Source: a phage. Taken from it: a DNA stretch of 56,697 bases. The stretch lies in the sequence record PZ513998.1. The stretch is one strand, 5' to 3'. The notes under the pieces are model-generated. The model did no database searches. It had not been told where the DNA came from and saw nothing but the letters and a program-made list of their open reading frames with translations. This document shows positions 1 to 56,697 of this stretch, piece after piece. Within the stretch, counting starts at the first letter, position 1. Each line of letters begins with the position of its first letter. A program made the translations under genes and the position numbers.

Positions 1-180
1 ATGGTGATCAGGGAAAAGAAAAACTGGTATTATTGTTCATGCGGTAAGCCGTTTAGATCTGAGGCTCGCAGTAGTAACGGGCTAGTTTTGTTTCGATTAA
101 AGTGCGTATCCTGTGGGATATATTCACCGTGGCGCGGTTCAATTGGGCTATGTGTAGCGACGCTTGACAGCACCACGTAA
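1..180 (+). CDS. hypothetical small Cys-rich protein (zinc-ribbon-like CxCG ... CxxCG)
   Basis: 59-codon ATG..TAA ORF at window start, below the ORF-track size cutoff; translation MVIREKKNWYYCSCGKPF...KCVSCGIY; its first 7 nt ATGGTGA repeat the last 7 nt of ORF 181-546. Confidence 0.3.
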   Translation: MVIREKKNWYYCSCGKPFRSEARSSNGLVLFRLKCVSCGIYSPWRGSIGLCVATLDSTT

Positions 181-546
181 ATGGGTAACTCAGTAAATTG
201 TTTCAAATTTTATGAGGTTTGTAATGAGTTTCTAAATCTACCGGTAGTGGCTATCGGGAGGCCTAGCAACGATTTATCATTACCGGAATTTAATTACTCT
301 TATGGCGTGGTGTTCCATGTTAACAACAAGTTGCTTAGAGTCCTAACCGTCCGATATTCTTATGGACACCGGAGGGCATACGTTAGGATCGACGACGTAA
401 GAACGGATTACCCTAATGTCACTTATCCGGTTTACGAGCCGGTTCTTTTCTCGGGGGAGATCGCCGGCGAATGGATACGAGGCGCAAAAAATTTATACCG
501 GAGTTATAGGGACACGCTAACGAACGTAAGGGGGTCTGTATGGTGA
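181..546 (+). CDS. hypothetical protein
   Basis: 121-aa frame-1 ORF; no motif recognised; lies between the two halves of the portal gene if the window is circularised. Confidence 0.3.
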   Translation: MGNSVNCFKFYEVCNEFLNLPVVAIGRPSNDLSLPEFNYSYGVVFHVNNKLLRVLTVRYSYGHRRAYVRIDDVRTDYPNVTYPVYEPVLFSGEIAGEWIRGAKNLYRSYRDTLTNVRGSVW

Positions 547-1671
547 ATGAAATCAATCAAGGAACTTGTCGCGAGAAGTGCGAACAATCCCCCGGAGGTT
601 AAAGCACAAGGCGGTTATGAGGGTGCTCAGCGAAACTCGCGAGAAATGTATCGCTGGACGCCCGCAATAGTCTCTCCGGATCAGGAATTAGACGGCGGAC
701 AAAAAGAATTAGCCGATGCCCGGGTTCAAAACGTTATCCAGAATGACGGTTTTGCGTCCGGTGCCGTATCGATACATCGAGATAATATCGTCGGCTCTCA
801 ATACATGCTAAACGCTAAGCCGAATTTGTCCGCGCTAGGACTAAAAGGAGCTGACGCCGAAGCATGGGAGGAGGAGTTTCAAGACGTCGTAGAGTCGAAA
901 TTCAACGTGGCTGCGGACTCAACGGAAAACTGGTTTGATGTCACACGACGCAATTCTTTTACCGGCTTGGTTCGCCTCGCGGTGGCCCAAGCACTGATTT
1001 CCGGTGAAGTATTGGCATCGGCAGAATGGTCAAGAACCGCAGGTCGTCCTTTCAATACGGCCATTCAAATGATTAGCCCGCATCGACTGAGCAACCCGAA
1101 TAACTCGGCCAACACGAAAAACATTCGAGGCGGTGTTCATGTCGATGCGTTCGGACGACCAATCGGGTACTACATTCAAAACAGTTTCCCGGGAGAGAGT
1201 TTAATCAACGGTGAGAATCAAATGTGGCGATATGTTCCATCACGCAAACCGTGGGGACGTCGACAGGTTATTCACATCATGGAGCAAATTCTCCCGCACC
1301 AAAATCGCGGTATCTCAGACATGGTTGCAGCATTGAAGACCATTAGAATGACTAAGAACTTTCAGGAGATAACGCTACAAAACGCGGTAATCAATGCCTC
1401 GTATGCAGCCGCAATTGAGTCGGAGCTACCACCGGAAGCCGTTTACGCTCAGTTAGGTTTAGGGCAACGTCCGTTCGGCGAGATTATCCATGAGATGATG
1501 ACGAACGCAGCATCGTACTACGCGACTGCTAAAAACATGGAAATAGACGGCGCCAAGATCCCGCATTTAATGCCCGGCACTAAGTTGAACTTAAAACCGA
1601 TGGGGACTCCCGGCGGGATCGGCACGGACTTTGAGGAGTCGTTACTACGCCACATCGCAGCATCGTTATAA
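547..1671 (+). CDS. portal protein, lambda gpB family, N-terminal ~70% (ends at in-frame TAA)
   Basis: 374 aa colinear with lambda B from the N-terminus to the ...SLLRYIAAGL region (motifs MISPHRLSNPNN, NAVINASYAAAIESEL, AKIPHLMPG, SLLRHIAASL); homologs continue past this point; continuation found at 56182-56697. Confidence 0.8.
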   Translation: MKSIKELVARSANNPPEVKAQGGYEGAQRNSREMYRWTPAIVSPDQELDGGQKELADARVQNVIQNDGFASGAVSIHRDNIVGSQYMLNAKPNLSALGLKGADAEAWEEEFQDVVESKFNVAADSTENWFDVTRRNSFTGLVRLAVAQALISGEVLASAEWSRTAGRPFNTAIQMISPHRLSNPNNSANTKNIRGGVHVDAFGRPIGYYIQNSFPGESLINGENQMWRYVPSRKPWGRRQVIHIMEQILPHQNRGISDMVAALKTIRMTKNFQEITLQNAVINASYAAAIESELPPEAVYAQLGLGQRPFGEIIHEMMTNAASYYATAKNMEIDGAKIPHLMPGTKLNLKPMGTPGGIGTDFEESLLRHIAASL

Positions 1672-1947
1672 ATGAGCCGTCCATGCGATGAAACTCTCGC
1701 AGTATTAAAACAGCGATATGTTGAAGCGAGCCGAGCATATCACGATTTACAAATCGGGGTGTCTGGCCGAGTGTTTGTCGACCAAAATAGCGAACGTGTT
1801 GAATTCACCGCAGCTAACCGTCAGAGTCTACTTGCGTATCTTACCGGGCTACAACGTCAGATTTGTCAGTTAGCCCCGAACGACCCGATCTGTAATTGCG
1901 GTGTCGGCTTCGGGTCAATTTCCGCACCACTAGGGGCGTTATTCTAA
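1672..1947 (+). CDS. head-tail joining protein, lambda gpW-like
   Basis: 91 aa; central segment ...RAYHDLQIGVSGRVFVDQNSERVEFTAANRQSLLAYLTGLQ resembles gpW (…[39 protein letters not shown]); sits between large terminase and portal. Confidence 0.45.
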   Translation: MSRPCDETLAVLKQRYVEASRAYHDLQIGVSGRVFVDQNSERVEFTAANRQSLLAYLTGLQRQICQLAPNDPICNCGVGFGSISAPLGALF

Positions 1948-4014
1948 ATGGCTAAATACAAAAATCTCTTTGAGATCGCGGTCAAGATGTCGGATAACTT
2001 ACGACCCCCGGAAAGGTTGACCGTTTCTAATGCAGCATCTCAATATCGATATGTAAATTCTCCCGGGTCGTATGTAGGCCCGTGGTTGAATACAACAACG
2101 CCGTATATGGTCGAACCAATGGACGTATTAACTTCGCGCAATCACAGCAAGATGGCGTTTGTAGGCCCGGCACAGTCAGGTAAAACCGACGCGATTATCA
2201 TTAATGGCGTGTCATACTCAATCAAAGTCTCACCGATGGATACAATGGTATTCTGTCCGACAATGGCAGCCGCCCGAGACTTTTCTATGCGACGTATTGA
2301 TCGTCTTCACCGACACAGCCCGCTAATCGGCGAGCAATTGTTGAAAGGTAGAGACACCGACAATAAATTCGATAAACAATACATTACAGGTATGATGTTA
2401 ACTATCACATACCCTACCGTGACCGAATTGGCCGGACGACCGGTTCCAAGAATATTGATGACCGACTTTGACCGTATGGACGACGATATCGGCGGTGATG
2501 GTAATCCATTTGACTTGGCAACACAGCGTACAACAACCTTTGGTTCGTTTGCTATGACTATGGCCGAATCGTCCCCGTCGAGAGAGATTCTTGACCCGCA
2601 CTGGATAGCTAAGTCACCGCATGAGGCTCCGCCGTGTACCGGTATTATTGCGCTTTACAACCGTGGGGATAGACGACGTTGGCAATGGCCGTGTCCTCAC
2701 TGTGACGAATATTTCGAGGGTAAATTCGAGCATCTAACGTGGGACAACGGAAAACAGCTATCTAACCGAGAGAAAGCAGAAACCGTACAAATGGTATGCC
2801 CGGAATGTGGTTGTTTGATCCACCCCGACGAACGCTTTGAAATGAATTTATTCGGAGTGTGGGTTCCGGAGGGTTGTAAAGTTGATAAGAGCGGGAGACT
2901 TACGGGCAAAGCCCCTCATACCGACTTCATTTCTTACTGGCTCCGCGGTACGGCAGCCGCCTTTACGACATGGCAAAAACTGGTAAACATCTACCTCGAT
3001 GCCCTTGACGAATATCAACGGACGTACTCAGAAGAAGCCTTGAAGAAATTCTGGAATAACAACATGGGTGAGCCGTATCAGCCTAAGTCGTTAGAATCAG
3101 TCCGCGCACCGGAAGCACTGAAAAGCCGGTCATCAGATTACCCGCTAGGCATGGTTCCGAATGACGTTCGATTCCTCGTAGCAACGATAGACGTTCAATT
3201 GAATAGCTTCGTAGTACAGGTGTTCGGTATTTCCCCGGGTTCACCGTATGACACTCATGTTATAGACCGGTTCTTCATCAACAAGTCGGAGCGTAAGGAC
3301 GAAGACGGCGACGCAATGATCTTACAGCCGGCGACATACGAAGAAGACTGGAAACTTATCGAAAAACAGGTAATAGATAAAGAGTATCCGTTGTCAGACG
3401 GTAGCGGTAGAATGATGTCAATTAAGATGACCGGTTGTGACTCCGGGGGTAAATCTGGCGTAACCGGCATGGCATACGCGTTCTATCGATATTTGAAGAC
3501 AAAGAATAAACATGCTCGCTTCATCTTATTGAAAGGTGGCACACGAGTAACAGACCCGAGAACCCGTATTAGCTATCCGGACTCTAACCGGAAAAACGAT
3601 AAGAATGCAGCTAGAGGAGAAATCCCGGTATTATTCTTAAACTCGAACTTGTTGAAAGACGCATTAAACGGACGACTAGATTGTATTGAGCCTCACAAGG
3701 GCTATTATAATATGACTAGGGAATTACCGGACGAATTTTTCTCGGAGCTATGCGCCGAAACGAGAACCGCGAAAGGTTGGGAGAATTTAGCGCAAGCCCG
3801 AAACGAAGCATGGGACTTAAGCTACTACTGTTTGGGCCTTTGTACGTCTCCGGAGTTATTACGAGTAGAGTCGATAAATTGGGACAACCCCCCAACGTGG
3901 GCGGAGGAATGGGATAATAATACGATGGTCAGGGAACCCGAGGAAGAAAAACCATTCGCCTTTCAACCTCGACCGATGTTAGACTTTAGCCGTTTAGGTG
4001 AACTATTAGGATAG
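1948..4014 (+). CDS. terminase large subunit (GpA family)
   Basis: 688 aa; Walker A-like FVGPAQSGKTDA; Cys pairs CPHCDEYF...CPECGC typical of GpA zinc ribbon; adjacent to Nu1-like, gpW-like and portal genes; first 8 nt ATGGCTAA repeat 4592-4599. Confidence 0.8.
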   Translation: MAKYKNLFEIAVKMSDNLRPPERLTVSNAASQYRYVNSPGSYVGPWLNTTTPYMVEPMDVLTSRNHSKMAFVGPAQSGKTDAIIINGVSYSIKVSPMDTMVFCPTMAAARDFSMRRIDRLHRHSPLIGEQLLKGRDTDNKFDKQYITGMMLTITYPTVTELAGRPVPRILMTDFDRMDDDIGGDGNPFDLATQRTTTFGSFAMTMAESSPSREILDPHWIAKSPHEAPPCTGIIALYNRGDRRRWQWPCPHCDEYFEGKFEHLTWDNGKQLSNREKAETVQMVCPECGCLIHPDERFEMNLFGVWVPEGCKVDKSGRLTGKAPHTDFISYWLRGTAAAFTTWQKLVNIYLDALDEYQRTYSEEALKKFWNNNMGEPYQPKSLESVRAPEALKSRSSDYPLGMVPNDVRFLVATIDVQLNSFVVQVFGISPGSPYDTHVIDRFFINKSERKDEDGDAMILQPATYEEDWKLIEKQVIDKEYPLSDGSGRMMSIKMTGCDSGGKSGVTGMAYAFYRYLKTKNKHARFILLKGGTRVTDPRTRISYPDSNRKNDKNAARGEIPVLFLNSNLLKDALNGRLDCIEPHKGYYNMTRELPDEFFSELCAETRTAKGWENLAQARNEAWDLSYYCLGLCTSPELLRVESINWDNPPTWAEEWDNNTMVREPEEEKPFAFQPRPMLDFSRLGELLG

Positions 4015-4599
4015 ATGGCAAAGGCACCGGTAACAACAAGACGTCGTAGCAATCAGCTAGACCGTGAATCCGAGTCGATGATCTTCGACGGGGTTAACAT
4101 TACTCAGATCGCAAAGATATTTAACATGGAGCGTAGAGACGTTACGCCCAAGATCCGAGAAGTTCCTCCTTGCGGGGAACGAGGCGGGTATCCGATTTAC
4201 AAATTAAATGAAGTGGCGCCATACCTAGTAAAGCCCCTGTATGATGTCGAAACCTACATTAAGCGAATGCACCCCAACGAGCTTCCTAAAATGCTCTCTA
4301 AAGAGTTCTGGAACGGAATGAAAGCTAAGCAGGACTACGAGTTGAGAGAGGGTGAGCTATGGCCTACCGACCAAGTAGAAGCGCTAATGTCGGAGTCTTT
4401 TAAACACTTACGCATGTCATTACTCTTAGTAACGGACTCACTGGAACGTGAATCCACCCTCACCGATCATCAAAGAACCCGCATCACGGAAATGATAGAC
4501 GGCGCGCTAAATGAGATGGCGCAAACACTCGTTGAGGCATTCGGAGACCGGGCTAAGACGGAAGTCAAAGAGAGTACCGTAGGTGGCAAGAATGGCTAA
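4015..4599 (+). CDS. putative terminase small subunit (Nu1-like HTH protein)
   Basis: 194 aa; N-terminal HTH-like segment GVNITQIAKIFNMERRDVTPKI followed by GERGGYPIYKL, similar in layout to lambda Nu1; adjacent to large terminase. Confidence 0.45.
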   Translation: MAKAPVTTRRRSNQLDRESESMIFDGVNITQIAKIFNMERRDVTPKIREVPPCGERGGYPIYKLNEVAPYLVKPLYDVETYIKRMHPNELPKMLSKEFWNGMKAKQDYELREGELWPTDQVEALMSESFKHLRMSLLLVTDSLERESTLTDHQRTRITEMIDGALNEMAQTLVEAFGDRAKTEVKESTVGGKNG

Positions 4600-6123
4600 A
4601 TGCGAAAGAAATTCTCGAAACGTACGGTTGGGAAGACTAAAGTTAACCTACTTGAAGAAATCAGGAAAGGTAGAAAACTTGTTGAAAGACAACGGGAAGA
4701 CTTACACGAGTATCAAGTTGAAGCCCGACAACTGGCGCATGACATTCCATTCTGCGGATTATTCCTCGAAATGGGTATAGGCAAAACCGTAATAACCGGA
4801 ACGCTGATCGCCGACTTACTTGATAACTTTGAAGTAGATAGAGTTCTCATTATAGGCCCTCGTAGGGTGGCTAAAGTAACATGGCCGGACGAATTCATGG
4901 AGTGGGGTCATCTATGTGGGTATAAAGTAACGCCGGCAGTCGGAACACCCAAGGAAAGACTAGCGGTACTAAATAGCAATAGTCCTATCGTATCCATAAA
5001 CCGAGAGAATGTAAGCTGGCTAGTAAACTATTACAAAGGCAAGTGGCCGTTCGATATGGTGGTCATAGACGAGTCGAGTTCCTTTAAGTCTCACAAATCT
5101 AAGCGGTTTAAGGACTTAACTAAAGTCAGACCGAGGATAAAACGACTAATCGAGTTGACGGCCACCCCAAATGGCGAGGGATTTACTTCGTTCTTTTCTC
5201 AAATATATTTACTTGATTACGGTAAACGGTTCGGCCGTAGCTTCAATAAGTTTAGGGATAAATACTTCGAGTACAACCCGTATAACCACAGCATCAAGCC
5301 GAGAGAAGATACGGAGATGCGTATCTTAGAAAAGATAAAAGATATATGCGTAGTTATGCGAGCAGAAGACTATCTCGATCGAGTACCGTATGAGCCAAAG
5401 GTGATCCCGGTAAAACTCAATAAGAAGATCACCAAGGAGTATTTCGACTTCCAAAAGAATTTAGTCATGATGATACCCGAAGCGGAAAACGTCATAGTGG
5501 AAGCGCAATCGGCAGCGATACTCGCATTGAAACTGCTACAAATGTGCTCCGGCGTTATTTACAACACGTACTATGACGGGATAGATGAGAACGAGGAGCC
5601 GATAAGGAAGACCGACATCTATGATATCCACGAGGAGAAACTAGACGCGCTCGAAGTGTTTCTGGAAGAAGCAAAGGAAGCCGGAAAGAATGTTTTCCTT
5701 GGGTATCACTTTCGGTCATCACGAGAAAGAATATTAGCCCGATTCCCGGATATCGTCGAGATGGATAAAGACGGAAATAACATAAAACAATGGAACGCGG
5801 GGCGAATAAAAGTTTACATGGCACACCCTCAAAGTGCGGGGCACGGCTTGAATTTACAGCGGGGCGGACATACAATTCTTTTCTATGACATTCCGTATTC
5901 GTTCGAGAACTATGACCAATTTATCGGCCGGCTCGATAGGCAAGGTCAAAAGCACCGAGTAACAGTACACCACTTAGTTGCGGTCGGAACAAATGAAGAT
6001 GGCCGAACAGTCCAACTAGCCGACCGCCACGTTTATAACAATCTGAGACGTAAGGAAGAAAACCAAGATTGGGCCTTGAAGACCTTACGTGATCTCAGAA
6101 AAGCGATGAAAAAGGAAGTTTAG
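4600..6123 (+). CDS. SNF2-family helicase
   Basis: 507 aa; Walker A LEMGIGKTVITG, DExx box VVIDESSSF, C-terminal helicase motif QFIGRLDRQGQ; first 41 nt identical to 6371-6411. Confidence 0.8.
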   Translation: MRKKFSKRTVGKTKVNLLEEIRKGRKLVERQREDLHEYQVEARQLAHDIPFCGLFLEMGIGKTVITGTLIADLLDNFEVDRVLIIGPRRVAKVTWPDEFMEWGHLCGYKVTPAVGTPKERLAVLNSNSPIVSINRENVSWLVNYYKGKWPFDMVVIDESSSFKSHKSKRFKDLTKVRPRIKRLIELTATPNGEGFTSFFSQIYLLDYGKRFGRSFNKFRDKYFEYNPYNHSIKPREDTEMRILEKIKDICVVMRAEDYLDRVPYEPKVIPVKLNKKITKEYFDFQKNLVMMIPEAENVIVEAQSAAILALKLLQMCSGVIYNTYYDGIDENEEPIRKTDIYDIHEEKLDALEVFLEEAKEAGKNVFLGYHFRSSRERILARFPDIVEMDKDGNNIKQWNAGRIKVYMAHPQSAGHGLNLQRGGHTILFYDIPYSFENYDQFIGRLDRQGQKHRVTVHHLVAVGTNEDGRTVQLADRHVYNNLRRKEENQDWALKTLRDLRKAMKKEV

Positions 6124-6411
6124 ATGACTGTTAGAGAGAGCAAAGTCGAATCGGATATCCGAAAATACGCTTTGGCCCGAGGCTGGTGGGTTTCTAAATT
6201 TACTAGCCCCGGTAAACGAGGCGTACCAGACCGGATATTCATTAAAAACAGTTTTGTAGTTTTTATCGAAATCAAACGCCCCGGAGAGAAGCCGTCGAAG
6301 CAACAAGAATTACGCATGGCCGAGATGAAGCGCTACGGGGCTTTAGTATATTGGGTGGATAATTTAAACGATGCGAAAGAAATTCTCGAAACGTACGGTT
6401 GGGAAGACTAA
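6124..6411 (+). CDS. VRR-NUC domain nuclease
   Basis: 95 aa; PD-(D/E)xK-like core GVPDRIFIKNSFVVFIEIKRPGEKPSKQQ typical of VRR-NUC; classic partner of phage SNF2 helicases. Confidence 0.65.
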   Translation: MTVRESKVESDIRKYALARGWWVSKFTSPGKRGVPDRIFIKNSFVVFIEIKRPGEKPSKQQELRMAEMKRYGALVYWVDNLNDAKEILETYGWED

Positions 6412-8445
6412 GTGGAATCGAAAAGAACGTTAATTTTTGACTATGAAACATATAGCGAACTAGACATAAAGAAAGTAGGCGGTCACAAGTATGCACAGCA
6501 CCCGTCTACTGAAATTCTAATGGTAGCGTGGAAGTTTACTGACTCGGACGAAATCGGTTTTTGGGACAACACAATGCCCGAAGAAGATTTAGACGAGTTA
6601 AAGGGATATTTGCGCGACGATAACATCATAAAACGGGCATTCAACGCGCAGTTTGAGCGGTTGATCACTAAACACGTCCTAGGTATCGACACACCGTATG
6701 ACGTCTGGCGTTGTACGATGGTGGCTGCGTACCACCGAGGTTTTACCGGCGGGTTAGACATGGTTGGTAAGGCTCTAGGTTTTAAAGGGGATAAAGCAAA
6801 AGACGCAGCAGGTAAACGCCTAATTCAGAAATTTTGTAAACCAAGAAAGCCAACTAAACTCGACAAAAGTACAAGACACGATGCGGAATCACACCCGGAA
6901 GAATGGGAAGCATTCGGAGCCTATTGCCGACAAGACGTGATAGCCGAAGAAAATATCGACCGCCGTCTGAGTGACATCAAGTATGACATGATCGAATTTG
7001 AGTGGGAAGTTTACGCGTTAGACCAGAAAATTAATGACCGCGGAATAAATATCGATAACGACTTCATCGAAGCAGCAATAAAGATGGCCGAGACACGCAA
7101 GCCACAGATTATCGATGAAATGCGAGAACTTACAGGGCTAGCCAATCCCGGGTCTCAGAAACAACTATTAGCGTGGCTACAACAAGAGGGATACCCGTTC
7201 AACGACCTATTAGCTGACACCGTGAAAAAAGTCATAAACGAGTATCCGGACAATGGGATCACAGAAAAAGCGTGTCGAGTTCTTAAACTTCGTCGTAAAT
7301 CTAACAAAACCTCTCTAAAGAAATACAACAAAATGTTAGATATTGAAAACGACGACGGTAGGGTACGCGGAACAATTCAATGCTACGGGGGTTCTCGAAC
7401 CGGACGATTCGCCGGGCGGGGCTTACAAACTCACAACTTCGTAAGAACACCGAAGATACTTGAAGACGTCGAAGCTACGGAAATCGCTAAAAAGCTAGTT
7501 CTCGACCAAGACATGTGGGCTTTAAACGTTTTTGCTGGCGAACCCATGGATATGTTGCCGGGGCTACTACGATCCGCACTAATCCCAACGGTAGGTCGTC
7601 GCTTCGTTGTAGCGGACTTGTCATCAATTGAATCGGTAGTAATAGGTTGGCTTACCGGCTGTAAGTGGTTCCTAGATACCTTGCGGGCTAAAAAAGACTT
7701 ATATCGCGCATTCGCCTCAGCATGGCTAAAAATTCCTTACGAAGACACCCTCCCATTCCGAGGAAAGGCAAAACCGGCCACACTAGGTTGCGGATATCGA
7801 CTAGGCGGTGGCGAACTTATTGACGGTAAGAAAACCGGACTTTGGGGTTACGGTGAAAACATGGGAGTCATGCTAACACAAGAGGAGGCTCACGCTTCGG
7901 TAGACGCATTCCGAGAGTTGTGCCCTGAGATTGTTGACGGTTGGTATAAACTTGAAGATTGCGTAAAAACCACCATTAAGACGCACAAGACAACCCGATG
8001 GAGATCGTTAGTATTCGGGTTTAAAAAACCGTTCTTATGGATTAAGTTGCCATCGGGGCGGAAACTTTATTACTACCGCCCACGCTTAGTAACAAACACC
8101 TACAAGAACCGCAGAGGTGAGACGTACACTCGTCAAGAAATAATGTACGAGGGTAAAAAAGATCAAGGCGGTTGGGGTGTTCAAACCACGCACGGCGGGA
8201 AATTGATTGAGAATATCGTTCAAGCCATAGCAAGAGATGTCCTAGTAAACGGCATGTTTAATGCGGAAGAAATAGGTTTCGATATCGTATTCCACGTTCA
8301 CGATGAAATCATAACGGAAGTCGACGAAGATGACCTGTTAGGGCTAGACGACCTCATTGATTGTATGGCAGCACCGATATCGTGGGCGCCGGGACTACCA
8401 TTAGGAGCAGCAGGGTGGGAGGGGTATTTTTACCGTAAAGATTAA
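6412..8445 (+). CDS. DNA polymerase, family A-like with 3'-5' exonuclease domain
   Basis: 677 aa, GTG start; exo motif FDYETYSE, motif A-like VADLSSIESVV, motif B-like RGKAKPATLGCGYRLG, motif C HVHDEI. Confidence 0.75.
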   Translation: MESKRTLIFDYETYSELDIKKVGGHKYAQHPSTEILMVAWKFTDSDEIGFWDNTMPEEDLDELKGYLRDDNIIKRAFNAQFERLITKHVLGIDTPYDVWRCTMVAAYHRGFTGGLDMVGKALGFKGDKAKDAAGKRLIQKFCKPRKPTKLDKSTRHDAESHPEEWEAFGAYCRQDVIAEENIDRRLSDIKYDMIEFEWEVYALDQKINDRGINIDNDFIEAAIKMAETRKPQIIDEMRELTGLANPGSQKQLLAWLQQEGYPFNDLLADTVKKVINEYPDNGITEKACRVLKLRRKSNKTSLKKYNKMLDIENDDGRVRGTIQCYGGSRTGRFAGRGLQTHNFVRTPKILEDVEATEIAKKLVLDQDMWALNVFAGEPMDMLPGLLRSALIPTVGRRFVVADLSSIESVVIGWLTGCKWFLDTLRAKKDLYRAFASAWLKIPYEDTLPFRGKAKPATLGCGYRLGGGELIDGKKTGLWGYGENMGVMLTQEEAHASVDAFRELCPEIVDGWYKLEDCVKTTIKTHKTTRWRSLVFGFKKPFLWIKLPSGRKLYYYRPRLVTNTYKNRRGETYTRQEIMYEGKKDQGGWGVQTTHGGKLIENIVQAIARDVLVNGMFNAEEIGFDIVFHVHDEIITEVDEDDLLGLDDLIDCMAAPISWAPGLPLGAAGWEGYFYRKD

Positions 8446-9051
8446 ATGGCAAAACTTAAACCAGTAAAACGTATTAAACATGAAGGTAAAACAGTAGCGG
8501 TAATCTATGAAGACGGCCACGTCCGAATTGATAATGTTCGCTTGTCATACCCACACTTAGCAACACCACAAGAGGGTGATGACGGCAGTAAAAAGTTCGG
8601 TGCTACATTCTTATTAGACAAGGACATTCATTCTGAAACAGCCGAAGTCTTAAAAGATTTAGCAGCTAAAACAGCGAAAAACGCGAAAGTGAAAGTCCCG
8701 TCATCGAAGTATTTCATCAAAGATGGTGACGAAGAATTTTCGGACAAACCTGAATGTGAAAATATGTTTGTTATCTCCGCCCGGGAAAAGAAACGTCCTG
8801 TTTGTCGAGATGCTGACAAAGAAGAAATCGACGTAGACGATATTGAAGAAATCCTATACGGCGGTTGCTATGTTAGTGCCTTGATTGGTCTTTGGGTTCA
8901 AGATAACAAATACGGAAAACGAGTTAACGCTAACCTCCGTTCAATCAAATTCATCAAAGACGGCGAGCCGTTCGGTGCTGAAAGAATCGATGATTCCGAA
9001 GCGTGGGACGACGAAGACGAATGGGGTGAAGGCGAAGAAGACGACATCTAA
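8446..9051 (+). CDS. DUF2815-like phage ssDNA-binding protein
   Basis: 201 aa; acidic C-terminal tail DDSEAWDDEDEWGEGEEDDI as in SSBs; conserved position between DUF2800-like nuclease and DNA polymerase. Confidence 0.5.
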   Translation: MAKLKPVKRIKHEGKTVAVIYEDGHVRIDNVRLSYPHLATPQEGDDGSKKFGATFLLDKDIHSETAEVLKDLAAKTAKNAKVKVPSSKYFIKDGDEEFSDKPECENMFVISAREKKRPVCRDADKEEIDVDDIEEILYGGCYVSALIGLWVQDNKYGKRVNANLRSIKFIKDGEPFGAERIDDSEAWDDEDEWGEGEEDDI

Positions 9052-10380
9052 ATGGATAAATCATTTTTACATCGACTTATGTTGGCTTGCGAAAATGACG
9101 GACATTCGATATTCGCACCGTCATACTCCGCAACTTGGATGAATTGCCCCGGGTCGCTAGTACCTAGCATCTTGGAGGAAGATTCAGCCGGGTTCGAGGC
9201 AGCCGAGGGAACCATCGCCCACGCTATTGCTGAGGAGTGGTTGAGAACCGGGAACAGGCCCGACCACTTATTAAATACAACTCAGGTACACGAGGAGAAC
9301 GGAAATCGATTCGAGATCCCGGTCGACCACGAAATGTTCGAGTATCTTCAAGAATACATTAAGATGTGCGGTGAGAACAAAGGCGATCAGTTTGTAGAAA
9401 CTAAAGTGTGGTTCACGGACTTAATGCCGATCGCCAACCCGGACGCAGACGAGCTAAACGGGGAAGATGAAAGCCCGATTAAGTTTATCCGACAAGGCGG
9501 TACGTGTGACCACGCTGTATGCCAACCCGGTAAATTAATCATAACCGATTTGAAATACGGGCAATTCATTCACGTTTCTACTGACGACAATACTCAATTG
9601 AAATTGTACGCATACGGATTCTTTAGAGAGTTCGACGAAAAGTATCACTTCGAAGATATAGAGATCCGTATCTGTCAACCGAGAAAATATAATTTTGGCC
9701 GGTTTAAGATGACCCGTTCGGAGATTATCGCTTTCGGGGAGCGAGTGAAAAAAGCCACCAAAGAAGCGTGGAGTATGGACGCTCTACGTTACCCAAGTGA
9801 AAAGGCTTGCGAGTGGTGTAAGATATCCTACAAATGCCCGGCGAACTTCGCAAGAATACTAGATCTCAAGAACGGCAGATACAGCCCTAACCCATTCGGA
9901 TACTCGGCGGACGACATGGCAAGTATAAAAGATCTCCTCAGAGAAGAACTAAATTTACAATTAAAAGAGACTTCCCTATTGACATGGGAGGAAATTTCGT
10001 TAATATACCCACATCGCAAGCCGATAGAGAAGTGGTTCAAAGATGTTGAGAAAGCAGCATCAAAACGGATCATGGAGGGTAAGCCGATAAAAGGCTTGAA
10101 GATGGTAGCGAAAAGAGGGACTCGGCAGTTTGTTGAGGAGTCCACGGCCACGGAAGAACTAGAATTTGTAGGGCTAGACGAAAGTCAAATAAACCCCACA
10201 AAGATGATATCCCCGAAACAGGCCGAAACACTATTGAAAAAGCTAGGATATGATAAAGATGTTGTTAAAAGCATCTTGTCTGACCTGACTTTTACAAAAC
10301 CGGGCGAACCGACGTTAGTTACAGAGGACGACCCACGAAAAGACCTAAACGAGAAGTATCAAGAAGTTTGGGACGATTAA
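9052..10380 (+). CDS. DUF2800-like PD-(D/E)xK (Cas4-like) nuclease
   Basis: 442 aa; N-terminal MDKSFLHRLMLACENDGHSIFAPSYSATWMNCPGS; Cys cluster CEWCKISYKCP; conserved partner of DUF2815 and PolA. Confidence 0.55.
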   Translation: MDKSFLHRLMLACENDGHSIFAPSYSATWMNCPGSLVPSILEEDSAGFEAAEGTIAHAIAEEWLRTGNRPDHLLNTTQVHEENGNRFEIPVDHEMFEYLQEYIKMCGENKGDQFVETKVWFTDLMPIANPDADELNGEDESPIKFIRQGGTCDHAVCQPGKLIITDLKYGQFIHVSTDDNTQLKLYAYGFFREFDEKYHFEDIEIRICQPRKYNFGRFKMTRSEIIAFGERVKKATKEAWSMDALRYPSEKACEWCKISYKCPANFARILDLKNGRYSPNPFGYSADDMASIKDLLREELNLQLKETSLLTWEEISLIYPHRKPIEKWFKDVEKAASKRIMEGKPIKGLKMVAKRGTRQFVEESTATEELEFVGLDESQINPTKMISPKQAETLLKKLGYDKDVVKSILSDLTFTKPGEPTLVTEDDPRKDLNEKYQEVWDD

Positions 10381-10863
10381 ATGTCACAACAAAACGGCGT
10401 TTTAGAAATGTTATTAGCTAGCTTCGCAACTTTAAACGAGAATATCGAGAAGTTAAACGGAAACATCGAAGCGTTGGTAGCTAACGGCGTAGCATCGGGT
10501 AAAACTGAAACTAATGCCGACACTAAAGCTGAAAGCAAATCTGAAACTAAAGCAGAAAGCAAGTCAGAGACTAAGACAGAAGAAAAGAAAGCGGATAAAA
10601 AATCTAATTCTAAAAAATCTGAAAAACAAGCTGACAAGCCGGCGGATAAACCTAAATACACTAAATCAGACATCACCGAAGCGCTTCGCAAAGTTCGAGC
10701 TGATATCGACAAAGAAGAAGCGGTTCGCATCATCAATGAAGTCGGCGGTGTTGAGAAGATGGGCCAGATCCCAGAAGATAAGTATGAAGCTGTTTTCCAA
10801 GCGTGTGAAGCATCTCTTAACGGTGAATCAGATGACGACTCAGGCGATGACGACGATATGTAA
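10381..10863 (+). CDS. hypothetical acidic protein with KSETK repeats
   Basis: 160 aa; repeats ESKSETKAESKSETKTEEKK and Asp-rich C-terminus SDDDSGDDDDM; function unknown. Confidence 0.35.
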   Translation: MSQQNGVLEMLLASFATLNENIEKLNGNIEALVANGVASGKTETNADTKAESKSETKAESKSETKTEEKKADKKSNSKKSEKQADKPADKPKYTKSDITEALRKVRADIDKEEAVRIINEVGGVEKMGQIPEDKYEAVFQACEASLNGESDDDSGDDDDM

Positions 10864-11199
10864 TTGACTGGATTGTCTCGTTTCGACACGGCCTATAATA
10901 CTCGTTATGAAATCCCTGTCAACACCTTTTTGACGAAATTTTTATATCGGGTATCCACCTCAATGTTAGGCCACCCGAAAAGTTTCATTGCCGGTAAGAT
11001 GTTTATCGCCTTTTAGGTGATACTTTTATCCTCTCAACTGATATCGCTCTCAGGTGGCCGTAGATTTAAGTCCGTTCACGTATTGACTTTCTGTTTTAAG
11101 TGGAATATCCCGCGCGTTGACTTATCTATAATTCTTGCGGTATTATCTGCGTCTACCCTCGGGTTAGATTTATCACAACTAAGGAGCAAGTATTTATGA

Positions 11200-11484
11200 A
11201 TGAAAGAGAGTAATTTCCCATCGTGGGCGAAGAACAATAAAACGGGTCGACTTAAATTCATGATCCGGCATTTAGCCAGTTTCGCTTCGGAGGAGGGCCA
11301 CCTAGTTTTCCTGTGCCGAGACGCTAAACTGTCGGTTCGTGGTGTCTCACAAGCAATCGACCGAGGAGAATTCACCTTTCAAATGGCGGATAAACTCGTT
11401 AAGGCTGCAAGCGTTGCTGGAAACCCGGACGTCACAGTTATGAACCTATTAAAACCTATGGAATCATTTAAAGAGGACAAATAA
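11200..11484 (+). CDS. hypothetical protein
   Basis: 94-aa ORF; AAGGAG 9-13 nt upstream (11182-11187). Confidence 0.3.
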   Translation: MKESNFPSWAKNNKTGRLKFMIRHLASFASEEGHLVFLCRDAKLSVRGVSQAIDRGEFTFQMADKLVKAASVAGNPDVTVMNLLKPMESFKEDK

Positions 11485-14160
11485 ATGTCTAACGTTTTCA
11501 AATCTCGTGGCCCTGAACTTTTCGACAATGGATACGAAGTCGTACCTATTACTCGTATCGACGCAACTGACAGCAAAGGGAAATTATTGTCTGGCGCGGG
11601 TAAAGCCCCGGCGTTAAAAGGGTGGCAGAAAATAGAGATCACTTCTGACATCGTTAATGAATGGGCGACGGGTAGTCGCTCTCGCTGTGGTGTGGGTATT
11701 CGTACCCACCGTAACCCTGCTGTCGATATCGACTGTTTAGACGCCGAAGCGTCAGAACACATGACGGCTTTCGTTGAGTCGGAAGTGGGCTTTGCTCCTA
11801 TCCGTGTTGGGCGTGAACCTAAAGCGCTACTCCTCTATTATACAGAACGTCCTTTCACAAAAGTAAAATCAACCATCTTCGTTGATGAAAACGGGAATGA
11901 AAACGCTGTCGAGATATTAGGAAGCGGGCAACAATTCGTTGCTTACGGTATCCACCCGGGAACTAAGAAACCGTATAAATGGGTTACTAAAGGCGAGTCG
12001 CCTGCGGAAAACCAAGCGGATTTTGACCTTGAAGAAATCACACTAGAAGACGCGAGAAAAATTATTGCGGAATTCGACCGGTATGCGAAAGAGCGCGGTT
12101 GGAAACCTTTAAAAAGTAAAAGCGGTACGGTCATCAAGCCATCTTTGGGCTACTACTTAGATGCTCCGGAAGAACTATCAGACTGGTCGGACGAGTCGGA
12201 CTTTGACGATGATGAAGACGATTGGGTCACTACTGATGATATCACCGATAAATGGGACGGTACTTACGAAGAACTTTACGAAATCTTCGAAAATGATATC
12301 GAACCATCTTACGATTACCACACTTGGATTCCTGTTCTGGCTGCACTTAAAGACGCCGAACGTGAGCCGGACGAGTTTAAAGAGATCGCGAGAATGTGGT
12401 CTGCTCGGGCCGAGGAGTCTTTCGATAACGATGCCTTTGAAGATAAATGGGAAAACGGTAATTTCAATCGTGTTGGTAAATACGCTAAGACATTACGAGG
12501 AGTAATTGCCGAAGCGGAAAAGATCCAAGGCGTTCGCGAAATTGAGGACGTAGTTATACCTTTATTCGAAAAAGCTACTGACTTGGCCGAGTGGACTTTA
12601 GCTGCCGACCGCCTACGTGAAACGTGGGCTTTCGGTTTAGAAAGAGAGACGGCCATAAACATTGCTTGCGAAAAGTATAAGAAAGTCACTAACGGGTTAA
12701 AACTTACGGACGTTCAAAAGAAACGATATCTTAGTATCGATTACTCTCTCTTTGACGCTCCCGAATGGTTGGCTCCTTGGGTTTATTGTACTACGGATAA
12801 CGAGTTTATTAACTTAGACAATAGAACCAGAATGAACCCTAAATCTTTCGCGAATGCCTATAACCGAGAAACTGTGAAGAAATTCGGGGTAGCTGCGGAC
12901 GTTTTCGCCACGGTTGAAAGACCCGTTCCTGTTATCCACGATACGATGTATTACCCGTTGATGCACGGTGAGATGCCTAAGAACAAATGGAAGCGGGTTC
13001 CGGGTATTAATGACAAGCGTGTTTTCGAATACAACGGTTTGACGTTCTTAAATACCTTTGACCATCGTTCCATGCCTGAGACCGCAACAAAAATTTCGAC
13101 CGCTGGATATAAGGCGATCGGGGAGGTAAAACGATACTTCGAAATACAGTATCCAGATCCAGACGAACGAAGACATGCGATGGACTGGATCGCGTGGGTT
13201 ATCAATAATCCTGTTAGAAAGATTAACTATATGCTTCTCGTTCTTGGTGGTCAGGGTTCCGGTAAAACCATCGTTAAGAAGTTTATGGAACACATGCTCG
13301 GCTCTGATAACGTCTCTACGATTTCGAATAAGGTTATCCATGGTAATTTTACCGGGTGGCAGTCTGGTCACATGCTCAAAGTTATTGAGGAAATATCGGT
13401 GAGTGGTCATCGCTACGACGTTATGAACTCATTGAAAGAGCCGATATCGAATGAAACGTTACAGATCGAAGCGAAGTACCGTGACCCACGCCAGTGTGTG
13501 AATACTTCGTCGTATATGGCATTTACCAATGATGTTGGTGCTTTGCCTCTTACATCAAGTGACCGTCGCTTCTTGTTAGTTCGTAGTGCGTTCCAGCACA
13601 AGCGTGAAGTCACTGAATACCTACGGAAAGACCCTAATTACTTTAAACGGTTTGAGAAAGCCTTTACTAAACACGCACCGGAGATCCGCAAATGGTTTAG
13701 CGAGTGGGAGTATTCCGAGGGCTTCAAACACGATGGTAACGCTCCTGAAACGGTGAGTATGGGAAGCATGTCTTTAGCGTCAGAAGACGATTTCACCTCC
13801 GTAGTAATGGGGGCCGTAGATGATTGTGAGAAAGAGTTAGAATTTACATCGGGGATCACAGACGAAGTAATTTTCATTCCATCGGCAGTAGATTTAGTCC
13901 GAGATAGGTCTAAGGTTCCTAACGGGAAAATAATATATCGCATACTCGCTGAATATGGTTTCTTCCGGCCTGTGGATTCTCGTACACAAATAAGATTTAA
14001 TGACGTAAGAGGACAAGTTGTTGTCGCGAATAGACATAAATGGCTCTATCCTGATGGGAGTGTCAACGTAGATAAGATTAAAGAGCATTTAGAGGAGAAC
14101 GAACGCCGGGTAGAAGAACAAGAAAGCAAGAGAGAGTTAGAAGAAACTGACGTTTTCTAA
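11485..14160 (+). CDS. DNA primase-polymerase (prim-pol) fused to D5/P-loop helicase
   Basis: 891 aa; N-terminal prim-pol-like segment (GKAPALKGW, VGIRTHRNPAVDIDCLD, EILGSGQQFVAYGIHP); C-terminal Walker A LVLGGQGSGKT. Confidence 0.75.
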   Translation: MSNVFKSRGPELFDNGYEVVPITRIDATDSKGKLLSGAGKAPALKGWQKIEITSDIVNEWATGSRSRCGVGIRTHRNPAVDIDCLDAEASEHMTAFVESEVGFAPIRVGREPKALLLYYTERPFTKVKSTIFVDENGNENAVEILGSGQQFVAYGIHPGTKKPYKWVTKGESPAENQADFDLEEITLEDARKIIAEFDRYAKERGWKPLKSKSGTVIKPSLGYYLDAPEELSDWSDESDFDDDEDDWVTTDDITDKWDGTYEELYEIFENDIEPSYDYHTWIPVLAALKDAEREPDEFKEIARMWSARAEESFDNDAFEDKWENGNFNRVGKYAKTLRGVIAEAEKIQGVREIEDVVIPLFEKATDLAEWTLAADRLRETWAFGLERETAINIACEKYKKVTNGLKLTDVQKKRYLSIDYSLFDAPEWLAPWVYCTTDNEFINLDNRTRMNPKSFANAYNRETVKKFGVAADVFATVERPVPVIHDTMYYPLMHGEMPKNKWKRVPGINDKRVFEYNGLTFLNTFDHRSMPETATKISTAGYKAIGEVKRYFEIQYPDPDERRHAMDWIAWVINNPVRKINYMLLVLGGQGSGKTIVKKFMEHMLGSDNVSTISNKVIHGNFTGWQSGHMLKVIEEISVSGHRYDVMNSLKEPISNETLQIEAKYRDPRQCVNTSSYMAFTNDVGALPLTSSDRRFLLVRSAFQHKREVTEYLRKDPNYFKRFEKAFTKHAPEIRKWFSEWEYSEGFKHDGNAPETVSMGSMSLASEDDFTSVVMGAVDDCEKELEFTSGITDEVIFIPSAVDLVRDRSKVPNGKIIYRILAEYGFFRPVDSRTQIRFNDVRGQVVVANRHKWLYPDGSVNVDKIKEHLEENERRVEEQESKRELEETDVF

Positions 14161-14294
14161 ATGTTGTACAAAAATCACCCAACACACATGATCGAATTAC
14201 CTTTATATAGCTTATATATATATTTTTCTATTTTTCCTTTCCTATCTATTTTTTCTTTCTTCTGGAATTTCTATTTTATTATCTATTACTGTGT

Positions 14295-14350
14295 TTGCTG
14301 TGTCAGAAAGAAAGTAATATAGTTGCTGTGTCAGAAAGAAAGTAATATAG
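14295..14350. repeat. tandem direct repeat, 2 x 28 bp (TTGCTGTGTCAGAAAGAAAGTAATATAG)
   Basis: two perfect adjacent copies at 14295-14322 and 14323-14350, inside an AT-rich stretch. Confidence 0.9.
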
Positions 14351-15090
14351 TAAAAACAATAACTTACCTTGGAACACCTATTGGAACATCAGCCGGCACA
14401 GCAATTTCCTGTGACACACCACCAGCCATGGTAATACCTAAAACGGCGCATAACTATTTGATATTATTACGGAATTACCTAAAATACCGGTCATTACGGT
14501 AAATGATGTCCCCTATTGCTAAAGCCTGTGCGTCGCTCTCCGTGCTTTCTAGAGAAGAATCACTTTTAAATCGAAAAAGGTACTTGGACGAGTTGTCCGG
14601 TTGGGCGGGGGTGCGCAGAGCCGTCTTCCAGAAATTTGTCCGGGATCTGCCATAGATGTTTGGGTGTTCGGGTGGGCGGTGTTGTGGGTTAGATGTGCTT
14701 CAAATTGTAAGCGTGTGCGATTGTGCGAGGCGATCGCGGTGTTAGTTGTCGGTCGTATCCGTTGAGCGGGGGTATAGCGCCTCGGGTGAACACGCCGATC
14801 GGGAACGTCGTTTTTACGTTTTGTGCGGGTGTTCGGGTGTGCGGTTGTACCGCATGACGTTTTTACAAATATAAATGCGGTCGCGCCAGCGCCTACCCAC
14901 CCAACACCACCACCCCAAGCCCTCACTCTCCCCCATTCCCCCCCACCCTATGGAAAATTGCCGTAAAGCCATGTGTTGCGTCCTCAGCGTGTTTTGCCCG
15001 CTAGGTAAGGCCGATGTATTACCTACGATGAGTTATGCCCGTGTGGTTCGATTGAGGGCGGAAGACGGCGCTTTGTTTGTTCCGACTTAA

Positions 15091-15330
15091 ATGAGCATTC
15101 TCAAGATGCTACTCTCCGGTGTGTACAACGTGGGCGCCGTGTGTTTCTTCGGCCTAATTTCGATTTATATTCTCTCGTTCTTTTTCCGCGCCCTACAAAA
15201 CCACGGTTTCGACGGTCTACACCGCACTACGTTAGTTCTCGAATCAATCGGCGCTATCATGATGGTCGTCTTCATGGTTTGCGTTGCGATCTTGGTGTTC
15301 GCCGGAGGCGTCGCCCTAACAATCCGGTAG
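15091..15330 (+). CDS. hypothetical small membrane protein (2 predicted TM helices)
   Basis: 79 aa; hydrophobic stretches GAVCFFGLISIYILSFFF and IGAIMMVVFMVCVAILVFAGGVAL. Confidence 0.3.
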   Translation: MSILKMLLSGVYNVGAVCFFGLISIYILSFFFRALQNHGFDGLHRTTLVLESIGAIMMVVFMVCVAILVFAGGVALTIR

Positions 15331-15909
15331 ATGAGTTGTAACTGTTTCGATCGTATTCAAAAATCGATGGCTGATCGGGTGGCCGGTAAGTTGCCGAACG
15401 GCGCAATAATACACTCGGCGGAGTGGAAAACAGAAGTGTTAGCTATTGAAAATAAAAAGTTGAAAACCCGATATTTTCTAGACTTCACCATAGAGTATCA
15501 AGAGCGTAGACCGGACGGGACGCTCTACTCGACGGTAACAAAATCTGATTTTCCTGTGTTTATGAATTATTGCCCGTTCTGTGGCGTAAAGTTCGAGGAG
15601 GACGAACAAACTCAGGATCAGGAAGACCGTTTTAAATTCCCTGCGCTAGTCTACGTCAAAAATGGAAAAGACCCCATCGCACACACGGGGGCAACGTTAC
15701 AACGAAGTGGGACAGAACACCCTCGCGGAATGTTTGCGGAGTACGTGAACGTGCGAACCAATGAGCGGATTTACTTTTCTGAGTCGTTGATGTCCTCCCG
15801 CCTAGACGGTGGCGATTACGTCGAGATCCCCGACGACTGGGAACAACTCAGCGACTATTGCCAGAAAGACATAATCGCAGAACGAAAAGCACGAGGCGGT
15901 CGAAAATGA
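15331..15909 (+). CDS. hypothetical protein with Cys pairs (CNCF ... CPFCG)
   Basis: 192-aa ORF; possible zinc ribbon; no family recognised. Confidence 0.3.
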   Translation: MSCNCFDRIQKSMADRVAGKLPNGAIIHSAEWKTEVLAIENKKLKTRYFLDFTIEYQERRPDGTLYSTVTKSDFPVFMNYCPFCGVKFEEDEQTQDQEDRFKFPALVYVKNGKDPIAHTGATLQRSGTEHPRGMFAEYVNVRTNERIYFSESLMSSRLDGGDYVEIPDDWEQLSDYCQKDIIAERKARGGRK

Positions 15910-16122
15910 ATGGAAATAATCAACGCTTGGCCGTTTTGTCTCGGTGTCGTTTTGATGGTGTTAGGGTTCGGCGTGGCTGTCCTGTGTATCGTGGGGACGA
16001 ACAAAGCGACCCGAAGCGAAACCTTTGAGAAATTACGCGCTGTAAGTTTAGCCGGAATCACCTTTGTGATGGTGGGCGCGTGTTTCGTCATCTACTCGTC
16101 TGTTAGGAGTCAATTATTATGA
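15910..16122 (+). CDS. hypothetical small membrane protein
   Basis: 70 aa; two hydrophobic helices (WPFCLGVVLMVLGFGVAVLCIV, LAGITFVMVGACFVIY). Confidence 0.3.
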   Translation: MEIINAWPFCLGVVLMVLGFGVAVLCIVGTNKATRSETFEKLRAVSLAGITFVMVGACFVIYSSVRSQLL

Positions 16123-16812
16123 ATGATCGTATTAACTGGTTGTACTCAAAACACGTTTGACATGAAGATCCACACTAAAGCGGGCGCCGTTTTCCATACA
16201 AATATTAGCTTTGAAGATTTCCGCACTAAAGCCAGTGGGGCTTCGTACCACTTGCATAAAATGGGTCATGAACTGGGCGACGTTGAGTCTCTTGGCATGG
16301 TTCCGGAAGATAGGTTTAACCGTGTGCGCTTTTGGGCGCATGGCATGGAAAAGCTGATCGTAGCGCATAATACCGGCTTTCACTCGTTCGACTTTCTCCA
16401 CGTTGATTTATTGCCGATAAATACACTACTAGGTGAGGTCAAAACGCCGTTAATCATTCCGTCGTTGATTGGTGGCGTGAATCTCGGCACATGGAAAAAC
16501 GATTGTTATTTAATTACCTCACCCTTGGCGAAAGATAACGGTAAATCGGTTCTAGTATGTCAAGGGGAGAAAGTTCTAGAGGACGAGGAACTAACGCAAT
16601 CAGAGCTAGACGCGGGGGAGAACTTGAACACACTCACCGTATTAACTGACCTGCAAACACTCCGCCAGCCTTACCTAGTCAGCGATGGCGATTTATTTTG
16701 CGACCAGTTCGATTCTAGCGTGGGGATTGTGTTAAACGTTGTCGCGGACACCTACGGGGATATTGTCATTAACCCACACGGAATAGCAAATACTCAATTT
16801 ATGGATCGCTAG
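16123..16812 (+). CDS. hypothetical protein
   Basis: 229-aa ORF; no motif recognised. Confidence 0.3.
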   Translation: MIVLTGCTQNTFDMKIHTKAGAVFHTNISFEDFRTKASGASYHLHKMGHELGDVESLGMVPEDRFNRVRFWAHGMEKLIVAHNTGFHSFDFLHVDLLPINTLLGEVKTPLIIPSLIGGVNLGTWKNDCYLITSPLAKDNGKSVLVCQGEKVLEDEELTQSELDAGENLNTLTVLTDLQTLRQPYLVSDGDLFCDQFDSSVGIVLNVVADTYGDIVINPHGIANTQFMDR

Positions 16813-17613
16813 ATGAAAAAGATTACTATCGGTGCTTCAGAACGTGCGGAATTACGTCAAATTTGTAACGTTATCAAAGCTAATCCTACGCACTATGAAA
16901 CGGTTACTTACACGAATAAAGACGCGACCGCATCTATCAAAGTTAAATATTCCGCCGGCGAAAAACTAACGTATAAAGCCTTTATCACCGTTATCGTGGG
17001 CGAGAAAGTGGCAACCGAAACCGTAGAAGCCGGAAGTTTTAATATCGTCGAGAACAAGATCCGTGCGTGTGGTTCTGTTGACTACTTGACCGAGTTATCA
17101 AATAAAACCGTATCCCTAGATAAACCGCTTCACGTATCATTGCGTAAATCAATGCAACCAAGCGCACAGCAACGTAGAGGAATCAAGGAGATGACGCGTA
17201 AAGCGGAGAAAGCCGACCCATTGGATTTAGTGCTTATGGATAGCCTCTTGATCGTTCGCAAGTCGTTTGGTGTCGTATATCGTGGCCAAGTTCTAAACTT
17301 CAAAAGTGCTATAAACAATCAAGGGGCGATCAAGATTATCGTGTCTATAAATACGATGTTTAATAACGACTTACAATATGTGTGGTCAATGATATACACC
17401 CTCGACCGTTTGGCCTACGATATACGCAATGGGAACCTCGCCATTCTATCGCATAGTGCGCCGACGAAAGTTTTACGGGTGTACGGTTGGCGCGGTGACT
17501 ATGAGACTATCGCAGTAAACCAGAAAGCCCGACTGTCATCAGTGATCGAGAATTTCATGATTGAGGGTGGTTCTCGTCGCATTGAGTTTCGCCCGTTACC
17601 TCAAAGAAACTAA
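16813..17613 (+). CDS. hypothetical protein
   Basis: 266-aa ORF. Confidence 0.3.
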   Translation: MKKITIGASERAELRQICNVIKANPTHYETVTYTNKDATASIKVKYSAGEKLTYKAFITVIVGEKVATETVEAGSFNIVENKIRACGSVDYLTELSNKTVSLDKPLHVSLRKSMQPSAQQRRGIKEMTRKAEKADPLDLVLMDSLLIVRKSFGVVYRGQVLNFKSAINNQGAIKIIVSINTMFNNDLQYVWSMIYTLDRLAYDIRNGNLAILSHSAPTKVLRVYGWRGDYETIAVNQKARLSSVIENFMIEGGSRRIEFRPLPQRN

Positions 17614-17835
17614 ATGAAGCCGGTAAATAATCCAACCTTGGATAAGACGATCGAGATTTACCAAGAGCGAGGCGAAAATATTTATTACGTTGTTGCGGGC
17701 GGTGTATGGATCGGGACGATTGCCAAGACACCACACCACCTCAAGCCGTGGACTTTCTGCGGGCAAGGTGTGAGCCTTGGCGGGGATTCCTTGGAAATGG
17801 TTAAAAAATCCGTGGTTACGATGCTCACACGGTAA
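17614..17835 (+). CDS. hypothetical protein
   Basis: 73-aa ORF. Confidence 0.25.
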   Translation: MKPVNNPTLDKTIEIYQERGENIYYVVAGGVWIGTIAKTPHHLKPWTFCGQGVSLGGDSLEMVKKSVVTMLTR

Positions 17836-18477
17836 ATGAGACGCGTTGATCCTAAAGACTGTTTAGACATAATCCTAAACTACCATTATGCGAAACGTCG
17901 ACCTAGCATATCTTACGCTTTCGGGTTCTTCGAAGACGAGGAGCTTGTCGGGGTTCTAACTATCGGTAAGCCGGCCAGCAACCCGCTATGTGTTGGAATA
18001 TTGGGCGAGGAGTACAAAAGCCACGTTTTTGAGTTAAACCGACTTTGTTTTATTCGTCCAATCCGTAACGCTCCGTCGCAGTTGATCGCCTTCGCTATGG
18101 CTGAGTTGAAAAGTGAAAACCTTGTCATCGTGTCGTATGCGGATCGCGGTATGAACCACAACGGATATATTTATCAAGCGTCTAATTTCATCTACACGGG
18201 GGCGACGAAAGCGCGCACCGATAAATACACGGAGCAAGGTAAACACTCTCGGCATTATCAAGGAAAGGAAAGCAAGACGTATCGACAAGTCAGAACATCT
18301 AAGCATCGTTACGTTTATTTTACGGGGAGCCGTTCGGTCGTGAAGAAGTATAAAAAGTTGCTTCGATATCCGGTATTGCCTTATCCCAAGGAAGAAAATA
18401 AAAATTATGTGCTCGGATCCGAGTACAAGCAAGAACTCGTTAAGATTAAAGGGGGAGAAAATGAAGCCGGTAAATAA
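17836..18477 (+). CDS. hypothetical protein, possibly GNAT-fold / Mom-like modification enzyme
   Basis: 213 aa; pattern NYHYAKRRP...YAFGFF...GVLTIGKPASNPL...ELNRLCF...LVIVSYAD...HNGYIYQASNF recalls acyltransferase-like phage proteins; recall-based and weak. Confidence 0.25.
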   Translation: MRRVDPKDCLDIILNYHYAKRRPSISYAFGFFEDEELVGVLTIGKPASNPLCVGILGEEYKSHVFELNRLCFIRPIRNAPSQLIAFAMAELKSENLVIVSYADRGMNHNGYIYQASNFIYTGATKARTDKYTEQGKHSRHYQGKESKTYRQVRTSKHRYVYFTGSRSVVKKYKKLLRYPVLPYPKEENKNYVLGSEYKQELVKIKGGENEAGK

Positions 18478-19218
18478 ATGACTTTCATTTCTAACGTTGT
18501 AACCGATAACAGCCCTTTTGATATGCCCGAAAGTGTTCGTAATTATATTTTGACAGTTAACCCTCGCGCCAAGGTGGGCGATGTTAAAACATTATCGGGG
18601 GCGATAGCATTAATTGCGGATTTCGATAAATTCATTCCACTAGCACGTTACCTATTTGAGAGCGTCGAGGTGAGCGTGTTCGATCATGGTGCGAGCTGTC
18701 ATATGGCCAATGATGCGGACTTATCCGCACGAACTATCGCCGTAATGAAAGCGCTGGGGTTCTCTTTAGACCTTGATAAATCTCACGGAGCGACAACATT
18801 TGCGAAAACAATCGACGGGAAAGAATTAAAAGCCATATTTTTTAGCCGTGGCGAAGAAGCCGAAGGTTGGGACATAACTTTCACGATCGGCGGGTGTGTG
18901 ACGCTTAAACGTAACGCGGTTAGCGATTTAGACGCCTTGATCTTGGCGTCACTCCCTGAAAGTTTCGACACAATGCGCCCACTGTTAGACGGCCTGTCAA
19001 GCCTTGGTTTCGAAGTGAACAACGAAGCATCAGTTGACGGGCTTACAGTGTTCTACTGCGAAGACGACGGGCGAGAAATCCACGTGAAAGATGGCGACGT
19101 GTTCGGGCATTTTTTCGCGGTCTACTTCGTTGATGGTAAAGACGTTGCGATACGCGCGAATCGTCCGGCCGAAATTATTGTTCGTGACGCCTCAGAATCG
19201 TGGACGTGGGAGGGTTAA
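18478..19218 (+). CDS. hypothetical protein
   Basis: 246-aa ORF. Confidence 0.3.
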   Translation: MTFISNVVTDNSPFDMPESVRNYILTVNPRAKVGDVKTLSGAIALIADFDKFIPLARYLFESVEVSVFDHGASCHMANDADLSARTIAVMKALGFSLDLDKSHGATTFAKTIDGKELKAIFFSRGEEAEGWDITFTIGGCVTLKRNAVSDLDALILASLPESFDTMRPLLDGLSSLGFEVNNEASVDGLTVFYCEDDGREIHVKDGDVFGHFFAVYFVDGKDVAIRANRPAEIIVRDASESWTWEG

Positions 19219-19285
19219 GTGAGTAATATAATACTACCGCTTTCAGGTGTCAACAAGTTTTTTATAAATATTTTAGGCAATAAAA

Positions 19286-19327
19286 AACCTCTTACCGTGG
19301 CACCGAATAAGAGGTTTTAGTTGTTTT
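19286..19327 (+). terminator. intrinsic terminator-like hairpin (AACCTCTTA / TAAGAGGTT stem, 13-nt loop) followed by a T-rich run
   Basis: perfect 9-bp inverted repeat at 19286-19294 and 19308-19316, then TTTTAGTTGTTTTC; lies just after ORF 18478-19218. Confidence 0.5.
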
Positions 19328-19404
19328 CATGTTTTCAAATCAAGGCTATATTAACGGATATTTTTCAACTTGTAAACAATAAATTTCTCAGCGGAAAAGA
19401 AAAA

Positions 19405-19422
19405 AGCCCGCATATACGGGCT
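19405..19422 (-). terminator. hairpin AGCCCG-CATATA-CGGGCT preceded by an A-run (terminator-like on the minus strand)
   Basis: 6-bp stem, 6-nt loop; AAAAGAAAAA immediately upstream on +, i.e. a T-run after the hairpin on the minus strand. Confidence 0.35.
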
Positions 19423-19425
19423 TAA

Positions 19426-19995
19426 ATGGCAGAATTAGCATACACTAAAGCGTCTATCTTCCAATCTATCGTTGATGATGTTAGTACGGGTCTACCTAAA
19501 GGAACTTCATTAGATACCCGCGGAGATTTCGAAAATCAATTACGCGACCTTTTCGAAGAAAATAATCTTATGAATGCGCCGGAATGTATCAGCGTCGACT
19601 ACTTCGGGGAAGCATGGGAGATCGTCCAGTCTAGCGAGTTTGATTCTGTTGAGCTAGAAACGCCTTTAGATTTCAGCGGGTGCAAAAGTTCATTAAAATG
19701 TTTGATGATGGAAGCTAACGCATTAATAAGCGCGTCTTGGCGTGAACAAGTGGAAGCCTACATCGAAGAACTGGCCGAAGCACTGGAAGAAGTTGTCGAG
19801 GGTTGCGAGGAGTTCGGAACAATCGACGAACTGGTAATCACTGGCGGGTGCCGTTTCGGTCACATTCCACACCTAAGAGAGTTCGATGCTGGCGACTTTT
19901 CTGTGTGCATGTGGGCGCCGAACGAAGCCGGAGAGTCTGAAATTTATTATAATTTCCGAGGTCTGGAACTGCGCGGGGTTGTATATCATGGGTAA
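19426..19995 (+). CDS. hypothetical acidic protein
   Basis: 189-aa ORF. Confidence 0.3.
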   Translation: MAELAYTKASIFQSIVDDVSTGLPKGTSLDTRGDFENQLRDLFEENNLMNAPECISVDYFGEAWEIVQSSEFDSVELETPLDFSGCKSSLKCLMMEANALISASWREQVEAYIEELAEALEEVVEGCEEFGTIDELVITGGCRFGHIPHLREFDAGDFSVCMWAPNEAGESEIYYNFRGLELRGVVYHG

Positions 19996-20373
19996 GTGGA
20001 CGGTGTGACATACTTTTCATCAGTTCCTAAAGATACCAATTCACGCCGGGCGAGATCCCGGCTTTCTTCGTTCTTGAGTCCGCACGAAAAAGAGTTACAA
20101 CTATCTACGCACGACATACAGACTATTTTAAACCTAGCTAATGCGTTTTACTTCCGAGCTGATCCGGAGAGTAAACCGGCTTACTCAGACAACAAAACTA
20201 TTGTAAGCCTTCGCATATCCGGAATAGTCGAAGATGATCGGGGCTGGCTCATTATCCGCCGGCATTTCCTTAATTCTGGTCAGTGCTGGAAGACGTTGCA
20301 CTTAGAGGTTATTTTTACCCACATAGAAAATCTGACCTTATGTGAGTGTAAAATTCCCTATTTCCCCGATTGA
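19996..20373 (+). CDS. hypothetical protein
   Basis: 125-aa ORF, GTG start. Confidence 0.25.
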   Translation: MDGVTYFSSVPKDTNSRRARSRLSSFLSPHEKELQLSTHDIQTILNLANAFYFRADPESKPAYSDNKTIVSLRISGIVEDDRGWLIIRRHFLNSGQCWKTLHLEVIFTHIENLTLCECKIPYFPD

Positions 20374-20565
20374 ATGATGAAGAATAAAATCACATTAAAC
20401 AGCGGTATGATTTTAATCGCTGACGACGAAAAAGTTACGGTAAACGCAGACGGTTCGCTATTCTGTCCGGCGTGGGATATGCGCTTTATGTTAACTCGTA
20501 ACATTTCATATAATCGAACGGTTACACATCGAGAGGTGAAAAGTTTTGAGCGATTATACAGTTGA
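20374..20565 (+). CDS. hypothetical protein
   Basis: 63-aa ORF. Confidence 0.2.
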   Translation: MMKNKITLNSGMILIADDEKVTVNADGSLFCPAWDMRFMLTRNISYNRTVTHREVKSFERLYS

Positions 20566-20808
20566 ATGGCTAAGAAATTAAATAATTTAGAGGCTCGCGG
20601 GGCGTTTGGTTTTGTCGTCGCGTCTCTTTGTGCGGTAGGGTTCGCGGGGGCGGTGGGAACTTTGGCCGTATATGGTGATCTAACCGTCGCGCGTTTCTGT
20701 CTTTATGGGGTAGCGTTTGGGGTGGTCGGCGGGATTGCGTGGCCTGATCAGGAGAGCGGGGAGGCGTTTATATCTGCGATACGTGGGGGCGGTAATGATG
20801 AAGAATAA
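20566..20808 (+). CDS. hypothetical small membrane protein
   Basis: 80 aa; Gly/Ala-rich hydrophobic helices (FGFVVASLCAVGFAGAVGTLAVYG, VAFGVVGGIAW). Confidence 0.25.
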   Translation: MAKKLNNLEARGAFGFVVASLCAVGFAGAVGTLAVYGDLTVARFCLYGVAFGVVGGIAWPDQESGEAFISAIRGGGNDEE

Positions 20809-21135
20809 ATGAGCAAACAAATTCCTTTCGATCTTTTCCGTTCTGCGCATCGTCTGACTGTCACAGGGATCGAGGCGAACTATGAGCAATATGTCGTTCT
20901 CTCCCATAAAGCCGACGCGGATTATCTGGAAAAGTTCATCGATAACTTATTGAATGATTTCCCTTTCCCTGTTGCGATATCAGAAGAAAGAGTGAGTAGC
21001 CCGTCTTCTGTAATTATCCGGTCGGGCTTGATGGTGTCCGAGATTAAAAAGGATATAAAAAGCGGTAAGGTGGCTAATATGTATTTATCGGAGCCGGTTC
21101 GAACTCGCAACGATAATATTATTATTCACCCGTAA
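20809..21135 (+). CDS. hypothetical protein
   Basis: 108-aa ORF. Confidence 0.25.
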   Translation: MSKQIPFDLFRSAHRLTVTGIEANYEQYVVLSHKADADYLEKFIDNLLNDFPFPVAISEERVSSPSSVIIRSGLMVSEIKKDIKSGKVANMYLSEPVRTRNDNIIIHP

Positions 21136-21204
21136 ATGTATGTACGGGCGCACCGGTGGGCGCGTTTCCTTTGTTCCGTCAGAATTTTTATAGATAAAAA
21201 CTTG

Positions 21205-21233
21205 TTGACACCGGCCCGAGGTGTTGCTAATAT
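21205..21233 (+). promoter_or_regulatory. sigma70-like promoter candidate (TTGACA - 17 nt - TAATAT)
   Basis: consensus -35 TTGACA at 21205-21210, 17-nt spacer, -10 TAATAT at 21228-21233. Confidence 0.45.
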
Positions 21234-21262
21234 TCTCAGCACACAAACAAACTGATTGTACT

Positions 21263-21450
21263 TATCTACAAAAATTTCGGGCTTACTTCAAAAACCTCGC
21301 GGGCCGATGATTTTCTGTGACGATTTAAAAACTTTTCCGGCCGGCTTACTTCAAAAACCTCGCGGGCTGAAAAAATTCCCGTGAGTGAGAAATAAAAACC
21401 GGCCAATGGATTTATCTACAAAAATTAGAACCTTACTTCAAAAACCTCGC
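21263..21450 (+). repeat. three direct copies of a 19-bp motif CTTACTTCAAAAACCTCGC plus two copies of TTATCTACAAAAATT
   Basis: 19-mer at 21282-21300, 21345-21363, 21432-21450; TTATCTACAAAAATT at 21263-21277 and 21412-21426. Confidence 0.85.
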
Positions 21451-21474
21451 CGGTTGACGGAAATCCTCGGGTAA

Positions 21475-21906
21475 ATGATCGAGTCAGAAGATATTATTTT
21501 CGTAAACGGCGACAAACCTAAAATCGATAACTCGCCAGCGCTAGAAAGACGCAACACGGTTAGTGTAGAACTAGAACGAGAGTTAACCGCAGCGTCTTCG
21601 ATTCCGGACAAACTTACAGTAGTACCAACAAAAGGGAGACCAACCAGCATGGTAGGTATGATCGTATCGTTAGATGTCGGAGACGTGTTCACTAAATCCG
21701 AGTTTATTCTTGAAGTTTCAGGTCTCGACGCCATGAGCGAGAGCGTAGACCTGACTACACGAAAAGAAAAACTCAGACAAAGCGTAAAAGCGTCTATGAC
21801 ACACGCTAAAAAGAAAACTAAGGGCGAATATACTTTAGAAACGCACCACTTTATTACGCCGTTGGGTCGCCTTTACATTCAAGTTTTAGTGACCCGTATT
21901 TCCTGA
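21475..21906 (+). CDS. hypothetical protein
   Basis: 143-aa ORF. Confidence 0.3.
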   Translation: MIESEDIIFVNGDKPKIDNSPALERRNTVSVELERELTAASSIPDKLTVVPTKGRPTSMVGMIVSLDVGDVFTKSEFILEVSGLDAMSESVDLTTRKEKLRQSVKASMTHAKKKTKGEYTLETHHFITPLGRLYIQVLVTRIS

Positions 21907-22218
21907 ATGGAACGCAACGACAATTTAGAGCACACCACCCCCGCAGACCCGGATACGCAAATCGTCAAGTTGTTAGAGGGGAACCCGGATCTTTTAAAGC
22001 ACTTTTATAAACTTTCCGCATTAGCGGGAAACGTGGGGGAGATGGAACGCTCTTTCGAAGAACGAGTTGACGCCGTGTTTAAAGTAGGTATCCGCCTAGT
22101 CATGGTCGCGAGCAACCGGAAAAACCTTATCGTAACCGATGACGATGTGGCAAAGGCGGAGAACTCAACACTGGAAGTTAGCGAAAATAACGGCAATGTT
22201 AAATATATGATCAAGTAG
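21907..22218 (+). CDS. hypothetical protein
   Basis: 103-aa ORF. Confidence 0.3.
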   Translation: MERNDNLEHTTPADPDTQIVKLLEGNPDLLKHFYKLSALAGNVGEMERSFEERVDAVFKVGIRLVMVASNRKNLIVTDDDVAKAENSTLEVSENNGNVKYMIK

Positions 22219-22539
22219 ATGAAAAATTCAAACGTAGCACTCGCCATTGATTCCGTTTTGGTAAAAAAGAAAATTGATATTATCCCGGTTTTTAAATCGT
22301 TAGAGGAAGAATATCAAATGCGGATACAAGCGTCGTGGTCAGGCATCACCGCGCACACGCCAGAACGACGCATCTACACCCACGGCCACCCGACTACTAA
22401 GATGGCAACAACACCGGAACAACGTACAACGTATCGCCTCCGTCTATTGAAATTCCTACGGTGGCTCTACGCGAACAACTACACAACGGGGCCACTGTTA
22501 GAAATCAAATCGTGGCTAGAGGAGCAAGAGGAATGGTAA
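22219..22539 (+). CDS. hypothetical protein
   Basis: 106-aa ORF. Confidence 0.3.
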   Translation: MKNSNVALAIDSVLVKKKIDIIPVFKSLEEEYQMRIQASWSGITAHTPERRIYTHGHPTTKMATTPEQRTTYRLRLLKFLRWLYANNYTTGPLLEIKSWLEEQEEW

Positions 22540-22887
22540 ATGGTAAAGGTCTTATACAACAGCGAACAAGCGCAAGTAAACCAGTTGCGAGACCAGATTA
22601 AATCGCACACTGAGTCGTTTGAAACAGCGATGGCCGAAGTCGACCAGATCATTAAAGAAAATATCGAGACATACCTAAACGATATATCCGGGTTAATGAT
22701 GTCGATAGTTAGAGTGTATGACAACGCGGAGATTGAGGACAAAGCGGTGGCCTTAGATCTTGTTCACTCTAAAGCGGTAACTCGTTTAGCTGCTATCGAA
22801 GATAAGAGCATAGAACTACGCGCCCATATTGAAAACTTAGTATCCACCATTAAAACCGGAGTGATTAAAAACAATGAAACCATTTGA
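22540..22887 (+). CDS. hypothetical protein
   Basis: 115-aa ORF, predicted helical. Confidence 0.3.
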   Translation: MVKVLYNSEQAQVNQLRDQIKSHTESFETAMAEVDQIIKENIETYLNDISGLMMSIVRVYDNAEIEDKAVALDLVHSKAVTRLAAIEDKSIELRAHIENLVSTIKTGVIKNNETI

Positions 22888-23976
22888 ATGAAACCATTTG
22901 ATAAATTTATTGCTTTTGCAATATCTGAACCAGCAGACCCTAACAATACGACTTCGTTTTCCGCATTAGCTAACGGGACAGAAGACCAACTAAAACAACT
23001 AGGCCGAGAACTAGAAACAAGCCTGAGAAACTTACCGATCGGAGACCCAAGCGCTATGCAGTGGACGCGCCACGGTTTTGCTAAACCCGACGAGAACGCC
23101 GAACCGATCACCGTTGTAGATGAAGTCCTAGGGGACATGGAAGACACACCATACGTTATGATAGACGAAGCGGGTAAATATCTTGTGTTCACTTTCGAAG
23201 AACGTGCTCGAATGCTAAGCCCGACAACGATCAAGGACGAATTAGAGGTTAAAGTAAAAGATTGGATAGAACGAGTTGGTGACACCCCGACAAAACGTGA
23301 ACGTAATGATATGCGCGATGAAATCATCAATGACTTGTTGCCAAAGGCCACAATAAAGCGCACCAAGACATACGCCATGATCATCAAGGGTGTTCTTATT
23401 GTCTTCGCCGGTAGCAATAACATCGGTGAAAAAGTAGCATCGGCCGTAAGAAAGGTAGTAGGGTCTCTCCCAGTAGTACCATGGTTTGAGCATTCGGCCC
23501 TCATTACGGAGTTTCTAAAGAAAATCGCTACGGTAGACTTTGACCCGGAAGATGCAGTAGGCCAAGCGCTAGATAAATTTGAGATTGTCCGTAGTGCTAA
23601 AGTCTCCGCTGAAACCGGTGCGTACACTTTCAAAGATGTTTTTGACATCACGAATGACGTTTCCTTCAAAGAAGCGCTAGGACAAACTAACGGATACTCA
23701 TACCCTCTCGGGATCACCGAAGCGAATTTAGAATTACGACATGACGCCACAGACAGCCCTATCGGTTTTGTTCTTACGGCCAAAGGCGTTTTAAAGAGCG
23801 TAAATTGGAATGACGAGCCGGAAAATATTTTCGACGACTCAGTGTTTGACACGAACGAGGAACGGGAGCGTGCTCGATTTATTTTCTCTACGTGGGACGC
23901 TTACACCTTAGTTACGGCCGTGCTAGGAGCGCTACACAACGCAAACGCAAACCGATTTGTAGAAGACGATATGTAA
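22888..23976 (+). CDS. RdgC-like recombination-associated protein
   Basis: 362 aa; segment KRERNDMRDEIINDLLPKA...AVRKVVGSLPVVPWFEHS matches the RdgC core (…LKDEVLHSLLPRAF…LLRKSLGSLPVVPLSMEN). Confidence 0.6.
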   Translation: MKPFDKFIAFAISEPADPNNTTSFSALANGTEDQLKQLGRELETSLRNLPIGDPSAMQWTRHGFAKPDENAEPITVVDEVLGDMEDTPYVMIDEAGKYLVFTFEERARMLSPTTIKDELEVKVKDWIERVGDTPTKRERNDMRDEIINDLLPKATIKRTKTYAMIIKGVLIVFAGSNNIGEKVASAVRKVVGSLPVVPWFEHSALITEFLKKIATVDFDPEDAVGQALDKFEIVRSAKVSAETGAYTFKDVFDITNDVSFKEALGQTNGYSYPLGITEANLELRHDATDSPIGFVLTAKGVLKSVNWNDEPENIFDDSVFDTNEERERARFIFSTWDAYTLVTAVLGALHNANANRFVEDDM

Positions 23977-24177
23977 ATGAATACAGAACGTAAAAAACTG
24001 GCGTCTAACCTGACAAGACTAAAAGTCGGAGAGTCTTTCTTCGTAGAATGTCTTCCGAAAGACCTAGCCCACGTTCGACGCCTAGCTTATAAGCTGAATA
24101 TTAAGTTATCCATGGTTCGTGTCGATGTCGACCCGATCTACGGTACATTGGGGACGAGGATATCTCGCGTCAAGTAA
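23977..24177 (+). CDS. hypothetical protein
   Basis: 66-aa ORF. Confidence 0.25.
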   Translation: MNTERKKLASNLTRLKVGESFFVECLPKDLAHVRRLAYKLNIKLSMVRVDVDPIYGTLGTRISRVK

Positions 24178-24996
24178 ATGATTAAACTTATGCACTATGC
24201 GGATTACGACTACCGCGACCCAAGTAAACATGAACACCGAATATTCCCGGTTCCGGCCGGAATTAGAGTCGGGGTGATCATTAAACGCGTTAAGTCCATC
24301 GCGAACCCAACAAAGATTGAGGTGTGGCAATACGACGAAAAAGGTAACGCGATTACTGACCTTACCGGCTTCGCCCCACACATCGAGGAAATATGTTTAA
24401 AAGCGTACCAATGGCTTACAGAACATACATTATCTCTATCCGGGATCTCTGATACTGAGTCCGATGCGTATGACTCCGGGATCGTAATCGATGGGTATTT
24501 CCAAGATATCCGTCCCAACTATGGAACGGCCGACGAGACATTAGACCAGTTGGAAGAATGGTTATTAGATGAATTCGAGACGACGGACGAAACTAAAACC
24601 ATATTTCAATATCTGGCCGTTACGACCTACGAGTCAGCGCTTCGCGGTAAAGACGGTAAAGACATTCATCTACGCCGTTCTAACCTACGCCATGCGTTGT
24701 GCGCATCGAACAATGCTGACCACACCCGAGCAAATATCTCTGTCTCGGATAATGTGCCACGTTTTACCGTGTGGCCGATGTCTATGTCACCTCGTTCTTG
24801 GGATATGAGCAAGCCCGGCCCGAACGCTTGGGACTCCATGGCGGGCGTCGCAGCACCAAGAGGTCAACAATTCGAAGACCAGTTAAATACATGCTTTGAG
24901 CGCGGTTTTATCGGCGGGCTAGATATGCGAGCGTTTCACGGCTGGAATACAAGAGTTACCGCGTACCAGTTTATTACTGAGGACGCAACGTTATGA
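24178..24996 (+). CDS. hypothetical protein
   Basis: 272-aa ORF. Confidence 0.3.
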   Translation: MIKLMHYADYDYRDPSKHEHRIFPVPAGIRVGVIIKRVKSIANPTKIEVWQYDEKGNAITDLTGFAPHIEEICLKAYQWLTEHTLSLSGISDTESDAYDSGIVIDGYFQDIRPNYGTADETLDQLEEWLLDEFETTDETKTIFQYLAVTTYESALRGKDGKDIHLRRSNLRHALCASNNADHTRANISVSDNVPRFTVWPMSMSPRSWDMSKPGPNAWDSMAGVAAPRGQQFEDQLNTCFERGFIGGLDMRAFHGWNTRVTAYQFITEDATL

Positions 24997-25764
24997 ATGA
25001 TTGACGGGGAATTGGATATTATGGCACTACCACAGATTAAAGACTTTGCCGGATACGATGGCCCGTTAGACCACCCGATCATTATGCCTGTTCCGTCCCT
25101 CATGAGGGCGGAAGTCTATGTATCCCACGATTTAAAGGATATAGAAATCAACGGCGTTTTTCGCGACGGAACCTATTCTGCGTCGAGATGGACGGGGTTA
25201 TGCCCGGAATTAGAAGAACAATTTTTATTCCTAGCGGAGTTGTTGAAAGACGACTTTAAGGAAAAATGTATCCTCCCATTTAGAGTTGGTCGAGACAAGT
25301 CCGAACTACGGGAAGTCGATAGATTTATCCCGGGGATCACCGGAAACATCGGTTTTGAAGTGTATTTACATGACACCGGGGATTTCGGCACCAAGTATAC
25401 TCAGAAATACTTAGCCAACAGTAAGATGACGGGAGAGAAAGACGACGGCGGGCTAGTATCCGCCTCGATCGTGAGCGCTTACGGGTTCGGGGAACTAACG
25501 CCAGTTTCGCGCGAGGTAATAGACGTTGTGCGGATTTACGAAAGACGTTATCAGATTAGCCACCGACTCAACCTCATGGACGACGAGGGGTATTTGCTGT
25601 CATTAGCTCCCGGAGAACTGAAACGCGTTGACGCGGTACGAACTGCTGAATTCTATTTCGAACAAGGATACCCCAACGTGATTATTCTCAATTCCGGACG
25701 TCCGTACAACTCCGACGCTACCGGACAAATGTATTACTATTCACCGGAGACATACGACTTATGA
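24997..25764 (+). CDS. hypothetical protein
   Basis: 255-aa ORF. Confidence 0.3.
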   Translation: MIDGELDIMALPQIKDFAGYDGPLDHPIIMPVPSLMRAEVYVSHDLKDIEINGVFRDGTYSASRWTGLCPELEEQFLFLAELLKDDFKEKCILPFRVGRDKSELREVDRFIPGITGNIGFEVYLHDTGDFGTKYTQKYLANSKMTGEKDDGGLVSASIVSAYGFGELTPVSREVIDVVRIYERRYQISHRLNLMDDEGYLLSLAPGELKRVDAVRTAEFYFEQGYPNVIILNSGRPYNSDATGQMYYYSPETYDL

Positions 25765-26211
25765 ATGACCGAGCACAAGAAATTAACCCGCGTGTACGGC
25801 GCTAACCTTTGTACTTTTTGCGGTAGAGCATGGGAAGACGGAGAAGAAATCCCCGATTGCGTTGCGCCCCAAGAGGAGGTTCAAAAAACACGCAAGAAAT
25901 TTTTCCGGGCATACTTCCCGGCGCCAACCCACTTTACCGCATGGTTGTTATATGGGAATAACGGTAAAGCGATGGTCGCCTATGCGGATCATCGGGAGGT
26001 GGCTTTACGCATCGGGTATTATTGGACGAGAAACAGAAAAGATATTGTAAAGGTAGAAGAATCGGCGGAGCTAACCCGTTTTGCTGTTTGGCAATCCGTA
26101 CCCTATATTGAGATTAATCCGGTAATTATTAATAAACTAAACCAGTTAAGCAAAAAAGGGGATAACATAATAATATCTCCCGCTAATTTTAAAAAGGCCA
26201 TTTATGACTAA
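25765..26211 (+). CDS. hypothetical protein
   Basis: 148-aa ORF. Confidence 0.3.
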   Translation: MTEHKKLTRVYGANLCTFCGRAWEDGEEIPDCVAPQEEVQKTRKKFFRAYFPAPTHFTAWLLYGNNGKAMVAYADHREVALRIGYYWTRNRKDIVKVEESAELTRFAVWQSVPYIEINPVIINKLNQLSKKGDNIIISPANFKKAIYD

Positions 26212-26844
26212 ATGACTAAGTTAGATGAAGTACGCAAATTATCATACTCGTTCAAACTGCCCGAAGATGTCCGAGAGGGAACCTATGTAGTTTTACGCTT
26301 CGAATCTGAGGTAGGAAAGTGGTATCAGAACGCAAATATTGTTAGCTATATGCTCGGTGTTATCAGCCACACTACTAAGACACAATTCCAAGTTTCTTGT
26401 GAGGGTTTATCCTCCCCGATGCGTTTCGGGCGCGATGGCGGTATCCGCGCAGACAGCAAGGGACAAGTTGGTGGCGCACTAAGAACGTCAGTATTCCTTG
26501 CCGGTAGTGCAGATACCGCAGAAGAATACATCAAGGGCCAAGTAGAACAACACAACGACCCCGAAGTAGTAAGACGCGAGCCAACGTTCCACTTAAAAAA
26601 TGCTGACGATTTGATAGGTATCATCGTCAAGCTGGACAAGCTGATAAACGATGCGACAACGCTATGGGGCGCAATACCTGAAAAATGGAAAGGCCGAGAG
26701 CAACGACGTAGCCGAAACGACCGAATACCGCATGATATGTTAGTAGCGATCTTGTGTAATCCGGACGCATCGGACATATTAGCAGACCTATTTAAGTCCA
26801 TAGCTAAAGCATTCGGAGTATCAACCAAAAAAGAGGAAGAATGA
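26212..26844 (+). CDS. hypothetical protein
   Basis: 210-aa ORF. Confidence 0.3.
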   Translation: MTKLDEVRKLSYSFKLPEDVREGTYVVLRFESEVGKWYQNANIVSYMLGVISHTTKTQFQVSCEGLSSPMRFGRDGGIRADSKGQVGGALRTSVFLAGSADTAEEYIKGQVEQHNDPEVVRREPTFHLKNADDLIGIIVKLDKLINDATTLWGAIPEKWKGREQRRSRNDRIPHDMLVAILCNPDASDILADLFKSIAKAFGVSTKKEEE

Positions 26845-27585
26845 ATGATGATCAATCCCTACGCGGTGGAATTACAGAAATTGAAAGACGCCAAGAAACA
26901 CATTCCAAAGCAGATAAAAGACCAATGGCGTACTCCGGACTGGCTTTTCTACGCGCTAAACTCTTTATACGGCCCGTTCTTGGTAGATTTGTTTTCAGAT
27001 GGACAGAATGCTAAGTGCTCCCGGTATTTCATGGCCGAGGATAATGCGCTACAACAGAACTGGAAAGAAGCACTAGAAGACGCCAAGTTTGAATTCCTTA
27101 TCGATGCAGACTGTGCGGGGTACGATGCTACTGACGATCTAAAGACGGCCAAGTGTTTTGCTAACCCGCCATACAGCCCGGCTAAGTATATCGGTAAAGG
27201 GCGTAAGAATAGAATACCGCTCTGTGGTATGCGAAATATCATGGCTAAGGCCTACGAGGAACACAAGGCCGGTTGCCCTTCATTCTGGTTGCTTAAATCC
27301 GCCACGTCAGAAGATTGGTGGCCTAACGAGACCGCAAGCCAGATAATCCACATCAAGGGTAGAATTGCTTTCGAGAAACCGGTGTGGTTTAGAGATGAGG
27401 TCGTAGACCGCGTGGAAAGTAGTGCTGCTTTCGGTGCGTCCGTTGCTATTTTTAACGGAATAAACGATATTCAAGAACCGGAAGCCTACATCAGTCGAGA
27501 TACCTTAAAATTAATAGGGGAGCCACTTGCTGAAATTAATGCGGAAAGACGCGCCGAGTGGATAGCTAGTTTCGACGATCTATAA
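26845..27585 (+). CDS. DNA N6-adenine methyltransferase (phage Dam family)
   Basis: 246 aa; N-terminal WRTPDWLF motif and catalytic NPPY (CFANPPYSP) as in phage Dam-type MTases. Confidence 0.75.
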   Translation: MMINPYAVELQKLKDAKKHIPKQIKDQWRTPDWLFYALNSLYGPFLVDLFSDGQNAKCSRYFMAEDNALQQNWKEALEDAKFEFLIDADCAGYDATDDLKTAKCFANPPYSPAKYIGKGRKNRIPLCGMRNIMAKAYEEHKAGCPSFWLLKSATSEDWWPNETASQIIHIKGRIAFEKPVWFRDEVVDRVESSAAFGASVAIFNGINDIQEPEAYISRDTLKLIGEPLAEINAERRAEWIASFDDL

Positions 27586-27816
27586 GTGGCCTCCCTATTA
27601 AAAGGTAAATCCCGTGAAAATTCTAAAGTATACATTGCTTGTGTTGATTGTGATTTCTGCGGTTGTCGGCTCATACATGGCAATACGATCAACCTCATGC
27701 GCGGAGTATGGCCAGAAGAACAAAGTTGCGACCGAATACTCATTGTACGAGGGTTGTGTGATAAAAAACTCCGGCCACCCGTAAAAAAGTTCACCTCAAG
27801 CGAGAAAAATAGTTGA
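27586..27816 (+). CDS. hypothetical protein
   Basis: 76-aa ORF, GTG start. Confidence 0.2.
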   Translation: MASLLKGKSRENSKVYIACVDCDFCGCRLIHGNTINLMRGVWPEEQSCDRILIVRGLCDKKLRPPVKKFTSSEKNS

Positions 27817-28350
27817 ATGGATCATAAGTACAAGGTTTCGGACAGGAATACCGTCGCCCGAGTAGTGGGCCGTCATCGCCAATGGTGCGACGCATACGTT
27901 GAGGTAAAACGTATCGTTCGTGAAATGTCCGAAAAAGGGATAACCGATCTGGAAGTTGACGCGATGCCGATCCACGCGCACCTAAACCGGATTGCTGGTT
28001 TCAACTCATTTTTTGCCAACACTCAAAACGAATGGTGGCTAAGATTTAGACCATTTGAAGCCTACCCACAAGATAACGGGAAGACGCTAATTAAGTACCG
28101 CGACTCCCACCCGTGTAACATCTGGCGAAAAGTAGAAAAGATGGAATTCGACCGAGAAGATTTAGAACGAAGAATAAGTCGTATCGAACAAATATTACAA
28201 GGACAGCCGGAAACAATCGCATACGATAGAAAAGTATTTCGAATTCGTAGAACACAAGAATTATCTCAAACCGGCATGTCAAACCGAAAAGCGAGAAAAA
28301 TCGCATGGGAGGAAGCCGGTAGAGAATTCCCGGGAGAAGACCATGTTTGA
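27817..28350 (+). CDS. hypothetical protein
   Basis: 177-aa ORF. Confidence 0.3.
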   Translation: MDHKYKVSDRNTVARVVGRHRQWCDAYVEVKRIVREMSEKGITDLEVDAMPIHAHLNRIAGFNSFFANTQNEWWLRFRPFEAYPQDNGKTLIKYRDSHPCNIWRKVEKMEFDREDLERRISRIEQILQGQPETIAYDRKVFRIRRTQELSQTGMSNRKARKIAWEEAGREFPGEDHV

Positions 28351-28602
28351 ATGTTTGATGAAATACGGAGAATAAAACGGAAATATGAAATGTTGCCTCC
28401 CGGAGATAACATACCTCTGTATGGCGATTTCATTGAGTTTAAGGACGAATTTAACGGAGCAACATATATTGGGGAGGTGTTAGATCACCATTTCAGTTCA
28501 ACACCTCACGATCAAATTTGGAATGTCTTCGTAGACGGCGTGACCATATCTGCGAAACAATCTGAGATAACAAGAGTATACCGACGCAAACGGAGAAAAT
28601 AG
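28351..28602 (+). CDS. hypothetical protein
   Basis: 83-aa ORF. Confidence 0.25.
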   Translation: MFDEIRRIKRKYEMLPPGDNIPLYGDFIEFKDEFNGATYIGEVLDHHFSSTPHDQIWNVFVDGVTISAKQSEITRVYRRKRRK

Positions 28603-29466
28603 ATGAAAGACCTAACAAAACCTTTAGTAGAAATCGATATCGACGTTAGAACGGATTACCTACCTCACGGTGTTTTATCCGTTGATATCAAAACCGAGGA
28701 AATATCTCACGAACTAAAATCGTTACTAGCCGATACATTTGAAGCCATGGTAGTTCGTTTGATTTCTTCGGAGAGAAAATACCAAAGAGGGAACTCTTAC
28801 CAGAACGAAGAACTAGCGCAAAGCGGTGAACTCGCATTCCGGATCGCCGACCGGCTTAAAAATTTCCAAGATATTGACGCCATGAATTTGATTATGTTTT
28901 CCATGTACCATCAGGCGTATTCTGGACAACAAATTCATCTAATGGATAGTTGTATTAAAGATTTCCATCGCGGGGTGGTAGACGCGTATAACTTCATTGA
29001 TTCTACTTGCCCTCCCGGTTGTGCTGAGGAAGCGTTCCGAACACTGCTTATGAGCGAGTTAGTCGACACTACCATGAAAGAACTCGGCAAAGGCGATAAA
29101 ACCTCATACAAGATGTTAGGTGGCGATACGGCCAAGTTATCCGTTAACCCCCCTAAGTCCCTAAAAGCATTTGCGGATCAACTAGGCGACGAGGAGCTTT
29201 ACATCTATAACATTCTAGGCATGAATTTTGTGATCCCATGGTGGGGCGATACCGTAGTAGCGAATAAGGAAAAACAACTACTCGTGTTCCCGGGTGTACC
29301 ATATGTTGATCGAGAGACCGATAGATGGCGTTCACCAGACTGTGAAGATTTCCAAAAAGACGGTCTCGTTATCGGCACAATAGATGTCTCGAAAGAAAGA
29401 GAATATCTCATTGATGGTTTTATTCTATCTCTGTCCGCATTCAACCGCAAACCGCTAGAGGGCTAA
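28603..29466 (+). CDS. hypothetical protein
   Basis: 287-aa ORF. Confidence 0.3.
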   Translation: MKDLTKPLVEIDIDVRTDYLPHGVLSVDIKTEEISHELKSLLADTFEAMVVRLISSERKYQRGNSYQNEELAQSGELAFRIADRLKNFQDIDAMNLIMFSMYHQAYSGQQIHLMDSCIKDFHRGVVDAYNFIDSTCPPGCAEEAFRTLLMSELVDTTMKELGKGDKTSYKMLGGDTAKLSVNPPKSLKAFADQLGDEELYIYNILGMNFVIPWWGDTVVANKEKQLLVFPGVPYVDRETDRWRSPDCEDFQKDGLVIGTIDVSKEREYLIDGFILSLSAFNRKPLEG

Positions 29467-29931
29467 ATGAAATTAGTATACATAGCTGGCCCATACCGCG
29501 CAGACACCAAAGAGGGCGTGGCTGAAAATATCCGTAAGGCACAAGTAATCGGGCTATCTCTAACCACCAACGGACATACATTAGGGGTATTCCCCGTGAT
29601 CCCTCACATGAATACGGCGCACTTTGAGACCCACACTTTAACCGTATCACAAAAATTCAGCGCTTTTATTGAGCCGGTGCCAGATGAATACTGGCTACAA
29701 GGAACAATGGCATTGATGGAAAAATGCGATGCGGTTTTATTGACGCACCCACAAGCCGGCATAACAAGCAAGGGAACGCGGGCGGAGGTTATGCGCGCTA
29801 TTGAGTTGGGTATTCCTGTTTATGACCACATAAACGGTCTACTATCTGACCTTAGAGACGAATCAACGCCTCTACGAAGTATTAATGTTTTGAATGACAA
29901 GCGAGAATTTCTCGGGGCGGTTGATGAGTGA
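29467..29931 (+). CDS. nucleoside 2-deoxyribosyltransferase-like protein (DUF1937/DUF4406-type)
   Basis: 154 aa; N-terminal KLVYIAGPYRAD and C-terminal CDAVLLTHPQAGITSKGTRAEVMRAIELGIPVYD typical of this Rossmann-like family. Confidence 0.45.
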   Translation: MKLVYIAGPYRADTKEGVAENIRKAQVIGLSLTTNGHTLGVFPVIPHMNTAHFETHTLTVSQKFSAFIEPVPDEYWLQGTMALMEKCDAVLLTHPQAGITSKGTRAEVMRAIELGIPVYDHINGLLSDLRDESTPLRSINVLNDKREFLGAVDE

Positions 29932-29969
29932 ATGACAAGCGAGAATTTCTCGGGGCGGTTGATGAGTGA
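29894..29969 (+). repeat. perfect tandem duplication, 2 x 38 bp (ATGACAAGCGAGAATTTCTCGGGGCGGTTGATGAGTGA)
   Basis: copy 1 at 29894-29931 is the 3' end of ORF 29467-29931; copy 2 at 29932-29969 is the 5' end of the next frame-1 ORF, read in a different codon phase. Confidence 0.9.
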
Positions 29970-30147
29970 TGTAGCGTACTTAATAGTCGTTGCGATGTGT
30001 GCCTTAGTTATAACACTAGGGATACGGAAATAAATGCCCCTTTACTTTATTATCAAAACCGGCAAGACCGCTCACCGTCTTCACCACCCCAACCGCACAA
30101 CCTTTGTCCTAGGCAGTTATGAAATAAAACTTGGTCGGCCGTTTTAG

Positions 30148-30402
30148 ATGTCCTTTTGGGCTAAAATCAAGGCGATGGCTCTAGGGGTCGTCGCCTTTTT
30201 TGTCCTCCTATTCCTAACGTGGCGTAAAGGAAAACAGGACGGAAAGAACGAGAAAGTTATCGAAGATATTATCGATAACCATATTGAACAAGAACGAGTT
30301 AATGAGGTAAAACAAGATGTCGATTCGGGGATTAATAGCTTACCGGACGGCGGTAGTTCTGATCGTCTTCGCAGTGGTTGGTTGCGTAAAGACCGTAAAT
30401 AA
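30148..30402 (+). CDS. putative lysis-associated membrane protein (holin- or spanin-like)
   Basis: 84 aa; single N-terminal TM helix (AMALGVVAFFVLLFLTW) then charged helical tail; next to putative lysin. Confidence 0.3.
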   Translation: MSFWAKIKAMALGVVAFFVLLFLTWRKGKQDGKNEKVIEDIIDNHIEQERVNEVKQDVDSGINSLPDGGSSDRLRSGWLRKDRK

Positions 30403-31107
30403 ATGGCGAATTTAAAGCCTAAAGGTATCAGACAAAATAACCCGGGTAACTTGGAGTGGGGATCTCCTTGGCAGGGGCTAGTACCGAAAGCGGAGAGAAC
30501 GTCTCCTCGCTTTTGTGAATTCGTAAATCCGGTTTATGGTATTCGTGCGATCGCAGTAACGTTAATCACGTATTACGATAAGCGCAAATCAAAGAACGGC
30601 TCTCGCATCGACTCCGCGCGTGAAATCGTTGAGCGTTGGGCGCCGGGGTCGGAGAAAGGGAATAATACCAACGTATACGCTAAAAACTTAGCAGACCTAC
30701 TAGGCGTTGGCCCGGACGACGAAGTTATCGATATGCACGACTACGACCAGTTGTTTTTATTGGTGTCAGGCATCATCGGTACAGAAAACGGCTTCAATGG
30801 GCCACTCAAAGGCAAAACGGTAAACACTTGGTATTCTGACGAGACTATCGAAGAAGCCCTCCGTATGGCCGGGGTGACTAAGAAACCGAAAGTCGTTAAT
30901 TCTACTGCAACCGTAGCAGCCGGCACCGCAGCACTAGGCGTCGCTCAGTTGGTTGAGGTCGTCCAGCCGGTCAAGGAGGCGGTACACAATGCCTCGGGAG
31001 ACCTTTCATCTGGCGACTACGCTAGAATCTTCCTCGGCGTCGCCACCGTCGGGATCGGGATTTACCTCGGCTATGTCCGCTACCGTAAATTCAAATTGGG
31101 GCAGTGA
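30403..31107 (+). CDS. putative cell-wall hydrolase (endolysin-like) with C-terminal membrane anchor
   Basis: 234 aa; N-terminal IRQNNPGNLEW motif; C-terminal hydrophobic helix RIFLGVATVGIGIYLGYV; flanked by small TM proteins. Confidence 0.3.
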   Translation: MANLKPKGIRQNNPGNLEWGSPWQGLVPKAERTSPRFCEFVNPVYGIRAIAVTLITYYDKRKSKNGSRIDSAREIVERWAPGSEKGNNTNVYAKNLADLLGVGPDDEVIDMHDYDQLFLLVSGIIGTENGFNGPLKGKTVNTWYSDETIEEALRMAGVTKKPKVVNSTATVAAGTAALGVAQLVEVVQPVKEAVHNASGDLSSGDYARIFLGVATVGIGIYLGYVRYRKFKLGQ

Positions 31108-31422
31108 ATGGCGGGTAGAGATGGAGGTACGGGAGGCGTTCGCATTGACTTGGCGATCAATATCCCGACTATCCTTTCGCTAATAGCAGCGTTGTGTAGC
31201 GGTATAATGTGGGTTAATAACCAGTTTAGCAATGTTAGAAACGATGTTTTGTTGGTCACGGCTGACGTTAGAGTCCTAGAACAACGAACAACGCAAGCCG
31301 AGCGGGAAATCGCCGATATAAAACATAATACCGCACAACAAATAAACCAGTTTCGAGGTGAAGTTCGCGAAGACCTTAGAGACATTAAAACTAGCGTTCA
31401 AAAACTCGCAGATAAAAAATAG
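31108..31422 (+). CDS. membrane-anchored coiled-coil protein (spanin-like)
   Basis: 104 aa; TM helix IPTILSLIAALCSGIMWV followed by heptad-like charged helix. Confidence 0.3.
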   Translation: MAGRDGGTGGVRIDLAINIPTILSLIAALCSGIMWVNNQFSNVRNDVLLVTADVRVLEQRTTQAEREIADIKHNTAQQINQFRGEVREDLRDIKTSVQKLADKK

Positions 31423-33408
31423 ATGGCAGTCAACGCAAGGAACACTTCGCGGGCTGTCGTTTATCAGATCTTGCCTGACTTTAGGGCAAGGTCTACCCAC
31501 CGGAATGTTCTATATCAGGTCTCCGCGAAACTGCGTTTTCGGTCGCAGCACCGAAACGTGGTCTACCAAATACCGCCATTTCGTGCTAGGTCGGTCGTTT
31601 CTAATATAGTATATAGTACCGATTCAACTGCAAGAACGGTAATTACTGTCCCACAAGCGCTAAACCAAGTTGTCTATAACACGTCGTACCAGTTTGAGAT
31701 TTCAAACAATATCATTGGTGGGGTAATAAATACCGCGACCTATTCATGGGTTGAAGCGTTGCCGATCTCTAAACTTGATGTGAAGTCTTTTACGCAACTG
31801 GTGGTCGTTGGTACGGAATACGACACTACGTCCATGAAGTTTATCGGGCAAAACGTCCACCTCGTAAACCAAGGGCTACCGCAACCCCGCCCGGTCGATA
31901 CATGGTCGAACACGGAGATGGGTTCCGAGGTTATGCTCGTTTGTCAGTCTTTGGATATCGAATATATCCCGAGATCCGGGGTTGACTCTCCTAGCGTTGT
32001 ATCGTTGGTTTCCTACTCATCTCCGATAAAATGGGAGACAAGACCGGCTGACGTCGGTACGGTAACACATTTAGCATCGGTTCCGACGGATTTGTTCGGC
32101 CTCCCTAACTCTTTCACATCTTCCGGGAGTGTCGTTCAATTGTCGTCGTACCCGTCCACACCTCCGGCACGAGTAGGGGTTGAAAACGTCCCTCAGATTG
32201 TCAGTTTAGCCTCGATACCGGTAGGCGATGATCCGACCGTCGGAGTGGAGAAATCGTCTCAGGTTTTCACTCAAGCGATTCTGTCATCGGATTATGTATA
32301 TCCGCAATCCGATACTGATGTCGGCCAAGTTTTATTGTCACAAGTTGAGTCGGTCATTGATGAACTACCGATTTCCCCGGAGGACGTTAGTTCCGTTGTG
32401 TCCTTATCGGCGATTGGGGTCGACGCAACATGGAGTTGGTCAGATATATCTTCACCGTCAGTTAATATTTTGGCCGTACAAGATAGCCCGCAACCTCCGC
32501 TAGAGTCGTACTTCGTTTTAAATGCGGTAGGGTCTGCTACGGTGGCGATGTTATTAGAATCGGACTTCGGGCCGGCACACAAAGACAGTTACACCGAAAC
32601 GTATTCCGTACCGATCCTATCGTTGATGACTGCGCCTAAACGGTTTTACCCGCCTCTTGATAACGTGGTAGAACTTGAGAAAGGAAACCATGTTACTCAA
32701 TACGTTACGTCTACTGCGATGAAACGTGACGACGGTATGCCGATATCTACGGAAGATGTCGCCTCACTATCCATTGTTTCCGGGATAAAATCTCCGATGC
32801 CAACTCCGGACGAAGTTGCGAGGAAAGGCGACTTTATTTCGGGCCTATCGCAACACACCATGGTTACGAGTTCGTTCCCGTCTACGGAAGAACCTCAGAG
32901 TTATGTTGAAACGGGTAGTTTAGCTAAAAATATCGCGGTAACGGCATCGTACCCTGATATTCGTCTACCGATGACAGTTGGCCAAACGGACTTAGTAGCA
33001 TTTAATATCGCTAACTCGGTTGACTACCCGCCGGTGAAATCGTTTTTAATGTATGATTTCGCGGGATTAGTAACACAAAATATCGCGTGTAAGGCTAACT
33101 ATTTGCCCGCAAATACGCTAAACTCCTTATCGTTGACGACACAAACTTCGGCTAACGTTGCGTTCTCGGCCAGATACCCTGATAAAAGTACGGTTTATTC
33201 GCGAATTAATTCCGCTCAGGTTTCATCTTCGCTGGCAACGGTAGCTGAGTACCCGGATAAAGACTCAGTTCTTTCAGACATAAAGTCTACGTCCGTGTAT
33301 CAAAATGTTGTGCGCGTCGATTCTTCGTTATATCACATGCCACACCCACCGCAGAGACATCGCGTTAGGATCGTGTGTAAGATGATATATGGATATAAGA
33401 ACCGATAA
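31423..33408 (+). CDS. repeat-containing tail fibre-like structural protein
   Basis: 661 aa; N-terminal repeated RNVxYQ motif and recurring xYPD/YPP motifs; Ser/Thr/Val-rich; sits in tail-fibre position. Confidence 0.4.
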   Translation: MAVNARNTSRAVVYQILPDFRARSTHRNVLYQVSAKLRFRSQHRNVVYQIPPFRARSVVSNIVYSTDSTARTVITVPQALNQVVYNTSYQFEISNNIIGGVINTATYSWVEALPISKLDVKSFTQLVVVGTEYDTTSMKFIGQNVHLVNQGLPQPRPVDTWSNTEMGSEVMLVCQSLDIEYIPRSGVDSPSVVSLVSYSSPIKWETRPADVGTVTHLASVPTDLFGLPNSFTSSGSVVQLSSYPSTPPARVGVENVPQIVSLASIPVGDDPTVGVEKSSQVFTQAILSSDYVYPQSDTDVGQVLLSQVESVIDELPISPEDVSSVVSLSAIGVDATWSWSDISSPSVNILAVQDSPQPPLESYFVLNAVGSATVAMLLESDFGPAHKDSYTETYSVPILSLMTAPKRFYPPLDNVVELEKGNHVTQYVTSTAMKRDDGMPISTEDVASLSIVSGIKSPMPTPDEVARKGDFISGLSQHTMVTSSFPSTEEPQSYVETGSLAKNIAVTASYPDIRLPMTVGQTDLVAFNIANSVDYPPVKSFLMYDFAGLVTQNIACKANYLPANTLNSLSLTTQTSANVAFSARYPDKSTVYSRINSAQVSSSLATVAEYPDKDSVLSDIKSTSVYQNVVRVDSSLYHMPHPPQRHRVRIVCKMIYGYKNR

Positions 33409-34986
33409 ATGTTGACGGGAGGTTATAGCGATGAAAGTTGGTTGCCTGACGATTCTTACGCTCCTAATGGCTCTCTAGACGTATCTAAGATCCCGCTATT
33501 CACGGTAGATAGTCGTGGCTTATTTAATGGCGGTAATACTGGGGCTATGTTGTATACTTTTAGAGCTTCCGGCCTCTATGCTCCCGTATCCGCACCGTGG
33601 TCGCCTAGCTACCCTTTCGGGTATCCGTTCAATAGTCCGAGTATTCGACCGGAGTTATCCCCGAGCGGTTTTTCTATTGTACCTTGCCCGACTAGACCCG
33701 GAAGAAAGCGCTTCATGTTCCCCGGAAAAAAGATGGTCGGTAGACCCCTTACTTCTACAAGTAGCAGTGATAACTGGTCGGGGTCTCCTAACTGCTTCTC
33801 AATTCGCTATCGCATTCCTAGACCGTCGGTATCGGCTCCGGCAGGGCGTCAAACTAGCATATCTTTTGTAGCTAGATTTAATAGACGTACGGATAAGACC
33901 ACTAGACTAGCTTGGTATTTTTCTGTCGGATACCCGTCGATTAAGGTTCGACCGGGATACCAAACTAACTGGAGGAATTATGGGCTATCCAGTTTATGTC
34001 CGGGGTTCTTCGCTAGTTATATAATTTTTGGGAGTTCTAAACGTATAAATCTAGGGTCAGGAACACCGGGAGATACGGAGACTTGCACTTATTCAGATGG
34101 TCTTCCGTGGGTGTGCTTAAGACCTAACAACGAATTAGCTACGGATATACCCAACCCGACGGTACCGGGGAGAGACGGTCATTTTTTCAAATTTGAGTTC
34201 GACCGAGATTACCATATAGAAATTTTGTTGAGGATAAACTCCGCTACAAACAATTATGTAACTCGACCCTCCGTGAAAGTATTCATCGATGGGGAACCCG
34301 TCAGCAGTTGGAACGTTTCTGGAGCCAATGACGAGTTCTGGATTCCGCCCGAGGATACGTCAAATTTAGCTACTTCGGATCGGGTAAACTCAGAGAACTT
34401 TCTTACAGGGTTGCAGTTTAATTTTCAGATGAATCATAAGTACAACGTGTCAGTTTACCCGACGTATCACTATCCGGAGATGGCGGAGGAGTCCGGCCCG
34501 GTATTGATTAGTGATATCGTGGTAGGGGAGTCCAGTGCTTCCGACGGAGAAGTTGTCTTCGGGCCGTCAACTCGCGTATGGGGAGACGCTCCTAACTCGG
34601 ATATCGAGACATCATTCAAACGGCCACAAAGTTTCGATTCTAATGCTAGCGTGGTTGGTGCCCCCATGGGGTCGAATGTTGTTGATGAGGGGGCCGAGTT
34701 ATCCGGTGGGGCTGGAGACCGAGACATGTATAAAACCGATGGTAGTTCTATGCCGGATTTCGCCGGGAATATCTTAGGAGTTCAAGTAAAATCGATAGTT
34801 CGTGCCCCGTCCGCTGACGGCGAGGTCGTATCGCTACTAGGAGAAAGAGAATTGGGGTCTACCGAACTAAAGGCTTCGAATGGCGGGCGCTATTCGTCCG
34901 TAGCTCACACGATTACTTATACAACCCCCACCTCTCCTGAAGAAATATCCAATACTGCTTACGGTATATCAGTGAAAGAGGTATAA
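33409..34986 (+). CDS. putative tail fibre / receptor-binding structural protein
   Basis: 525-aa ORF adjacent to fibre-like genes; no catalytic motif recognised. Confidence 0.35.
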   Translation: MLTGGYSDESWLPDDSYAPNGSLDVSKIPLFTVDSRGLFNGGNTGAMLYTFRASGLYAPVSAPWSPSYPFGYPFNSPSIRPELSPSGFSIVPCPTRPGRKRFMFPGKKMVGRPLTSTSSSDNWSGSPNCFSIRYRIPRPSVSAPAGRQTSISFVARFNRRTDKTTRLAWYFSVGYPSIKVRPGYQTNWRNYGLSSLCPGFFASYIIFGSSKRINLGSGTPGDTETCTYSDGLPWVCLRPNNELATDIPNPTVPGRDGHFFKFEFDRDYHIEILLRINSATNNYVTRPSVKVFIDGEPVSSWNVSGANDEFWIPPEDTSNLATSDRVNSENFLTGLQFNFQMNHKYNVSVYPTYHYPEMAEESGPVLISDIVVGESSASDGEVVFGPSTRVWGDAPNSDIETSFKRPQSFDSNASVVGAPMGSNVVDEGAELSGGAGDRDMYKTDGSSMPDFAGNILGVQVKSIVRAPSADGEVVSLLGERELGSTELKASNGGRYSSVAHTITYTTPTSPEEISNTAYGISVKEV

Positions 34987-36003
34987 ATGTTAAAACATCA
35001 AGACGGTTTCGACCACTACGCAGATATCGGCAAGAAAGGTTCCGTAGTCGAGCCGTACTTAAAAGCAGCCGGGTATGATATCCGAAATGCTACTGACGAT
35101 ACGTTCCAGATTGACCTAGGTCGTCGTGACGGCGCTAAGAGCCTTAAATTTACCGTAGAACGTAACTCCGCAACCAATGCGTCGCTATCATGGGGGTTCA
35201 CTCCGGCCGGAAACTACGCGTGTTTCGGTTTCGCGATGAAAGCCAATGGTTCTCGTATGCGAGTATGTCGGGTTGAGAACTTGGTCGACGTGGAGTGGGA
35301 TAGCGAAGACGGTAAGCTAGAAATTGATGGCCAAAAAGGGGTAAACCCGCTGATCCTTAATGCGTGGTATTTTTTCGAGATAGAACTTGATAAGTCCGCT
35401 AAGAAAGTAACCGTATGGGTTAATAACGAAAAGCAAATCGAGGCGACCCTTACTACTTCTTGGCCTGAAAAACTCGTTCTGGTATGGGGGCAAGTGGGTA
35501 CAGCGCCCAATGCGGGTATCCAGTACCTAGATGATTTTTACGCTATGGACGATTCGGGGTCGGTAAACACTTCCCGCCTAGGGCCGATTGAGGTTGCTAC
35601 CCGCGCTCCTACTTCTGATGTTACGACCGAATGGGAGATCGTTAACGGCACTAACGAAAATCACTACCAAGTTGCCTCCCAACTGGAGCCGGGGAGACCT
35701 AACGCACCGTATTTACAGTCTAACAAGTCGGGAGCTAAAGACATTTTCCGTTCTAATACGATCCTACCGACTAACAACAAGGTTTTCGGCGTGTCGGTGA
35801 TTGCGTATGCCCGTAAAGGGGACTTAGACGACCGCAAACTCGGTATGGTGATCCAGACTGACGGGGGTTCTGAGAAAGAAGTCCAAGTACCGTTGACCGA
35901 AGACTATAAATACTACCAAGTTACCCACGAACAAACTCCGGGTAATACCGACTGGAATAAAGGCGCTGTCGAAGCATTGCAGTTCGGCATCGTGACTCGA
36001 TAG
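34987..36003 (+). CDS. tail-associated protein, paralog 1 of 3
   Basis: 338 aa; shares motifs with the next two ORFs (GFD near N-terminus, WYFFEIEL, RLGPIEVATRAPTSDVTTEW, C-terminal FGIV). Confidence 0.4.
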   Translation: MLKHQDGFDHYADIGKKGSVVEPYLKAAGYDIRNATDDTFQIDLGRRDGAKSLKFTVERNSATNASLSWGFTPAGNYACFGFAMKANGSRMRVCRVENLVDVEWDSEDGKLEIDGQKGVNPLILNAWYFFEIELDKSAKKVTVWVNNEKQIEATLTTSWPEKLVLVWGQVGTAPNAGIQYLDDFYAMDDSGSVNTSRLGPIEVATRAPTSDVTTEWEIVNGTNENHYQVASQLEPGRPNAPYLQSNKSGAKDIFRSNTILPTNNKVFGVSVIAYARKGDLDDRKLGMVIQTDGGSEKEVQVPLTEDYKYYQVTHEQTPGNTDWNKGAVEALQFGIVTR

Positions 36004-36987
36004 ATGATGCAATTTATGGACGGTTTCGACCAGCTAAAAGATATGCCGTCGGATAAGATGGTAAATTTACTCAACAACTCGGGGTACAACGCAGTACCGC
36101 CGATCCGTATTGCGGAGGGACGTAATACAGAAACCCGATGCTTATACCTAGGTGATGTAAACGAGAACGCAGCAAGCCCGGCAACACTGTCTCGACTTTT
36201 TAACTCCGAGACTAACCGTGTGGTTATCGGTTTTGCGTATTGTGCGGACAAAGTGCGGGACGATATTATCCGTATTCCCGGTTTTGGGGTGCTCGCTTGG
36301 AACCGCGACAATGGTAAAGTCTCCTTGGCCGGTGTTACGGGTCAAGCTATCTTGCTCCTAGGTATCTGGTACTATTTCGAGATCGTCATCAACAAAGAAA
36401 CAAATACTTTCCAAGTTTTTATTAATAACGGTGCGGACTTAGCTGGACAACTACCGGATAGTGTTCGTTTCATGACAGACTACAAATGCGAATGGCCGGG
36501 CGGTTCTGGCGGTAAAAAATTAGATGATATCGTTTTTATCGATGCGCAAGCCGGCAAATACGTTGACCGAGTTGGCCCGATTGAAATACTCACCCGAATG
36601 CCGACGGTGGACGTGGTGAGCGAATGGTCGCCATCGAAAGGCGATAACCACTGGTCTCTTGTCAGTAATCGCCCTCCGAAAGAGGACGAATATATTCAGT
36701 CTAACGTCTCCGGCGCGATGGATACTTTCAAAAGTGAAATCCCGCTCGACGCTAAAGGCGACATCTTGGCCGTGAGTGTCACCGCGATCAACCGTAAATC
36801 TGACGTAGATAATAGACAACTCGGGTTGGTGGTTGGCGAGAAAGACAAACAGTTGGAAAAGGTAGATGAAAAACTTACCTTGACTGACAAAATAAGTTAT
36901 GCTGTATTCGAAAATTCTCCGCTCGGCGCTAATTGGGATCGCGATAATATCCCTGAAACTCCGTTCGGTGTAGTTATTAGACCATAA
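36004..36987 (+). CDS. tail-associated protein, paralog 2 of 3
   Basis: 327 aa; WYYFEIVINK, RVGPIEILTRMPTVDVVSEW, FGVV shared with neighbours. Confidence 0.4.
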   Translation: MMQFMDGFDQLKDMPSDKMVNLLNNSGYNAVPPIRIAEGRNTETRCLYLGDVNENAASPATLSRLFNSETNRVVIGFAYCADKVRDDIIRIPGFGVLAWNRDNGKVSLAGVTGQAILLLGIWYYFEIVINKETNTFQVFINNGADLAGQLPDSVRFMTDYKCEWPGGSGGKKLDDIVFIDAQAGKYVDRVGPIEILTRMPTVDVVSEWSPSKGDNHWSLVSNRPPKEDEYIQSNVSGAMDTFKSEIPLDAKGDILAVSVTAINRKSDVDNRQLGLVVGEKDKQLEKVDEKLTLTDKISYAVFENSPLGANWDRDNIPETPFGVVIRP

Positions 36988-37908
36988 ATGTTTTTCTTCG
37001 AGGGGTTCGAACAGTTCGCCTTCGATGGGGATTCCCCGGCTTTCATGCGTAGAGCCGGGTATACCGTTTCGGGGTCTTTCGGCTTCGGCGCAGGACGTAA
37101 GAACGGCGCAAGCGTCCTACTCGGCCGAGGTCGAATATCCCGAGATTTCCCATCTGATACCGGCAATTTTACCGTAGGTTTCGCGTTCAATATGACCACG
37201 AGAGGAAATCTCGTAGGCATCTCAGGCGGGGATAGTACGCTTAAAGTTGGTGTAGACCAGACCACAGGGTTATTACAGTCCGAGGGAGAGTCAGGTTACG
37301 TTATCCCATTGCGTAACAACTGGTACTATCTAGAAGTGGAAGTAAACAAAGACGCAAAGACGGCCGACGTCTATATCAATGGTAAAAAAGACATTACGGT
37401 TTCGATACCAGATGGCGTAGCGACGGCAGACACGCTCACAATAACATTGCGGGACTTCGACGAGTCGGATTTTGCGGACATTCGCTTCGATGACTTGTAT
37501 TATGCCGACACTACGAGAGTCGGGCCTATCACCGTCACTACTCGCGTTCCGACGAAAGACGTATCGAAAGATTGGGGTGTTTCCGGTGGGGAATCTCACC
37601 ATGAGGTCGTAGCTCCCGCACTACCGAACTTAGTTGACCGGTTCATCTATACGGGGACGAATGGTGCTACGGATTCTTTCACCTCGGAAACCGTGCTATC
37701 AGAGGAGACAGAAGTAAAAGGTGTTTCGGTGATAACACTCCTCCGAAAAGCCACCGTAGATCCAGTTAGCGTAGATGTGTTCACAAACGAGCTAGTTAAA
37801 AACGAAGCTACGTTACCTCGTGATTGGGAGTACCGCTACTCAGAACTTGGAGTGCTCCCGGAGCACGTAATACCGGACTCAACTTTCGGAATAACTCTAA
37901 AAGCGTAA
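36988..37908 (+). CDS. tail-associated protein, paralog 3 of 3
   Basis: 306 aa; WYYLEVEVNK, RVGPITVTTRVPTKDVSKDW, FGIT shared with neighbours. Confidence 0.4.
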   Translation: MFFFEGFEQFAFDGDSPAFMRRAGYTVSGSFGFGAGRKNGASVLLGRGRISRDFPSDTGNFTVGFAFNMTTRGNLVGISGGDSTLKVGVDQTTGLLQSEGESGYVIPLRNNWYYLEVEVNKDAKTADVYINGKKDITVSIPDGVATADTLTITLRDFDESDFADIRFDDLYYADTTRVGPITVTTRVPTKDVSKDWGVSGGESHHEVVAPALPNLVDRFIYTGTNGATDSFTSETVLSEETEVKGVSVITLLRKATVDPVSVDVFTNELVKNEATLPRDWEYRYSELGVLPEHVIPDSTFGITLKA

Positions 37909-38646
37909 ATGAAAATTGCCCCTAACATGGGGCTTTCCTATGGTTGGGTGAGAGGCGAGGATTTTTGGGGTGGCCCAATGAACGAGACGCTAACCACCTT
38001 AGATACTGTTACGTTTCTACGCCTACAATCTATCACGTTTAGTGCGCCACCGGCTGACGCTAAAAACGGCGACACCTATTTTATCTATAAAAACCCGACT
38101 GGCCCTTGGGTTGGCCAAGAAAGAAAACTGGCCGTATTGATCGACGGCGTGTGGCAATTCATCGAACCCAAACGAGGTTGGCGAGCATTCTTAGACCCGA
38201 CCAGTGAGTTTATCTGGTGGGACGGGGAGACGTGGCGTATTGAGAATACCGGAGTTGACCCGATCAACCCTAACCCATCTCCCGATGTTGTACCTATGGC
38301 GTTTGATGTATCCGCGACTATTTCGGAGAAGATGTATCCATCGGAAGTGCTCGTACACTTGCCAATTATCGACAATATGTACCTACCGGCTAACATGGCA
38401 CAATCTCAATTCGACGCCCGTAGTGCTTTTCTCGATAAAGCTAAGTTCACTGTGCAGAGAAATAACCAAACTGTCGGCACATTCACTGTCGATCGGGGGC
38501 AATATAACGCCACTTTCGTGACGTCTGGTAGCGTTGCCGTGAGATTTTTCAAAGGTGACAGGCTGACAATCTTAGCTCCGGTTGATACAATCGACTCAGC
38601 CGTTAACTTCGGCTTTATTATTAGATTAATGATTCAGGGGGCTTAA
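37909..38646 (+). CDS. hypothetical tail-associated protein
   Basis: 245-aa ORF between the paralog triplet and the J-like protein. Confidence 0.3.
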   Translation: MKIAPNMGLSYGWVRGEDFWGGPMNETLTTLDTVTFLRLQSITFSAPPADAKNGDTYFIYKNPTGPWVGQERKLAVLIDGVWQFIEPKRGWRAFLDPTSEFIWWDGETWRIENTGVDPINPNPSPDVVPMAFDVSATISEKMYPSEVLVHLPIIDNMYLPANMAQSQFDARSAFLDKAKFTVQRNNQTVGTFTVDRGQYNATFVTSGSVAVRFFKGDRLTILAPVDTIDSAVNFGFIIRLMIQGA

Positions 38647-41600
38647 ATGGGGCTACACATGGGGATCGGCCGTGGCCCTATTGATGAATTGATGGAAATC
38701 GAGGTCGGCGGAAGAACCGCTTGGCGTGGTTCCGTTAAAGAGTCCTCGTTCTTTCGGATACGGGCTGAAAATCTTTTCGGGGGTAAGAAAGCGGAGGGAG
38801 GCATTGAGGGTGGTTTCGAACTCTACATGGGCGATAAGGATCAGGTCGTTAGCGACAAACTTAAATCCATGTTGGGCGGTGGGAGCCAACCGGAGTTTCG
38901 CGGAGTAGCTACCGGCTATTTCGATGGTTTAGTGTCGGCCATGAACCCATACCCGAAAGCGTGGCGATTTAAAATACGTCGCATCTTAAAAGGTTGGGAC
39001 GGTGGGGTGTGGTATCCGGAAAAAGCGGTCATAGAACTTACCGGCCACGATGACGAGGGGAAAGAGTATCCCATCAAGGCGATGAACCCGGCTCACGTTA
39101 TTTACGAGTGTATGACAAACCGAGATTGGGGCCGAGGTATCTCTCGTGACCTACTGTTTGACTCGGAGTTCCGAAAGGTGGCCGATACGTTGTTCGAGGA
39201 GGGGTTCGGGATCTGTATTGCGTGGAGACGCCAAGACACCCTAGAGTCTTTTATCCAGAATATACTTAACCACATTTCAGGCGTGTTATACGTCGATAAG
39301 TTTACCGGTACTTTCAAACTCAAGTTACTTCGTAATGACTACGATGCGGATAACTTGCCGGTGTACGGTTTTGAGAGCGGGTTACTACAAATCGAGGAAG
39401 CGACTAACGGCGCAATCCATGGTCTGATGAATGAGTGTGTCGTTAAATGGTTCAACCCGATCGTCGGTAAAGAGAGTCAAGTTCGAGCACAGAACCTAGC
39501 CCTGATTCAGACTTCCGGCGCCATCAAAAGCGACACATTCACGTATGAGGGGGTGCCAACCGCAAAACTGGCCACTATCATAGCAGAAAGAGACTTACGT
39601 GTTGCGTCTACTAACGTCCGCCGGTTCACCCTAGTTTGTGACCGTCGAGCATGGCGAGTACAACCGGGAGACGTTTTGAAGATTTCCGACCCAAAGACAC
39701 GCGGACTTGAGAGCGTAATCGTTCGTGTAGCGGACACAGAGGAGAGTAAACAATCCGATGGTCAGATACGATTATCTTGCGTACAAGACACGTTCTCGTT
39801 CGACCTGAACACGTTTACTGGTGTTCAAGACCCGTCTTTCCCTAAACCGAACCTAAACCCGGTTCCGGCCAGACGTTTAGTTTATGAGGCGACATACGCA
39901 GAATTGTCGTCCCTATTCCCACTAGGAGAGTTTGAGGCCATCAAGCCGTCTTTCGGGTATTTGCGGGCACAGGCGGAAAAAGGCTCACCGGTAACGATGG
40001 CGTTCGAGATGCACGTCCAAAACCCGACCACTGGAAAGTATGAGAAAACAGGTGCGGGGGATTTCACTGCGCTATTCGAATTACCGGTTGACCTTGGATA
40101 TTTAGACCGCTATATCCGAATGAAAGATCCGGTAGATGAAGACTTGATTGAAGTCGGGGACGTTTTTTACGTCAACCAAGAAATAATCATGATCCAGTCT
40201 ATCGAGGAAGACGGGTTAGTCGAAATACGTCGAGGCGTGTACGACACCGTACCTCACCAACACCCCGCTGGCTCCGTAGTGTGGGATATGGTTCAAGGTG
40301 GCGGGCTTGACCTGACAACCCGACAAGCGGGAGAAACCTTATCGGTGAAGATACTCCCATGGACGCTATCGGGTGGGGTTCTCGACGAGTCTAACGTGTC
40401 CGAAGATGAACTGACTTTCAATTACCGATTCTACCGCCCATACGCTCCGGGTAAAGTAGAACTCACCTCAGTGGAAAGCACGGAACCGAACCCTTGGTTT
40501 AATGGCCATGTTTTACGAGCGGACGTCGGAGAGGCCGAAGTGCCTGACGCCTTGACGATAACGTGGGCGCACCGAGATAGACCGATGCAACAAGACAAGC
40601 CTATTTATCATGAGCAAGATAGTATCGGGCCGGAGCCGGGAACGACATACCGAATTAGTATCCTAAACGCTAAGGGTGAAGTAATCCGCAGAGAAAACGG
40701 GATTACCGGCACACAGTTTGTCTACACTTACGGCCAAGCGAGCCTAGATTTGAACGTGGAAGCGTCAGCCATAGATCCGGTTGCTGGGTACTTGAGATTA
40801 GAGTCTATGCGCGACGGGTTCGAATCGTGGCAAAACTACTTAATACCGATCACCGTTTTCAAGAAACCGCCTCAAATGGCGTATGTTAGTTTCTTAAACC
40901 AATCTGTCGCTCAGGTGTCCGATAAAATCGACCCCGAAGATAAAGACGGAGAGACGGCCGTAGACGCAAAAGCCATGGTTAGTTTTGTCAACCAATCCGT
41001 AGCACAGGAGAGCGAAGATCTATCTTCCGGTGGCGGGGGCCTACCTGATGGCGTGAATGTTAGCTATGTGCGACAACCGGTTTCGCAACAAGGCAAATTA
41101 GTTCCTATCGTAGATAGCCAACTGTTTGAGTTCCCTTACTTAATGTTGCTACGCCATGGGTTCGAACCGTCCGCCTCACAATTCTTCGCTACGGTAGCTA
41201 GACCGTCAGACCGTGTAACCGACGGGTACGATTTGTTCGAGAAAGAGAAGAACGATACAGAGTACGTGAACCAAGGGGCGCAACCGTGGACGCCGTGGGG
41301 GATTCTGTCTAAGGCAATCTCATATCTGGATAATGAGATAATCCTCGATGCTACGTCGGATTCTGACGGGGTTCCTACTGAGGACGCGATGCCGGGCGAC
41401 GTGATTTTCGTCGGAGCCGAAGCGATGGTGATCCGGGGCATCGATGGTAAACGTATTACGGTTGGCCGTGGTTGTGTTGATACAATCCCCGCACTTCATG
41501 GGAAAGGTCAAGTTGTGTGGTTTGTCGACAAACAAATAGCTTCCGGGCAACGTAAATATCACGACGGCCAGACTTGCGTAGTTGCCGTAAGGCCTCATTC

Positions 41601-42426
41601 TCTCGCAGCAGAAATCCAGCCTAAAGACGTGGTAAACAAACAACTGGAAGTGAAACTACGCGCGGATAGACCATATCCACCGGGGTTCTTGCTCGGCAAC
41701 GGTGAGCACTTTTTCAAAGGGTGGGACGCACTGGCCGATAACTTTGACTACTATGACCCGCAAGGCAAAGACTTAGTGATGACGTGGGCGCACCGTAACC
41801 GAGTTCGTCAAGGGGAAACCGTGTTAGACCATCTTGATGTGGGACAACAACGGCCAAGCGACGTAATGTATCGAGTGTGGATCGGGAAACGATATACTCC
41901 TAGATACAGCAATCGCACAGTTACTATCACCATGGGGACGTATTATACTCGCGACGCAGGAATGACGATCAAGGCCGAAGACTTACACGCGTTCGGCAGA
42001 CGAGTAGGGATCTTGACGGAATCCACCGGCTACGTCTATGTTTCGATCACGGTATCCGCTGTCGATGAAAACGAGCTTAGTAGCTGGCAAGGATATAATA
42101 CTCAGTGTAAAGTACCCTCAATTCCGGCCAAGCGAGATGTTGACCCCAATCCGGGAAGACCTGACCCGGGAACTGGCGGTGGCGAAACTGGCGGTGGCGG
42201 AACTGGCGGTGGTACGAACCCCGGCAATCCAGATCCGGGTCAGCCTGATAGACCGAACCCCGACCCCGACCCGGGCAACCCTGATCCAGAACCTAATCCG
42301 GGCAACCCTGACCCTGATCCGGTCGAGCCTCCGCCACCGTTGGTTGTTGCCGGTTGGTCAAACAAGTGGGATCATGATTGGGCGGAACGACTACCAGACC
42401 AAGACGTCAAAGAGGATACTGAATAA
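38647..42426 (+). CDS. host specificity / central tail fibre protein (lambda gpJ-like)
   Basis: 1259 aa; N-terminus MGLHMGIGRGPIDEL resembles the start of J-like tip proteins; size and position relative to tape measure fit; Pro/Gly/Asp-rich repeat tail at C-terminus. Confidence 0.55.
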   Translation: MGLHMGIGRGPIDELMEIEVGGRTAWRGSVKESSFFRIRAENLFGGKKAEGGIEGGFELYMGDKDQVVSDKLKSMLGGGSQPEFRGVATGYFDGLVSAMNPYPKAWRFKIRRILKGWDGGVWYPEKAVIELTGHDDEGKEYPIKAMNPAHVIYECMTNRDWGRGISRDLLFDSEFRKVADTLFEEGFGICIAWRRQDTLESFIQNILNHISGVLYVDKFTGTFKLKLLRNDYDADNLPVYGFESGLLQIEEATNGAIHGLMNECVVKWFNPIVGKESQVRAQNLALIQTSGAIKSDTFTYEGVPTAKLATIIAERDLRVASTNVRRFTLVCDRRAWRVQPGDVLKISDPKTRGLESVIVRVADTEESKQSDGQIRLSCVQDTFSFDLNTFTGVQDPSFPKPNLNPVPARRLVYEATYAELSSLFPLGEFEAIKPSFGYLRAQAEKGSPVTMAFEMHVQNPTTGKYEKTGAGDFTALFELPVDLGYLDRYIRMKDPVDEDLIEVGDVFYVNQEIIMIQSIEEDGLVEIRRGVYDTVPHQHPAGSVVWDMVQGGGLDLTTRQAGETLSVKILPWTLSGGVLDESNVSEDELTFNYRFYRPYAPGKVELTSVESTEPNPWFNGHVLRADVGEAEVPDALTITWAHRDRPMQQDKPIYHEQDSIGPEPGTTYRISILNAKGEVIRRENGITGTQFVYTYGQASLDLNVEASAIDPVAGYLRLESMRDGFESWQNYLIPITVFKKPPQMAYVSFLNQSVAQVSDKIDPEDKDGETAVDAKAMVSFVNQSVAQESEDLSSGGGGLPDGVNVSYVRQPVSQQGKLVPIVDSQLFEFPYLMLLRHGFEPSASQFFATVARPSDRVTDGYDLFEKEKNDTEYVNQGAQPWTPWGILSKAISYLDNEIILDATSDSDGVPTEDAMPGDVIFVGAEAMVIRGIDGKRITVGRGCVDTIPALHGKGQVVWFVDKQIASGQRKYHDGQTCVVAVRPHSLAAEIQPKDVVNKQLEVKLRADRPYPPGFLLGNGEHFFKGWDALADNFDYYDPQGKDLVMTWAHRNRVRQGETVLDHLDVGQQRPSDVMYRVWIGKRYTPRYSNRTVTITMGTYYTRDAGMTIKAEDLHAFGRRVGILTESTGYVYVSITVSAVDENELSSWQGYNTQCKVPSIPAKRDVDPNPGRPDPGTGGGETGGGGTGGGTNPGNPDPGQPDRPNPDPDPGNPDPEPNPGNPDPDPVEPPPPLVVAGWSNKWDHDWAERLPDQDVKEDTE

Positions 42427-42636
42427 ATGGAAAAAAGAATTTACATCAAACATGTTCGTCAAGCCGGATATTGTGCTAACGGCGTAGGCCGGGTATTAGA
42501 GCGGATCGGTGTTGACGAAAGAGACTTTTTACAGAACGGGTTGCTGATCACCCCGCAACTGGCTAACAACACAAACCCGATGATACGACGTGTGGTAGAA
42601 ATCGCACTCGCTGATAGTGAGGTAAAACGTGGGTAA
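42427..42636 (+). CDS. hypothetical protein
   Basis: 69-aa ORF. Confidence 0.25.
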   Translation: MEKRIYIKHVRQAGYCANGVGRVLERIGVDERDFLQNGLLITPQLANNTNPMIRRVVEIALADSEVKRG

Positions 42637-42873
42637 ATGGGTATCGAATGGGCTTTAGCAGCCATGGTCGCAAGTTTGCTGATCTCAATTGCGTTAACCC
42701 CGAAACCGGCTTCGGCAAAACCGCCGACGTTTGATGACTCTAACATACCTCAGATTGAAGACGGCACACCGCAAACCGTATATTTCGGGGAGTGCTGGAC
42801 AGGAGATTGGCAGGTGTTAGGTTACGGCGATATGAGAACTTCAAAAATCAAAGCAAGTCAGGCTAAAAAATAA
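42637..42873 (+). CDS. hypothetical protein with N-terminal hydrophobic helix
   Basis: 78-aa ORF. Confidence 0.25.
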   Translation: MGIEWALAAMVASLLISIALTPKPASAKPPTFDDSNIPQIEDGTPQTVYFGECWTGDWQVLGYGDMRTSKIKASQAKK

Positions 42874-43689
42874 ATGGCATATAATCAACTAGAAATATCC
42901 ACTGATGACGGTCAGCCGATTTACTTATATGAGTTTCGGCTGAACGACAATTATTGGCGATACACTTCCGCTAAAAAAGATATCCAGATGTTAGGGCAAA
43001 CTTGGCTTGGCACCCCCATGGAAGATGACGGGATACGCCAAACAAGTGACGCCCAATCGGATAGCCTAACCATCTTAATGCCTCAGTCGGCGGTAATAGT
43101 CGATTTGTTCCGGGGCACACCACCAATCAATGCAGTAACGTTAAAGATCCGCAGGTTCCACCGTGGCGATACCGAAGCAGCCGTCTGTTACGTCGGCGAA
43201 GTGCTACAACTAGATACTGCTAACGCTGCCGCAGCTAAGATTACGTGTAACACCCTTTCCGCGTCGATGGAGCAAAACGGTTTACGTTTAGCGTGGTCTC
43301 GCTCGTGCCCCCACGCGTTATACAATTCGTCATGTGGCGTAAACCCGGCCGAGTTTATGGTCGAAGCTACGATACAAAGCGTCGGGTCAAACAATATCAT
43401 GTCTAAGGATTTAGCACCTTACGGGGAATCCTATTTCGCCGGCGGATACATCGAATGGGTAGATAAACTCCGCGGGGTGGAGAGACGCGCTATTCAGGCA
43501 CACAGCTACGACTCAATAGAAATTTTCGGAACCGTGGGCGGAATTACCGGCGGAATGATCATAAAGGTATTTCCCGGCTGTCCTCGAACCGTGGCATCTT
43601 GCCGAGATAAGTTTAATAACCTCGCTAATTATGGCGGAATACCATCAATGCCGGGGCGTTCTCCGTTTGACGGAAATCCGGTTTACTAA
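42874..43689 (+). CDS. minor tail protein with C-terminal Cys cluster (lambda gpL-like)
   Basis: 271 aa; four Cys in the C-terminal half (SCPHALYNSSCG ... GCPRTVASCRD) as in Fe-S-binding gpL-type proteins; position next to tape measure. Confidence 0.4.
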   Translation: MAYNQLEISTDDGQPIYLYEFRLNDNYWRYTSAKKDIQMLGQTWLGTPMEDDGIRQTSDAQSDSLTILMPQSAVIVDLFRGTPPINAVTLKIRRFHRGDTEAAVCYVGEVLQLDTANAAAAKITCNTLSASMEQNGLRLAWSRSCPHALYNSSCGVNPAEFMVEATIQSVGSNNIMSKDLAPYGESYFAGGYIEWVDKLRGVERRAIQAHSYDSIEIFGTVGGITGGMIIKVFPGCPRTVASCRDKFNNLANYGGIPSMPGRSPFDGNPVY

Positions 43690-45378
43690 ATGGCACTATT
43701 AGGATTACGGCCGTTTAGGGAGACAAATTCCGAGGGGTTGGCGCCAGAACAGAGCGCCCGCCTTTCGGGGGCGTACCAAATATTCGCCCAAGAAATCTAT
43801 GACAAGCCCGACGTCGGTCAAAAATATTACGGGTCTAAATGGACTCGTTTTCCGGCGGGGGAATATACGATATCGATGATCGCTAACGGCTTCGGCGGTG
43901 TTGGTCTTGAGGGAACCGTCATCGCGGATAATGTTAGTAACGGTGGGTCTTGGACTACGCCCACTACCGCAAAATTTTCGATAACGGCCAACGCGGTAAT
44001 TAAATTCGATATCTGGTATACGGCCAACGCGACTAATGAGCCAGCGTATTTCATCTACGTGATACATGATAGTACCGGAGAAGTATTTGAAGTATCGAGA
44101 GCGAATGAGTATATAGGGAATATCGTTCCTATCGAAATGGAAGATATGCCCCCACGACCTCCGTTCTCGGTAGACAATCGACTACAATTGCCGGTGTTCC
44201 TACCGAAACCAAACTGGAAAGATGGCGTAGTTGAGGGGCTATCGTGGCTCACTGACGTTCTTCAATCAGAAACGGGCGCGGAACAACGTAGACGACTAAG
44301 AGAGCAACCGAGACAACACTTGACGGCGAGTTTTGCTAGTTTCGGAGTAACGAGAAACCTAATTGACGGATACCTTACGGCCGTTGGCCCTAACGAGGGT
44401 TTAGTCCCCTTATGGTTTTACGAAGAAGTCGTAGACAACAAACTAACCGTGGCTACCGTGGAAGTGTTGGGGGACTTTAAAGACATACCGCTACGCGTTA
44501 ATGATACGGTGATCATTAGAGAACCTTACGACATGCTCGCTTTTGAGTTGAATGTCATCAAAGAATACTCCGACAATAAAATCGTATTACGGTATGGTTT
44601 ACAAAGAGATTTCATTCTCGGTAGCACAATAACGCCTATGCGACAATCTCGCGTGGAACTAACGGCCGAAGTATCGCAACTCACGGATCAAGTTAGCACG
44701 ACTCAACTACAATTCAGCGTAACCGAAGACCCGACAATATTTGAGAAGTGGGACGCTCCGGTTTACAAAAATACCGGATTGCGTGTGTTCACTATGGAAC
44801 CTAACTTTAGGGATATCGCATTTACATACGGGTCGAATGCAGTATTTTTCGATGGTCAGGTGGGCGGTATTTCAATGGCCTATCCGGGAGGTCAAGCGCA
44901 ACAATGGGAACGACTCGGGTTCCATATTAACGGCCGTGAGGATATGCGTAAATTCGTAGAGATGATCCACACAATGAATGGCCGGTGGAAATCATTTCAC
45001 TTACCGACGTACCGAGATGAATTTGAACTGATACAAGATATCAATACCAACGACGGGGCGCTTAGAGTACACCCATCAGGCTATACGCTTTACGGCCAAA
45101 GTAGCCAGAACACCCGAAAACACATCATGATCGAGTTGTTTGACGGCCGAGTTTTTTACAACACGATAATCTCAAGTAGAACTATGCGAGGGGAGGAGTG
45201 GCTATTCTTAGCAGAGACACTACCTAACATTGCAATGAGTGACGTTCGTCGTGTATGCTATATGCCGATAACTCGCTTAGATATAGATTCTATTGAGTTC
45301 CAACGATTAACTGATAGTCGGGGAGTAAGCACAGTTACGCTCGTATTCGTAAATATTCCGATGGAGCGAACCGTTTAG
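43690..45378 (+). CDS. tail component protein (distal tail region)
   Basis: 562-aa ORF abutting the tape measure gene; assignment by position only. Confidence 0.3.
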   Translation: MALLGLRPFRETNSEGLAPEQSARLSGAYQIFAQEIYDKPDVGQKYYGSKWTRFPAGEYTISMIANGFGGVGLEGTVIADNVSNGGSWTTPTTAKFSITANAVIKFDIWYTANATNEPAYFIYVIHDSTGEVFEVSRANEYIGNIVPIEMEDMPPRPPFSVDNRLQLPVFLPKPNWKDGVVEGLSWLTDVLQSETGAEQRRRLREQPRQHLTASFASFGVTRNLIDGYLTAVGPNEGLVPLWFYEEVVDNKLTVATVEVLGDFKDIPLRVNDTVIIREPYDMLAFELNVIKEYSDNKIVLRYGLQRDFILGSTITPMRQSRVELTAEVSQLTDQVSTTQLQFSVTEDPTIFEKWDAPVYKNTGLRVFTMEPNFRDIAFTYGSNAVFFDGQVGGISMAYPGGQAQQWERLGFHINGREDMRKFVEMIHTMNGRWKSFHLPTYRDEFELIQDINTNDGALRVHPSGYTLYGQSSQNTRKHIMIELFDGRVFYNTIISSRTMRGEEWLFLAETLPNIAMSDVRRVCYMPITRLDIDSIEFQRLTDSRGVSTVTLVFVNIPMERTV

Positions 45379-48300
45379 GTGGCAAATAGAGACGTAGAAC
45401 TACGGATCAGAGCCAGAGATGATAGTCAGAAAACGCTAAAGCAAGTATCAAAGACGTTAGATGACTTAACATCGGCGCAGACCCGTAACGCGGACGCAGC
45501 GAAACGAGGTGACGCTTCGGTCAGAGAACTAGAACAACAATATAAGAAATTAGAGAATGCCGGACAACAATTGCTCCGGCTTAATTCTTTAACAGAGATG
45601 TTTACCCGCCAGAAAGAGGCGCTTAATAAGGTAAACACTCAATTGGCCGAAGCCAAGAAAAAACATAGTGACCTTTCCTCCGCTATGAACGGTGCGTCTA
45701 ATGTCACTAAGAAAATGCAGTCCGACTTAGACAAAGCAGAACGAGCGGTAAAGCGTTTGACCGACCAACAAGACCGGTCGACCAAGAGCGTACAAAAGAC
45801 CGCCAAGGAACTATCTCGTTTCGGGATTTCGTCGAATGATATTGCGACCGCACAGAAAAGAATACGTGATGAAGTAACCCGGACAAACCAAGCGCTAGCC
45901 CGCCAAGAGAAGATCATAGGTGACGTGCCGACTCGCGCACAGAAAGCCCACGCCCAACTACTAGCAAGTTTGAAGTTACAAGCAAACCAACTGGTAGCGA
46001 GCACGAAAGGCTATCAAACACTTGGCCGAGTGATCTCGTCTTTACCGTCAATGTCCGGGCAAATGGCCGACTTGATGGCTCCGGCAGAAGCAGCTAGGCG
46101 TAAGATAGGTACACTAGAAAAACAGATAAACGATTTAGCTACGGCATCAAAACGTTGGCGCAAAGACGCTAGCGGTATGAATTCAGACCTAAAGGCCCTA
46201 GAAGCCTCCGCGAAATCGGCGATAGGAATGTCCCGCATGATCGAGACTTTCCAACGTCAAACCGAAGCGGTGAGAAAAGCGAGAGCGGAATACCGATCAG
46301 CACAGGCCGACGCTAAGAACTTAGCAAATCAGGTAAGACAAGCCGGCACAGCGAATGCCGAGATGGGCGCAAAACTTCAAGCGTCTAATGCTCGACTACG
46401 CGAAGCAAGCCAAGCGTTACGGAATGAAACGGCTTCCGCTAGACAGACTCAATCCGCGTTACGGTCAGCCGGTATTGATACTAGAAACCTAGGAGCGGAA
46501 CAACAACGACTCCGGGGATTAGTACAAAACTCGGTGGGCGGTATTAATAACCTCCGAGCATCGTTAGAGCGGTTGTCCGGTAGCGCCCGATCTTCCGGCA
46601 AAGCCTTTTCATTCTTCCGAGACGAGGGACGTACCACGTTGTCATTCATGCAGAGAATGCGTGGTGACGTTCTTAGTCTGGCGTCAGCCTACATCGGGGT
46701 TCAAGGCGCCGTAGACATGGCGAAAGGTGCGGTAGAGGCCTTTAAGGTTCAACAACAAGCCATGGTTAAAATCGGAACGGTGGTGGGGTCTGGCCCGGAA
46801 GAACGAGCGAAAGAATGGGAGTATATGTTAGGCCTCTCAGATGCGCTCGGTATTAAAATTGAAACACTAAGTAAGGCATATACCAAGTTTGCGGTATCGG
46901 CTAAGGAAGTAGGCCTATCGCAGAAAGAAGCTAAATTTATCTTTGAGAATATCGCAAAGACGGCTCGCGTATATCACCTATCCGACGATGATATGAACGG
47001 CGTGTTCTTGGCCTTGGAACAAATGCTCTCGAAAGGACAAGTTTATGCAGAGGAGTTGAGGCAACAATTAGGTGAACGTCTCCCCGGCGCCGTAGCGATG
47101 TTCGCGAAAAGTTTAGGTAAGACCATACCCGAATTTACAAAGATGATGGAGAATGGCGAGGTAGACGCCAGATCCGTGATTAACTTCGCGAACGAACAAG
47201 GCAAAGCTATCGAAGCGCAACTCGCCGAAGCGCAAAAAGGCGTAGATGCGATCGAAGCTAGAGCATCAAATGCGATGTTCAACCTCAAACTGGCGATATC
47301 AAAATCCGGGTTCATCGAAGCGTATACCTCGATGTTGGAGAAACTGACGGAGTTCATCACATCAGACCGAGGTAAAGAAGCAGCCGAAAAACTCGGAACA
47401 GCGTTCTCCGCGATTGCCGACGGGGTGATATGGGCCGTGGATAATGTAGACCTACTAATAGACGCCCTAAAGGTCTTAGCATCGATAAAGGTGATAAAGA
47501 TCTTAGTATCCACCGGCCGGAATTTGATATCCGTATTCAAGGAAGTTAAGGGCGTCATTTCAACGGTATTGCCTCTAGGAAAACGCTTGGTAGGAGGTAT
47601 CGGATCTCTAATTGCTAGCACAGGACTACTCACCGGTGCGCTGAAACTTCTACTAAGAGCGATACCGTTTGTCGGGGTGGCCCTGTTAGCGTGGGATATG
47701 GTTTCCATTCTCTACGAGAACAACGAAGCGTTCCGGAAGTTTTGCGACGAGACGATCGAGCGGGCTAAGTACCTCGGCAAGATGCTAATCGATTATGCGA
47801 AAGTACCGGGTACTGCGATATATGATTTATTAGTGTCGTTCGTCAGGCCAATAACTACGTTGTTCGGTGATTCCATCAAACAAGTTGGCAAGTGGTTGGC
47901 AGACCTGTTAGGAATGTTACCTGTGGTGGGGGACTCACTAAGCGCATGGGTCATGGGTATTACTGACGACCTGACGAAAGCTGACCGTGAGATATTCGAG
48001 TCTTCGAATAAGCTCAGCAAAGATATCGTAGACAATTGGGATAAGATGACCGGCGACGTATCTTATGTCCACGAAAAAGCCATGGAAACGGTGGCAGACA
48101 ATGCCGGAAAGACCGCCGGAGCCGTAATCGGTTCAATGGAACTGGTGAGCAAGGCTGCAGAACAGTTAGCCAAGAAACAAAGCGGATTCGAGTTTCAGAA
48201 AGACCCCGGAACGGGAATAGGTCAAAGAGACCTCGACATGCGTGCGTTGAAAAAGGAGATCGAGAAACGCCAGAACGCGGAGGAGAAAGCCGACCTAGCA

Positions 48301-49710
48301 GCCAGAAAAGCAGCACAACGTAAGAGCCTCGCAGGACGCCTACAAATCATCGATGAAGAATACGCTAAGATGTATGAAAAAGCGAAAGCCATCGGTGGCA
48401 AAGAGGGCGACGAGATGAAAAAGCAAATCGACGACCTAGTAGCTCACGCGAAACGGTCAGAGACGATGCTATTCAATGCTCAACAAAGTTCTAGCGGTGG
48501 CCTAGATAAGCGTAAGCGCAAGATCGATGCTATCACGCAAGCGCTTGAAAGAATGAACGCAGAAGTTAACAGACGTCAAACTAAGGCTGATCCGGAGTCG
48601 TCTCTCGATGACCGAATTAACGCGGAGATCGAGAAGTCAAACGTTAAGATTAATGCGTTGAAAAAAGAGGCCCTAGCCATAGGCGGACAAGAGGGCAAAC
48701 AACTGGCCGACAACTTGGAGAAGCTACGAGAGAAAACAAACCTCTATCTCTCAGAGAAAATGCAAGTCGAGGAGGTTAAGCGTCTTCAAGATGCAGTTAA
48801 TGCGCAATTAGAGATCAAAAAGAACAAGATTGAAGAAATCAACGCCAAAAGAAAAGCGGGCTTGATTGATGACCAGCAACAAGCTGACGCGATCAAGGCC
48901 ATAAATGAGGGGTCAATAGGGGCGATATCTTCATCACTAGACGCTCTTAGCAACCAAGTGGCGCAGTCATCTACATTATTCAGTGAAGAAGAACTAGTCC
49001 GGATAACAACTGGTATTAGTAAAATACGTTCCGAACTACAAGGCGTTGAGGGTGAATTCACTAAACTAGACAGCCAAGTTGTAAACGGGGTTCTAGGAGG
49101 TTTCGACACGGCGATCAACTCGGCTTATGATGGGATCGTTAAAGTCGCAACTGGGGCAGAAAGTATCGGAGACGCATTCGCAAACCTAGGCGTCGCAGTG
49201 GCTCAGTTTTTCGCAGATTTCCTAAAACAAATAGCTATGGCAATAATGCAACAAATGGTACTCAATGCGATAGCCGGCATGGGTGGAGGGGTAGGAGCAG
49301 CAGCAGTATCGATGGGCGGTGTGGTAGCCCCGGTAAAACACTCCGGCGGTGCGGTCGGGAGCGGAGGTAGGTCTAGAACCGTGGCTCCCTCTACATTTGC
49401 ATCGGCTCCGAAGTTCCATAACGGGGGAATGCCCGGAATTAAGCCTAACGAAATACCGACAATATTAGAGCGAGGGGAAGAAGTCTTATCCAAGAACGAC
49501 CCTAGAAATATCGCAAATGGCGGACAGGCAGCAAGACCGGGAGGACAAGCCGGCCCGACAAACATCAAACTAGTAGCAGTTGATGACCGTAGCAAGATAC
49601 CGGAAGCCATGGCAACGGCCGAGGGCGAGCAGGTTATGATTGTTAACTTAAACCGAAAATCACCCGCGATCCGTAGCATATTAAATCGCGGAAGCTCTAA
49701 GAGGACATAA
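45379..49710 (+). CDS. tail tape measure protein
   Basis: 1443 aa, GTG start; long Ala/Gln/Lys/Glu-rich coiled-coil regions, internal hydrophobic segment, Gly-rich C-terminal region. Confidence 0.8.
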   Translation: MANRDVELRIRARDDSQKTLKQVSKTLDDLTSAQTRNADAAKRGDASVRELEQQYKKLENAGQQLLRLNSLTEMFTRQKEALNKVNTQLAEAKKKHSDLSSAMNGASNVTKKMQSDLDKAERAVKRLTDQQDRSTKSVQKTAKELSRFGISSNDIATAQKRIRDEVTRTNQALARQEKIIGDVPTRAQKAHAQLLASLKLQANQLVASTKGYQTLGRVISSLPSMSGQMADLMAPAEAARRKIGTLEKQINDLATASKRWRKDASGMNSDLKALEASAKSAIGMSRMIETFQRQTEAVRKARAEYRSAQADAKNLANQVRQAGTANAEMGAKLQASNARLREASQALRNETASARQTQSALRSAGIDTRNLGAEQQRLRGLVQNSVGGINNLRASLERLSGSARSSGKAFSFFRDEGRTTLSFMQRMRGDVLSLASAYIGVQGAVDMAKGAVEAFKVQQQAMVKIGTVVGSGPEERAKEWEYMLGLSDALGIKIETLSKAYTKFAVSAKEVGLSQKEAKFIFENIAKTARVYHLSDDDMNGVFLALEQMLSKGQVYAEELRQQLGERLPGAVAMFAKSLGKTIPEFTKMMENGEVDARSVINFANEQGKAIEAQLAEAQKGVDAIEARASNAMFNLKLAISKSGFIEAYTSMLEKLTEFITSDRGKEAAEKLGTAFSAIADGVIWAVDNVDLLIDALKVLASIKVIKILVSTGRNLISVFKEVKGVISTVLPLGKRLVGGIGSLIASTGLLTGALKLLLRAIPFVGVALLAWDMVSILYENNEAFRKFCDETIERAKYLGKMLIDYAKVPGTAIYDLLVSFVRPITTLFGDSIKQVGKWLADLLGMLPVVGDSLSAWVMGITDDLTKADREIFESSNKLSKDIVDNWDKMTGDVSYVHEKAMETVADNAGKTAGAVIGSMELVSKAAEQLAKKQSGFEFQKDPGTGIGQRDLDMRALKKEIEKRQNAEEKADLAARKAAQRKSLAGRLQIIDEEYAKMYEKAKAIGGKEGDEMKKQIDDLVAHAKRSETMLFNAQQSSSGGLDKRKRKIDAITQALERMNAEVNRRQTKADPESSLDDRINAEIEKSNVKINALKKEALAIGGQEGKQLADNLEKLREKTNLYLSEKMQVEEVKRLQDAVNAQLEIKKNKIEEINAKRKAGLIDDQQQADAIKAINEGSIGAISSSLDALSNQVAQSSTLFSEEELVRITTGISKIRSELQGVEGEFTKLDSQVVNGVLGGFDTAINSAYDGIVKVATGAESIGDAFANLGVAVAQFFADFLKQIAMAIMQQMVLNAIAGMGGGVGAAAVSMGGVVAPVKHSGGAVGSGGRSRTVAPSTFASAPKFHNGGMPGIKPNEIPTILERGEEVLSKNDPRNIANGGQAARPGGQAGPTNIKLVAVDDRSKIPEAMATAEGEQVMIVNLNRKSPAIRSILNRGSSKRT

Positions 49711-49729
49711 ATGGTACAGGCCGAAGTAG
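49711..49729 (+). repeat. 19-bp exact repeat ATGGTACAGGCCGAAGTAG (second copy at 49947-49965)
   Basis: start of frame-1 ORF 49711-49869 is identical to the last 19 nt of frame-1 ORF 49870-49965. Confidence 0.9.
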
Positions 49730-49965
49730 ACATTGTTATCAAGCGAGTTAATAATCAAATAGCAACGGAAGCAATATTAATGCAACAATGTATCGCCTCC
49801 GCCGTATGGGGGAAAGAGGGCGCTAAGATTTTCAACAAGACGATAAAGGGGCTACAAGGTGGCAAATAGATGCGGAGAAAATCAGGGAGGGGGTTAGCCT
49901 CCTCCTGTCCCACGGTCATACGTTCGCACGACACTACCCGATCGGCATGGTACAGGCCGAAGTAG

Positions 49966-50418
49966 ATGTCATTATCCGCATTCGAACCAACGAAAAAAAG
50001 CGTAACTATCAATGATTCTATTTCCATCGAAGTTCGAGGCTTATCACTAAACGATATCTCTCGATTAATCCAGTTACACGCCCAAGATTTAGACGGCGTA
50101 TTCGACTTATATTCACAAGGAGTTGGGGCCGGGAAAGAATTAGATAGTTTAGTATTCGCTAACTACTTGCTCACCCTGATATCCTCCGCACCGGGGCTAA
50201 TTAGTAGCATTATCGCGGTTTCTGCGGACGAACCTACCATGGCCGATAAAGCCTCCCTCCTACCGATAACGGCGCAATACGATTTAATGATGGCCGTATT
50301 TGAGTTAACTTTCTCGGACATTGCTACGCTAAAAAAGATCATGGCGAACGTAATGGAGAAAGTGGGAGAAGCGAACGGGAAAACAGTTCCGGCCAAGAAA
50401 GCCAAGAAAAAGGGTTAA
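49966..50418 (+). CDS. putative tail assembly chaperone (gpG-position)
   Basis: 150-aa acidic protein with Lys-rich C-terminus next to the tape-measure region; K-rich run AAGAAAAAGGG near its 3' end. Confidence 0.4.
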   Translation: MSLSAFEPTKKSVTINDSISIEVRGLSLNDISRLIQLHAQDLDGVFDLYSQGVGAGKELDSLVFANYLLTLISSAPGLISSIIAVSADEPTMADKASLLPITAQYDLMMAVFELTFSDIATLKKIMANVMEKVGEANGKTVPAKKAKKKG

Positions 50419-51606
50419 ATGGCACAACCATGTACAAGCAGCAACGACCAGAATTACGTCGTAGGGCGTGGTCGACTATTCTTCGACAAGTTCGTCGACG
50501 GTTGTAACAACTCCGAGCATGGCGAAATGTATTTCGGTAATACCCCGGAGTTATCACTATCTTCTGACACAGAAACGTTAGACCATTATTCGTCTGATTA
50601 TGGTATGCGTGAAAAAGACCTAACCGTGATGCTAGAGCATTCTCGTTCTGGTTCATTCACAACCGACCATATCTCCGCGGACAACCTAGCGTTGTTCTTC
50701 CTAGGGGACAAAACGCATGTTACTCAGACTCAGGTGACAGGCAACAAAGAAGTATTCGAAAACGTGGCATTAGGTCGTCACTACCAACTCGGCACAACGG
50801 ATATCCTACCGATGGGCGTTCGTAACATCGAGAATCTGTTAGTTTACGTGGCGGACGGTGATACAACCATCAACCTAGGCGATGGCGATGTGTCAACTAT
50901 CGACGGTGTAACTAAAGTAAATTTTGCCGGCCAGATCGACTACGACCTAGAGTTAGGACGTATCTATATCGAACCTACCGCTACTGAAATTAAAAACGGT
51001 CAGCAGTTAGTAGTCCAGTATGACATCGAGGCGCAGGCTCGCGAAATCATCATTGCCCGTAACCGCATGATCTACGGCTCACTGCGATTCTTGTCAGCTA
51101 ACCCGGTAGGTAGCGCGAAAGATTTCTACTGGCCCAAAGTCATGTTACAACCTGACGGAGACTATGCACTTAAAGGTGACGACTGGCAACAAATTGGGTT
51201 TACCTTTAGCGTTCTTCGCAAAAACCGCAAAGTGGAGCAGGTTTACATCGAGTCAGCGATGGCAAGAGCATCTACGCCCCCAAAGCCTGATCCGGAGCCG
51301 GAATACCGTCTAACTCTTAGCGTTACTCCGACCTCCGGTACTGAGGGTGATACTTTAGTAGCTAAGGTAAAAGCTACGAAAGACGGCGCTCCGAGAAAAA
51401 CAAAAGTGGTCTTTGCCTTTAGCTCCGACGAGGTGGAACTGGCCGATAGTCACCCTGACGGTGTAGAGACAGACGGGGTTACGGGAGAGGCCACTGTGAA
51501 TCTTACGGTAGGCCCCGTGTCCGGTTCCGCGACAAAAGTTACGATAACAGTAACCGATAGCGACGGAGGAAGTGCGACGGAGGAAGTTACCGTCAACCCA
51601 AAGTAA
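50419..51606 (+). CDS. major tail protein with C-terminal Ig-like domain
   Basis: 395 aa; C-terminal ~100 aa Thr/Val-rich beta-strand pattern (TLSVTPTSGTEGDTLVAKVKATKDG ... TKVTITVTDSDGGSATEEVTVNPK) typical of Ig-like decoration on major tail proteins. Confidence 0.5.
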   Translation: MAQPCTSSNDQNYVVGRGRLFFDKFVDGCNNSEHGEMYFGNTPELSLSSDTETLDHYSSDYGMREKDLTVMLEHSRSGSFTTDHISADNLALFFLGDKTHVTQTQVTGNKEVFENVALGRHYQLGTTDILPMGVRNIENLLVYVADGDTTINLGDGDVSTIDGVTKVNFAGQIDYDLELGRIYIEPTATEIKNGQQLVVQYDIEAQAREIIIARNRMIYGSLRFLSANPVGSAKDFYWPKVMLQPDGDYALKGDDWQQIGFTFSVLRKNRKVEQVYIESAMARASTPPKPDPEPEYRLTLSVTPTSGTEGDTLVAKVKATKDGAPRKTKVVFAFSSDEVELADSHPDGVETDGVTGEATVNLTVGPVSGSATKVTITVTDSDGGSATEEVTVNPK

Positions 51607-52119
51607 ATGGCAAGTAAAAAATTAGAAATACTAAAAGCACTAACGTCTCTACTAGAAACAGTATCATCGGACGGTAACGAAAATATACGGCCGTATAGTT
51701 TGGCCGGAAGTGTCTATCGCGGTAGAACCGTTTTTGGAGATAACGACCCCGTACCTTTGGTGAGTATACTTGAAGCGAAAGGGGCTAATTACGCTGATTA
51801 CGCTGATGACTTCAAGATCATAAACAAAACCGGCTGGAACCTATTAATACAAGGGTGGGTCGACCCGATAGACCCTAAACAAGAAACCGACCCGGTATAC
51901 GAGCTAGTACAAGACGTAATATGTGCGTTACAAAAGATTAATGCGGTACGGCCGGAGACCGGTAAACCGCTATACCCGGAGTATTATCGACTAGGTGGGC
52001 GGATTTTTGAATTAACTTTAGGTGACGAGGTTGTCAGACCAAGCGAAGTTGAGGTATCATCTAAGGCGTTTTTCTACCTCCCGATAGTAATCGGCATCAC
52101 TAATCAAGCAAGAGGGTAA
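51607..52119 (+). CDS. putative tail terminator / head-tail joining protein
   Basis: 170-aa ORF; assignment by position between capsid and major tail genes. Confidence 0.3.
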   Translation: MASKKLEILKALTSLLETVSSDGNENIRPYSLAGSVYRGRTVFGDNDPVPLVSILEAKGANYADYADDFKIINKTGWNLLIQGWVDPIDPKQETDPVYELVQDVICALQKINAVRPETGKPLYPEYYRLGGRIFELTLGDEVVRPSEVEVSSKAFFYLPIVIGITNQARG

Positions 52120-52737
52120 ATGGCGATATCGGTGGAGACGGTGGGCGTTAATGCGTTAAAACTGTATTTCGACGGTATGCCGAAGATGACGGCGCGGTCT
52201 ATGCGTTTAGCGATAAATACGGTAGTCCGCCGGTCAGGCATGAAAGCGCTACGGGACGGAATGTTGGCCGAGATAAGTTTCCCTAGGGGATACCTAAAAG
52301 GTGACAGACTGAAAGTGGCTCGATACGCCTCAGACAATAAACTAGAAGCGACAATACTCGCGAGGAAAAGGGCCACCAGCCTAGCGCGTTTTGCCACCTC
52401 CGGAACGATGGGTAAGTCCGGGGTAACAGTTAAAGTTCGTCGGGGGAGAACAACCTTTCTTAAGAAAGCGTTTCTTGTTAAACTGAAAGCAGGTGCGAGT
52501 ATGTCAGAAGACAATTACAACACCGGACTAGCAGTTCGTCTCTCTCCCGGGGAGAAACTTAACAACAAAGCAAGCGCCCACAAAGCGTGGCTTGTTCCCG
52601 GGCGAGTGGCCCTCCTTTACGCCCCATCGGTAAATCAGGTTATGGAAACTACGGCCGGAAAAGTGTCACCTCAGATCGCGAAGTTAGTTGAAGGCGAGTT
52701 CTTCCGGCAGTTTGAGAGATTAAGCAATGGCAAGTAA
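52120..52737 (+). CDS. putative head-tail connector / tail completion protein
   Basis: 205-aa ORF; positional assignment. Confidence 0.3.
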   Translation: MAISVETVGVNALKLYFDGMPKMTARSMRLAINTVVRRSGMKALRDGMLAEISFPRGYLKGDRLKVARYASDNKLEATILARKRATSLARFATSGTMGKSGVTVKVRRGRTTFLKKAFLVKLKAGASMSEDNYNTGLAVRLSPGEKLNNKASAHKAWLVPGRVALLYAPSVNQVMETTAGKVSPQIAKLVEGEFFRQFERLSNGK

Positions 52738-53091
52738 ATGACCGCTTGGGCTAGACAAAAATATAAAATGAGAAAGGCGGTTCATTCCGCCTTTCGCCTA
52801 TCTGCTATCTTGATAAGAGGGAATCAGGAGCCGGTCGCCCTGTATGTCCGATATCACAATAAGATAGCAATCATGGGCGACCTCATGGAAGCGGGCTATT
52901 CAGAAGTTATTGACGGAGTAGACCGAATGATCTTCGATAGAGACGAACTGAAAGAAAAAGGTGTCGTACTAGCATACGGAAATATCATTCAATTGACAGA
53001 CCCGGGATTCGAAGATATCCGAGTGTCGTTGGTAGCGCAAGAGCCGTACAACGGCCCGGTCGAATCAAAGTGGCAAGTTAAAAGGATATAA
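52738..53091 (+). CDS. putative head-tail adaptor protein
   Basis: 117-aa ORF; positional assignment. Confidence 0.3.
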   Translation: MTAWARQKYKMRKAVHSAFRLSAILIRGNQEPVALYVRYHNKIAIMGDLMEAGYSEVIDGVDRMIFDRDELKEKGVVLAYGNIIQLTDPGFEDIRVSLVAQEPYNGPVESKWQVKRI

Positions 53092-53439
53092 ATGTCAGAG
53101 ACCAAAGAAACTGTAGTACAACGCGTGGCGCTTCAAACGATCATCTTACGTCGTAACGGCCAGCAATTCGTTCCGGCCATCGGCGATGTAGTTGAACTCA
53201 CAACCTCCGAGTTAGAACAGATTAACGCAACTAACCCTAGCGCTATCGGCCACATTAAGATTAATCAATCTGTGGCAAAGGCCCTCGTCGAAAAGACGGT
53301 TGATATGGAAGCCATCAAACGAGAAGCACTAGAACAAGCCCGTGCAGAACTCGCAGCCGAACAAGCTAAATCCGCAGACACGGCAAAGAGCAATAAGAAA
53401 GGAGCCAAAGCGAAGACCGACGCTGACGACGATCTATAA
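53092..53439 (+). CDS. putative head completion / DNA stabilisation protein
   Basis: 115-aa ORF with Ala/Lys-rich helical C-terminus, adjacent to major capsid gene; positional assignment. Confidence 0.3.
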   Translation: MSETKETVVQRVALQTIILRRNGQQFVPAIGDVVELTTSELEQINATNPSAIGHIKINQSVAKALVEKTVDMEAIKREALEQARAELAAEQAKSADTAKSNKKGAKAKTDADDDL

Positions 53440-54507
53440 ATGGCTGGACAGTATTCAACCGTACAACTTTTACCGGTATTGCGTAAAATCGAATCGCTAC
53501 CGTCGTTTTTCTTAGGGTTCTTCCCGAACACGATCAACTTTGATACCGACGAAATCGCGATCGATAAAGTAAGCGACAACTACAAACGCGTAGCACCGTT
53601 CGTCGCTCCTAACGTACAAGGCGTGGTGATCAAAGAGAAAGGTTTCCACACCGTAGCGTTTAAACCGGCGTACCTGAAACCTAAACATGCTATCGACCCA
53701 TCGATGGTGTTTCCTCGTCGCCCGGGCGAAAACCTACTAACTGGTTCCTTGACGCCAGACCAAAAATTCAAGATGGCCGTCGCAGAAACGCTACGCAAAC
53801 ATAAGTCAATGATCGAGAATACGTTCGAGGTTATGGCAGCGTCAGCGGTGATCTATGGCTACGTTGATGTTGAAGGGCCGGACTATCCGAAAACCCGTGT
53901 AGACTTCCGACGTGACCCGTCGCTGACCATCACAACCGACTGGACGGCTCCCGGCATCACATCGGAGCAGACCTTTAAAGACTTACGCTTAGGCAAGCAA
54001 CTGGTTAATGACAAGTCTGCTAGCGGTACGGTTGTTCGTGACTACATCTTCGGCCAAGACGCTTGGGATTTATTCGTCAAGATCAACAAAGACGAATTGT
54101 TCGGCGATCACGGCTTGATGGATACTCGTTTCAAAGGTTCTGAAACATTGATTACGCGTATCTCAGATGGCCTTGAGGGCATTGAATACATGGGCCGTAT
54201 CGCGGGTGTAAATGGCGCGGGTGCAATGGATATCTACGTCAACACGCAGAAATTCGTTAACCAAGACGGCAAAGAAGAATACCTAGTACCACAAGGCGGT
54301 ATCGTAGGTGTATCTCGTGCTATCGAGGGCTACCGTTGCTTCGGTGCAATCCACGACAAGAAAGCGGGCTTCCGTTCATTAGAAATGTTCCCTAAAATGT
54401 GGGAAGAAGAAGACCCAAGTGTTGATTATGTGATGACGCAATCGGCTCCGTTAATGGTTCCACGCGATCCTAACACTTCATTCTTACTGATGGTATCCAC
54501 CAAGTAA
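53440..54507 (+). CDS. major capsid protein (lambda gpE family)
   Basis: 355 aa; size and overall pattern typical of E-family capsid proteins; flanked by D-like decoration protein and S49 protease. Confidence 0.8.
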   Translation: MAGQYSTVQLLPVLRKIESLPSFFLGFFPNTINFDTDEIAIDKVSDNYKRVAPFVAPNVQGVVIKEKGFHTVAFKPAYLKPKHAIDPSMVFPRRPGENLLTGSLTPDQKFKMAVAETLRKHKSMIENTFEVMAASAVIYGYVDVEGPDYPKTRVDFRRDPSLTITTDWTAPGITSEQTFKDLRLGKQLVNDKSASGTVVRDYIFGQDAWDLFVKINKDELFGDHGLMDTRFKGSETLITRISDGLEGIEYMGRIAGVNGAGAMDIYVNTQKFVNQDGKEEYLVPQGGIVGVSRAIEGYRCFGAIHDKKAGFRSLEMFPKMWEEEDPSVDYVMTQSAPLMVPRDPNTSFLLMVSTK

Positions 54508-54903
54508 ATGTTAGCAGGTTCTCGCGACCTTAACGCATGGGAACCAACTCAGATTTTCGCCGGCGAGTCACCGATCCATACGGACAACGGCGTGGCGTCA
54601 AGCGATATCGATATGTACCAAGTGGTATATCGTAAAGAAGACGGCACTATCGCAGCATTTGACGACACGGTTTATCCGGGTACGGGTTCCGGCGGTGACG
54701 AGGGTGAGGGGACTGCAACGGCGATATTACCAGTCGGGATCTCGGCACAAGCAACGAAAAGCGGTCAGACAGTACAGTTCTACACCGGCGGTACGTTTAA
54801 TATCGATGCGATCACATGGCCGAAAGCCATTGATGACCTAGTGAAAGCCAAATCGCTTTTCGAGTTAGGTCGCTCAACAATCATTATCAAAAAACTGTAT
54901 TAA
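54508..54903 (+). CDS. head decoration protein (lambda gpD-like)
   Basis: 131 aa; LNAWEP ... ILPVGISAQATKSGQTVQFYTGGTFNIDAITWPKA parallels gpD LVAWDG ... [31 protein letters not shown]. Confidence 0.6.
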   Translation: MLAGSRDLNAWEPTQIFAGESPIHTDNGVASSDIDMYQVVYRKEDGTIAAFDDTVYPGTGSGGDEGEGTATAILPVGISAQATKSGQTVQFYTGGTFNIDAITWPKAIDDLVKAKSLFELGRSTIIIKKLY

Positions 54904-56181
54904 ATGACGCAAGGCACTTATCAAGCTGCTGCCGTACAAGCGGTACAAGCTATTAATCTACGCCCGGCGTTTCTGGACGAACGTTCAGTCGGTTCTATGG
55001 GGAGTAACTTACAGTTGCTAGCTAACGTAGAGGCCGACATGACTGACGAAACTTGGTCAACAATGCTAAACAACGTGTGTATGACGTATGGGGTGTCTAA
55101 CAGCGCACCAACTAACAAACCATACGGATTCTCTAACGGAACCGCTTTCATTCCGGTACACGGCTCTCTAATTAACCGCTTCGGCGGTTCTTGGGGATTC
55201 GTTACAGGATATAGCTATATTCGTAGAGCACACGCAATGGCCTTGAATGATCCGGACGTCGAGAGAATCGTCTATGACGTTAATTCGGGTGGAGGCGAGG
55301 CAGCCGGTTGTATGGAACTATCGGACGAGATTTTCAGTCGTCGCGGTGAAAAACCTACACTGGCCGTCATCAACTCAAGTTGCTATTCTGCTGCTTACGC
55401 GATCGCAAGTGCGTGTGACGCGATAAGTATCACGCCCTCGGGTGGCGCGGGTTCAATTGGGGCGTTGATTATTCACGCTGATATGTCTAAAATGTTGTCT
55501 GACGTAGGAATTAAAGTATCTGTGATACGCGCCGGCGACAGAAAGGCAGAAACCAACCCTTTCGAGGAACTTAGCGATCAAGCGAGAGCAGAGCTACAAT
55601 CAGGCGTCAACGCTTGTAGAAAAACGTTTGTAGCAACCGTAGCAAGAAATCGCGGTTTGTCGGAAAAGCTAGTATTCGACACCGAAGCGAAAACATACGA
55701 CGCGAATGATGCTAAAGACTTAGGTCTAGTTGACCGCGTTGAATCGCCAGAAATGGCATTACACAACTTCATTAACGGAACAGAGAGCGAAACTGATATG
55801 GCCGTAAAAAACACAAACGCGGAGCAACCGACAATCAATGCGTCCGAAGAACAAGCTAAAGGTGCGAAAGCAGAACAAGCGCGTATCAAGGGCATTCTTG
55901 GTTGTGATGAAGCAAAAGGGCGCGAATCGTTAGCACAACACATCGCGTTCAACACCTCAATGAGCGAAGAAGATGCTAAGGCAATGCTTAACGCTTCTCC
56001 GGTTGAGAAAGCGGAAGAACCAAAGCAAGAAGAAAAGCCGAACGCTTTTAAGAAAGCAATGGACGAAGGCGAACAGCCGGGCATCAAAGCCGAGCCACAG
56101 GACACGGATAAGCCCTTAGCAACGGACGAGAATAACTCGTTATTAGACGACCTTTCAGGTCTTGGCTATTTCGGTAACTAA
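54904..56181 (+). CDS. S49-family head maturation protease / scaffold (lambda gpC-like)
   Basis: 425 aa; SppA/S49-like core (VNSGGGEAAGCMELSDEI, INSSCYSAAYAIASACD, GSIGAL); C-terminal RIKGILGCDEAKGRE matches gpC RIMGILNCEEAHGRE; ATGA at 54904-54907 repeats the last 4 nt of the window. Confidence 0.8.
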   Translation: MTQGTYQAAAVQAVQAINLRPAFLDERSVGSMGSNLQLLANVEADMTDETWSTMLNNVCMTYGVSNSAPTNKPYGFSNGTAFIPVHGSLINRFGGSWGFVTGYSYIRRAHAMALNDPDVERIVYDVNSGGGEAAGCMELSDEIFSRRGEKPTLAVINSSCYSAAYAIASACDAISITPSGGAGSIGALIIHADMSKMLSDVGIKVSVIRAGDRKAETNPFEELSDQARAELQSGVNACRKTFVATVARNRGLSEKLVFDTEAKTYDANDAKDLGLVDRVESPEMALHNFINGTESETDMAVKNTNAEQPTINASEEQAKGAKAEQARIKGILGCDEAKGRESLAQHIAFNTSMSEEDAKAMLNASPVEKAEEPKQEEKPNAFKKAMDEGEQPGIKAEPQDTDKPLATDENNSLLDDLSGLGYFGN

Positions 56182-56697
56182 AACCTTTCATACGAACAGT
56201 TTAGCCGAGACTACACGAAGACTAACTATTCTTCCGCGAGAGCCTCAATGGGGGAAACATGGAAATTCATGCAGTCTCGCAAAAAGATCATTGCTGATGC
56301 TTTCGCTACAAACATTTATGCGTTGTGGTTAGAGGAGATGATAAACAAAAACGAAATCCCGTTGCCACGAGGAAAAACGAGCGACTGGTTTTACGAACCG
56401 TTAGTGAAAGACTGTTTAATTCGTTGCGACTGGATAGGTGCAGCCCGCGGTCAAATCGACGAGAAGAAAGAGACCGAAGCAGCTATCATGAGAATTAACA
56501 GTGGTCTGAGCACTCGTGAGAAAGAAATCGCTCGACTCGGCGAAGACTGGAGAGAGATTTTTAGGCAGTTAGAACGAGAAAAACGAATAAAAGATAAATA
56601 CGGGCTTGTTTTCTCCGGAGATGTGAGTAATATATCCGCTAACGAGAAAACAAACTCGGAAGATGACGAAGAAACTAACAGTGGGGATTCGGAATGA
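56182..56697 (+). CDS. portal protein, lambda gpB family, C-terminal fragment lacking a start codon
   Basis: open in frame 1 directly after the protease stop; first ATG only at 56248; translation NLSYEQFSRDYTKTNYSSARAS...CDWIGAARGQIDEKKETEAAIMRINSGLSTREKE is colinear with gpB residues following ...IAAGL (GVSYEQLSRNY...CDWIGSGRMAIDGLKEVQEAVMLIEAGLSTYEKE); continues exactly where ORF 547-1671 stops. Confidence 0.75.
   Translation, partial: NLSYEQFSRDYTKTNYSSARASMGETWKFMQSRKKIIADAFATNIYALWLEEMINKNEIPLPRGKTSDWFYEPLVKDCLIRCDWIGAARGQIDEKKETEAAIMRINSGLSTREKEIARLGEDWREIFRQLEREKRIKDKYGLVFSGDVSNISANEKTNSEDDEETNSGDSE

What the first reader, a model, noticed from the sequence alone, without database searches (positions are those of the whole stretch)
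26845..27585. Phage Dam-type N6-adenine methyltransferase
WRTPDWLF and NPPY motifs identify an orphan adenine methyltransferase with no cognate restriction gene recognised nearby. It likely protects phage DNA from host restriction or serves in regulation or packaging.
Basis: partly seen in the sequence, partly recalled or inferred. Interest (0 to 1): 0.35.

Follow-up and report, generated by a model that had tools for sequence, protein, structure and literature searches.

The report
Orphan phage DNA adenine methyltransferase gene
This is an ordinary gene, already annotated in public records, for a phage enzyme that methylates adenines in DNA; it is conserved in Chi-like phages and has no partner restriction enzyme, and which DNA sequence it marks is still unknown.

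Summary
Window 26845-27585 (+) is an intact 246-codon ORF carrying WRTPDWLF (aa 28-35) and NPPY (aa 107-110). It passes the curated thresholds of Pfam PF05869 'Dam' (104 bits, cutoff 28.1) and NCBIfam TIGR01712 'phage N-6-adenine-methyltransferase' (117 bits, cutoff 97). It also matches PHROG 111 (E 1e-61).

The window is Escherichia phage E21 (Casjensviridae, Lavrentievavirus). The gene is E21 28177-28914, deposited as 'putative DNA methyltransferase'. At least 28 phage records carry it at 99% identity or more. Other Casjensviridae genera have orthologues at 40-50% identity in the same position downstream of rdgC.

None of the nine flanking ORFs scanned matches a restriction enzyme, so 'orphan' stands.

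Two qualifications apply. First, it is not an E. coli/T4-type Dam. Within PF05869 it belongs to a divergent subfamily that aligns with the GATC-specific T1 and VT2 Dam enzymes only over the N-terminal 60-70 residues. GATC specificity therefore cannot be assumed. Second, RefSeq calls it 'phosphoadenosine phosphosulfate reductase', which is an error carried over from a fusion-protein family.

In passing: the window is not a natural molecule. Every ORF has been flipped to the + strand, gene overlaps duplicated and spacers deleted.

Verdict: already known, low interest.

The parts
26845..27585 (+). Coding sequence of the orphan DNA N6-adenine methyltransferase (246 codons plus stop). GenBank and RefSeq use an alternative start at 26848.
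   Evidence: ORF. PF05869 104 bits, TIGR01712 117 bits, phrog_111 E 1e-61. No base differences from E21 28174-28914 apart from the artificial junction.
26920..26949 (+). N-terminal family signature DQWRTPDWLF (aa 26-35). D26, W28, T30 and P31 are invariant. I interpret it as the motif-X-like AdoMet-contacting element found in gamma-class-like amino-methyltransferases; that reading is inference.
   Evidence: These columns are invariant in the 42-sequence alignment and in the alignment that adds T1 Dam and VT2 Dam.
26980..27009 (+). LVDLFSDGQN (aa 46-55): strand beta-1 and the following loop. It occupies the place of the usual glycine-rich motif I. D48 and N55 are invariant across the whole family; F50 and D52 are invariant within the Chi-like/lambdoid subfamily.
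   Evidence: Invariant columns. Strand 45-48 in the AlphaFold2 model. The assignment to cofactor binding is inference.
27070..27150 (+). Variable insertion (aa 76-102, two helices in the model) between the conserved W73 and the catalytic motif. It is absent from T1/VT2 Dam and from lambdoid relatives, and some relatives carry Cys-rich segments in its place.
   Evidence: Alignment gaps. Helices 73-90 and 96-100. Pfam splits the match into two stretches.
27163..27177 (+). Catalytic motif IV, NPPYS (aa 107-111), invariant in all homologues examined.
   Evidence: Located just after strand 103-106 of the model. Altering the equivalent DPPY motif to APPY abolished activity in the Dam/DpnII-like adenine methyltransferases Hia5, Hin1523 and Nme1821.
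27457..27582 (+). C-terminal extension (aa 205-246) with helices 218-231 and 233-242. It is specific to the Chi-like/lambdoid subfamily and is a candidate DNA-contacting element.
   Evidence: T1 and VT2 Dam end before this region. Secondary structure. The DNA-contacting role is inference only.
26833..26844 (+). Shine-Dalgarno-like GAGG and the stop codon of the upstream gene. In the natural genome the two genes overlap (ATGA), which implies translational coupling. In the window the overlap has been artificially duplicated.
   Evidence: Sequence. The 4-base insertion relative to E21 at this junction is shown.

Best explanation
The ORF encodes an active, stand-alone (orphan) S-adenosylmethionine-dependent DNA N6-adenine methyltransferase of the phage 'Dam' family (PF05869/TIGR01712).

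In the natural phage E21 genome it sits in the rightward block of DNA-metabolism genes, downstream of rdgC, and its start overlaps the stop of the upstream gene. It is most likely made during replication. There it would methylate adenines in a short target sequence on newly made phage DNA. Progeny genomes would then be fully modified and escape adenine-methylation-sensitive restriction systems in the next host. This would complement the genome's marked avoidance of 6-bp palindromes.

Shown here: family membership, conservation of the catalytic and cofactor motifs, a confident methyltransferase-like fold, absence of a partner nuclease, and conserved gene position across Casjensviridae genera.

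Inferred: enzymatic activity, expression timing, the anti-restriction role and the target sequence. GATC is the leading guess by analogy with T1 and VT2 Dam, but it is unproven.
For: - Profile matches are above curated cutoffs; PHROG and PADLOC methyltransferase matches agree.
- D26, W28, T30, P31, D48, N55, W73, NPPYS 107-111, W158, G172, R173 and F176 are invariant, even against the GATC-specific T1 and VT2 Dam enzymes.
- The AlphaFold2 model has mean pLDDT 94 and pTM 0.90.
- The nearest solved folds are all N6-adenine class-I methyltransferases: CAPAM/PCIF1, TrmM, type I M subunits, CamA and M.TaqI. The nearest viral models are phage 'DNA N-6-adenine-methyltransferase' proteins.
- None of the nine flanking ORFs scanned matches a restriction enzyme, and none is annotated in the genome record.
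- At least 28 phage records carry the protein at 99% identity or more. Orthologues at 40-50% identity occur in Chivirus (YSD1) and Sharonstreetvirus (pAEv1812), downstream of rdgC on the same strand.
- Eleven of 64 six-base palindromes are absent from the natural genome, against 0.7 expected. Non-palindromic hexamers behave as expected. This shows selection by type II restriction.
- Published annotation of Chivirus orthologues gives the same reading.
Against: - No methylation data exist for this phage group in the literature I could search.
- Enterobacterial hosts such as E. coli and Salmonella carry their own GATC-specific Dam. That Proteus does too is my own background knowledge. A GATC-specific phage enzyme would therefore be partly redundant.
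- The protein is a low-scoring, insertion-bearing member of the family. BLASTP aligns it with the characterised GATC enzymes only over the N-terminal 60-70 residues, so specificity cannot be transferred.
- Conservation in a fixed position across several genera of one phage family looks more like a housekeeping role than a sporadically acquired anti-defence gene.
- Similarity to solved structures is weak (TM 0.3-0.4).
Confidence: 0.85

Rival explanations
1. The enzyme is a GATC-specific Dam mimic, and its main job is not anti-restriction. Instead it keeps rapidly replicating phage DNA fully methylated. That would keep host systems that read hemimethylated GATC (MutH nicking, SeqA binding) away from phage DNA, or it would time phage gene expression.
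For: - T1 Dam and VT2 Dam, both core PF05869 members, are recorded as GATC-specific. A relative only 35% identical to T1 Dam still methylates GATC, with off-target activity.
- GATC is not strongly avoided: 215 sites in the natural genome, and 211 observed against 273 expected in the window.
- The gene is conserved and syntenic within a DNA-metabolism operon that also holds an RdgC-like protein.
Against: - GATC sites are spread as expected at random. No 300-bp window holds more than four, and the largest gap (1,265 bp) is below the roughly 1,460 bp expected, so no regulatory clusters are evident.
- Similarity to the GATC enzymes detectable by BLASTP is limited to the cofactor-binding N-terminus.
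- The subfamily-specific insertions next to the catalytic motif could change the target.
Confidence: 0.25
2. The enzyme has very relaxed or no sequence specificity, like the prophage enzymes Hia5 and M.EcoGII. It would blanket phage DNA with m6A to block many restriction enzymes at once.
For: - The protein is small and has no obvious separate target-recognition domain.
- Prophage- and plasmid-encoded methyltransferases are often described as promiscuous.
- A T1 Dam relative shows substantial off-target activity.
Against: - Hia5 and its relatives belong to a different family. Their closest structural homologues are M1.DpnII and E. coli Dam, with FxGxG and DPPY motifs, so the analogy is not by homology.
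- The EcoRI/HindIII RFLP digests of the close relative RP6 gave banding patterns. I expect that would not happen under blanket adenine methylation, because, from my own knowledge, both enzymes are blocked by m6A in their sites.
- The genome's strong palindrome avoidance would be unnecessary if all adenines were protected.
Confidence: 0.07
3. The protein is a phosphoadenosine phosphosulfate (PAPS) reductase, as named in the RefSeq records of E21, pPM_01 and PM87.
For: - RefSeq product names.
- A match to phrog_33262 'phosphoadenosine phosphosulfate reductase', E 2.2e-38.
Against: - The phrog_33262 match covers only profile positions 285-482 of 495. That is the methyltransferase part of a fusion family. 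The window protein has no residues to fill the N-terminal reductase part.
- Pfam finds no PAPS-reductase domain, only PF05869.
- The original GenBank records call it a DNA methyltransferase.
Confidence: 0.01
4. The protein methylates RNA rather than DNA, or it is catalytically dead and serves a structural or regulatory role.
For: The best matches among solved structures include the mRNA cap adenosine N6-methyltransferase CAPAM/PCIF1 and the tRNA enzyme TrmM. Giant-virus PCIF1-like proteins also appear in the viral structure search.
Against: - Those matches are weak (TM 0.3-0.4, 10-12% identity) and mainly reflect the shared amino-methyltransferase core.
- Every characterised PF05869 member I could trace acts on DNA.
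- All catalytic and cofactor positions are invariant, which argues against an inactive protein.
Confidence: 0.03

Closest known systems
Orthologues in Chi-like phages (Casjensviridae), e.g. Escherichia phage E21 QGF21928, Proteus phage pPM_01, Salmonella phage YSD1 gene YSD1_49c, Aeromonas phage pAEv1812 gp41
   Same: Identical to the E21 gene apart from one extra N-terminal codon. Identity is 99-100% within Lavrentievavirus and 40-50% in other genera. Length, motifs and position downstream of rdgC on the same strand are the same.
   Different: Nothing of substance. The variable insertion at aa 76-102 differs between genera. None of these orthologues has been characterised experimentally, as far as I could find.
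Phage T1 Dam (M.EcoT1Dam) and VT2-Sakai Dam (M.EcoVT2Dam): GATC-specific orphan methyltransferases and core members of PF05869
   Same: They share the Pfam family and the invariant residues D26, W28, T30, P31, D48, N55, W73, NPPYS, W158, G172, R173 and F176. They are also phage-borne and orphan.
   Different: - They score 218-236 bits on PF05869, against 104 bits here.
- BLASTP aligns only the N-terminal 60-70 residues, at 25-39% identity.
- The window protein has extra segments after NPPYS (about aa 113-128) and around aa 180-197, a C-terminal helical extension, and a lineage-specific insertion at aa 76-102.
- Its target sequence is therefore not known.
Methyltransferases of about 208-290 aa in lambdoid prophages and phages of Escherichia, Yersinia, Salmonella and Klebsiella, annotated 'phage N-6-adenine-methyltransferase'
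   Same: 35-44% identity over more than 90% of the length. They share the same subfamily-specific segments after NPPYS and in the WF(R)P...SAGFG region.
   Different: They lack the aa 76-102 insertion, and many have long, unrelated C-terminal tails. They sit in temperate phages, often in the nin-like region. I found no experimental specificity for them either.
E. coli Dam / T4 Dam / M.DpnII (PF02086, alpha class) and their non-specific relatives Hia5, Hin1523 and Nme1821
   Same: They catalyse the same reaction (N6-adenine methylation of DNA) and have a (D/N)PPY catalytic motif. Some are phage- or prophage-borne and orphan.
   Different: They belong to a different family with a different architecture: an FxGxG motif I and a large inserted recognition domain. 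The window protein does not match PF02086.

Membership tests
Phage N6-adenine methyltransferase ('Dam') family, Pfam PF05869 / NCBIfam TIGR01712 | Score above the curated family thresholds | tested here: met
   PF05869: 104 bits against 28.1. TIGR01712: 117.1 bits against 97.05, an equivalog model.
Phage N6-adenine methyltransferase ('Dam') family, Pfam PF05869 / NCBIfam TIGR01712 | N-terminal D-x-W-x-T-P signature and the D48/N55 positions | tested here: met
   D26, W28, T30, P31, D48 and N55 are invariant in the alignment with T1 and VT2 Dam.
Phage N6-adenine methyltransferase ('Dam') family, Pfam PF05869 / NCBIfam TIGR01712 | Catalytic motif IV, (N/D)PPY | tested here: met
   NPPYS at aa 107-111, invariant in 42 homologues and in T1/VT2 Dam.
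Phage N6-adenine methyltransferase ('Dam') family, Pfam PF05869 / NCBIfam TIGR01712 | Class-I (Rossmann-like) AdoMet-dependent methyltransferase fold | tested here: met
   AlphaFold2 model with pLDDT 94 and pTM 0.90. Foldseek hits are exclusively amino-methyltransferases, though weak in the PDB (TM 0.3-0.4). Against phage Dam models, TM normalised to the target reaches 0.85. This rests on a prediction, not a solved structure.
Phage N6-adenine methyltransferase ('Dam') family, Pfam PF05869 / NCBIfam TIGR01712 | AdoMet-dependent formation of m6A in DNA | not testable with these tools
   Needs an enzyme assay or methylome sequencing.
GATC-specific Dam enzymes (functional class: T1 Dam, VT2 Dam, E. 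coli Dam) | Methylation of the adenine in GATC | not testable with these tools
   Similarity to T1/VT2 Dam detectable by BLASTP is confined to the N-terminal 60-70 residues. GATC frequency and spacing are uninformative.
E. coli/T4 Dam family (Pfam PF02086, alpha class) | Match to the MethyltransfD12 profile, with an FxGxG motif I ahead of an inserted recognition domain | tested here: not met
   Apart from a sub-threshold DUF5132 match, only PF05869 was found at E up to 1. There is no FxGxG motif in the sequence. Family features taken.
Type II restriction-modification system | A cognate restriction endonuclease gene next to the methyltransferase | tested here: not met
   The nine flanking ORFs scanned have no nuclease or restriction match in Pfam, PHROGs or PADLOC, apart from an RdgC-like protein. 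No such gene is annotated in E21, YSD1 or pAEv1812. Remote homologues among the 'unknown function' neighbours cannot be fully excluded.
PAPS reductase (RefSeq product name) | A PAPS-reductase / ATP-pyrophosphatase domain | tested here: not met
   No such Pfam domain is present. The phrog_33262 match covers only the C-terminal methyltransferase part of that fusion profile, positions 285-482 of 495.

The most novel reading that the evidence does not exclude
The Chi-like branch of PF05869 may recognise a target other than GATC. Its extra segments flank the catalytic loop, and its genus-specific insertion at aa 76-102 is replaced by Cys-rich segments in some relatives. That hypervariable insertion could act as a swappable mini recognition module in a family usually regarded as lacking one.
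Probability: 0.2. Interest if true: 0.4.

Novelty: already known. Interest (0 to 1): 0.1.

Why it matters
It matters little as a discovery. The gene is already deposited as a DNA (adenine) methyltransferase in dozens of near-identical phage genomes, and the literature on Chi-like phages gives the same interpretation.

Three practical points follow:
1. The RefSeq name 'phosphoadenosine phosphosulfate reductase' on several of these genomes is wrong and should not be propagated.
2. Lavrentievaviruses such as E21, pPM_01 and RP6 are being developed as therapeutic phages. Their self-methylation, together with palindrome avoidance, bears on host range across restricting strains.
3. No PDB chain matched by sequence, and fold matches to solved structures were weak. 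The Chi-like branch also has no known target. A single methylome run would settle the target cheaply.

Tried and rejected
- **Hia5 and the 'non-specific adenine methyltransferases'.** I first recalled these as members of this family. Reading the paper showed that their closest structural homologues are M1.DpnII and E. coli Dam, so I dropped the analogy.
- **M.EcoGIX (target SAY).** I considered it as a possible characterised relative of the lambdoid homologues. It is a plasmid-borne, single-strand-specific enzyme and is not relevant.
- **Solved structures.** A sequence search of the PDB found nothing meaningful: only chance beta-2-microglobulin hits at E about 0.3.
- **GATC signals.** I looked for GATC clusters or GATC-free tracts in the natural genome as a sign of a regulatory or packaging role. 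There were none.
- **Experimental data for Casjensviridae.** I searched the literature for methylation or restriction data. I found only annotation statements and one EcoRI/HindIII RFLP for RP6.
- **JS26 transposon study.** It mentions a Dcm-like methyltransferase next to rdgC but gives nothing on a PF05869 gene, and its tables are not held.
- **Papers not held.** The Murphy et al. 2013 review and Fang et al. 2012 could not be read.
- **RNA genes.** Rfam and tRNA scans of the whole window were empty.
- **Opposite-strand ORFs.** The ORFs of 41-102 aa on the opposite strand under the gene were treated as spurious and not followed up.

Full report
**What is at the coordinates.** Window 26845-27585 (+) is one uninterrupted ORF of 246 codons. 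The short ORFs on the opposite strand (41-102 aa) were not tested and are treated as by-products of the coding frame. No Rfam family or tRNA was found anywhere in the window.

**Family assignment.**
- Pfam PF05869 'DNA N-6-adenine-methyltransferase (Dam)': E 9.1e-30, 104 bits against a gathering score of 28.1. The match is split into two stretches.
- NCBIfam TIGR01712 'phage N-6-adenine-methyltransferase' (equivalog model): 117 bits against a cutoff of 97.
- PHROG 111 'DNA methyltransferase': E 1e-61.
- PADLOC type II methyltransferase models: E 1.6e-44.

There is no match to the E. coli/T4 Dam family.

**Where the window comes from.**
- The region is 99.3% identical to Escherichia phage E21 (MN604053 / NC_052983; Casjensviridae, Lavrentievavirus). 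It is 95-98% identical to about 25 further records, mostly Proteus phages such as pPM_01, PM87, RP6 and Q29.
- The gene corresponds to E21 28177-28914, deposited as 'putative DNA methyltransferase'.
- At least 28 phage records encode the protein at 99% identity or more, and 358 records hold a recognisable relative.
- The wider protein database returned 389 homologues with E up to 0.001; all 120 listed carry PF05869.

**The window is not a natural molecule.** A block-by-block comparison with E21 shows four kinds of change:
- Every ORF that is on the minus strand in the phage has been individually reverse-complemented, while its place in the gene order is kept.
- Overlapping stop/start junctions such as ATGA have been duplicated so that ORFs abut.
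- Most intergenic spacers have been deleted, for example 14 nt just after this gene's stop and 56 nt before the ORF at 27817.
- One segment (E21 19875-20413) has been moved to the start of the window.

The coding sequence of the finding is untouched. Strand relations, promoters, terminators and gene spacing in the window mean nothing, however, so I took context from the natural records. There the gene lies in a rightward block (E21 22366-31325) that starts with small unknown genes and an RdgC-like gene. The block ends with a protein resembling a nucleoside 2-deoxyribosyltransferase and is flanked on both sides by leftward genes. The gene's start overlaps the stop of the upstream gene (ATGATGA), which suggests translational coupling. 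GenBank uses the second ATG (window 26848). Homologue N-termini cannot decide between the two starts.

**Orphan status.**
- The five upstream and four downstream ORFs scanned match nothing in Pfam except RdgC and two domains of unknown function.
- In PHROGs they match only 'unknown function' families, RdgC and the deoxyribosyltransferase-like family.
- They match nothing in PADLOC.
- No restriction enzyme is annotated in E21, or next to the gene in YSD1 and pAEv1812.

**Conservation and gene position.** Orthologues at 40-50% identity occur in other Casjensviridae genera, including Chivirus (YSD1), Sharonstreetvirus (pAEv1812) and Providencia, Klebsiella and Erwinia phages. In YSD1 and pAEv1812 the gene sits a few kilobases downstream of rdgC on the same strand, as in E21. 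It is thus a stable part of the family's DNA-metabolism module rather than a sporadic insertion.

**Anatomy of the protein.**
- An alignment of 42 homologues shows 35 invariant positions.
- When the GATC-specific T1 Dam and VT2-Sakai Dam are added, 18 positions remain invariant: D26, W28, T30, P31, G43, D48, N55, L69, W73, N107-P-P-Y-S111, W158, G172, R173 and F176. The catalytic motif IV and the presumed cofactor-binding positions are therefore intact, which argues for an active enzyme.
- The AlphaFold2 model is confident (pLDDT 94, pTM 0.90).
- No solved structure is close. The sequence search of the PDB was empty. Foldseek gives only weak matches (TM 0.3-0.4), all to N6-adenine class-I methyltransferases: CAPAM/PCIF1, TrmM, type I M subunits, CamA and M.TaqI.
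- Against predicted viral structures, the best hits are phage 'DNA N-6-adenine-methyltransferase' proteins.

**A divergent branch, so specificity is open.**
- T1 Dam and VT2 Dam score 236 and 218 bits on PF05869. They are recorded as GATC-specific.
- The window protein scores 104 bits. BLASTP aligns it with them only over the N-terminal 60-70 residues, at 25-39% identity.
- Compared with them, it has extra segments right after NPPYS (about aa 113-128) and around aa 180-197, plus a C-terminal helical extension. It shares all three with lambdoid-prophage relatives.
- It also has an insertion at aa 76-102 that varies between genera. In some relatives this position holds a Cys-rich, zinc-ribbon-like segment.
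- These elements surround the catalytic loop and are the natural candidates for DNA recognition. GATC is therefore a reasonable guess, not a conclusion.
- One relative 35% identical to T1 Dam does methylate GATC, with marked off-target activity. This shows both that specificity can persist at low identity and that fidelity in this family can be loose.

**Indirect evidence on function.**
- The natural genome has 215 GATC sites, spaced as expected at random, with no clusters or long gaps. In the window, GATC is only mildly under-represented: 211 observed against 273 expected.
- Eleven of the 64 six-base palindromes are absent, against 0.7 expected. Non-palindromic hexamers behave as expected: 55 absent against 49.5 expected. 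The phage is clearly under selection from type II restriction, which fits a protective methyltransferase as a second line of defence.
- EcoRI/HindIII digests of the close relative RP6 gave RFLP banding patterns. Both enzymes are blocked by m6A in their sites, which is my own background knowledge. This argues against blanket, sequence-independent adenine methylation.
- I found no methylome or enzymology for any Casjensviridae orthologue. Published comments are annotation-level and propose escape from host restriction.

**Mis-annotation.** RefSeq records for E21, pPM_01 and PM87 name the product 'phosphoadenosine phosphosulfate reductase'. This traces to phrog_33262, a fusion family. The window protein matches only its C-terminal methyltransferase part, profile positions 285-482 of 495. 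Pfam finds no reductase domain. The name is wrong.

**Verdict.** This is an already annotated, orphan, phage-family DNA N6-adenine methyltransferase. Its most likely role is self-methylation of replicating phage DNA for protection against restriction, with about 0.6 confidence within the 0.85 I give to 'active orphan DNA m6A methyltransferase'. A GATC-directed housekeeping or regulatory role is the main rival. The only open questions are its target sequence and the role of its variable insertion. Interest is low.

Noticed in passing
window 1-56697 (whole window): The window is an artificially rearranged copy of Escherichia phage E21 (MN604053). Each ORF is individually flipped to the + strand with gene order kept. 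Overlapping junctions (e.g. ATGA) are duplicated, and most intergenic spacers are deleted or altered. E21 19875-20413 has been moved to window 1-546. Most minus-strand blocks are 100% identical to E21 and the rest at least 98%. Strand, spacing and regulatory signals in this window are therefore not biological.
   Followed up: yes
window 26845-27585; RefSeq NC_052983 YP_009998139, and also NC_028812 and NC_052981: RefSeq names this methyltransferase 'phosphoadenosine phosphosulfate reductase'. The name appears to come from phrog_33262, a reductase-methyltransferase fusion family. This protein matches only the methyltransferase part of that family.
   Followed up: yes
whole genome (natural E21, L003+L004; similar counts in the window): Strong avoidance of 6-bp palindromes. 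Eleven of 64 are absent against 0.7 expected. Examples (observed vs expected): TACGTA 0 vs 12.6, CTCGAG 0 vs 8.3, AGTACT 0 vs 6.0, GGTACC 1 vs 12.1, GGATCC 1 vs 8.8. Non-palindromic hexamers are as expected. The 4-mer TGCA is at 0.46 of expectation in the window.
   Followed up: partly
window 27586-27816 (E21 28929-29159, unannotated gap in the GenBank record): The block placed after the methyltransferase is a 76-aa GTG-start ORF with no family match. In another frame, 27614-27784 encodes a 56-aa protein with a hydrophobic N-terminal helix (MKILKYTLLVLIVISAVVGSYMA...), which looks more like a real small membrane protein. In E21, the 14 nt deleted just after the methyltransferase stop form half of an imperfect GC-rich hairpin (AGGGGGCC-TTGT-GGCCTCCCT).
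   Followed up: no
window 29467-29931: The last gene of the same natural operon matches phrog_355 'nucleoside 2-deoxyribosyltransferase' (E 1.4e-20) and, weakly, DUF7768/DUF1937. Together with the methyltransferase, it could hint at further nucleotide or DNA modification chemistry. Not examined.
   Followed up: no
homologues P0011 and P0030, aligned to window aa 76-102 (nt 27070-27150): At the position of the genus-specific insertion, some relatives carry Cys-rich segments (e.g. CRDCDGTGHFYGDAELGTCPC) that resemble a small zinc ribbon. The site seems to be a hotspot for swapping modules.
   Followed up: no
window 24178-26844 and 27817-29466: Six consecutive ORFs around the methyltransferase (272, 255, 148, 210, 177 and 287 aa) match only PHROG families of unknown function, and four of those matches are full-length over the profile. 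They have no Pfam or PADLOC hits.
   Followed up: partly
records listed: Near-identical genomes (95-99%) are deposited as phages of Proteus, Escherichia, Salmonella, Providencia, Pseudomonas, Enterococcus and Staphylococcus. Such a host spread is implausible for one species-level cluster and suggests mislabelled hosts or contamination in some submissions.
   Followed up: no

Follow-up and report, generated by a model that had tools for sequence, protein, structure and literature searches.

The perfect 38-bp tandem repeat at the 3' end of a nucleoside 2-deoxyribosyltransferase-like (NDT-like) gene is, with a probability of about 0.97, an artefact of data construction, produced when two overlapping gene calls were each written out in full. 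The repeat is real as a string of letters in the window, by which we mean the whole analysed stretch of 56,697 bases, yet it belongs to no phage genome. The window itself consists of the predicted coding sequences (CDSs) of Escherichia phage E21 (Lavrentievavirus, Casjensviridae), set head to tail without intergenic DNA, and does not represent a native sequence.

A perfect repeat on a gene boundary

The sequence ATGACAAGCGAGAATTTCTCGGGGCGGTTGATGAGTGA occurs twice back to back with 0 mismatches (Table 1), and TRF reports a tandem at 29891-29969 with a period of 38, 2.1 copies and 100% matches, so that the perfect 2 x 38-bp tandem described at 29894-29969 in an earlier note on this DNA is borne out. 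No further copy of the 38-mer was found in the window when up to 3 mismatches were allowed, and the chance expectation for such a word, taken from 100 dinucleotide-preserving shuffles, was 0 matches. The same note had assigned the first copy to the C-terminus of one open reading frame (ORF) and the second to the start of a 34-codon ORF, and both assignments are correct: copy 1 terminates the NDT-like frame (...NDKREFLGAVDE*), and copy 2 begins a frame of 33 residues, equal to 34 codons with the stop (MTSENFSGRLMSDVAYLIVVAMCALVITLGIRK*). The repeat unit runs from ATG to TGA, and the junction at 29931/29932 falls exactly on the boundary between the two ORFs.

Table 1. Features around the repeat, in the coordinates of the window and of phage E21
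Feature	Window	Strand	E21	Remarks
NDT-like CDS (nucleoside 2-deoxyribosyltransferase-like, 154 aa)	29467..29931	+	30861-31325 (+)	
38-mer, copy 1	29894..29931	+	31288-31325	3'-terminal 38 nt of the NDT-like CDS, TGA stop included
38-mer, copy 2	29932..29969	+	31288-31325, repeated	5'-terminal 38 nt of the called 33-aa CDS
Called 33-aa CDS	29932..30033	+	31288-31389 (+)	Longest-ORF version; also annotated in SD-11_S17 and SD-12_S18
Conserved 23-codon core ORF, MSDVAYLIVVAMCALVITLGIRK*	29962..30033	+	31318-31389	Internal ATG start
Called 37-aa CDS	30034..30147	+	31402-31515	Call judged spurious
i-spanin CDS	30148..30402	+ in window	31575-31829, minus strand	Flipped in the window
o-spanin gene (79 aa, lipobox VVGC)		minus	31421-31660	Not among the CDSs of the window

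The window as a concatenation of gene calls

A greedy parse from base 1 divides the window into 85 consecutive plus-strand ORFs with 0 intergenic nucleotides between them, each opening with ATG, GTG or TTG directly after the preceding stop codon, with the sole exception of the last, which opens with AAC. Exact full-length matches to the 58,536-bp genome of phage E21 (MN604053.1) were obtained for 84 of the 85 segments, each in coding orientation. Because the ORFs abut throughout and match E21 exactly in their coding orientation, the window is a concatenation of CDSs and not a native sequence. From the third segment on, the order of the E21 genome is kept, with genes taken from the plus or the minus strand, and the gaps between neighbouring segments in E21 coordinates are either positive, where intergenic DNA is missing, or negative, where genes overlap; between the NDT-like CDS and the next plus-strand CDS, the gap is -38. 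The smallest segments are exactly 90 nt long, and partial genes stand at the ends of the record, which suggests a gene caller similar to Prodigal.

Comparison at the level of whole sequences agrees with this composition. In megablast searches the repeat region leads to the group of Proteus phages pPM_01/PM87 (Lavrentievavirus, Casjensviridae), but the alignment is interrupted at the repeat and 3' of it. A direct comparison of the window with E21 shows collinear genes from which short intergenic stretches are absent, and each of the three lysis genes (30148-31422) is separately reverse-complemented with respect to E21. What seems to be a 12-nt indel or deletion in the window relative to its relatives is the spacer between the called 33-aa and 37-aa CDSs, which was dropped together with the other intergenic DNA.

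Some details of the construction lie outside this scheme. The segments at 1-180 and 181-546 (E21 19875-20413, minus strand) lead the window out of genome order. The third segment (547-1671), the only one of the 85 without an exact full-length match, consists of E21 1-1122 in reverse complement, the 5' part of the portal gene, which runs into the start of the record, followed by a TAA at 1669-1671 that is absent from E21, and the last segment (56182-56697), which starts with AAC, is the reverse complement of E21 58021-58536 and holds the 3' part of the portal gene; the division of this gene follows from the linearisation of the circular E21 record. Nothing in the reordering at the start, the additional TAA or the split portal gene speaks substantively against an artefact.

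Origin of the duplication

The gene caller would have chosen the longest ORF available for the small hydrophobic frame located 3' of the NDT-like gene, and this choice would make the call share 38 nt with that of the NDT-like gene. Since each of the overlapping CDSs was written in full, the 38 nt appear twice, on either side of the junction. The earlier note had considered an overlap artefact the likeliest explanation, and the 38 nt shared by the two CDSs in E21 confirm it; the copy number in the parent genome, which the note had proposed to check, is one.

The same behaviour is observed at the other junctions. Exact duplications of at least 4 nt are present at 12 of the 84 junctions, compared with 0.65% of random positions, and every duplicated junction unit opens with a start codon and closes with a stop codon. 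Eleven of these twelve duplications match same-strand overlaps of E21 in length (4, 28, 4, 7, 14, 4, 4, 8, 4, 8 and 38 nt), the twelfth being a chance ATGA. Conversely, all plus-strand overlaps of at least 4 nt in E21 (11/11) give rise to a tandem duplication of equal length, and the minus-strand overlaps (11/11) reappear as non-adjacent repeats of up to 41 nt, in which the start of one segment equals the end of another. Outside E21, the 38-mer is single-copy in each of the 14 Lavrentievavirus genomes examined, and the records of Salmonella phages SD-11_S17 and SD-12_S18, in which the DNA is continuous, annotate the identical two CDSs with an overlap of 38 nt.

The repeat thus resembles what is obtained when other overlapping gene calls of phages and prokaryotes (ATGA, 8-nt or longer overlaps) are exported as separate CDSs: the unit extends from the start codon of the downstream gene to the stop codon of the upstream gene, a property shared with 10 further plus-strand overlaps in the window. 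It differs from the other plus-strand overlaps in the set by its length, 38 nt being the longest. This length was probably inflated by the selection of the start of the longest ORF, and the biologically plausible overlap between the NDT-like gene and the small ORF is likely 8 nt (see below).

Two other accounts of the repeat were weighed. The first, a genuine 38-bp tandem duplication in the phage genome, arising for instance by replication slippage, which would have doubled the 3' end of the NDT-like gene and created a new ORF, draws on the perfection of the repeat and on its being far above chance expectation, but the segments that hold the two copies overlap in E21, where the stretch is single-copy, only one copy exists in all 14 relatives, every overlapping gene pair in the window behaves alike and the window is wholly devoid of intergenic DNA. 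As far as deposited sequences go, a true tandem duplication is excluded by the single copy in E21 and its relatives, and we assign this account a practically negligible probability. An assembly or tiling overlap, in which contigs or reads would have been pasted together untrimmed and independently of gene calls, would produce a visibly identical outcome, namely a duplication at a junction, and is permitted by the wording of the earlier note; against it stand the succession of a stop codon and a start codon at every junction, the flipping of minus-strand genes one by one, the loss of intergenic DNA and the extent of the duplicated units, always from start codon to stop codon. Because junctions and duplicated units coincide with ORF boundaries, the window is explained by concatenation of CDSs and not by tiling of fragments, which we regard as very improbable.

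Further repeats in the window can be sorted along the same lines. Similar artefactual tandems stand at other plus-strand overlaps, with a 28-mer at 14295-14350 and a 14-mer at 22874-22901, and a dispersed artefactual 41-mer (4600-4640 and 6371-6411) derives from a minus-strand overlap at E21 5545-5585. Tandem repeats that TRF reports away from segment junctions are genuine in-gene repeats: 24 nt x 3.1 at 10500-10574, 15 nt x 2.8 at 42171-42212 and 14 nt x 2 at 51560-51587.

The native locus

In E21 and its relatives, the plus-strand NDT-like gene is followed by the small ORF on the same strand and then by a hairpin, which the minus-strand genes for the o-spanin, the i-spanin, the endolysin and a 104-aa lysis protein, annotated as 'lysis protein B' or 'Rz-like spanin', approach from the other side. 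As the i-spanin gene lies on the minus strand of E21, the native layout is convergent. The product of the NDT-like gene matches PHROG 355 at 1.4e-20; among Pfam families only DUF7768 passes its threshold (28.1 bits, cut-off 26), Nuc_deoxyrib_tr remaining below its own (16 vs 28.8). The label of nucleoside 2-deoxyribosyltransferase comes from the PHROG 355 match, and the predicted enzymatic assignment is accordingly a soft one.

The hairpin AAGGGGCGTAATGCCCCTT (E21 31392-31410) starts 3 nt past the stop codon of the small ORF, is GC-rich, carries T-tracts on both strands and was detected on both strands by a consensus terminator scan, by which it is predicted to be a bidirectional intrinsic terminator separating the small ORF from the lysis cassette. 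When the terminator region was folded as a whole, its stability was unexceptional (z = -1.35), and a search of Rfam over the true E21 region returned nothing near any gathering score.

The next call in the window, the 37-aa CDS, has its start within the terminator hairpin and runs antisense to the o-spanin gene, over the 3' half of the latter. In five of nine relatives AGG stands in place of its ATG, and it has no PHROG match, whereas the antisense o-spanin matches PHROG 1275 'Rz-like spanin' at 5.5e-15. For these reasons, we judge the 37-aa CDS to be a miscall antisense to the o-spanin gene.

The construction of the window has thus damaged this locus: the terminator is halved and the o-spanin gene lies in pieces, with an antisense miscall in its place. 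Of the terminator stem, the window keeps the 3' arm at 30036-30042 (GCCCCTT), and the dropped 12 nt (E21 31390-31401) contained the 5' arm. The 5' part of the o-spanin gene sits in the i-spanin segment (window 30317-30402), the 37-aa CDS is its 3' part in reverse complement, and 59 nt (E21 31516-31574) are missing from the window.

Extent and start of the small ORF

The overlap artefact was expected by the earlier note to reveal a small membrane-peptide gene overlapping the NDT-like gene by 38 nt in the parent genome. The ORF is indeed present in E21, but the extent of 38 nt is probably too large, the annotated ATG having no ribosome-binding site and the first 10 codons not being kept as an ORF in Providencia phage Kokobel1. 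In this phage, in which the NDT-like protein is 62.5% identical, a 23-aa ORF (MNDIAIWSIILLWALIFILGLRK) opens on the stop codon of the NDT-like gene (TAATG), and aligns without gaps with M11-K33 of the peptide called in the window; the hairpin stem that comes after it is the same. In E21, the internal ATG that corresponds to this start overlaps the end of the NDT-like gene by 8 nt (ATGAGTGA). An 8-nt overlap of start and stop is a typical arrangement for translational coupling. The Shine-Dalgarno duplex was calculated at -7.1 kcal/mol for the internal ATG, -0.6 for the annotated ATG and -5.7 for the start in Kokobel1, with neighbouring genes at about -6.5, a value that no more than 5% of random sites attain or fall below. 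Given the Kokobel1 counterpart and a Shine-Dalgarno match at the internal ATG with none at the annotated one, the conserved unit probably comprises 23 aa from the internal ATG, which would be its real length, should the ORF be a gene.

Conservation and coding evidence

The frame of the small ORF is open in 14/14 Lavrentievavirus genomes, which represent 10 haplotypes. Between E21 and Kokobel1, 26 of 72 nt of the mini-ORF differ (36% nucleotide divergence), and in simulations placing 26 changes in 72 nt the frame stayed open and equally hydrophobic with P = 0.0065. Within Lavrentievavirus, outside the overlap with the NDT-like gene, five of eight variable sites are synonymous in the frame of the small ORF, compared with 2/8 and 1/8 in the other frames; with 5 synonymous against 3 non-synonymous changes and a neutral expectation of approximately 0.27-0.29, this modest excess has P of approximately 0.03-0.05 and, like the simulation, draws on few substitutions.

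Conservation in relatives, a check that the earlier note had proposed, gives a divided picture: the 23-aa core is kept in Lavrentievavirus and in Kokobel1, so that position, length and character are conserved beyond the genus into Kokobelvirus, but not in L021, in Chi or, as regards the core, in SVV09-A. In the L021 lineage, in which the NDT-like protein is 52% identical and the convergent architecture is the same, there is no mini-ORF and the NDT-like stop codon leads directly to the hairpin; in Chi, there is zero spacer between the NDT-like gene and the next minus-strand gene. A scan of 80 NDT loci of IMG/VR by NDT alignment found a hydrophobic mini-ORF at the NDT stop codon only in Lavrentievavirus, Kokobelvirus and Yonseivirus and in one chance-like case, the mini-ORF being absent from 69 of the 80. 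A DNA pattern derived from the conserved end of the ORF retrieved from IMG/VR only E21, Kokobel1 and one chance match (L018). The metagenome scan yielded no NDT relative above 42% identity, and no record of the exact peptide was present in the gene-call collection.

The record named 'Staphylococcus phage SVV09-A' (UNVERIFIED; L105, PV593182.1, 2640-2720) combines a Lavrentievavirus backbone with a Kokobel1-like C-terminus of the NDT-like protein, which suggests a mosaic recombination junction at the site of the mini-ORF. Its hydrophobic core is missing, and the last 18 nt are kept, including the T-tract of the minus-strand terminator. Since these 18 nt persist without the core, the conservation of the 3' end of the small ORF may be due to the terminator.

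A candidate coupled membrane peptide

The product of the small ORF would be a single-pass inner-membrane peptide of 23 aa, with the pattern M(S/N)D-hydrophobic17-LG(I/L)RK, in Lavrentievavirus and Kokobelvirus. Ribosomes that reach the NDT-like stop codon could produce it by termination-reinitiation coupling, as the arrangement of start and stop in E21 or the TAATG of Kokobel1 would allow, and its gene would be the last cistron ahead of the bidirectional terminator, with the lysis cassette on the other side. By the positive-inside rule, an N-out/C-in topology is expected. Because it is absent from L021-type phages and lacks its core in SVV09-A, the peptide would be a dispensable accessory factor; host membrane proteins, lysis timing and superinfection exclusion are candidate targets. 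Taken as a whole (a largely unannotated peptide, coupled, encoded by the last cistron and dispensable), this reading is a candidate with about one chance in two of being right.

The main competing view is that the small ORF is no gene, i.e., a chance frame in the 3'-UTR between the NDT-like stop codon and the terminator, called for exceeding the minimum length. It is in keeping with the losses in L021, in Chi-like phages and in SVV09-A described above, with the 3' end of the ORF doubling as the T-tract of the minus-strand terminator, with the omission of the ORF from most curated annotations, with the demonstrably spurious nature of the adjoining 37-aa call and with the permissive caller that the 90-nt minimum suggests. 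It does not sit easily with the retention of length, start-on-stop arrangement and hydrophobicity in Kokobel1 despite the divergence of the nucleotide sequence, with an excess of synonymous changes that is confined to the frame of the small ORF, or with the Shine-Dalgarno match at the internal ATG in both genera; we consider it a serious possibility that falls somewhat short of an even chance. The ORF could also be a gene exactly as called, with 33 aa and a true 38-nt out-of-frame overlap with the NDT-like gene. Although none of the 14 Lavrentievavirus genomes interrupts the 33-codon frame and the PHROG 1470 match discussed below spans residues 5-33, the upstream ATG has no Shine-Dalgarno match, the 10 additional codons lie outside the Kokobel1 ORF and variation at codons 8-9 changes the residue in this frame (G8V, R9W), which makes this version unlikely. 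Between these views, the existence of a real, dispensable 23-aa membrane peptide is predicted from sequence comparison with roughly even odds.

Relation to known small proteins

A role as a holin or antiholin was rejected, as the small ORF and the lysis cassette lie on opposite strands, with the bidirectional terminator between them. A Pfam search with the peptide returned nothing. In PHROG, residues 5-33 match positions 21-49 of the 54-position profile 1470, 'TciB-like inhibition of cell division or resistance to colicin' (E = 4.2e-5, 24 bits). Like TciB of phage P1, the peptide is a small hydrophobic phage protein, but P1 TciB has 54 aa and two hydrophobic segments, is encoded beside the TerB-like tciA (tciA-tciB-tciC) and has a function assigned only 'by homology', whereas the peptide would have one helix and its gene neighbours the NDT-like gene and the lysis cassette, with no tciA. 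As the match is partial and includes residues that are not conserved in Kokobel1, and as architecture and context differ, membership in a TciB-like family was rejected in favour of a compositional resemblance.

A closer parallel in position is gp49 of Klebsiella phage Soft (Yonseivirus), a protein of 66 aa annotated as 'signal peptide transmembrane', whose gene likewise lies directly after the NDT gene and before an annotated terminator, convergent with genes for an o-spanin, an i-spanin, an endolysin and a holin. It begins with MLNDI..., to be compared with MNDI... for the peptide considered here. Unlike the product of the small ORF, gp49 is 66 aa long and has two hydrophobic segments, and with an hhalign probability of 1.3%, homology of the 23-aa peptides to the Yonseivirus protein was rejected; gp49 is a positional analogue only.

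In more general terms, the peptide resembles the membrane proteins encoded by small ORFs (smORFs, <50 aa) in its 23-33 aa, single hydrophobic helix, basic C-terminus (RK), restriction to a lineage and mostly unannotated state. Unlike these, the candidate has no assigned family and would be encoded at the end of an early/DNA-metabolism operon convergent with the lysis cassette. Small hydrophobic smORFs are treated, in passages of two articles (PMC11188072, PMC11364881), as a recognised class that is commonly overlooked by annotation.

Implications

All junction duplications in the window, as well as the placement of all genes on one strand, reflect the construction of the sequence and not the biology of the phage; the window is no guide to gene order, strand, intergenic signals or repeats. 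Similar care applies to the host names under which related genomes are filed. Genomes 95-97% identical to Proteus phages appear under unlikely hosts, namely Enterococcus phage AS-M1_NWU, Staphylococcus phage SVV09-A, Pseudomonas phage E21 and Salmonella phages SD-11 to SD-14, and host labels in the Lavrentievavirus group should be treated with caution.

A minor lead that emerges from the comparison is a candidate membrane micropeptide of 23 aa that would be coupled to the NDT-like gene and for which the likely start has been corrected. If true, it would be one more overlooked phage smORF and would introduce no new principle. The phages that would encode it belong to a group of Proteus and Providencia phages with a place in therapy studies.

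Follow-up and report, generated by a model that had tools for sequence, protein, structure and literature searches.

gp39 of Escherichia phage E21, a member of the nucleoside 2-deoxyribosyltransferase-like superfamily with a predicted nucleotide N-glycosidase-type active site

Among the (deoxy)nucleoside 5'-monophosphate N-glycosidases, human DNPH1 has a catalytic triad composed of Y24, D80 and E104, in which tyrosine rather than phenylalanine at the first position goes with a preference for deoxyribose (MilB F17Y); S98 is a phosphate ligand (S97 in MilB), H56 makes contact with the base, stabilising it as the leaving group, and the conserved R30 has its equivalent in MilB R23, which binds phosphate (PMC10603095). 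The phage enzyme DmtZ, a member of the nucleoside 2-deoxyribosyltransferase (NDT) family, hydrolyses dAMP and moves deoxyribose 5-phosphate onto 2-aminoadenine; it lacks the Asp/Asn that binds the 5'-OH, has Asn77 at the general-acid position, and can be fused to or encoded beside a dNTP-hydrolysing domain (DmtZ-Dut fusion, DmtZ-DutZ pair; PMC12884076).

Here we describe a gene of the same superfamily at positions 29467-29931 of a 56,697-nucleotide stretch of phage DNA (PZ513998.1; the window), which consists over its whole length (1-56697) of the 85 called ORFs of Escherichia phage E21 (NC_052983.1) joined head-to-tail in record order. BLAST against the full E21 record revealed that every minus-strand gene had been individually reverse-complemented onto the plus strand. 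The 85 consecutive plus-strand ORFs tile the window perfectly with zero nucleotides between them, intergenic DNA having been removed and overlapping gene ends written twice. The window is an artificial ORF concatenation, and its strand, spacing, promoters and terminators are therefore not biological. Two apparent variants near the gene were accordingly rejected as artefacts of window assembly: E21 has no counterpart of the perfect 38-bp tandem duplication seen where the gene ends (29891-29969), which results from the overlap with the next called ORF (29932-30033) having been written twice, and a terminator lacks its 5' arm at 30033/30034 (an apparent 12-nt deletion) because that arm is intergenic and was removed.

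The gene is an ATG-to-TGA ORF on the plus strand that fills its interval exactly and encodes 154 residues beginning with MKLVYIAGPYRAD (ORF list and translation). Its product is 100% identical to E21 gp39 (YP_009998143.1), for which the RefSeq name is "nucleoside 2-deoxyribosyltransferase", and 95-99% identical to the protein of approximately 27 Proteus/"Salmonella" Lavrentievavirus records. The gene called here in the preliminary description is thus confirmed as real and no chance ORF, with a match to PHROG 355 (E 1.4e-20, 74.8 bits, residues 1-151) and tblastn matches in 210 phage records, including Chivirus, Yonseivirus and Nonanavirus. All homologues in a 45-homologue alignment begin at the equivalent MK(L/V)(V/I)YIAGPY, IAGPY being the family's most conserved block; [VI]YIAGPY[RTS] served as the search pattern for related loci. 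GC content is 0.469 for the gene and 0.470 for the window, and minus-strand ORFs of 69 and 55 residues overlie the gp39 DNA. The protein itself is already known, being deposited and annotated, and its family is in both Pfam and PHROG.

In the native E21 genome, gp39 is preceded by a GAGGG Shine-Dalgarno sequence 6 nt upstream of its ATG and closes the rightward early/middle (replication) operon. A bidirectional hairpin terminator, AAGGGGCGTAATGCCCCTT, lies 67 nt after it (E21 31392-31410; L001 7402-7420), separating gp39 from the late operon, which converges on it and has the lysis genes at its end. The homologue likewise lay last or nearly last in the replication-side operon, facing the lysis cassette, in the Chi-like, Yonseivirus and 9NA-like phages examined. 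The genes directly upstream (27817-29466) matched nothing in Pfam, and the PHROGs that they matched are all of unknown function. Downstream, the called 33-residue ORF starts within the last codons of gp39 in the native genome. The features of the gene and of the other E21 genes discussed below are collected in Table 1.

Table 1. Coordinates, in the window, of gp39, of its conserved segments and of other genes considered in the text.
Feature	Position	Strand	Basis
Complete CDS, 154 aa + stop, NDT-superfamily protein (gp39)	29467..29931	+	Identical to E21 gp39 YP_009998143.1
Residues 5-11, YIAGPYR, strand beta-1 and following loop	29479..29499	+	Y 219/221, R 195/221
Residues 46-50, PHMNT, family-specific invariant loop	29602..29616	+	P 219, H 218, N 203, T 196 of 221
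Residues 79-80, Gly-Thr; Thr80 at the general-acid Asp position	29701..29706	+	HMM alignment, hhalign
Residues 87-88, Cys-Asp, just before strand beta-3; Cys87 nearly invariant	29725..29730	+	Alignments
Residues 101-107, SKGTRAE, S-x-G-x-x-x-E motif	29767..29787	+	S, G, E each 220/221
Residues 121-154, C-terminal tail, poorly conserved, variable or absent in relatives	29827..29928	+	Alignment, model pLDDT
Mom family protein	17836-18477		PF25680, E 5e-35
E21 gp35, Dam-type DNA N6-adenine methyltransferase	26845-27585		PF05869, E 9e-30
287-aa protein directly upstream of gp39	28603-29466		PHROG 30326 (unknown function); no Pfam or PADLOC match
Tiny called ORF, 33 aa, MTSENFSGRLMSDVAYLIVVAMCALVITLGIRK, one putative membrane-spanning hydrophobic segment	29932-30033
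Tiny called ORF, 37 aa	30034-30147		Phage DanisaurMW annotation: o-spanin there, on the opposite strand

The preliminary description had assigned gp39 to the deoxyribosyltransferase-like Rossmann family, and profile searches uphold this for the superfamily but not for the NDT family proper. In Pfam, gp39 passed the gathering threshold only for DUF7768 (PF24963; 28.1 bits, E 2.6e-6, threshold 26 bits). The NDT family itself, PF05014 (Nuc_deoxyrib_tr), scored 16.0 bits against a cut-off of 28.8 (E 0.014) and covered residues 69-119 only, and DUF1937 (17.7 bits) and DUF4406 (13 bits) also remained below threshold. Scanning gp39 against NCBIfam by hmmscan and against the PDB by phmmer gave noise only. 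PHROG 355 bears the name "nucleoside 2-deoxyribosyltransferase", which for gp39 is an annotation rather than a demonstrated function. Most gp39 homologues carry PF24963, with or without PF14359 and PF09152. A profile built from the 45 homologues matched 19,255 representatives of 50%-identity clusters at E≤1e-3 and 6,717 at 1e-10, and the matched DUF7768/DUF4406 representatives were mostly on phage-like contigs. Judged by sequence, gp39 sits in a large, biochemically uncharacterised DUF7768/DUF4406/DUF1937 branch. For DUF4406, DUF1937 and DUF7768, for the Chivirus/Casjensviridae deoxyribosyltransferase and for phage NDT-like proteins, our literature search returned annotation mentions only and no functional study. 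No function is known for any of these three families, so that assignment to them is uninformative in itself.

An AlphaFold2 model of the gp39 monomer, computed from the 45-sequence alignment, reached a pLDDT of 86.8 and a pTM of 0.83. It is confident up to approximately residue 130 (successive pLDDT blocks of 90, 56, 55 and 51), the last 24 or so residues being disordered. The modelled protein has a flavodoxin-like alpha/beta fold, with the candidate nucleophile Glu on the helix that follows the S/D-x-G loop. Foldseek agreed with the NDT-like superfamily at weak E-values (around 1e-3), and the closest solved structure was an uncharacterised DUF1937 protein, not an NDT. The superfamily assignment is thus sound, while membership of the NDT family proper is not supported by the sequence comparisons.

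Conservation was evaluated in the 45 sequences and in a wider set of 221 members. Y5, S101, G103 and E107 are invariant in the former and each present in at least 219 of the 221; near-invariant across the wider set are Y5, A7, G8, P9, Y/F10, R11, N21, A25, P46, H47, N49, T50, C87, D88, S101, G103, E107 and A111. Position 80 is Thr in 152 members (69%) and Asp in 53 (24%). HMM alignment to the cyanobacterial CtNDT (8qc0) pairs Y5 with Y7, Thr80 with D62, Ser101 with D82 and E107 with E88, and Asp88 aligns with the conserved 'xD' before beta-3 (CtNDT D70, DNPH1 D88). When gp39 was aligned by hhalign with human DNPH1, Y5, R11, H47, T80, S101 and E107 fell on Y24, R30, H56, D80, S98 and E104; this alignment is statistically weak (probability 1.9%, E 0.025), and the numbering of the DNPH1 sequence used reproduces the published residues. 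With Lactobacillus leichmannii NDT (LlNDT) only the C-terminal half was aligned (E 0.23), and we take Thr80, Ser101 and Glu107 to occupy the positions of LlNDT Asp72, Asp92 and E98, respectively.

Glu107 is accordingly the predicted covalent nucleophile, equivalent to CtNDT E88, LlNDT E98 and DNPH1 E104, and Ser101 stands, in these alignments, for the NDT Asp that binds the 5'-OH while aligning with the phosphate-binding S98 of DNPH1. Of the catalytic residues looked for in this mapping, already envisaged in the preliminary description, Tyr5 and Glu107 are kept, but the general-acid Asp is replaced by Thr80 and the 5'-OH-binding Asp by Ser101. The Tyr/Glu pair together with the aligned Ser, Arg and His residues therefore suggests that gp39 keeps the covalent-catalysis core in the pattern of a nucleotide N-glycosidase rather than the Asp/Asp pattern of the nucleoside transferases. 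Without the general-acid Asp, gp39 might be poorly active, catalyse something else or be inactive; DmtZ and TbPDT, on the other hand, work with Asn at this position, so that loss of the Asp alone does not amount to inactivity.

The reading that we put forward, tentatively and as plausible rather than probable, is that gp39 would be a Glu107-dependent covalent N-glycosidase or transferase acting on 2'-deoxynucleoside 5'-monophosphates (dNMPs) during phage replication. Glu107, oriented by Tyr5, would attack C1' of the 2'-deoxyribonucleotide, the base would leave, and a covalent deoxyribosyl-enzyme intermediate would form at Glu107. His47, Asn49 and Thr50 would hold and stabilise the leaving base, thereby replacing the general-acid Asp (Thr80 in gp39), and Ser101 and Arg11 would hold the 5'-phosphate, so that the substrate would be a dNMP and not a nucleoside. 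The intermediate might then be resolved either by water, as in a DNPH1-like dNMP N-glycosidase, or by another base, as in a DmtZ-like phosphodeoxyribosyl transfer.

Domain fusions among the relatives are consistent with a dNMP substrate. In one relative on a phage-like contig (P0178), a DUF4406/DUF7768 domain is fused to dGTP_diPhyd_N (PF18909, the dATP/dGTP diphosphohydrolase N-terminal domain), and two BFVD proteins with the gp39 fold, found by Foldseek, are named dATP/dGTP diphosphohydrolase N-terminal domain proteins. Fusion of a dNTP-to-dNMP enzyme to a gp39-type domain suggests, by analogy, that the latter consumes dNMP, which would parallel the DmtZ-Dut fusion. Such extra domains are rare: 43 long relatives were scanned and three had a nucleotide-related one, the domains detected being PF18909, DUF6378, DUF1599 ("nucleotide modification associated domain 1") and HNH_3, once each. 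Other relatives, including the protein of Klebsiella phage Seifer (L007, 4001-4729) and a group of approximately 190 residues (P0022-P0050), have 60-120 extra C-terminal residues without a Pfam match, and a C-terminal extension common to two further relatives (P0060 and P0083) is putatively MazG-like by eye.

BLAST clustering of the neighbours at 80 IMG/VR loci yielded no conserved partner, the best cluster being present in 6 of 34 groups, and a Pfam census of 103 same-strand neighbours returned only generic replication and methylase families. Across 50 diverse IMG/VR locus groups the same-strand neighbours were generic genes of replication and DNA metabolism, among them N6_N4 methylases (9), helicase domains (8), Pol A (3), UDG (3) and dNK (1), as well as nucleases, with no fixed partner gene; such a setting is in keeping with the dNMP reading.

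A PAPS reductase was considered as a general partner of gp39 and dropped, a PAPS_reduct neighbour being present only in the one Chi-like phage examined for it. In that phage, Salmonella phage HMD-P1 (Chivirus; L006, 3066-4423), the PAPS_reduct gene (PF01507) and the start of the DUF7768 gene share 4 nt, an arrangement suggestive of coupled translation. E21 lacks this pairing; its gp35 is a Dam methylase whose RefSeq name, 'phosphoadenosine phosphosulfate reductase', looks like a misannotation judging from its domain match, and the gene at 28603-29466 and two others (27817-28602) separate gp35 from the DUF7768 gene.

The remaining gene content of E21 bears on the role of gp39. By Pfam, the 44 non-structural ORFs scanned contain portal, terminase, DUF2800, Mom, Dam, ssDNA-binding protein, RdgC, Prim-Pol, Pol A, SNF2 helicase and DUF7768 families and no nucleotide- or base-biosynthesis enzyme. 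Since gp39 is the only recognisable nucleotide-metabolism enzyme among these 44 ORFs and the last gene of the replication operon, we infer that its biological role may be to reshape or sanitise the dNMP pool of the infected cell.

Of the other readings, an unlikely one is that gp39 is a canonical NDT (EC 2.4.2.6) that swaps bases between free deoxynucleosides for salvage. This is what RefSeq and many GenBank records call the identical or near-identical proteins, as does PHROG 355, and the fold and the Tyr/Glu pair are common to gp39 and NDTs. The sub-threshold PF05014 score, the replacement of the 5'-OH-binding Asp by an invariant Ser and of the general-acid Asp by Thr, and a DUF1937 protein as the closest solved structure all argue against it. 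In one study, moreover, three NDT-domain (PF05014) proteins, two from predicted-unmodified contigs and one from a dZ contig, displayed no transglycosylation with dA, dG or dZ (bioRxiv 10.1101/2025.10.22.683976).

It is improbable that gp39 acts in counter-defence through N-glycosidic cleavage of an immune molecule or of the precursor of one, such as NAD+/ADPR-derived signals or dAMP, the precursor of Kongming dITP. PADLOC models, including those of retron NDT-like effectors, gave no gp39 match at E≤1, and no dNMP kinase, the Kongming trigger, is recognisable among the ORFs scanned in this phage. The gene is located in the replication module and not among early anti-defence genes, and the invariant Tyr5 with the Ser/Arg pattern points to a deoxyribonucleotide, not NAD+.

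A role in DNA hypermodification, suggested in the preliminary description, is quite improbable. In the manner of DmtZ, gp39 would either attach a non-canonical base to deoxyribose 5-phosphate or eliminate a canonical dNMP, and a phage NDT-family enzyme with exactly such a role is indeed described (PMC12884076). DmtZ was characterised from Gordonia phage Ghobes, and the only link of gp39 to it is a weak Foldseek match of the gp39 model to a Ghobes protein (E 9e-4) that may be DmtZ. One relative is, in addition, fused to DUF1599/Nmad1, and E21 probably modifies its own DNA by other routes, namely through its Mom family protein, which may confer a Mu-Mom-type adenine modification, and its Dam methylase. 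Both of these enzymes act on DNA that has already been replicated, without requiring a base-exchange enzyme, which argues against the link. The 44 non-structural ORFs scanned include no PurZ, 7-deazaguanine, thymidylate-synthase-like, hydroxymethylase, dNMP kinase or MazG/Dut gene, so that nothing would supply a modified base, and no modification gene was consistently adjacent in the 50 locus groups. With neither base-biosynthesis genes among the scanned ORFs nor a conserved partner gene, the suggested link is unsupported.

That gp39 has kept the fold but lost catalysis and binds a ligand, as a nucleotide sponge or regulator, would accord with the loss of the general-acid Asp and with the fact that phage sponges for signalling nucleotides are common, but is highly improbable, as Glu, Tyr, S-x-G, His47, Arg11, Asn21 and Cys87 do not vary among thousands of divergent sequences, which is typical of an active site, and as DmtZ and TbPDT are active with Asn at the Asp position.

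For annotation, our results mean that "nucleoside 2-deoxyribosyltransferase", a name in wide circulation, is too specific for the branch of gp39, whose Ser101/Arg11/His47/Thr80 pattern predicts a 5'-phosphorylated substrate and altered acid catalysis. The branch has very many members in phages, so that a single enzymological experiment would suffice to annotate thousands of genes. A phage enzyme that cleaves dNMPs would matter for the remodelling of nucleotide pools and for escape from nucleotide-based immunity. A specialist would find none of these points surprising. A more far-reaching version of the dNMP reading, that the DUF7768/DUF4406 branch constitutes a distinct and undescribed class of phage dNMP N-glycosidases/phosphodeoxyribosyltransferases in which His47 replaces Asp as the leaving-group catalyst and which deplete or interconvert specific dNMPs, is doubtful. 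If true, such enzymes could rebalance pools from degraded host DNA or starve nucleotide-derived immune signalling, e.g. Kongming dITP synthesis.

Compared with known enzymes, gp39 resembles the N-glycosidases DNPH1 and MilB in its invariant or nearly invariant Ser101, Arg11 and His47, as far as the weak alignment tells. It differs in having only Tyr and Glu of the DNPH1 Tyr-Asp-Glu triad, the Asp being Thr80, and in having AGPYR in place of the GSIRGG loop. No equivalent of the DNPH1 S128' helical extension was identified in gp39, and the sequence similarity to DNPH1, taken alone, falls short of significance (no phmmer match, in addition to the hhalign E 0.025). With the NDTs of PF05014 (LlNDT, CtNDT and TbPDT), gp39 shares the fold, the Tyr and the Glu, but it scores below the Pfam threshold, lacks both Asp residues and has a C-terminal tail that is not conserved. 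The NDT active site is completed by a C-terminal residue of the neighbouring subunit; in the gp39 monomer model the tail has low pLDDT from approximately residue 131 and is unconserved. The DUF1937 structure 1T1J (PF09152; Pseudomonas aeruginosa PA1492) keeps Asp where gp39 has Thr80. Finally, gp39 is, like the DmtZ of 2-aminoadenine (Z) phages, a phage-encoded member of the NDT superfamily that lacks the Asp for the 5'-OH, with a residue other than Asp at the general-acid position, a predicted action on dNMPs and, in some relatives, a fusion to a dNTP-hydrolase-type domain; unlike DmtZ, it is found without a PurZ/DpoZ context and has the family-specific PH.NT loop.

Follow-up and report, generated by a model that had tools for sequence, protein, structure and literature searches.

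The lysis cassette of the Chi-like Escherichia phage E21 and its predicted Enc34/M4Lys-type endolysin with a C-terminal membrane domain

Results

Three abutting genes and their native order

The window (the whole stretch of 56,697 nucleotides of phage DNA that was analysed) carries three abutting open reading frames on the + strand, at 30148-30402, 30403-31107 and 31108-31422, coding for proteins of 84, 234 and 104 aa, respectively. Conserved homologues of all three were found in 150 to 690 phage records, and these ORFs are therefore genuine genes and not chance ORFs. Over all three genes the window is a 100% match to Escherichia phage E21 (NC_052983.1), while being collinear with no natural genome, as each minus-strand CDS block of E21 was flipped individually to + and the intergenic DNA was trimmed. 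Since the window is strand-normalised, its gene order and overlaps are not to be trusted, and the order seen here is a construction artefact. In E21, DanisaurMW and Chi, transcription runs from the 104-aa gene through the 234-aa and 84-aa genes to an overlapping o-spanin gene, the reverse of the order in the window. Thus, from the arrangement outlined in the original prediction, the three abutting ORFs stand, while the order was made by the window and the fourth gene, the o-spanin, was missed. The parts are as follows, in native order, with window coordinates first and E21 coordinates in brackets:

31108-31422, + strand: 104-aa 'lysis protein B', putative holin-like (E21 gp42, 32858 to 32544; first native cassette gene)
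30403-31107, + strand: 234-aa predicted Enc34/M4Lys-type endolysin (E21 gp41, 32533 to 31829; 7Q47, phrog_873)
30403-30891, + strand: predicted enzymatically active domain of the endolysin, residues 1-163 (PHA02564 family; 7Q47 alignment)
30904-30972, + strand: proximal weakly hydrophobic segment of the endolysin, residues 168-190, TATVAAGTAALGVAQLVEVVQPV (KD19 1.59; Gly/Ala/Ser/Thr-rich)
31015-31104, + strand: predicted distal TM helix of the endolysin, residues 205-227, and basic tail RYRKFKLGQ (hydropathy, conservation, AF2)
30148-30402, + strand: 84-aa predicted i-spanin (E21 gp40, 31829 to 31575; third native cassette gene)
30317-30402, + strand: 5' 28 codons of the predicted o-spanin, MSIRGLIAYRTAVVLIVFAVVG followed by CVKTVN (translation; in another frame, within the i-spanin gene)
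30053-30145, - strand: 3' 30 codons and stop of the predicted o-spanin (left on the opposite strand by the construction of the window)

In native E21, the cassette genes directly follow the tail genes on one strand, the 104-aa gene ends 10 nt upstream of the endolysin gene, and a terminator-like hairpin lies immediately past the o-spanin stop. Each of the four has its homologue among chi_002 to chi_005, and the native order is identical. This would place the cassette at the end of a late operon, after the tail genes, with a putative bidirectional terminator behind the o-spanin. For these genes, the annotation of E21 already gives endolysin and spanins.

The endolysin's catalytic domain

Residues 5-163 of the 234-aa protein matched the Enc34 catalytic domain (PDB 7Q47, 7q47_A; phmmer, E=9.1e-53), the same entry was the sole match of the AF2 model in a Foldseek comparison with the PDB (TMt 0.85-0.89), and in PHROGs the protein matched the endolysin family phrog_873 (1.4e-67). 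Scans of the protein against Pfam and NCBIfam found no family; its PHA02564-type domain is absent from Pfam and was identified via PHROGs and the PDB sequence search. The family search called for in the original prediction thus led to an endolysin. The modelled catalytic domain is all-helical with an alpha-lobe lysozyme-like fold (pLDDT 87-97 over residues 21-160). W79, Y92 and E128 are 100% conserved in 121 full-length homologues and correspond to the Enc34 catalytic signature W79/Y95/E131 (PMC8943055). The N-terminal stretch (...GIRQNNPGNLEWGSPWQG), a motif of which had been tied to cell-wall hydrolases at the outset, belongs to this Enc34-type domain and holds the residues G8, R10, N13, P14, G15, N16, G20, W23, Q24 and G25, which are invariant among 63-121 homologues.

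At least 80% of the protein is covered by matches in 182 phage records, and its architecture recurs in 120 or more full-length clusters with lengths of 230-260 aa. Chi-group proteins, including 'lysis protein A' of Chi, are ~57% identical over the full length, TMD and basic tail included. By homology and modelling, the 234-aa protein is identified as an Enc34/M4Lys-type endolysin with a PHA02564 domain and a C-terminal membrane domain. M4Lys (Salmonella phage BSPM4; Bai et al. 2020, PMC7143992) is a homologue of the Enc34 enzyme according to PMC8943055, and its activity was followed as GlcNAc release by mass spectrometry (PMC7143992). The PHA02564 glycosidase domain of the E21 endolysin most likely acts as an N-acetylglucosaminidase, in which E128 would be the catalytic acid.

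The same domain ('V virion protein') also occurs in tape-measure, tail-injection and internal virion proteins (phrog_2276, phrog_7182, phrog_992), in Gp29 of 9vvp (1295 aa), in T7-like internal virion proteins and in a Mu-like 'structural protein', and NO16 GP11, which was detected in virions, carries it as well. Together with the native position of the gene next to the tail genes, on the same strand and downstream of them, this distribution would fit a virion-associated hydrolase acting on peptidoglycan at entry, with the true endolysin encoded elsewhere, as had been raised as an alternative from the beginning. However, the 234-aa protein is a stand-alone protein with a membrane domain and not a domain within a large structural protein, and in every relative examined its gene lies between a holin-like gene and overlapped spanin genes; spanin genes are its neighbours in native E21, DanisaurMW, Chi and pJN2-26. 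Furthermore, its homologues lyse cells from within (PMC7143992), and no other endolysin candidate was found in the Enc34 genome by its authors (PMC8943055). We therefore regard a role in entry as extremely improbable for this protein, yet the description is apt for other proteins with the PHA02564 domain.

A C-terminal membrane domain without N-terminal signal

The hydrophobic helix at the C-terminus, already recognised in the original prediction, was located at residues 205-227 (best KD19 window 1.62), followed by RKFKLGQ, and AF2 modelled a helix at residues 205-232. Residues 168-190 form another hydrophobic stretch, which is weaker (KD19 1.59) and has a Gly/Ala/Ser/Thr (GAST) fraction of 0.48, compared with 0.30 in the distal helix, and a net charge of -1. 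The hydrophobic C-terminal segments and the basic tail are conserved family-wide, with a median of 3 K/R and 0 D/E in the tail and a net charge of -1 in the loop between the helices. At the level of single residues, Q182 (99%) and G179 (84%) are conserved in the proximal segment, S203-G204 just ahead of the distal helix is invariant, and G212 is conserved inside it. The AF2 model has low confidence in this domain (pLDDT 36-69, below 50 over 166-187, with 166-201 as the low-confidence region) and did not contain a clear C-terminal hairpin, so that it is uncertain whether the proximal segment is a TM helix. Similarly, the proximal helix of M4Lys was called a TMD by some predictors only (PMC7143992).

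By hydropathy, residues 1-36 are free of any hydrophobic stretch, and the lone peak in the N-terminal half (37-55, KD19 1.37) coincides in part with helix 43-65 in the core of the folded domain. As it has no N-terminal hydrophobic stretch, the protein falls outside the SAR endolysins. Instead, the net +4 tail and the short, slightly acidic loop would favour an N-in/C-in hairpin, which would insert without Sec, and the signal-less enzyme would build up tethered at the cytoplasmic face of the inner membrane.

M4Lys alone lyses E. coli in an azide-insensitive manner, its deltaTMD variant does not lyse cells in vivo, yet degrades peptidoglycan as a purified protein, removal of the last 13 residues abolishes lysis, and the TMD alone is bacteriostatic (all PMC7143992). 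For Enc34 ORF39, the deltaC protein is muralytic and the full-length protein toxic (PMC8943055). From these two enzymes we infer muralytic activity and TMD-dependent lysis for the E21 endolysin. Weighed against the hairpin was a SAR-like arrangement, in which only the distal helix would cross the membrane. The tail would face inward and the catalytic domain would already sit in the periplasm, inactive at the membrane, until a pinholin-like 104-aa protein depolarises the membrane and so frees or activates it, as in signal-anchor-release endolysins, though from the other end of the protein. The basic tail and the Gly/Ala-rich, weakly hydrophobic segments do resemble SAR domains, the proximal TM helix is unsupported by AF2, Phobius and Phyre2 gave N-out for M4Lys (PMC7143992), and the possibility was raised by the Enc34 authors themselves (PMC8943055). 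Nevertheless, it would require that a folded N-terminal domain of ~165-200 aa is exported by a C-terminal signal, for which there is no known pathway (PMC8943055), and the lack of an N-terminal signal, the azide-insensitive lysis by M4Lys and the observation that lysis was no faster with co-expressed lysis protein B (PMC7143992) all speak against it. In our view, this topology is unlikely for the E21 enzyme, and the hairpin is preferred.

The spanin pair

In agreement with the initial reading, an N-terminal TM segment of the 84-aa protein was located at residues 7-25 (KD19 2.22), and a charged helical domain follows. The protein matched phrog_1026 'Rz-like spanin' (1.2e-16) and chi_004 of Chi (35% identity, E=3e-18), which identifies it by homology as an i-spanin of the Chi family with a predicted periplasmic helical domain. 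The i-spanins of Chi and Enc34 are listed in a single family, and for both phages the spanin genes were described as overlapped pairs (PMC6139136). Correspondingly, native E21 contains a 79-aa ORF (31660 to 31421) that shares 86 nt with the end of the i-spanin gene, with a lipoprotein signal and lipobox (...FAVVG, then Cys23) and 56% identity to the 'putative Rz1' of Chi (E=2e-22). This fourth cassette gene is thus a predicted lipoprotein o-spanin. It is intact in native E21 only, because the window splits the gene and lacks ~20 of its middle codons (59 nt, E21 31516-31574).

The 104-aa 'lysis protein B'

The 104-aa protein consists of a TM segment at ~15-33 (KD19 1.99) and a helical, coiled-coil-like domain of ~65 aa, as predicted for this neighbour of the lysin. 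It matched phrog_7686 (2.8e-43) and 'lysis protein B' of Chi (chi_002; 29% identity, E=4e-20), and homologues are present in 154 phage records. The family alignment has an invariant D14/N18/P20/T21 within the motif DLxINxPT. A homologue search gave four close relatives and an exhaustive HMMER search 25; among the HMMER matches, five long repeat proteins were rejected as spurious, with the match confined to ~8-43, around 'DLTINxPT' (the literal motif was checked in one of them, P0016). In native E21, an in-frame ATG lies 10 codons upstream of the start used here, and a Shine-Dalgarno-like GGGGG precedes the downstream ATG.

Being small, with one TMD and a charged C-terminus, and encoded beside the endolysin, the protein fits the layout of a holin, and homologues have been named putative holin (PMC8943055, PMC6498227). 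In BSPM4, however, lysis protein B (ORF_37) was non-toxic, did not rescue deltaTMD M4Lys, brought about no release of the soluble EAD and slightly delayed lysis (PMC7143992), data that by analogy argue against a canonical holin for the 104-aa family. In PHROGs and RefSeq, the 104-aa protein goes under 'Rz-like spanin'. The 84-aa protein has the same label, and one of the two in the cassette is probably wrong.

An obligate pairing of the 104-aa family with the TMD-endolysin was considered and found to be unsupported. In SSU5-like pJN2-26, its place is taken by a 107-aa protein that is unrelated and carries its TMD at the C-terminus, and Aeromonas phage phiWae15 has endolysin and spanins with no small TM gene upstream and with multi-TMD holin-like genes downstream. 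The holin partner is thus interchangeable among lineages that keep the endolysin and the spanins, which is consistent with a membrane-access function of the endolysin itself.

We also asked how the protein compares with the releasin of phage Mu (gp25, DUF2730), which would make it a membrane-tethered cytoplasmic factor freeing the membrane-bound endolysin with no holin involved. Size and architecture are alike (an N-terminal TMD and a helical domain of ~70 aa), the Siskin homologue has a predicted N-out/C-in topology (PMC6498227), and the non-toxicity of the BSPM4 homologue (PMC7143992) can be counted in the same direction. A weak, nearly full-length match to Pfam DUF2730 (E=0.06; residues 18-100, aligned to 6-89 of the 102 positions) and a single BLASTP comparison with Mu gp25 (E=0.003) point the same way. 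Yet, with 13.9 bits, the DUF2730 (PF10805) match falls short of the gathering cut-off (24.9), E<0.1 to DUF2730 was reached by no more than 6 of 23 members of the family, with generic coiled-coil families doing as well, and co-expressed lysis protein B delayed M4Lys lysis instead of promoting it (PMC7143992). When alignments were built for the 104-aa and Mu gp25 families and their profiles compared, hhalign returned a probability of 14.8%. Homology to the releasin was consequently rejected and is kept as an architectural analogy only; a releasin-like role is very unlikely.

Discussion

Taken together, the E21 cassette is very likely the lysis module of a Chi-like siphophage (Casjensviridae, Lavrentievavirus) with an endolysin of the Enc34/M4Lys type that would act by the mechanism set out here. 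The original prediction of a lysis cassette built around a C-terminally anchored lysin with two single-TM flanking proteins is borne out by the match to 7Q47 and by the homology to the Chi i-spanin and lysis protein B. Its remark that this is not the canonical arrangement was correct as well, with the architecture being published since 2019 and hence already known from Siskin (2019), M4Lys (2020) and the crystal structure of Enc34 (2022).

In the proposed mechanism, the membrane domain of the tethered endolysin would be holin-like, causing growth arrest alone and lysis when joined to the enzyme. Triggering by this domain or by the partner protein would breach the membrane beside the enzyme, which would then cut the murein, and the pair of i- and o-spanin would subsequently disrupt the outer membrane. 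The probable part of the 104-aa protein is to set or delay the time of lysis, and not to serve as a large-hole holin required for export. Taking this one step further, the endolysin could be a natural holin-endolysin fusion with a C-terminal hole-former, and the 104-aa protein a new timer or antiholin acting on that domain, which we put forward tentatively, as a possibility that is still rather doubtful. Holin- and Sec-independent lysis was demonstrated for M4Lys only and would apply to E21 by homology, and holin-independent lysis may also be an over-expression artefact (PMC8943055).

The closest described system is Hafnia phage Enc34 (Cernooka et al. 2022, PMC8943055), where ORF39 (PDB 7Q47) is ~50-60% identical to the E21 catalytic domain and likewise ends in a two-segment membrane domain, and where ORF38-41 share the E21 layout of a ~12 kDa single-TMD protein, endolysin, i-spanin and overlapping lipoprotein o-spanin. 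E21 differs in belonging to another genus (Lavrentievavirus), and its enzyme lacks 3 residues behind the WAP motif and has small loop differences. With the SAR endolysins (P1 Lyz, phage 21 R21), the E21 endolysin shares the predicted membrane tether, muralytic function and a Gly/Ala-rich, weakly hydrophobic segment, and for both types holin-independent lysis may be possible on over-expression. In contrast to them, its anchor is C-terminal and not N-terminal, there is no Sec-type signal, and the PHA02564 fold is unrelated to their T4-lysozyme-like fold, so that it is no member of the SAR class. The spanins resemble the lambda Rz/Rz1-type and Chi-family pairs (Kongari et al. 2018, PMC6139136) in combining a TMD i-spanin with a lipoprotein o-spanin; they are homologous to those of Chi, and their genes overlap, at the 3' end of the one for the i-spanin, without being embedded. 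At 84 aa and, for the mature lipoprotein, ~57 aa, both proteins are very short. The Mu releasin gp25 (DUF2730) is similar to the 104-aa protein in size and in its TMD-plus-helical layout, while homology is unsupported (14.8%).

In conclusion, the E21 locus adds one member to a known family, and what was gained beyond this are corrections, namely a window recognised as strand-normalised, a doubtful 'Rz-like spanin' label and a fourth cassette gene. Few endolysin architectures of phages with Gram-negative hosts are non-canonical, and the original prediction recognised one of them from the bare sequence. The mechanistic question that this architecture raises, by which route a signal-less, C-terminally anchored enzyme gains the periplasm and what role its 104-aa partner has, is already present in the literature. 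If the endolysin were indeed a holin-endolysin fusion, Chi-like phages would lyse their hosts without a free-standing holin.

The endolysin and its membrane domain

The three ORFs agree in coordinates and hydropathy with the proteins of the original prediction, and hydropathy places hydrophobic segments in all three:

30148-30402, + strand: 84-aa i-spanin ORF (ORF listing)
30403-31107, + strand: 234-aa endolysin ORF, abutting both neighbours (ORF listing)
31108-31422, + strand: ORF of the 104-aa protein (ORF listing)

The proposal of a lysis cassette around a C-terminally anchored lysin is borne out by Chi-type neighbours and by a PDB sequence search, in which residues 5-163 of the 234-aa protein matched the crystallised catalytic domain from the Enc34 endolysin (7Q47, E=9.1e-53). 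While profile scans of Pfam and NCBIfam returned no model for this protein, PHROGs assigned it to phrog_873 'endolysin' (1.4e-67). Its AF2 model, based on 63 homologues, reached pLDDT 87-97 over residues 21-160, with 7q47 as the sole match in the PDB (TM 0.85-0.89). Glu131, Trp79 and Tyr95, singled out by the Enc34 authors (PMC8943055), correspond to E128, W79 and Y92, which are invariant in 121 full-length homologues. The N-terminal motif taken as the mark of a wall hydrolase (G8, R10, N13-N16, G20 and W23-G25) proved to be the most conserved block of the endolysin family.

Hydropathy analysis of the 234-aa protein detected no N-terminal hydrophobic segment and two C-terminal hydrophobic stretches, residues 168-190 and 205-227, followed by RKFKLGQ. 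The first stretch is weak (48% Gly/Ala/Ser/Thr), and AF2 placed helices at 183-199 and 205-232 with low confidence (pLDDT < 50 over 166-187), so that segment 168-190 is only a candidate membrane span. Coverage of the query reaches 97-100% in at least 120 protein clusters (230-260 aa), and 182 phage records have matches spanning 80% or more of the protein. Conservation of C-terminal residues throughout the family (G179, Q182, A193, S203-G204 and G212) and of the basic tail (median three K/R, zero D/E) points to a specific membrane module and not a generic anchor.

This architecture is real, unusual and already described. An endolysin with two C-terminal transmembrane domains (TMDs) was first reported in the 2019 genome announcement of phage Siskin (PMC6498227), and in 2022 the Enc34 study presented a crystal structure, showed that the complete protein is toxic and described the same module of four genes, its authors stating that the export mechanism is unknown (PMC8943055). 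For M4Lys, the endolysin of Salmonella phage BSPM4 (2020), the full-length protein is enough to lyse E. coli and azide does not block lysis; the protein lacking the TMD is muralytic in vitro and does no harm in vivo, the TMD by itself is bacteriostatic, removal of the 13 C-terminal residues abolishes lysis, and mass spectrometry indicated N-acetylglucosaminidase activity (PMC7143992).

The same domain also occurs within tape-measure, tail-injection and internal virion proteins and in NO16 GP11, which was detected in virions, as would fit the suggestion that the 234-aa protein is a virion-associated wall-degrading protein. That suggestion is not supported, however, as the protein stands alone within a lysis cassette, carries a membrane domain and has homologues that lyse cells from within.

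Native gene order and the spanin pair

In megablast searches, Escherichia phage E21 (MN604053 / NC_052983.1; Casjensviridae, Lavrentievavirus) matched at 100% identity, and approximately 28 Proteus, Salmonella and Providencia relatives matched at 96-99%. Over the three-gene stretch each match was broken into three pieces, because every minus-strand CDS-sized block of E21 had been flipped to the plus strand in place, as BLAST comparison of the entire window with E21, block after block, demonstrated; plus-strand genes were unaltered and intergenic DNA was mostly trimmed. Example stretches of such flipped blocks (BLAST against NC_052983.1) are:

547-10864, now + strand
14503-21255, now + strand
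30147-56697, now + strand

Former minus-strand operons consequently read backwards in the window and have lost their gene overlaps; the steadily climbing cumulative GC skew fits this strand normalisation. In E21, DanisaurMW and Chi, transcription runs from the tail genes to the 104-aa gene, across a 10-nt gap to the 234-aa gene, and with a 1-nt overlap to the 84-aa gene, the reverse of the window. The original arrangement thus stands for its three ORFs and fails in gene order, and it missed a fourth gene, that of the o-spanin.

Within the native 84-aa gene of E21, at 31660, begins an ORF in a different frame that extends to 31421 (-) and encodes 79 aa (MSIRGLIAYRTAVVLIVFAVVG/CVKTVNNPSF...) with a lipoprotein signal and lipobox VVG/C. 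This protein shares 56% identity with the 'putative Rz1' of Chi and is annotated as o-spanin in DanisaurMW; it is unannotated in the RefSeq E21 record. Intact in native E21 only, it is split in the window and its middle is missing:

30317-30402, + strand: first 28 codons of the o-spanin (translation)
30053-30145, - strand: last 30 codons of the o-spanin (translation)

The 84-aa protein has a single N-terminal TM segment (residues 7-25, hydropathy), 35% identity to Chi chi_004 and a match to phrog_1026 'Rz-like spanin', and its overlap with a lipoprotein gene supports the i-spanin call. Chi and Enc34 share one i-spanin and one o-spanin family, with overlapped gene pairs (Kongari et al., PMC6139136).

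A terminator-like hairpin on both strands follows the o-spanin stop (E21 31392-31410). Compared with E21, window spacer 29932-30147 duplicates 38 nt of the deoxyribosyltransferase gene 3' end, has a 12-nt deletion removing half of the bidirectional terminator hairpin, and lacks E21 31516-31574 (59 nt). The adjacent ORF (29467-29931) encodes a nucleoside 2-deoxyribosyltransferase-like protein (phrog_355, 1.4e-20; DUF7768, 2.6e-6), natively the last gene of an operon converging on the cassette. On the other side, ORFs 31423-33408 (661 aa) and 33409-34986 (525 aa) compare with E21 gp43 (616 aa) and gp44 (546 aa); the gp43 block carries 135 nt of upstream spacer, in-frame and open, and the gp44 block is 63 nt short at its 5' end relative to the annotated gene. 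Both encode tail-region proteins of unknown function (phrog_7226; weak matches only for the 525-aa protein).

The 104-aa partner protein

A single TM segment (residues ~15-33, hydropathy) in the 104-aa protein is followed by a helical domain with weak matches to many coiled-coil families. The protein shares 29% identity with 'lysis protein B' of Chi and has homologues in 154 phage records; D14, N18, P20 and T21 are invariant in the family alignment, forming a DLxINxPT motif at the TMD start. PHROGs and RefSeq label the 84-aa and 104-aa proteins alike as 'Rz-like spanin', probably a mislabel for the latter. Homologues were called putative holins in the Enc34 and Siskin papers (PMC8943055, PMC6498227), and the Siskin authors, who predicted that it lies N-out/C-in, put it forward as a 'class IV' holin (PMC6498227). 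The BSPM4 homologue is non-toxic, does not rescue the M4Lys TMD deletion and slightly delays lysis (PMC7143992). Naming of the family is inconsistent, with 'putative endolysin 2' or 'lysis protein B' used elsewhere. A Mu-type releasin (DUF2730) was rejected (weak Pfam match; 14.8% probability in profile-profile comparison).

At E21 32859-32888 (-), the 104-aa gene has a further in-frame ATG 10 codons ahead of its start (MDIRTDNGGNMAGRD...), overlapping the gp43 end, and the DanisaurMW annotation has the longer form; this may represent a dual start, as proposed for Enc34 ORF38.

The same TMD-endolysin and spanins are accompanied in the SSU5-like Klebsiella phage pJN2-26 (L006 1155-1478) by an unrelated 107-aa partner with a C-terminal TMD, and in Aeromonas phage phiWae15 by two multi-TMD ORFs downstream of the spanins (L007 2864-3465), with no small TM gene upstream. 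Such variation of the partner between lineages fits an endolysin with its own membrane-access function.

Possible mode of action

Homology and conservation show that the module combines an endolysin of the glycosidase type with a two-component spanin and a small partner that has one TMD. A short, slightly acidic loop is a feature of Sec-independent hairpin inserters. We favour an N-in/C-in hairpin for the endolysin, because of the missing signal peptide, the basic tail, such a loop and azide-insensitive lysis; the chief competing model has an N-out, SAR-like tether that depolarisation would free. In the hairpin model the enzyme would be tethered, with the membrane domain providing holin-like permeabilisation beside it, which would explain why the TMD alone arrests growth and its fusion to the enzymatically active domain lyses, a pattern resembling that of a holin without and with its endolysin. 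In this model the 104-aa protein would tune lysis timing. The remaining interest of the locus lies in the mechanism of export and timing, for which it offers no easier access than the published systems.

What the first reader, a model, noticed from the sequence alone, without database searches (positions are those of the whole stretch)
31423..33408. Repeat-rich fibre-like protein with degenerate N-terminal repeats
The 661-aa product opens with four degenerate copies of a roughly 17-residue unit (RAVVYQILPDFRARSTH / RNVLYQVSAKLRFRSQH / RNVVYQIPPFRARSVV / SNIVYSTD) and later shows recurring xSYPD, VDYPP, ANYLP, ARYPDK, AEYPDK motifs in a Ser/Val/Thr-rich sequence. Such internal repeats are typical of fibre shafts or anchoring domains.
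Basis: seen in the sequence. Interest (0 to 1): 0.4.

Follow-up and report, generated by a model that had tools for sequence, protein, structure and literature searches.

The report
Repeat-built virion protein of Chi-like phages
This gene encodes a 661-residue phage protein made almost entirely of about 28 short, degenerate repeats. It belongs to an unnamed family that closes the tail-fibre gene block of flagellum-binding Chi-like phages, and it is probably part of their long tail fibre, whose composition is still unresolved.

Summary
The 661-aa product of window 31423-33408 is repeat-built from end to end:
- gapped self-alignment scores 279, against 47±7 for shuffles;
- four to five ~17-aa N-terminal units (lag 17, z=6.1);
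- weaker units of ~22 aa (or 44-50 aa doubles) in the middle (z≈5-6);
- seven exact 25-aa C-terminal units, ..NIAVxAxYPDK.. (lag 25, z=9.5).

The window is Escherichia phage E21 (Lavrentievavirus, Casjensviridae), but it is a concatenation of called genes, each flipped to the + strand. In the native genome the gene is the last of the tail module, six genes after the J-like hub/fibre protein and just before the lysis genes.

Pfam, NCBIfam and PDB sequences give no match. PHROG 7226 (unknown function) matches. Orthologues are YSD1_35, Chi gene 36 and JS26 gp49. JS26 gp49 is a published virion protein (88% peptide coverage) in a set reported as essential.

AlphaFold2 failed twice (pLDDT 25 and 32), so the fold is unknown. 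I read it as a structural tail-fibre-apparatus protein with a new repeat type. Its place in the fibre is inferred, not shown.

In passing: RefSeq's 616-aa start for E21 is probably wrong, and the native upstream gene gp44 is a swapped hypervariable cassette.

The parts
31423..33408 (+). Complete ORF, 661 aa plus stop. It equals Escherichia phage E21 NC_052983.1 34854..32869 (minus strand); RefSeq annotates a shorter version as gp43.
   Evidence: 100% identity. The native ATG has a GAGG Shine-Dalgarno sequence 8 nt upstream and lies 3 nt after the gp44 stop. The frame is open and 3rd-codon-position variation dominates in 7 genomes.
31450..31662 (+). N-terminal array of four units of ~17 aa (residues 10-26, 27-43, 44-59, 60-80). 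The core (R/S)N(V/I)(V/L)Y is conserved and the linkers vary. A fifth, looser unit (NQVVYN...) follows at residue 81.
   Evidence: Lag 17 has z=6.1. Self-alignment scores 99 against 22±5. N28, Y31, N45, Y48, N61 and Y64 are invariant in homologues of 40-55% identity.
31423..31722 (+). Zone of raised within-genus diversity: the first ~300 nt of the gene, next to the hypervariable gp44 cassette in the native genome.
   Evidence: 49 and 29 variable columns per 150, against 3-23 per 150 (mostly 13-18) in the rest of the gene. Pairwise identity is 80-93% here against 95-98% for the rest. 0.6-0.8 variable codons per codon.
31663..32748 (+). Middle region (residues 81-442) of weaker units with variable length: ~22 aa, or 44-50 aa doubles. 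Each unit carries a (L/M)PxS motif followed by a hydrophobic stretch.
   Evidence: The self-alignment chain steps by 44-50 residues. Self-alignment of residues 70-345 scores 77 against 39±7, z=5.5. The nearly invariant Ser at 94, 116, 185, 230 and 442 are spaced by multiples of 22-25 residues.
31936..31986 (+). Conserved island LVCQSLDIEYIPRSGVD (residues 172-188).
   Evidence: The family consensus is LVxQSxDIPYxPxSG. S176 is invariant; P183 and S185 are at least 90% conserved across 48 sequences. The conservation profile peaks here.
32749..33276 (+). C-terminal array of seven tandem 25-aa units (residues 443-618). Family consensus: Q-V-a-E-Q-V-A-x-x-A-x-Y-P-D-K-D-x-P-x-S-x-h-x-V-x.
   Evidence: Lag 25 has z=9.5. 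The unit HMM finds 7 units at E 1e-9 to 1e-11. Most of the 48 family members have five to seven units at 25-residue spacing in the same place. Column profile from 300 distinct units.
33277..33405 (+). Conserved C-terminal tail (residues 619-661): ..VYQNVVRVDSSLYHMPHPPQRHRVRIVCKMIYGYKNR. A Pro-rich and basic linker is followed by an amphipathic terminal strand.
   Evidence: This is the most conserved segment within the close homologues (86% identity in A1) and, with the last repeats, the most conserved across the wider family. Only 1 variable site in 41 codons among 7 Lavrentievavirus genomes.

Best explanation
The gene is the Lavrentievavirus orthologue of YSD1_35, Chi gene 36 and JS26 gp49. 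It encodes a late-expressed structural protein of the phage particle that belongs to the tail-fibre apparatus of Chi-like siphophages.

The chain is a string of about 28 degenerate tandem units (about 17, 22 and 25 aa long), and I infer that they stack into an elongated rod or fibre segment. The regular 25-aa YPDK array and the near-invariant C-terminal tail would be the constant part, which builds the rod and joins it to a conserved partner. The N-terminal 17-aa units vary most, both between genera and within the genus, and would be an exposed or partner-specific end.

I infer that this protein, together with the five other products encoded between the J-like hub protein and the lysis genes, forms the long, thin, kinked fibre. 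That fibre was left unresolved in the Chi and YSD1 cryo-EM work. This protein would sit at or near its distal end.

What is shown: the repeats, the family, the synteny, and the virion presence and essentiality of an orthologue.
What is inferred: the fibre location, the oligomeric state, the fold, and which end attaches.
For: Repeats: self-alignment scores 279 against 47±7. Lag 17 gives z=6.1 and lag 25 gives z=9.5. YSD1_35 and JS26 gp49 are even more repetitive, 474 and 495 against ~45.

Family: 50 clusters (50% identity) among 1.84 billion proteins, most of them 630-720 aa long. Most of the 48 aligned members carry five to seven 25-aa units at fixed spacing near the C-terminus.

Synteny: in E21, YSD1, JS26 and Isf-Pm1 the gene is always last in the block. 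The order is J-like protein, DUF2793 fibre protein, 3-4 paralogues, a variable gene, this gene, then the lysis genes.

Homology: tblastn to YSD1 gives E=4e-27. JS26 gp49 aligns to the family profile at probability 100%, E=4e-89, over 666 columns.

Virion presence: JS26 gp49 had 68 unique peptides, 1241 PSMs and 87.9% coverage in purified virions. Its PSMs per residue (~1.8) resemble those of the J-like gp56 (~2.2) (PMC8754663 Table S6).

Essentiality: all virion-detected JS26 proteins were scored essential by Tn-seq (bioRxiv 10.64898/2025.12.19.695335).

Not in solved structures: the J-like protein matches Chi chain 8vjh_A. This family and gp44, gp45 and gp48 match no PDB chain. The C-terminal part of the Chi/YSD1 fibre protein is reported as too flexible to analyse (PMC12264135).

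Distribution: the family's tblastn hits (153 records: Salmonella 92, Proteus 21, Providencia 10, Serratia 6) match the Chi-like enterobacterial subset. The homologous tail-tip proteins also occur in hundreds of Pseudomonas and Vibrio phages.

Fusion: the same repeat follows a discoidin domain and a Gly-rich domain in a 1536-aa protein on a 229-kb contig.

Composition: 35% V/I/L/F/M/Y/W argues against intrinsic disorder.
Against: - No structural evidence: the AlphaFold2 monomer models are unusable, pLDDT 25 with 8 sequences and 32 with 48.
- No match to any tail-fibre HMM or solved fibre.
- Immunogold work attributed the fibre to YSD1_29 alone (as summarised in PMC12264135). One paper supposes the fibre is polymerised from a single protein species (PMC10811340).
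- The conservation pattern (variable N-terminus, constant C-terminus) is the reverse of the usual tail-fibre rule, in which the N-terminus attaches and the C-terminus binds the receptor.
- The proteomic and essentiality data come from an orthologue of only ~25% identity, not from E21.
- It is not shown that E21 or other Lavrentievavirus phages depend on flagella.
Confidence: 0.55

Rival explanations
1. It is a virion protein of the tail tip but not part of the long fibre. It could be a short side fibre, a collar or decoration around the hub, or a protein released or ejected at infection.
For: The virion presence of the orthologue says nothing about location. The fibre has been attributed to YSD1_29. 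The ultra-conserved C-terminal tail would suit docking onto the conserved tail tip.
Against: From my own recollection of the abstract of the Chi cryo-EM paper (Structure 2024; the paper is not held), the Chi tail tip comprises four proteins. No PDB chain matches this family. The gene lies at the far end of the fibre block, not next to the hub genes. A 661-aa all-repeat chain suggests an elongated rather than a compact element.
Confidence: 0.2
2. It is an assembly factor or scaffold for the neighbouring variable protein gp44 (the likely receptor-binding protein). This would be analogous to tail-fibre assembly proteins that stay attached to the fibre tip.
For: It lies immediately downstream of the hypervariable gp44 cassette. 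Its own first ~300 nt share the raised diversity, as chaperone genes next to receptor-binding genes often do.
Against: At 661 aa it is far larger than known Tfa-type chaperones, and it has no Pfam match. The orthologue is abundant in virions at about the level of the J-like protein. Variants of its N-terminus do not follow the gp44 allele types: Pearson r=0.10, and E21 and P2-71 share a gp44 allele but are only 85% identical here.
Confidence: 0.12
3. It is a flexible, largely unstructured tether or linker protein whose repeats only set length or valency.
For: AlphaFold2 gives pLDDT below 50 almost everywhere. Ser, Thr and Pro together make up 28% of the protein.
Against: It is rich in Val, Ile, Leu and Tyr (35% large hydrophobic residues). 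Spacing is strictly position-specific, 25 residues in most family members. Invariant Tyr-Pro and Ser positions point to a defined fold. Monomer AlphaFold2 with shallow alignments commonly fails on intertwined oligomeric fibres (my own knowledge).
Confidence: 0.06
4. The repeats are a chance or compositional effect in an otherwise ordinary or spurious ORF.
For: The middle region has no significant ungapped lag. No repeat is detectable at the DNA level.
Against: All shuffle controls are exceeded by a wide margin. The repeats and the frame are conserved in homologues down to ~20% identity. Variation is dominated by the third codon position.
Confidence: 0.01

Closest known systems
YSD1_35 (Salmonella phage YSD1), gene 36 of phage Chi, and gp49 of Serratia phage JS26. 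All are annotated 'hypothetical protein'; the original RAST annotation called JS26 gp49 a 'putative capsid protein'.
   Same: Same family: tblastn E=4e-27 and 2e-26, and hhalign probability 100%. Same length class (707-709 aa), same position as last gene of the tail module before the lysis genes, and the same architecture of N-terminal short repeats, PxS units, six to seven 25-aa YPDK units and a conserved tail.
   Different: Only 25-28% identical. The N-terminal repeats have unrelated sequences: xVGEAL units in YSD1, ~38-aa units in JS26, RNVVYQ units here. The E21 protein ends with five extra residues after the ..IY terminus.
T4 long tail fibre (gp34-gp35-gp36-gp37): a fibre built end to end from several gene products encoded in order
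   Same: This is an analogy from my own knowledge. Both have a block of consecutive late genes after the hub or baseplate genes, repeat-rich chains, and a kinked fibre (Chi-like fibres are described as 'single, kinked'; PMC6631126). The E21 block has about 2,900 residues: roughly 490 C-terminal residues of gp49 plus gp48 to gp43. The T4 fibre is about 145 nm and also about 2,900 residues (my recollection).
   Different: There is no sequence similarity to T4 fibre proteins. A hetero-oligomeric make-up of the Chi-type fibre is my inference and has not been shown.
Triple beta-spiral shaft repeats of the adenovirus fibre and reovirus sigma1
   Same: Both have short (15-17 aa) pseudo-repeats with alternating hydrophobic residues followed by a Pro/Gly turn. 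Here the unit R-N-V-V-Y-Q-I-P-P-F-R-A-R has hydrophobic residues at positions 3, 5 and 7, then PP, then positions 10 and 12. The resemblance rests on the motif as I remember it.
   Different: The register of the Pro turn differs from the remembered consensus. No sequence match to PDB. There is no usable model to compare. Most of the protein uses 22-25-aa units, which do not fit that motif.
Tail-fibre assembly proteins (Tfa, T4 gp38 type) encoded just downstream of receptor-binding genes
   Same: It lies directly downstream of the most variable gene of the module, and shares raised diversity at the junction.
   Different: It is three to four times larger, all-repeat, has no Pfam match, and its orthologue is abundant in virions.

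Membership tests
PHROG 7226 (unknown function) | Full-length match to the family profile | tested here: met
   E=2.4e-259, residues 2-656 against profile positions 5-667 of 667.
YSD1_35 / Chi gene 36 / JS26 gp49 orthologous group | Significant collinear sequence similarity | tested here: met
   tblastn to YSD1 and Chi gives E=4e-27 and 2e-26 over residues 155-656. BLASTP to JS26 gp49 gives E=2e-12. JS26 gp49 against the family profile gives probability 100%, E=4e-89.
YSD1_35 / Chi gene 36 / JS26 gp49 orthologous group | Conserved position: last gene of the tail module, six genes after the J-like protein and directly before the lysis genes | tested here: met
   Annotated regions of E21, ASh-2020a, YSD1, JS26, Isf-Pm1, P2-71 and Jing313. 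The position holds in the native genome, not in the window.
Phage virion structural protein | Detected in purified particles | not testable with these tools
   Shown only for the orthologue JS26 gp49: 68 unique peptides, 87.9% coverage (PMC8754663 Table S6). No proteomic data were found for E21 or other Lavrentievavirus phages.
Phage tail fibre / fibrous shaft protein | Match to a described tail-fibre family or repeat (Pfam, NCBIfam, or PHROGs annotated 'tail fiber') | tested here: not met
   No Pfam or NCBIfam hit for the protein or for any of 48 family members. The only PHROG hit is of unknown function.
Phage tail fibre / fibrous shaft protein | Elongated oligomeric (usually trimeric) fold | tested here: inconclusive
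   AlphaFold2 monomer predictions gave pLDDT 25.3 and 32.3 and pTM 0.16-0.19. No multimer prediction was available. No PDB sequence match.
Phage tail fibre / fibrous shaft protein | Significant internal periodicity | tested here: met
Triple beta-spiral repeat (adenovirus / reovirus shaft) | 15-16-residue repeat with the canonical hydrophobic and Gly/Pro register, forming a trimeric spiral | tested here: inconclusive
   Only the four N-terminal 17-aa units loosely resemble the remembered motif. No similarity to solved chains and no usable model.
Known solenoid or beta-repeat families (LRR, Rhs/YD, pentapeptide, parallel beta-helix) | Match to the corresponding Pfam repeat models | tested here: not met
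   No Pfam match at E<=0.1.
Tail-fibre assembly chaperone (Tfa type) | Small (~150-250 aa) protein with a Tfa/Caudo_TAP-type domain | tested here: not met
   661 aa, with no Pfam match at E<=0.1 and so none to the Caudo_TAP/Tfa-type models either. The orthologue is abundant in virions.

The most novel reading that the evidence does not exclude
The long flagellum-wrapping fibre of Chi-like phages is not made of the J-like protein (YSD1_29) alone. It is a hetero-oligomeric chain of the six downstream gene products. This all-repeat protein forms its distal rod using a fibrous repeat fold not yet described: the 25-residue Y-P-D-K-D..P-x-S unit. Its variable N-terminal 17-aa units are exposed to the host surface or to the swapped gp44 adhesin.
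Probability: 0.25. Interest if true: 0.65.

Novelty: new variant of a known kind. Interest (0 to 1): 0.42.

Why it matters
Chi-like phages are the textbook flagellum-riding phages. Even so, the make-up and structure of their ~200-nm fibre remain unresolved. Cryo-EM of Chi and YSD1 left the fibre unresolved, and six virion proteins encoded after the hub protein have no assigned place.

This analysis gives one of them a concrete and testable description: a highly conserved, all-repeat, probably rod-forming protein with a constant C-terminal array and a variable N-terminal end. It also points to the neighbouring gp44 as the exchangeable specificity cassette in Proteus phages. That is relevant to host-range engineering of therapeutic Proteus and Salmonella phages.

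The 25-aa repeat matches no described family, so it may represent a new fibrous fold. If instead the protein turns out to be an ordinary accessory tail protein, the finding is a useful annotation and nothing more.

Tried and rejected
- **DNA-level repeats.** TRF and the seed-based repeat search found nothing relevant.
- **Family libraries.** Pfam (single protein, all 48 members, and odd-length members) and NCBIfam gave no family. PHROGs gave only an unknown-function family.
- **Solved structures.** A PDB sequence search with the family profile found nothing at E<=1.
- **Structure prediction.** AlphaFold2 with 8 and then 48 sequences gave pLDDT 25 and 32. I therefore ran no fold searches, since the matches would be meaningless.
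- **Secondary structure of the 25-aa unit.** A hydrophobic-moment test gave a helical periodicity of 0.90 (permutation p=0.12) and a strand periodicity with p=0.52. This is not significant and I make no claim from it.
- **Co-evolution with gp44.** I considered that the variable N-terminal repeats co-evolve with the gp44 allele. This was rejected: r=0.10.
- **Shared repeats with neighbours.** Profile comparison with gp44 and with the C-terminal half of the J-like protein found no relationship.
- **IMG/VR scan.** It returned only the three known genomes.
- **Literature.** Searches for YSD1_35 and CHI_32-37 found nothing on this protein. The YSD1 fibre paper (Mol Microbiol 2019) and the Chi cryo-EM paper (Structure 2024) are not held. 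No paper was found showing flagellum dependence of Lavrentievavirus.
- **C-terminus as an outer-membrane beta-signal.** Rejected, because the E21 protein continues five residues past the aromatic end.
Full report
**1. What the window is**

The target matches Escherichia phage E21 (NC_052983.1; Casjensviridae, Lavrentievavirus) at 100%. It matches 26 further phage records, mostly Proteus phages, at 93-96% nucleotide identity.

A blastn of the whole window against the E21 record shows that the window is not native DNA. It is a concatenation of called genes in record order, each turned to the + strand, with most intergenic DNA removed.

In the native genome the tail block is transcribed in the opposite order to the window:
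- tape measure protein, then gp53, gp52, gp51/50;
- gp49, the 1259-aa J-like protein;
- gp48, a DUF2793 'tail fiber protein';
- gp47, gp46 and gp45, three paralogues of PHROG 2448;
- gp44;
- gp43, the target;
- the lysis genes gp42, gp41 and gp40.

So the target's true upstream neighbour is gp44 (window 33409-34986), and its true downstream neighbour is the lysis cassette.

**2. The observation**

The 661-aa ORF is present. They are significant:
- residues 1-75 self-align at 99, against 22±5 for shuffles (maximum 45 in 500);
- lag 17 gives z=6.1, where the 99th percentile of the best z in shuffles is 3.6.

They belong to seven 25-aa units at residues 443-618. A unit HMM recovers these at E of 1e-9 to 1e-11, and lag 25 gives z=9.5.

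The whole protein self-aligns with a shift of one unit, from residue 5 to residue 660. The score is 279 against 47±7. The middle region alone is weaker but still beats all shuffles, with z about 5-6. Its units vary in length, so no single ungapped lag is significant there.

There is no repeat in the DNA. The duplications are therefore ancient.

In total the protein has roughly 28 units, in three zones of about 17, 22 and 25 residues.

**3. Is the 5' part coding?**

RefSeq annotates E21 gp43 as 616 aa from a GTG at codon 46. Jing313 is annotated the same way. ASh-2020a, Isf-Pm1, P2-71 and PM87 are annotated as 661 aa.

Three lines support the 661-aa product:
- The native ATG lies 3 nt after the gp44 stop and has GAGG 8 nt upstream. 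The GTG has no such site.
- Homologues of 40-55% identity conserve the N-x-V-Y cores (N28, Y31, N45, Y48, N61, Y64), and some start at the same Met-Ala.
- In seven genomes the frame stays open. In codons 1-45, variation is mostly at the third codon position (29 of 50 variable sites), and 21 of 36 variable codons are synonymous.

The E21 RefSeq start is probably wrong.

**4. The family**

Pfam and NCBIfam give nothing. PHROG 7226 (unknown function) matches over the full length.

The word-indexed search found 7 relatives. A profile search of 1.84 billion representatives found 50 clusters, most of them 630-720 aa long. Every source name is 'hypothetical protein'.

In a 48-sequence alignment the best-conserved columns are a recurring Ser (94, 116, 185, 230, 442, 493, 593, 618), a few Pro, Tyr and Gly, and the C-terminal tail. 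The consensus tail is SLYxxPxPPxRHRxxIxCxxVY.

Most members carry five to seven units at 25-residue spacing in the same C-terminal position. The consensus from 300 distinct units is Q-V-a-E-Q-V-A-x-x-A-x-Y-P-D-K-D-x-P-x-S-x-h-x-V-x, with Tyr at 76%, Pro at 73% and Ser at 61%.

Conservation rises towards the C-terminus. The N-terminal repeats are lineage-specific: xVGEAL units in YSD1_35 and ~38-aa units in JS26 gp49. Both of those proteins are even more self-similar, 474 and 495 against ~45.

**5. Orthologues and context**

tblastn finds the family in 153 phage records (Salmonella 92, Proteus 21, Providencia 10, Escherichia 8, Serratia 6, and others), including YSD1 (YSD1_35) and Chi (gene 36).

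Synteny with YSD1 and JS26 is exact. E21 gp49 corresponds to YSD1_29, and it matches Chi chain 8vjh_A in the PDB.

The tail-tip proteins (gp53 and the C-terminal half of gp49) also occur in hundreds of Pseudomonas, Vibrio and other phages. The target family tracks only the Chi-like enterobacterial subset.

**6. External experimental evidence**

JS26 is a flagellum-dependent Casjensviridae phage (PMC8754663). Its gp49 aligns to the family profile with probability 100%.

It was found in purified virions with 68 unique peptides, 1241 PSMs and 87.9% coverage. Its PSM density is close to that of the J-like gp56 and the distal tail protein gp60 (Table S6). I read this, roughly, as a few copies per particle.

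A Tn-seq preprint reports that every JS26 protein detected in virions is essential (10.64898/2025.12.19.695335).

For YSD1 and Chi, the fibre was assigned to YSD1_29 by immunogold. The C-terminal region of that protein was too flexible to analyse (PMC12264135).

No PDB chain matches the target family, gp44, gp45 or gp48. These abundant virion proteins therefore have no place in the published structures. The unresolved fibre is the obvious candidate, but this is inference.

By my own rough reckoning, the ~500 C-terminal residues of the J-like protein are too few for a ~200-nm fibre. The whole block (~2,900 residues) is comparable to the T4 long tail fibre.

**7. Structure**

AlphaFold2 failed with both alignments, giving pLDDT 25.3 and 32.3. 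I therefore ran no fold search.

The composition (35% large hydrophobic residues, 25% beta-branched) and the strict unit spacing argue for an ordered structure. Monomer predictions with shallow alignments often fail on intertwined oligomeric fibres (my own knowledge).

A hydrophobic-moment test on the 25-aa unit could not tell helix from strand (p=0.12 and p=0.52).

**8. Variation within the genus**

In a five-genome alignment of the module, gp44 is hypervariable along its whole length: 49-100 variable columns per 150, against 0-21 elsewhere in the module.

gp44 has three allele types, 57-70% identical to each other, in genomes otherwise 96-99% identical. It is thus the exchangeable cassette and the likely specificity determinant.

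The raised diversity continues through the first ~300 nt of the target, which is the N-terminal repeat zone. Identity there is 80-93%, against 95-98% for the rest of the gene. Within the units the N-x-V-Y cores stay fixed and the linkers change.

These variants do not follow the gp44 alleles (r=0.10). A simple co-evolving interface is therefore not supported.

The last 41 codons are almost invariant even at synonymous sites. This is part of a low-diversity stretch that continues into the lysis genes.

**9. A portable repeat**

A weak family hit (P0052, 1536 aa) sits on a 229-kb metagenomic contig. It carries clear Y-x-D-P..P-A/Q-S 25-aa units downstream of an F5/8 type C (discoidin) domain and a Gly-rich domain. 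A 751-aa gene, the same length as the weak family hit P0055, lies two genes downstream.

This fits a role in surface-exposed, adhesin-type phage structures.

**10. Verdict**

The repeats are real, ancient and conserved. The protein is a genuine late structural protein of the tail-fibre block of Chi-like phages.

I think it most likely forms an elongated segment of the fibre apparatus (confidence about 0.55). Rivals are a non-fibre tail accessory (0.2), a carried assembly factor for gp44 (0.12) and a flexible tether (0.06).

It belongs to an unnamed family with a repeat type that no library describes. I rate it a new variant of a known kind (phage fibrous repeat proteins), of moderate interest.

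Noticed in passing
whole window 1-56697: The window is not native sequence. It is phage E21's called genes concatenated in record order, each flipped to the + strand, with most intergenic DNA removed. ORFs abut exactly (for example 31108-31422 | 31423-33408 | 33409-34986). Gene order in the tail block is the reverse of transcription order.
   Followed up: yes
window 33409-34986 (gp44; native upstream neighbour of the target): gp44 is a hypervariable, swapped cassette within Lavrentievavirus. It has 49-100 variable columns per 150 across the whole gene, against 0-21 elsewhere in the tail module. Three allele types are 57-70% identical in genomes otherwise 96-99% identical. It is the likely host-specificity determinant. 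It has no Pfam or PDB match, and the window's gene call (525 aa) is shorter than RefSeq's (546 aa).
   Followed up: partly
window 31423-31557 (codons 1-45 of the target): RefSeq E21 (and Jing313) annotate the gene from a GTG at codon 46 (616 aa). The Shine-Dalgarno site, conservation in distant homologues and the codon-position pattern all support the upstream ATG (661 aa).
   Followed up: yes
window 33283-33405 (last 41 codons of the target) and on into the lysis genes in the native genome: There is only one variable site in 41 codons among seven genomes, where about 13 variable codons would be expected. Synonymous sites are conserved too. Low diversity continues into the downstream lysis genes. 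Some records annotate the next gene as starting 20 nt inside this 3' end. The cause is unknown (a recent sweep, an overlapping signal, or an RNA element).
   Followed up: partly
window 34987-36003, 36004-36987, 36988-37908 (gp45, gp46, gp47): Three consecutive paralogues (PHROG 2448, unknown function). One has a weak Laminin_G_3 / concanavalin-A-like lectin hit (E=0.0017). Their JS26 counterparts gave the highest PSM densities of the fibre block in virions.
   Followed up: no
phage records matching window 31423-33408: Near-identical genomes (93-100% identity) are deposited with hosts as different as Proteus mirabilis, Salmonella, enterotoxigenic E. coli, Enterococcus durans, Pseudomonas aeruginosa and Staphylococcus. 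This suggests mislabelled hosts or carry-over of Proteus phages.
   Followed up: no
L018 10001-14611 (P0052, 229-kb metagenomic contig from mine tailings): A 1536-aa protein carries the same 25-aa Y-P-D..P-x-S repeats after a discoidin (F5/8 type C) domain and a Gly-rich domain. It lies in a block of large unannotated genes on a jumbo-sized, probably viral contig. A 751-aa gene, the same length as the weak family hit P0055, lies two genes downstream.
   Followed up: partly
window 31108-31422 and 30148-30402 (gp42, gp40): Both are annotated 'Rz-like spanin' in RefSeq. Other records of the same genes call them 'lysis protein B', 'i-spanin' or 'endolysin-type protein'. gp42 has an N-terminal hydrophobic segment followed by a coiled-coil-like stretch. 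The lysis cassette annotation is inconsistent across records.
   Followed up: no
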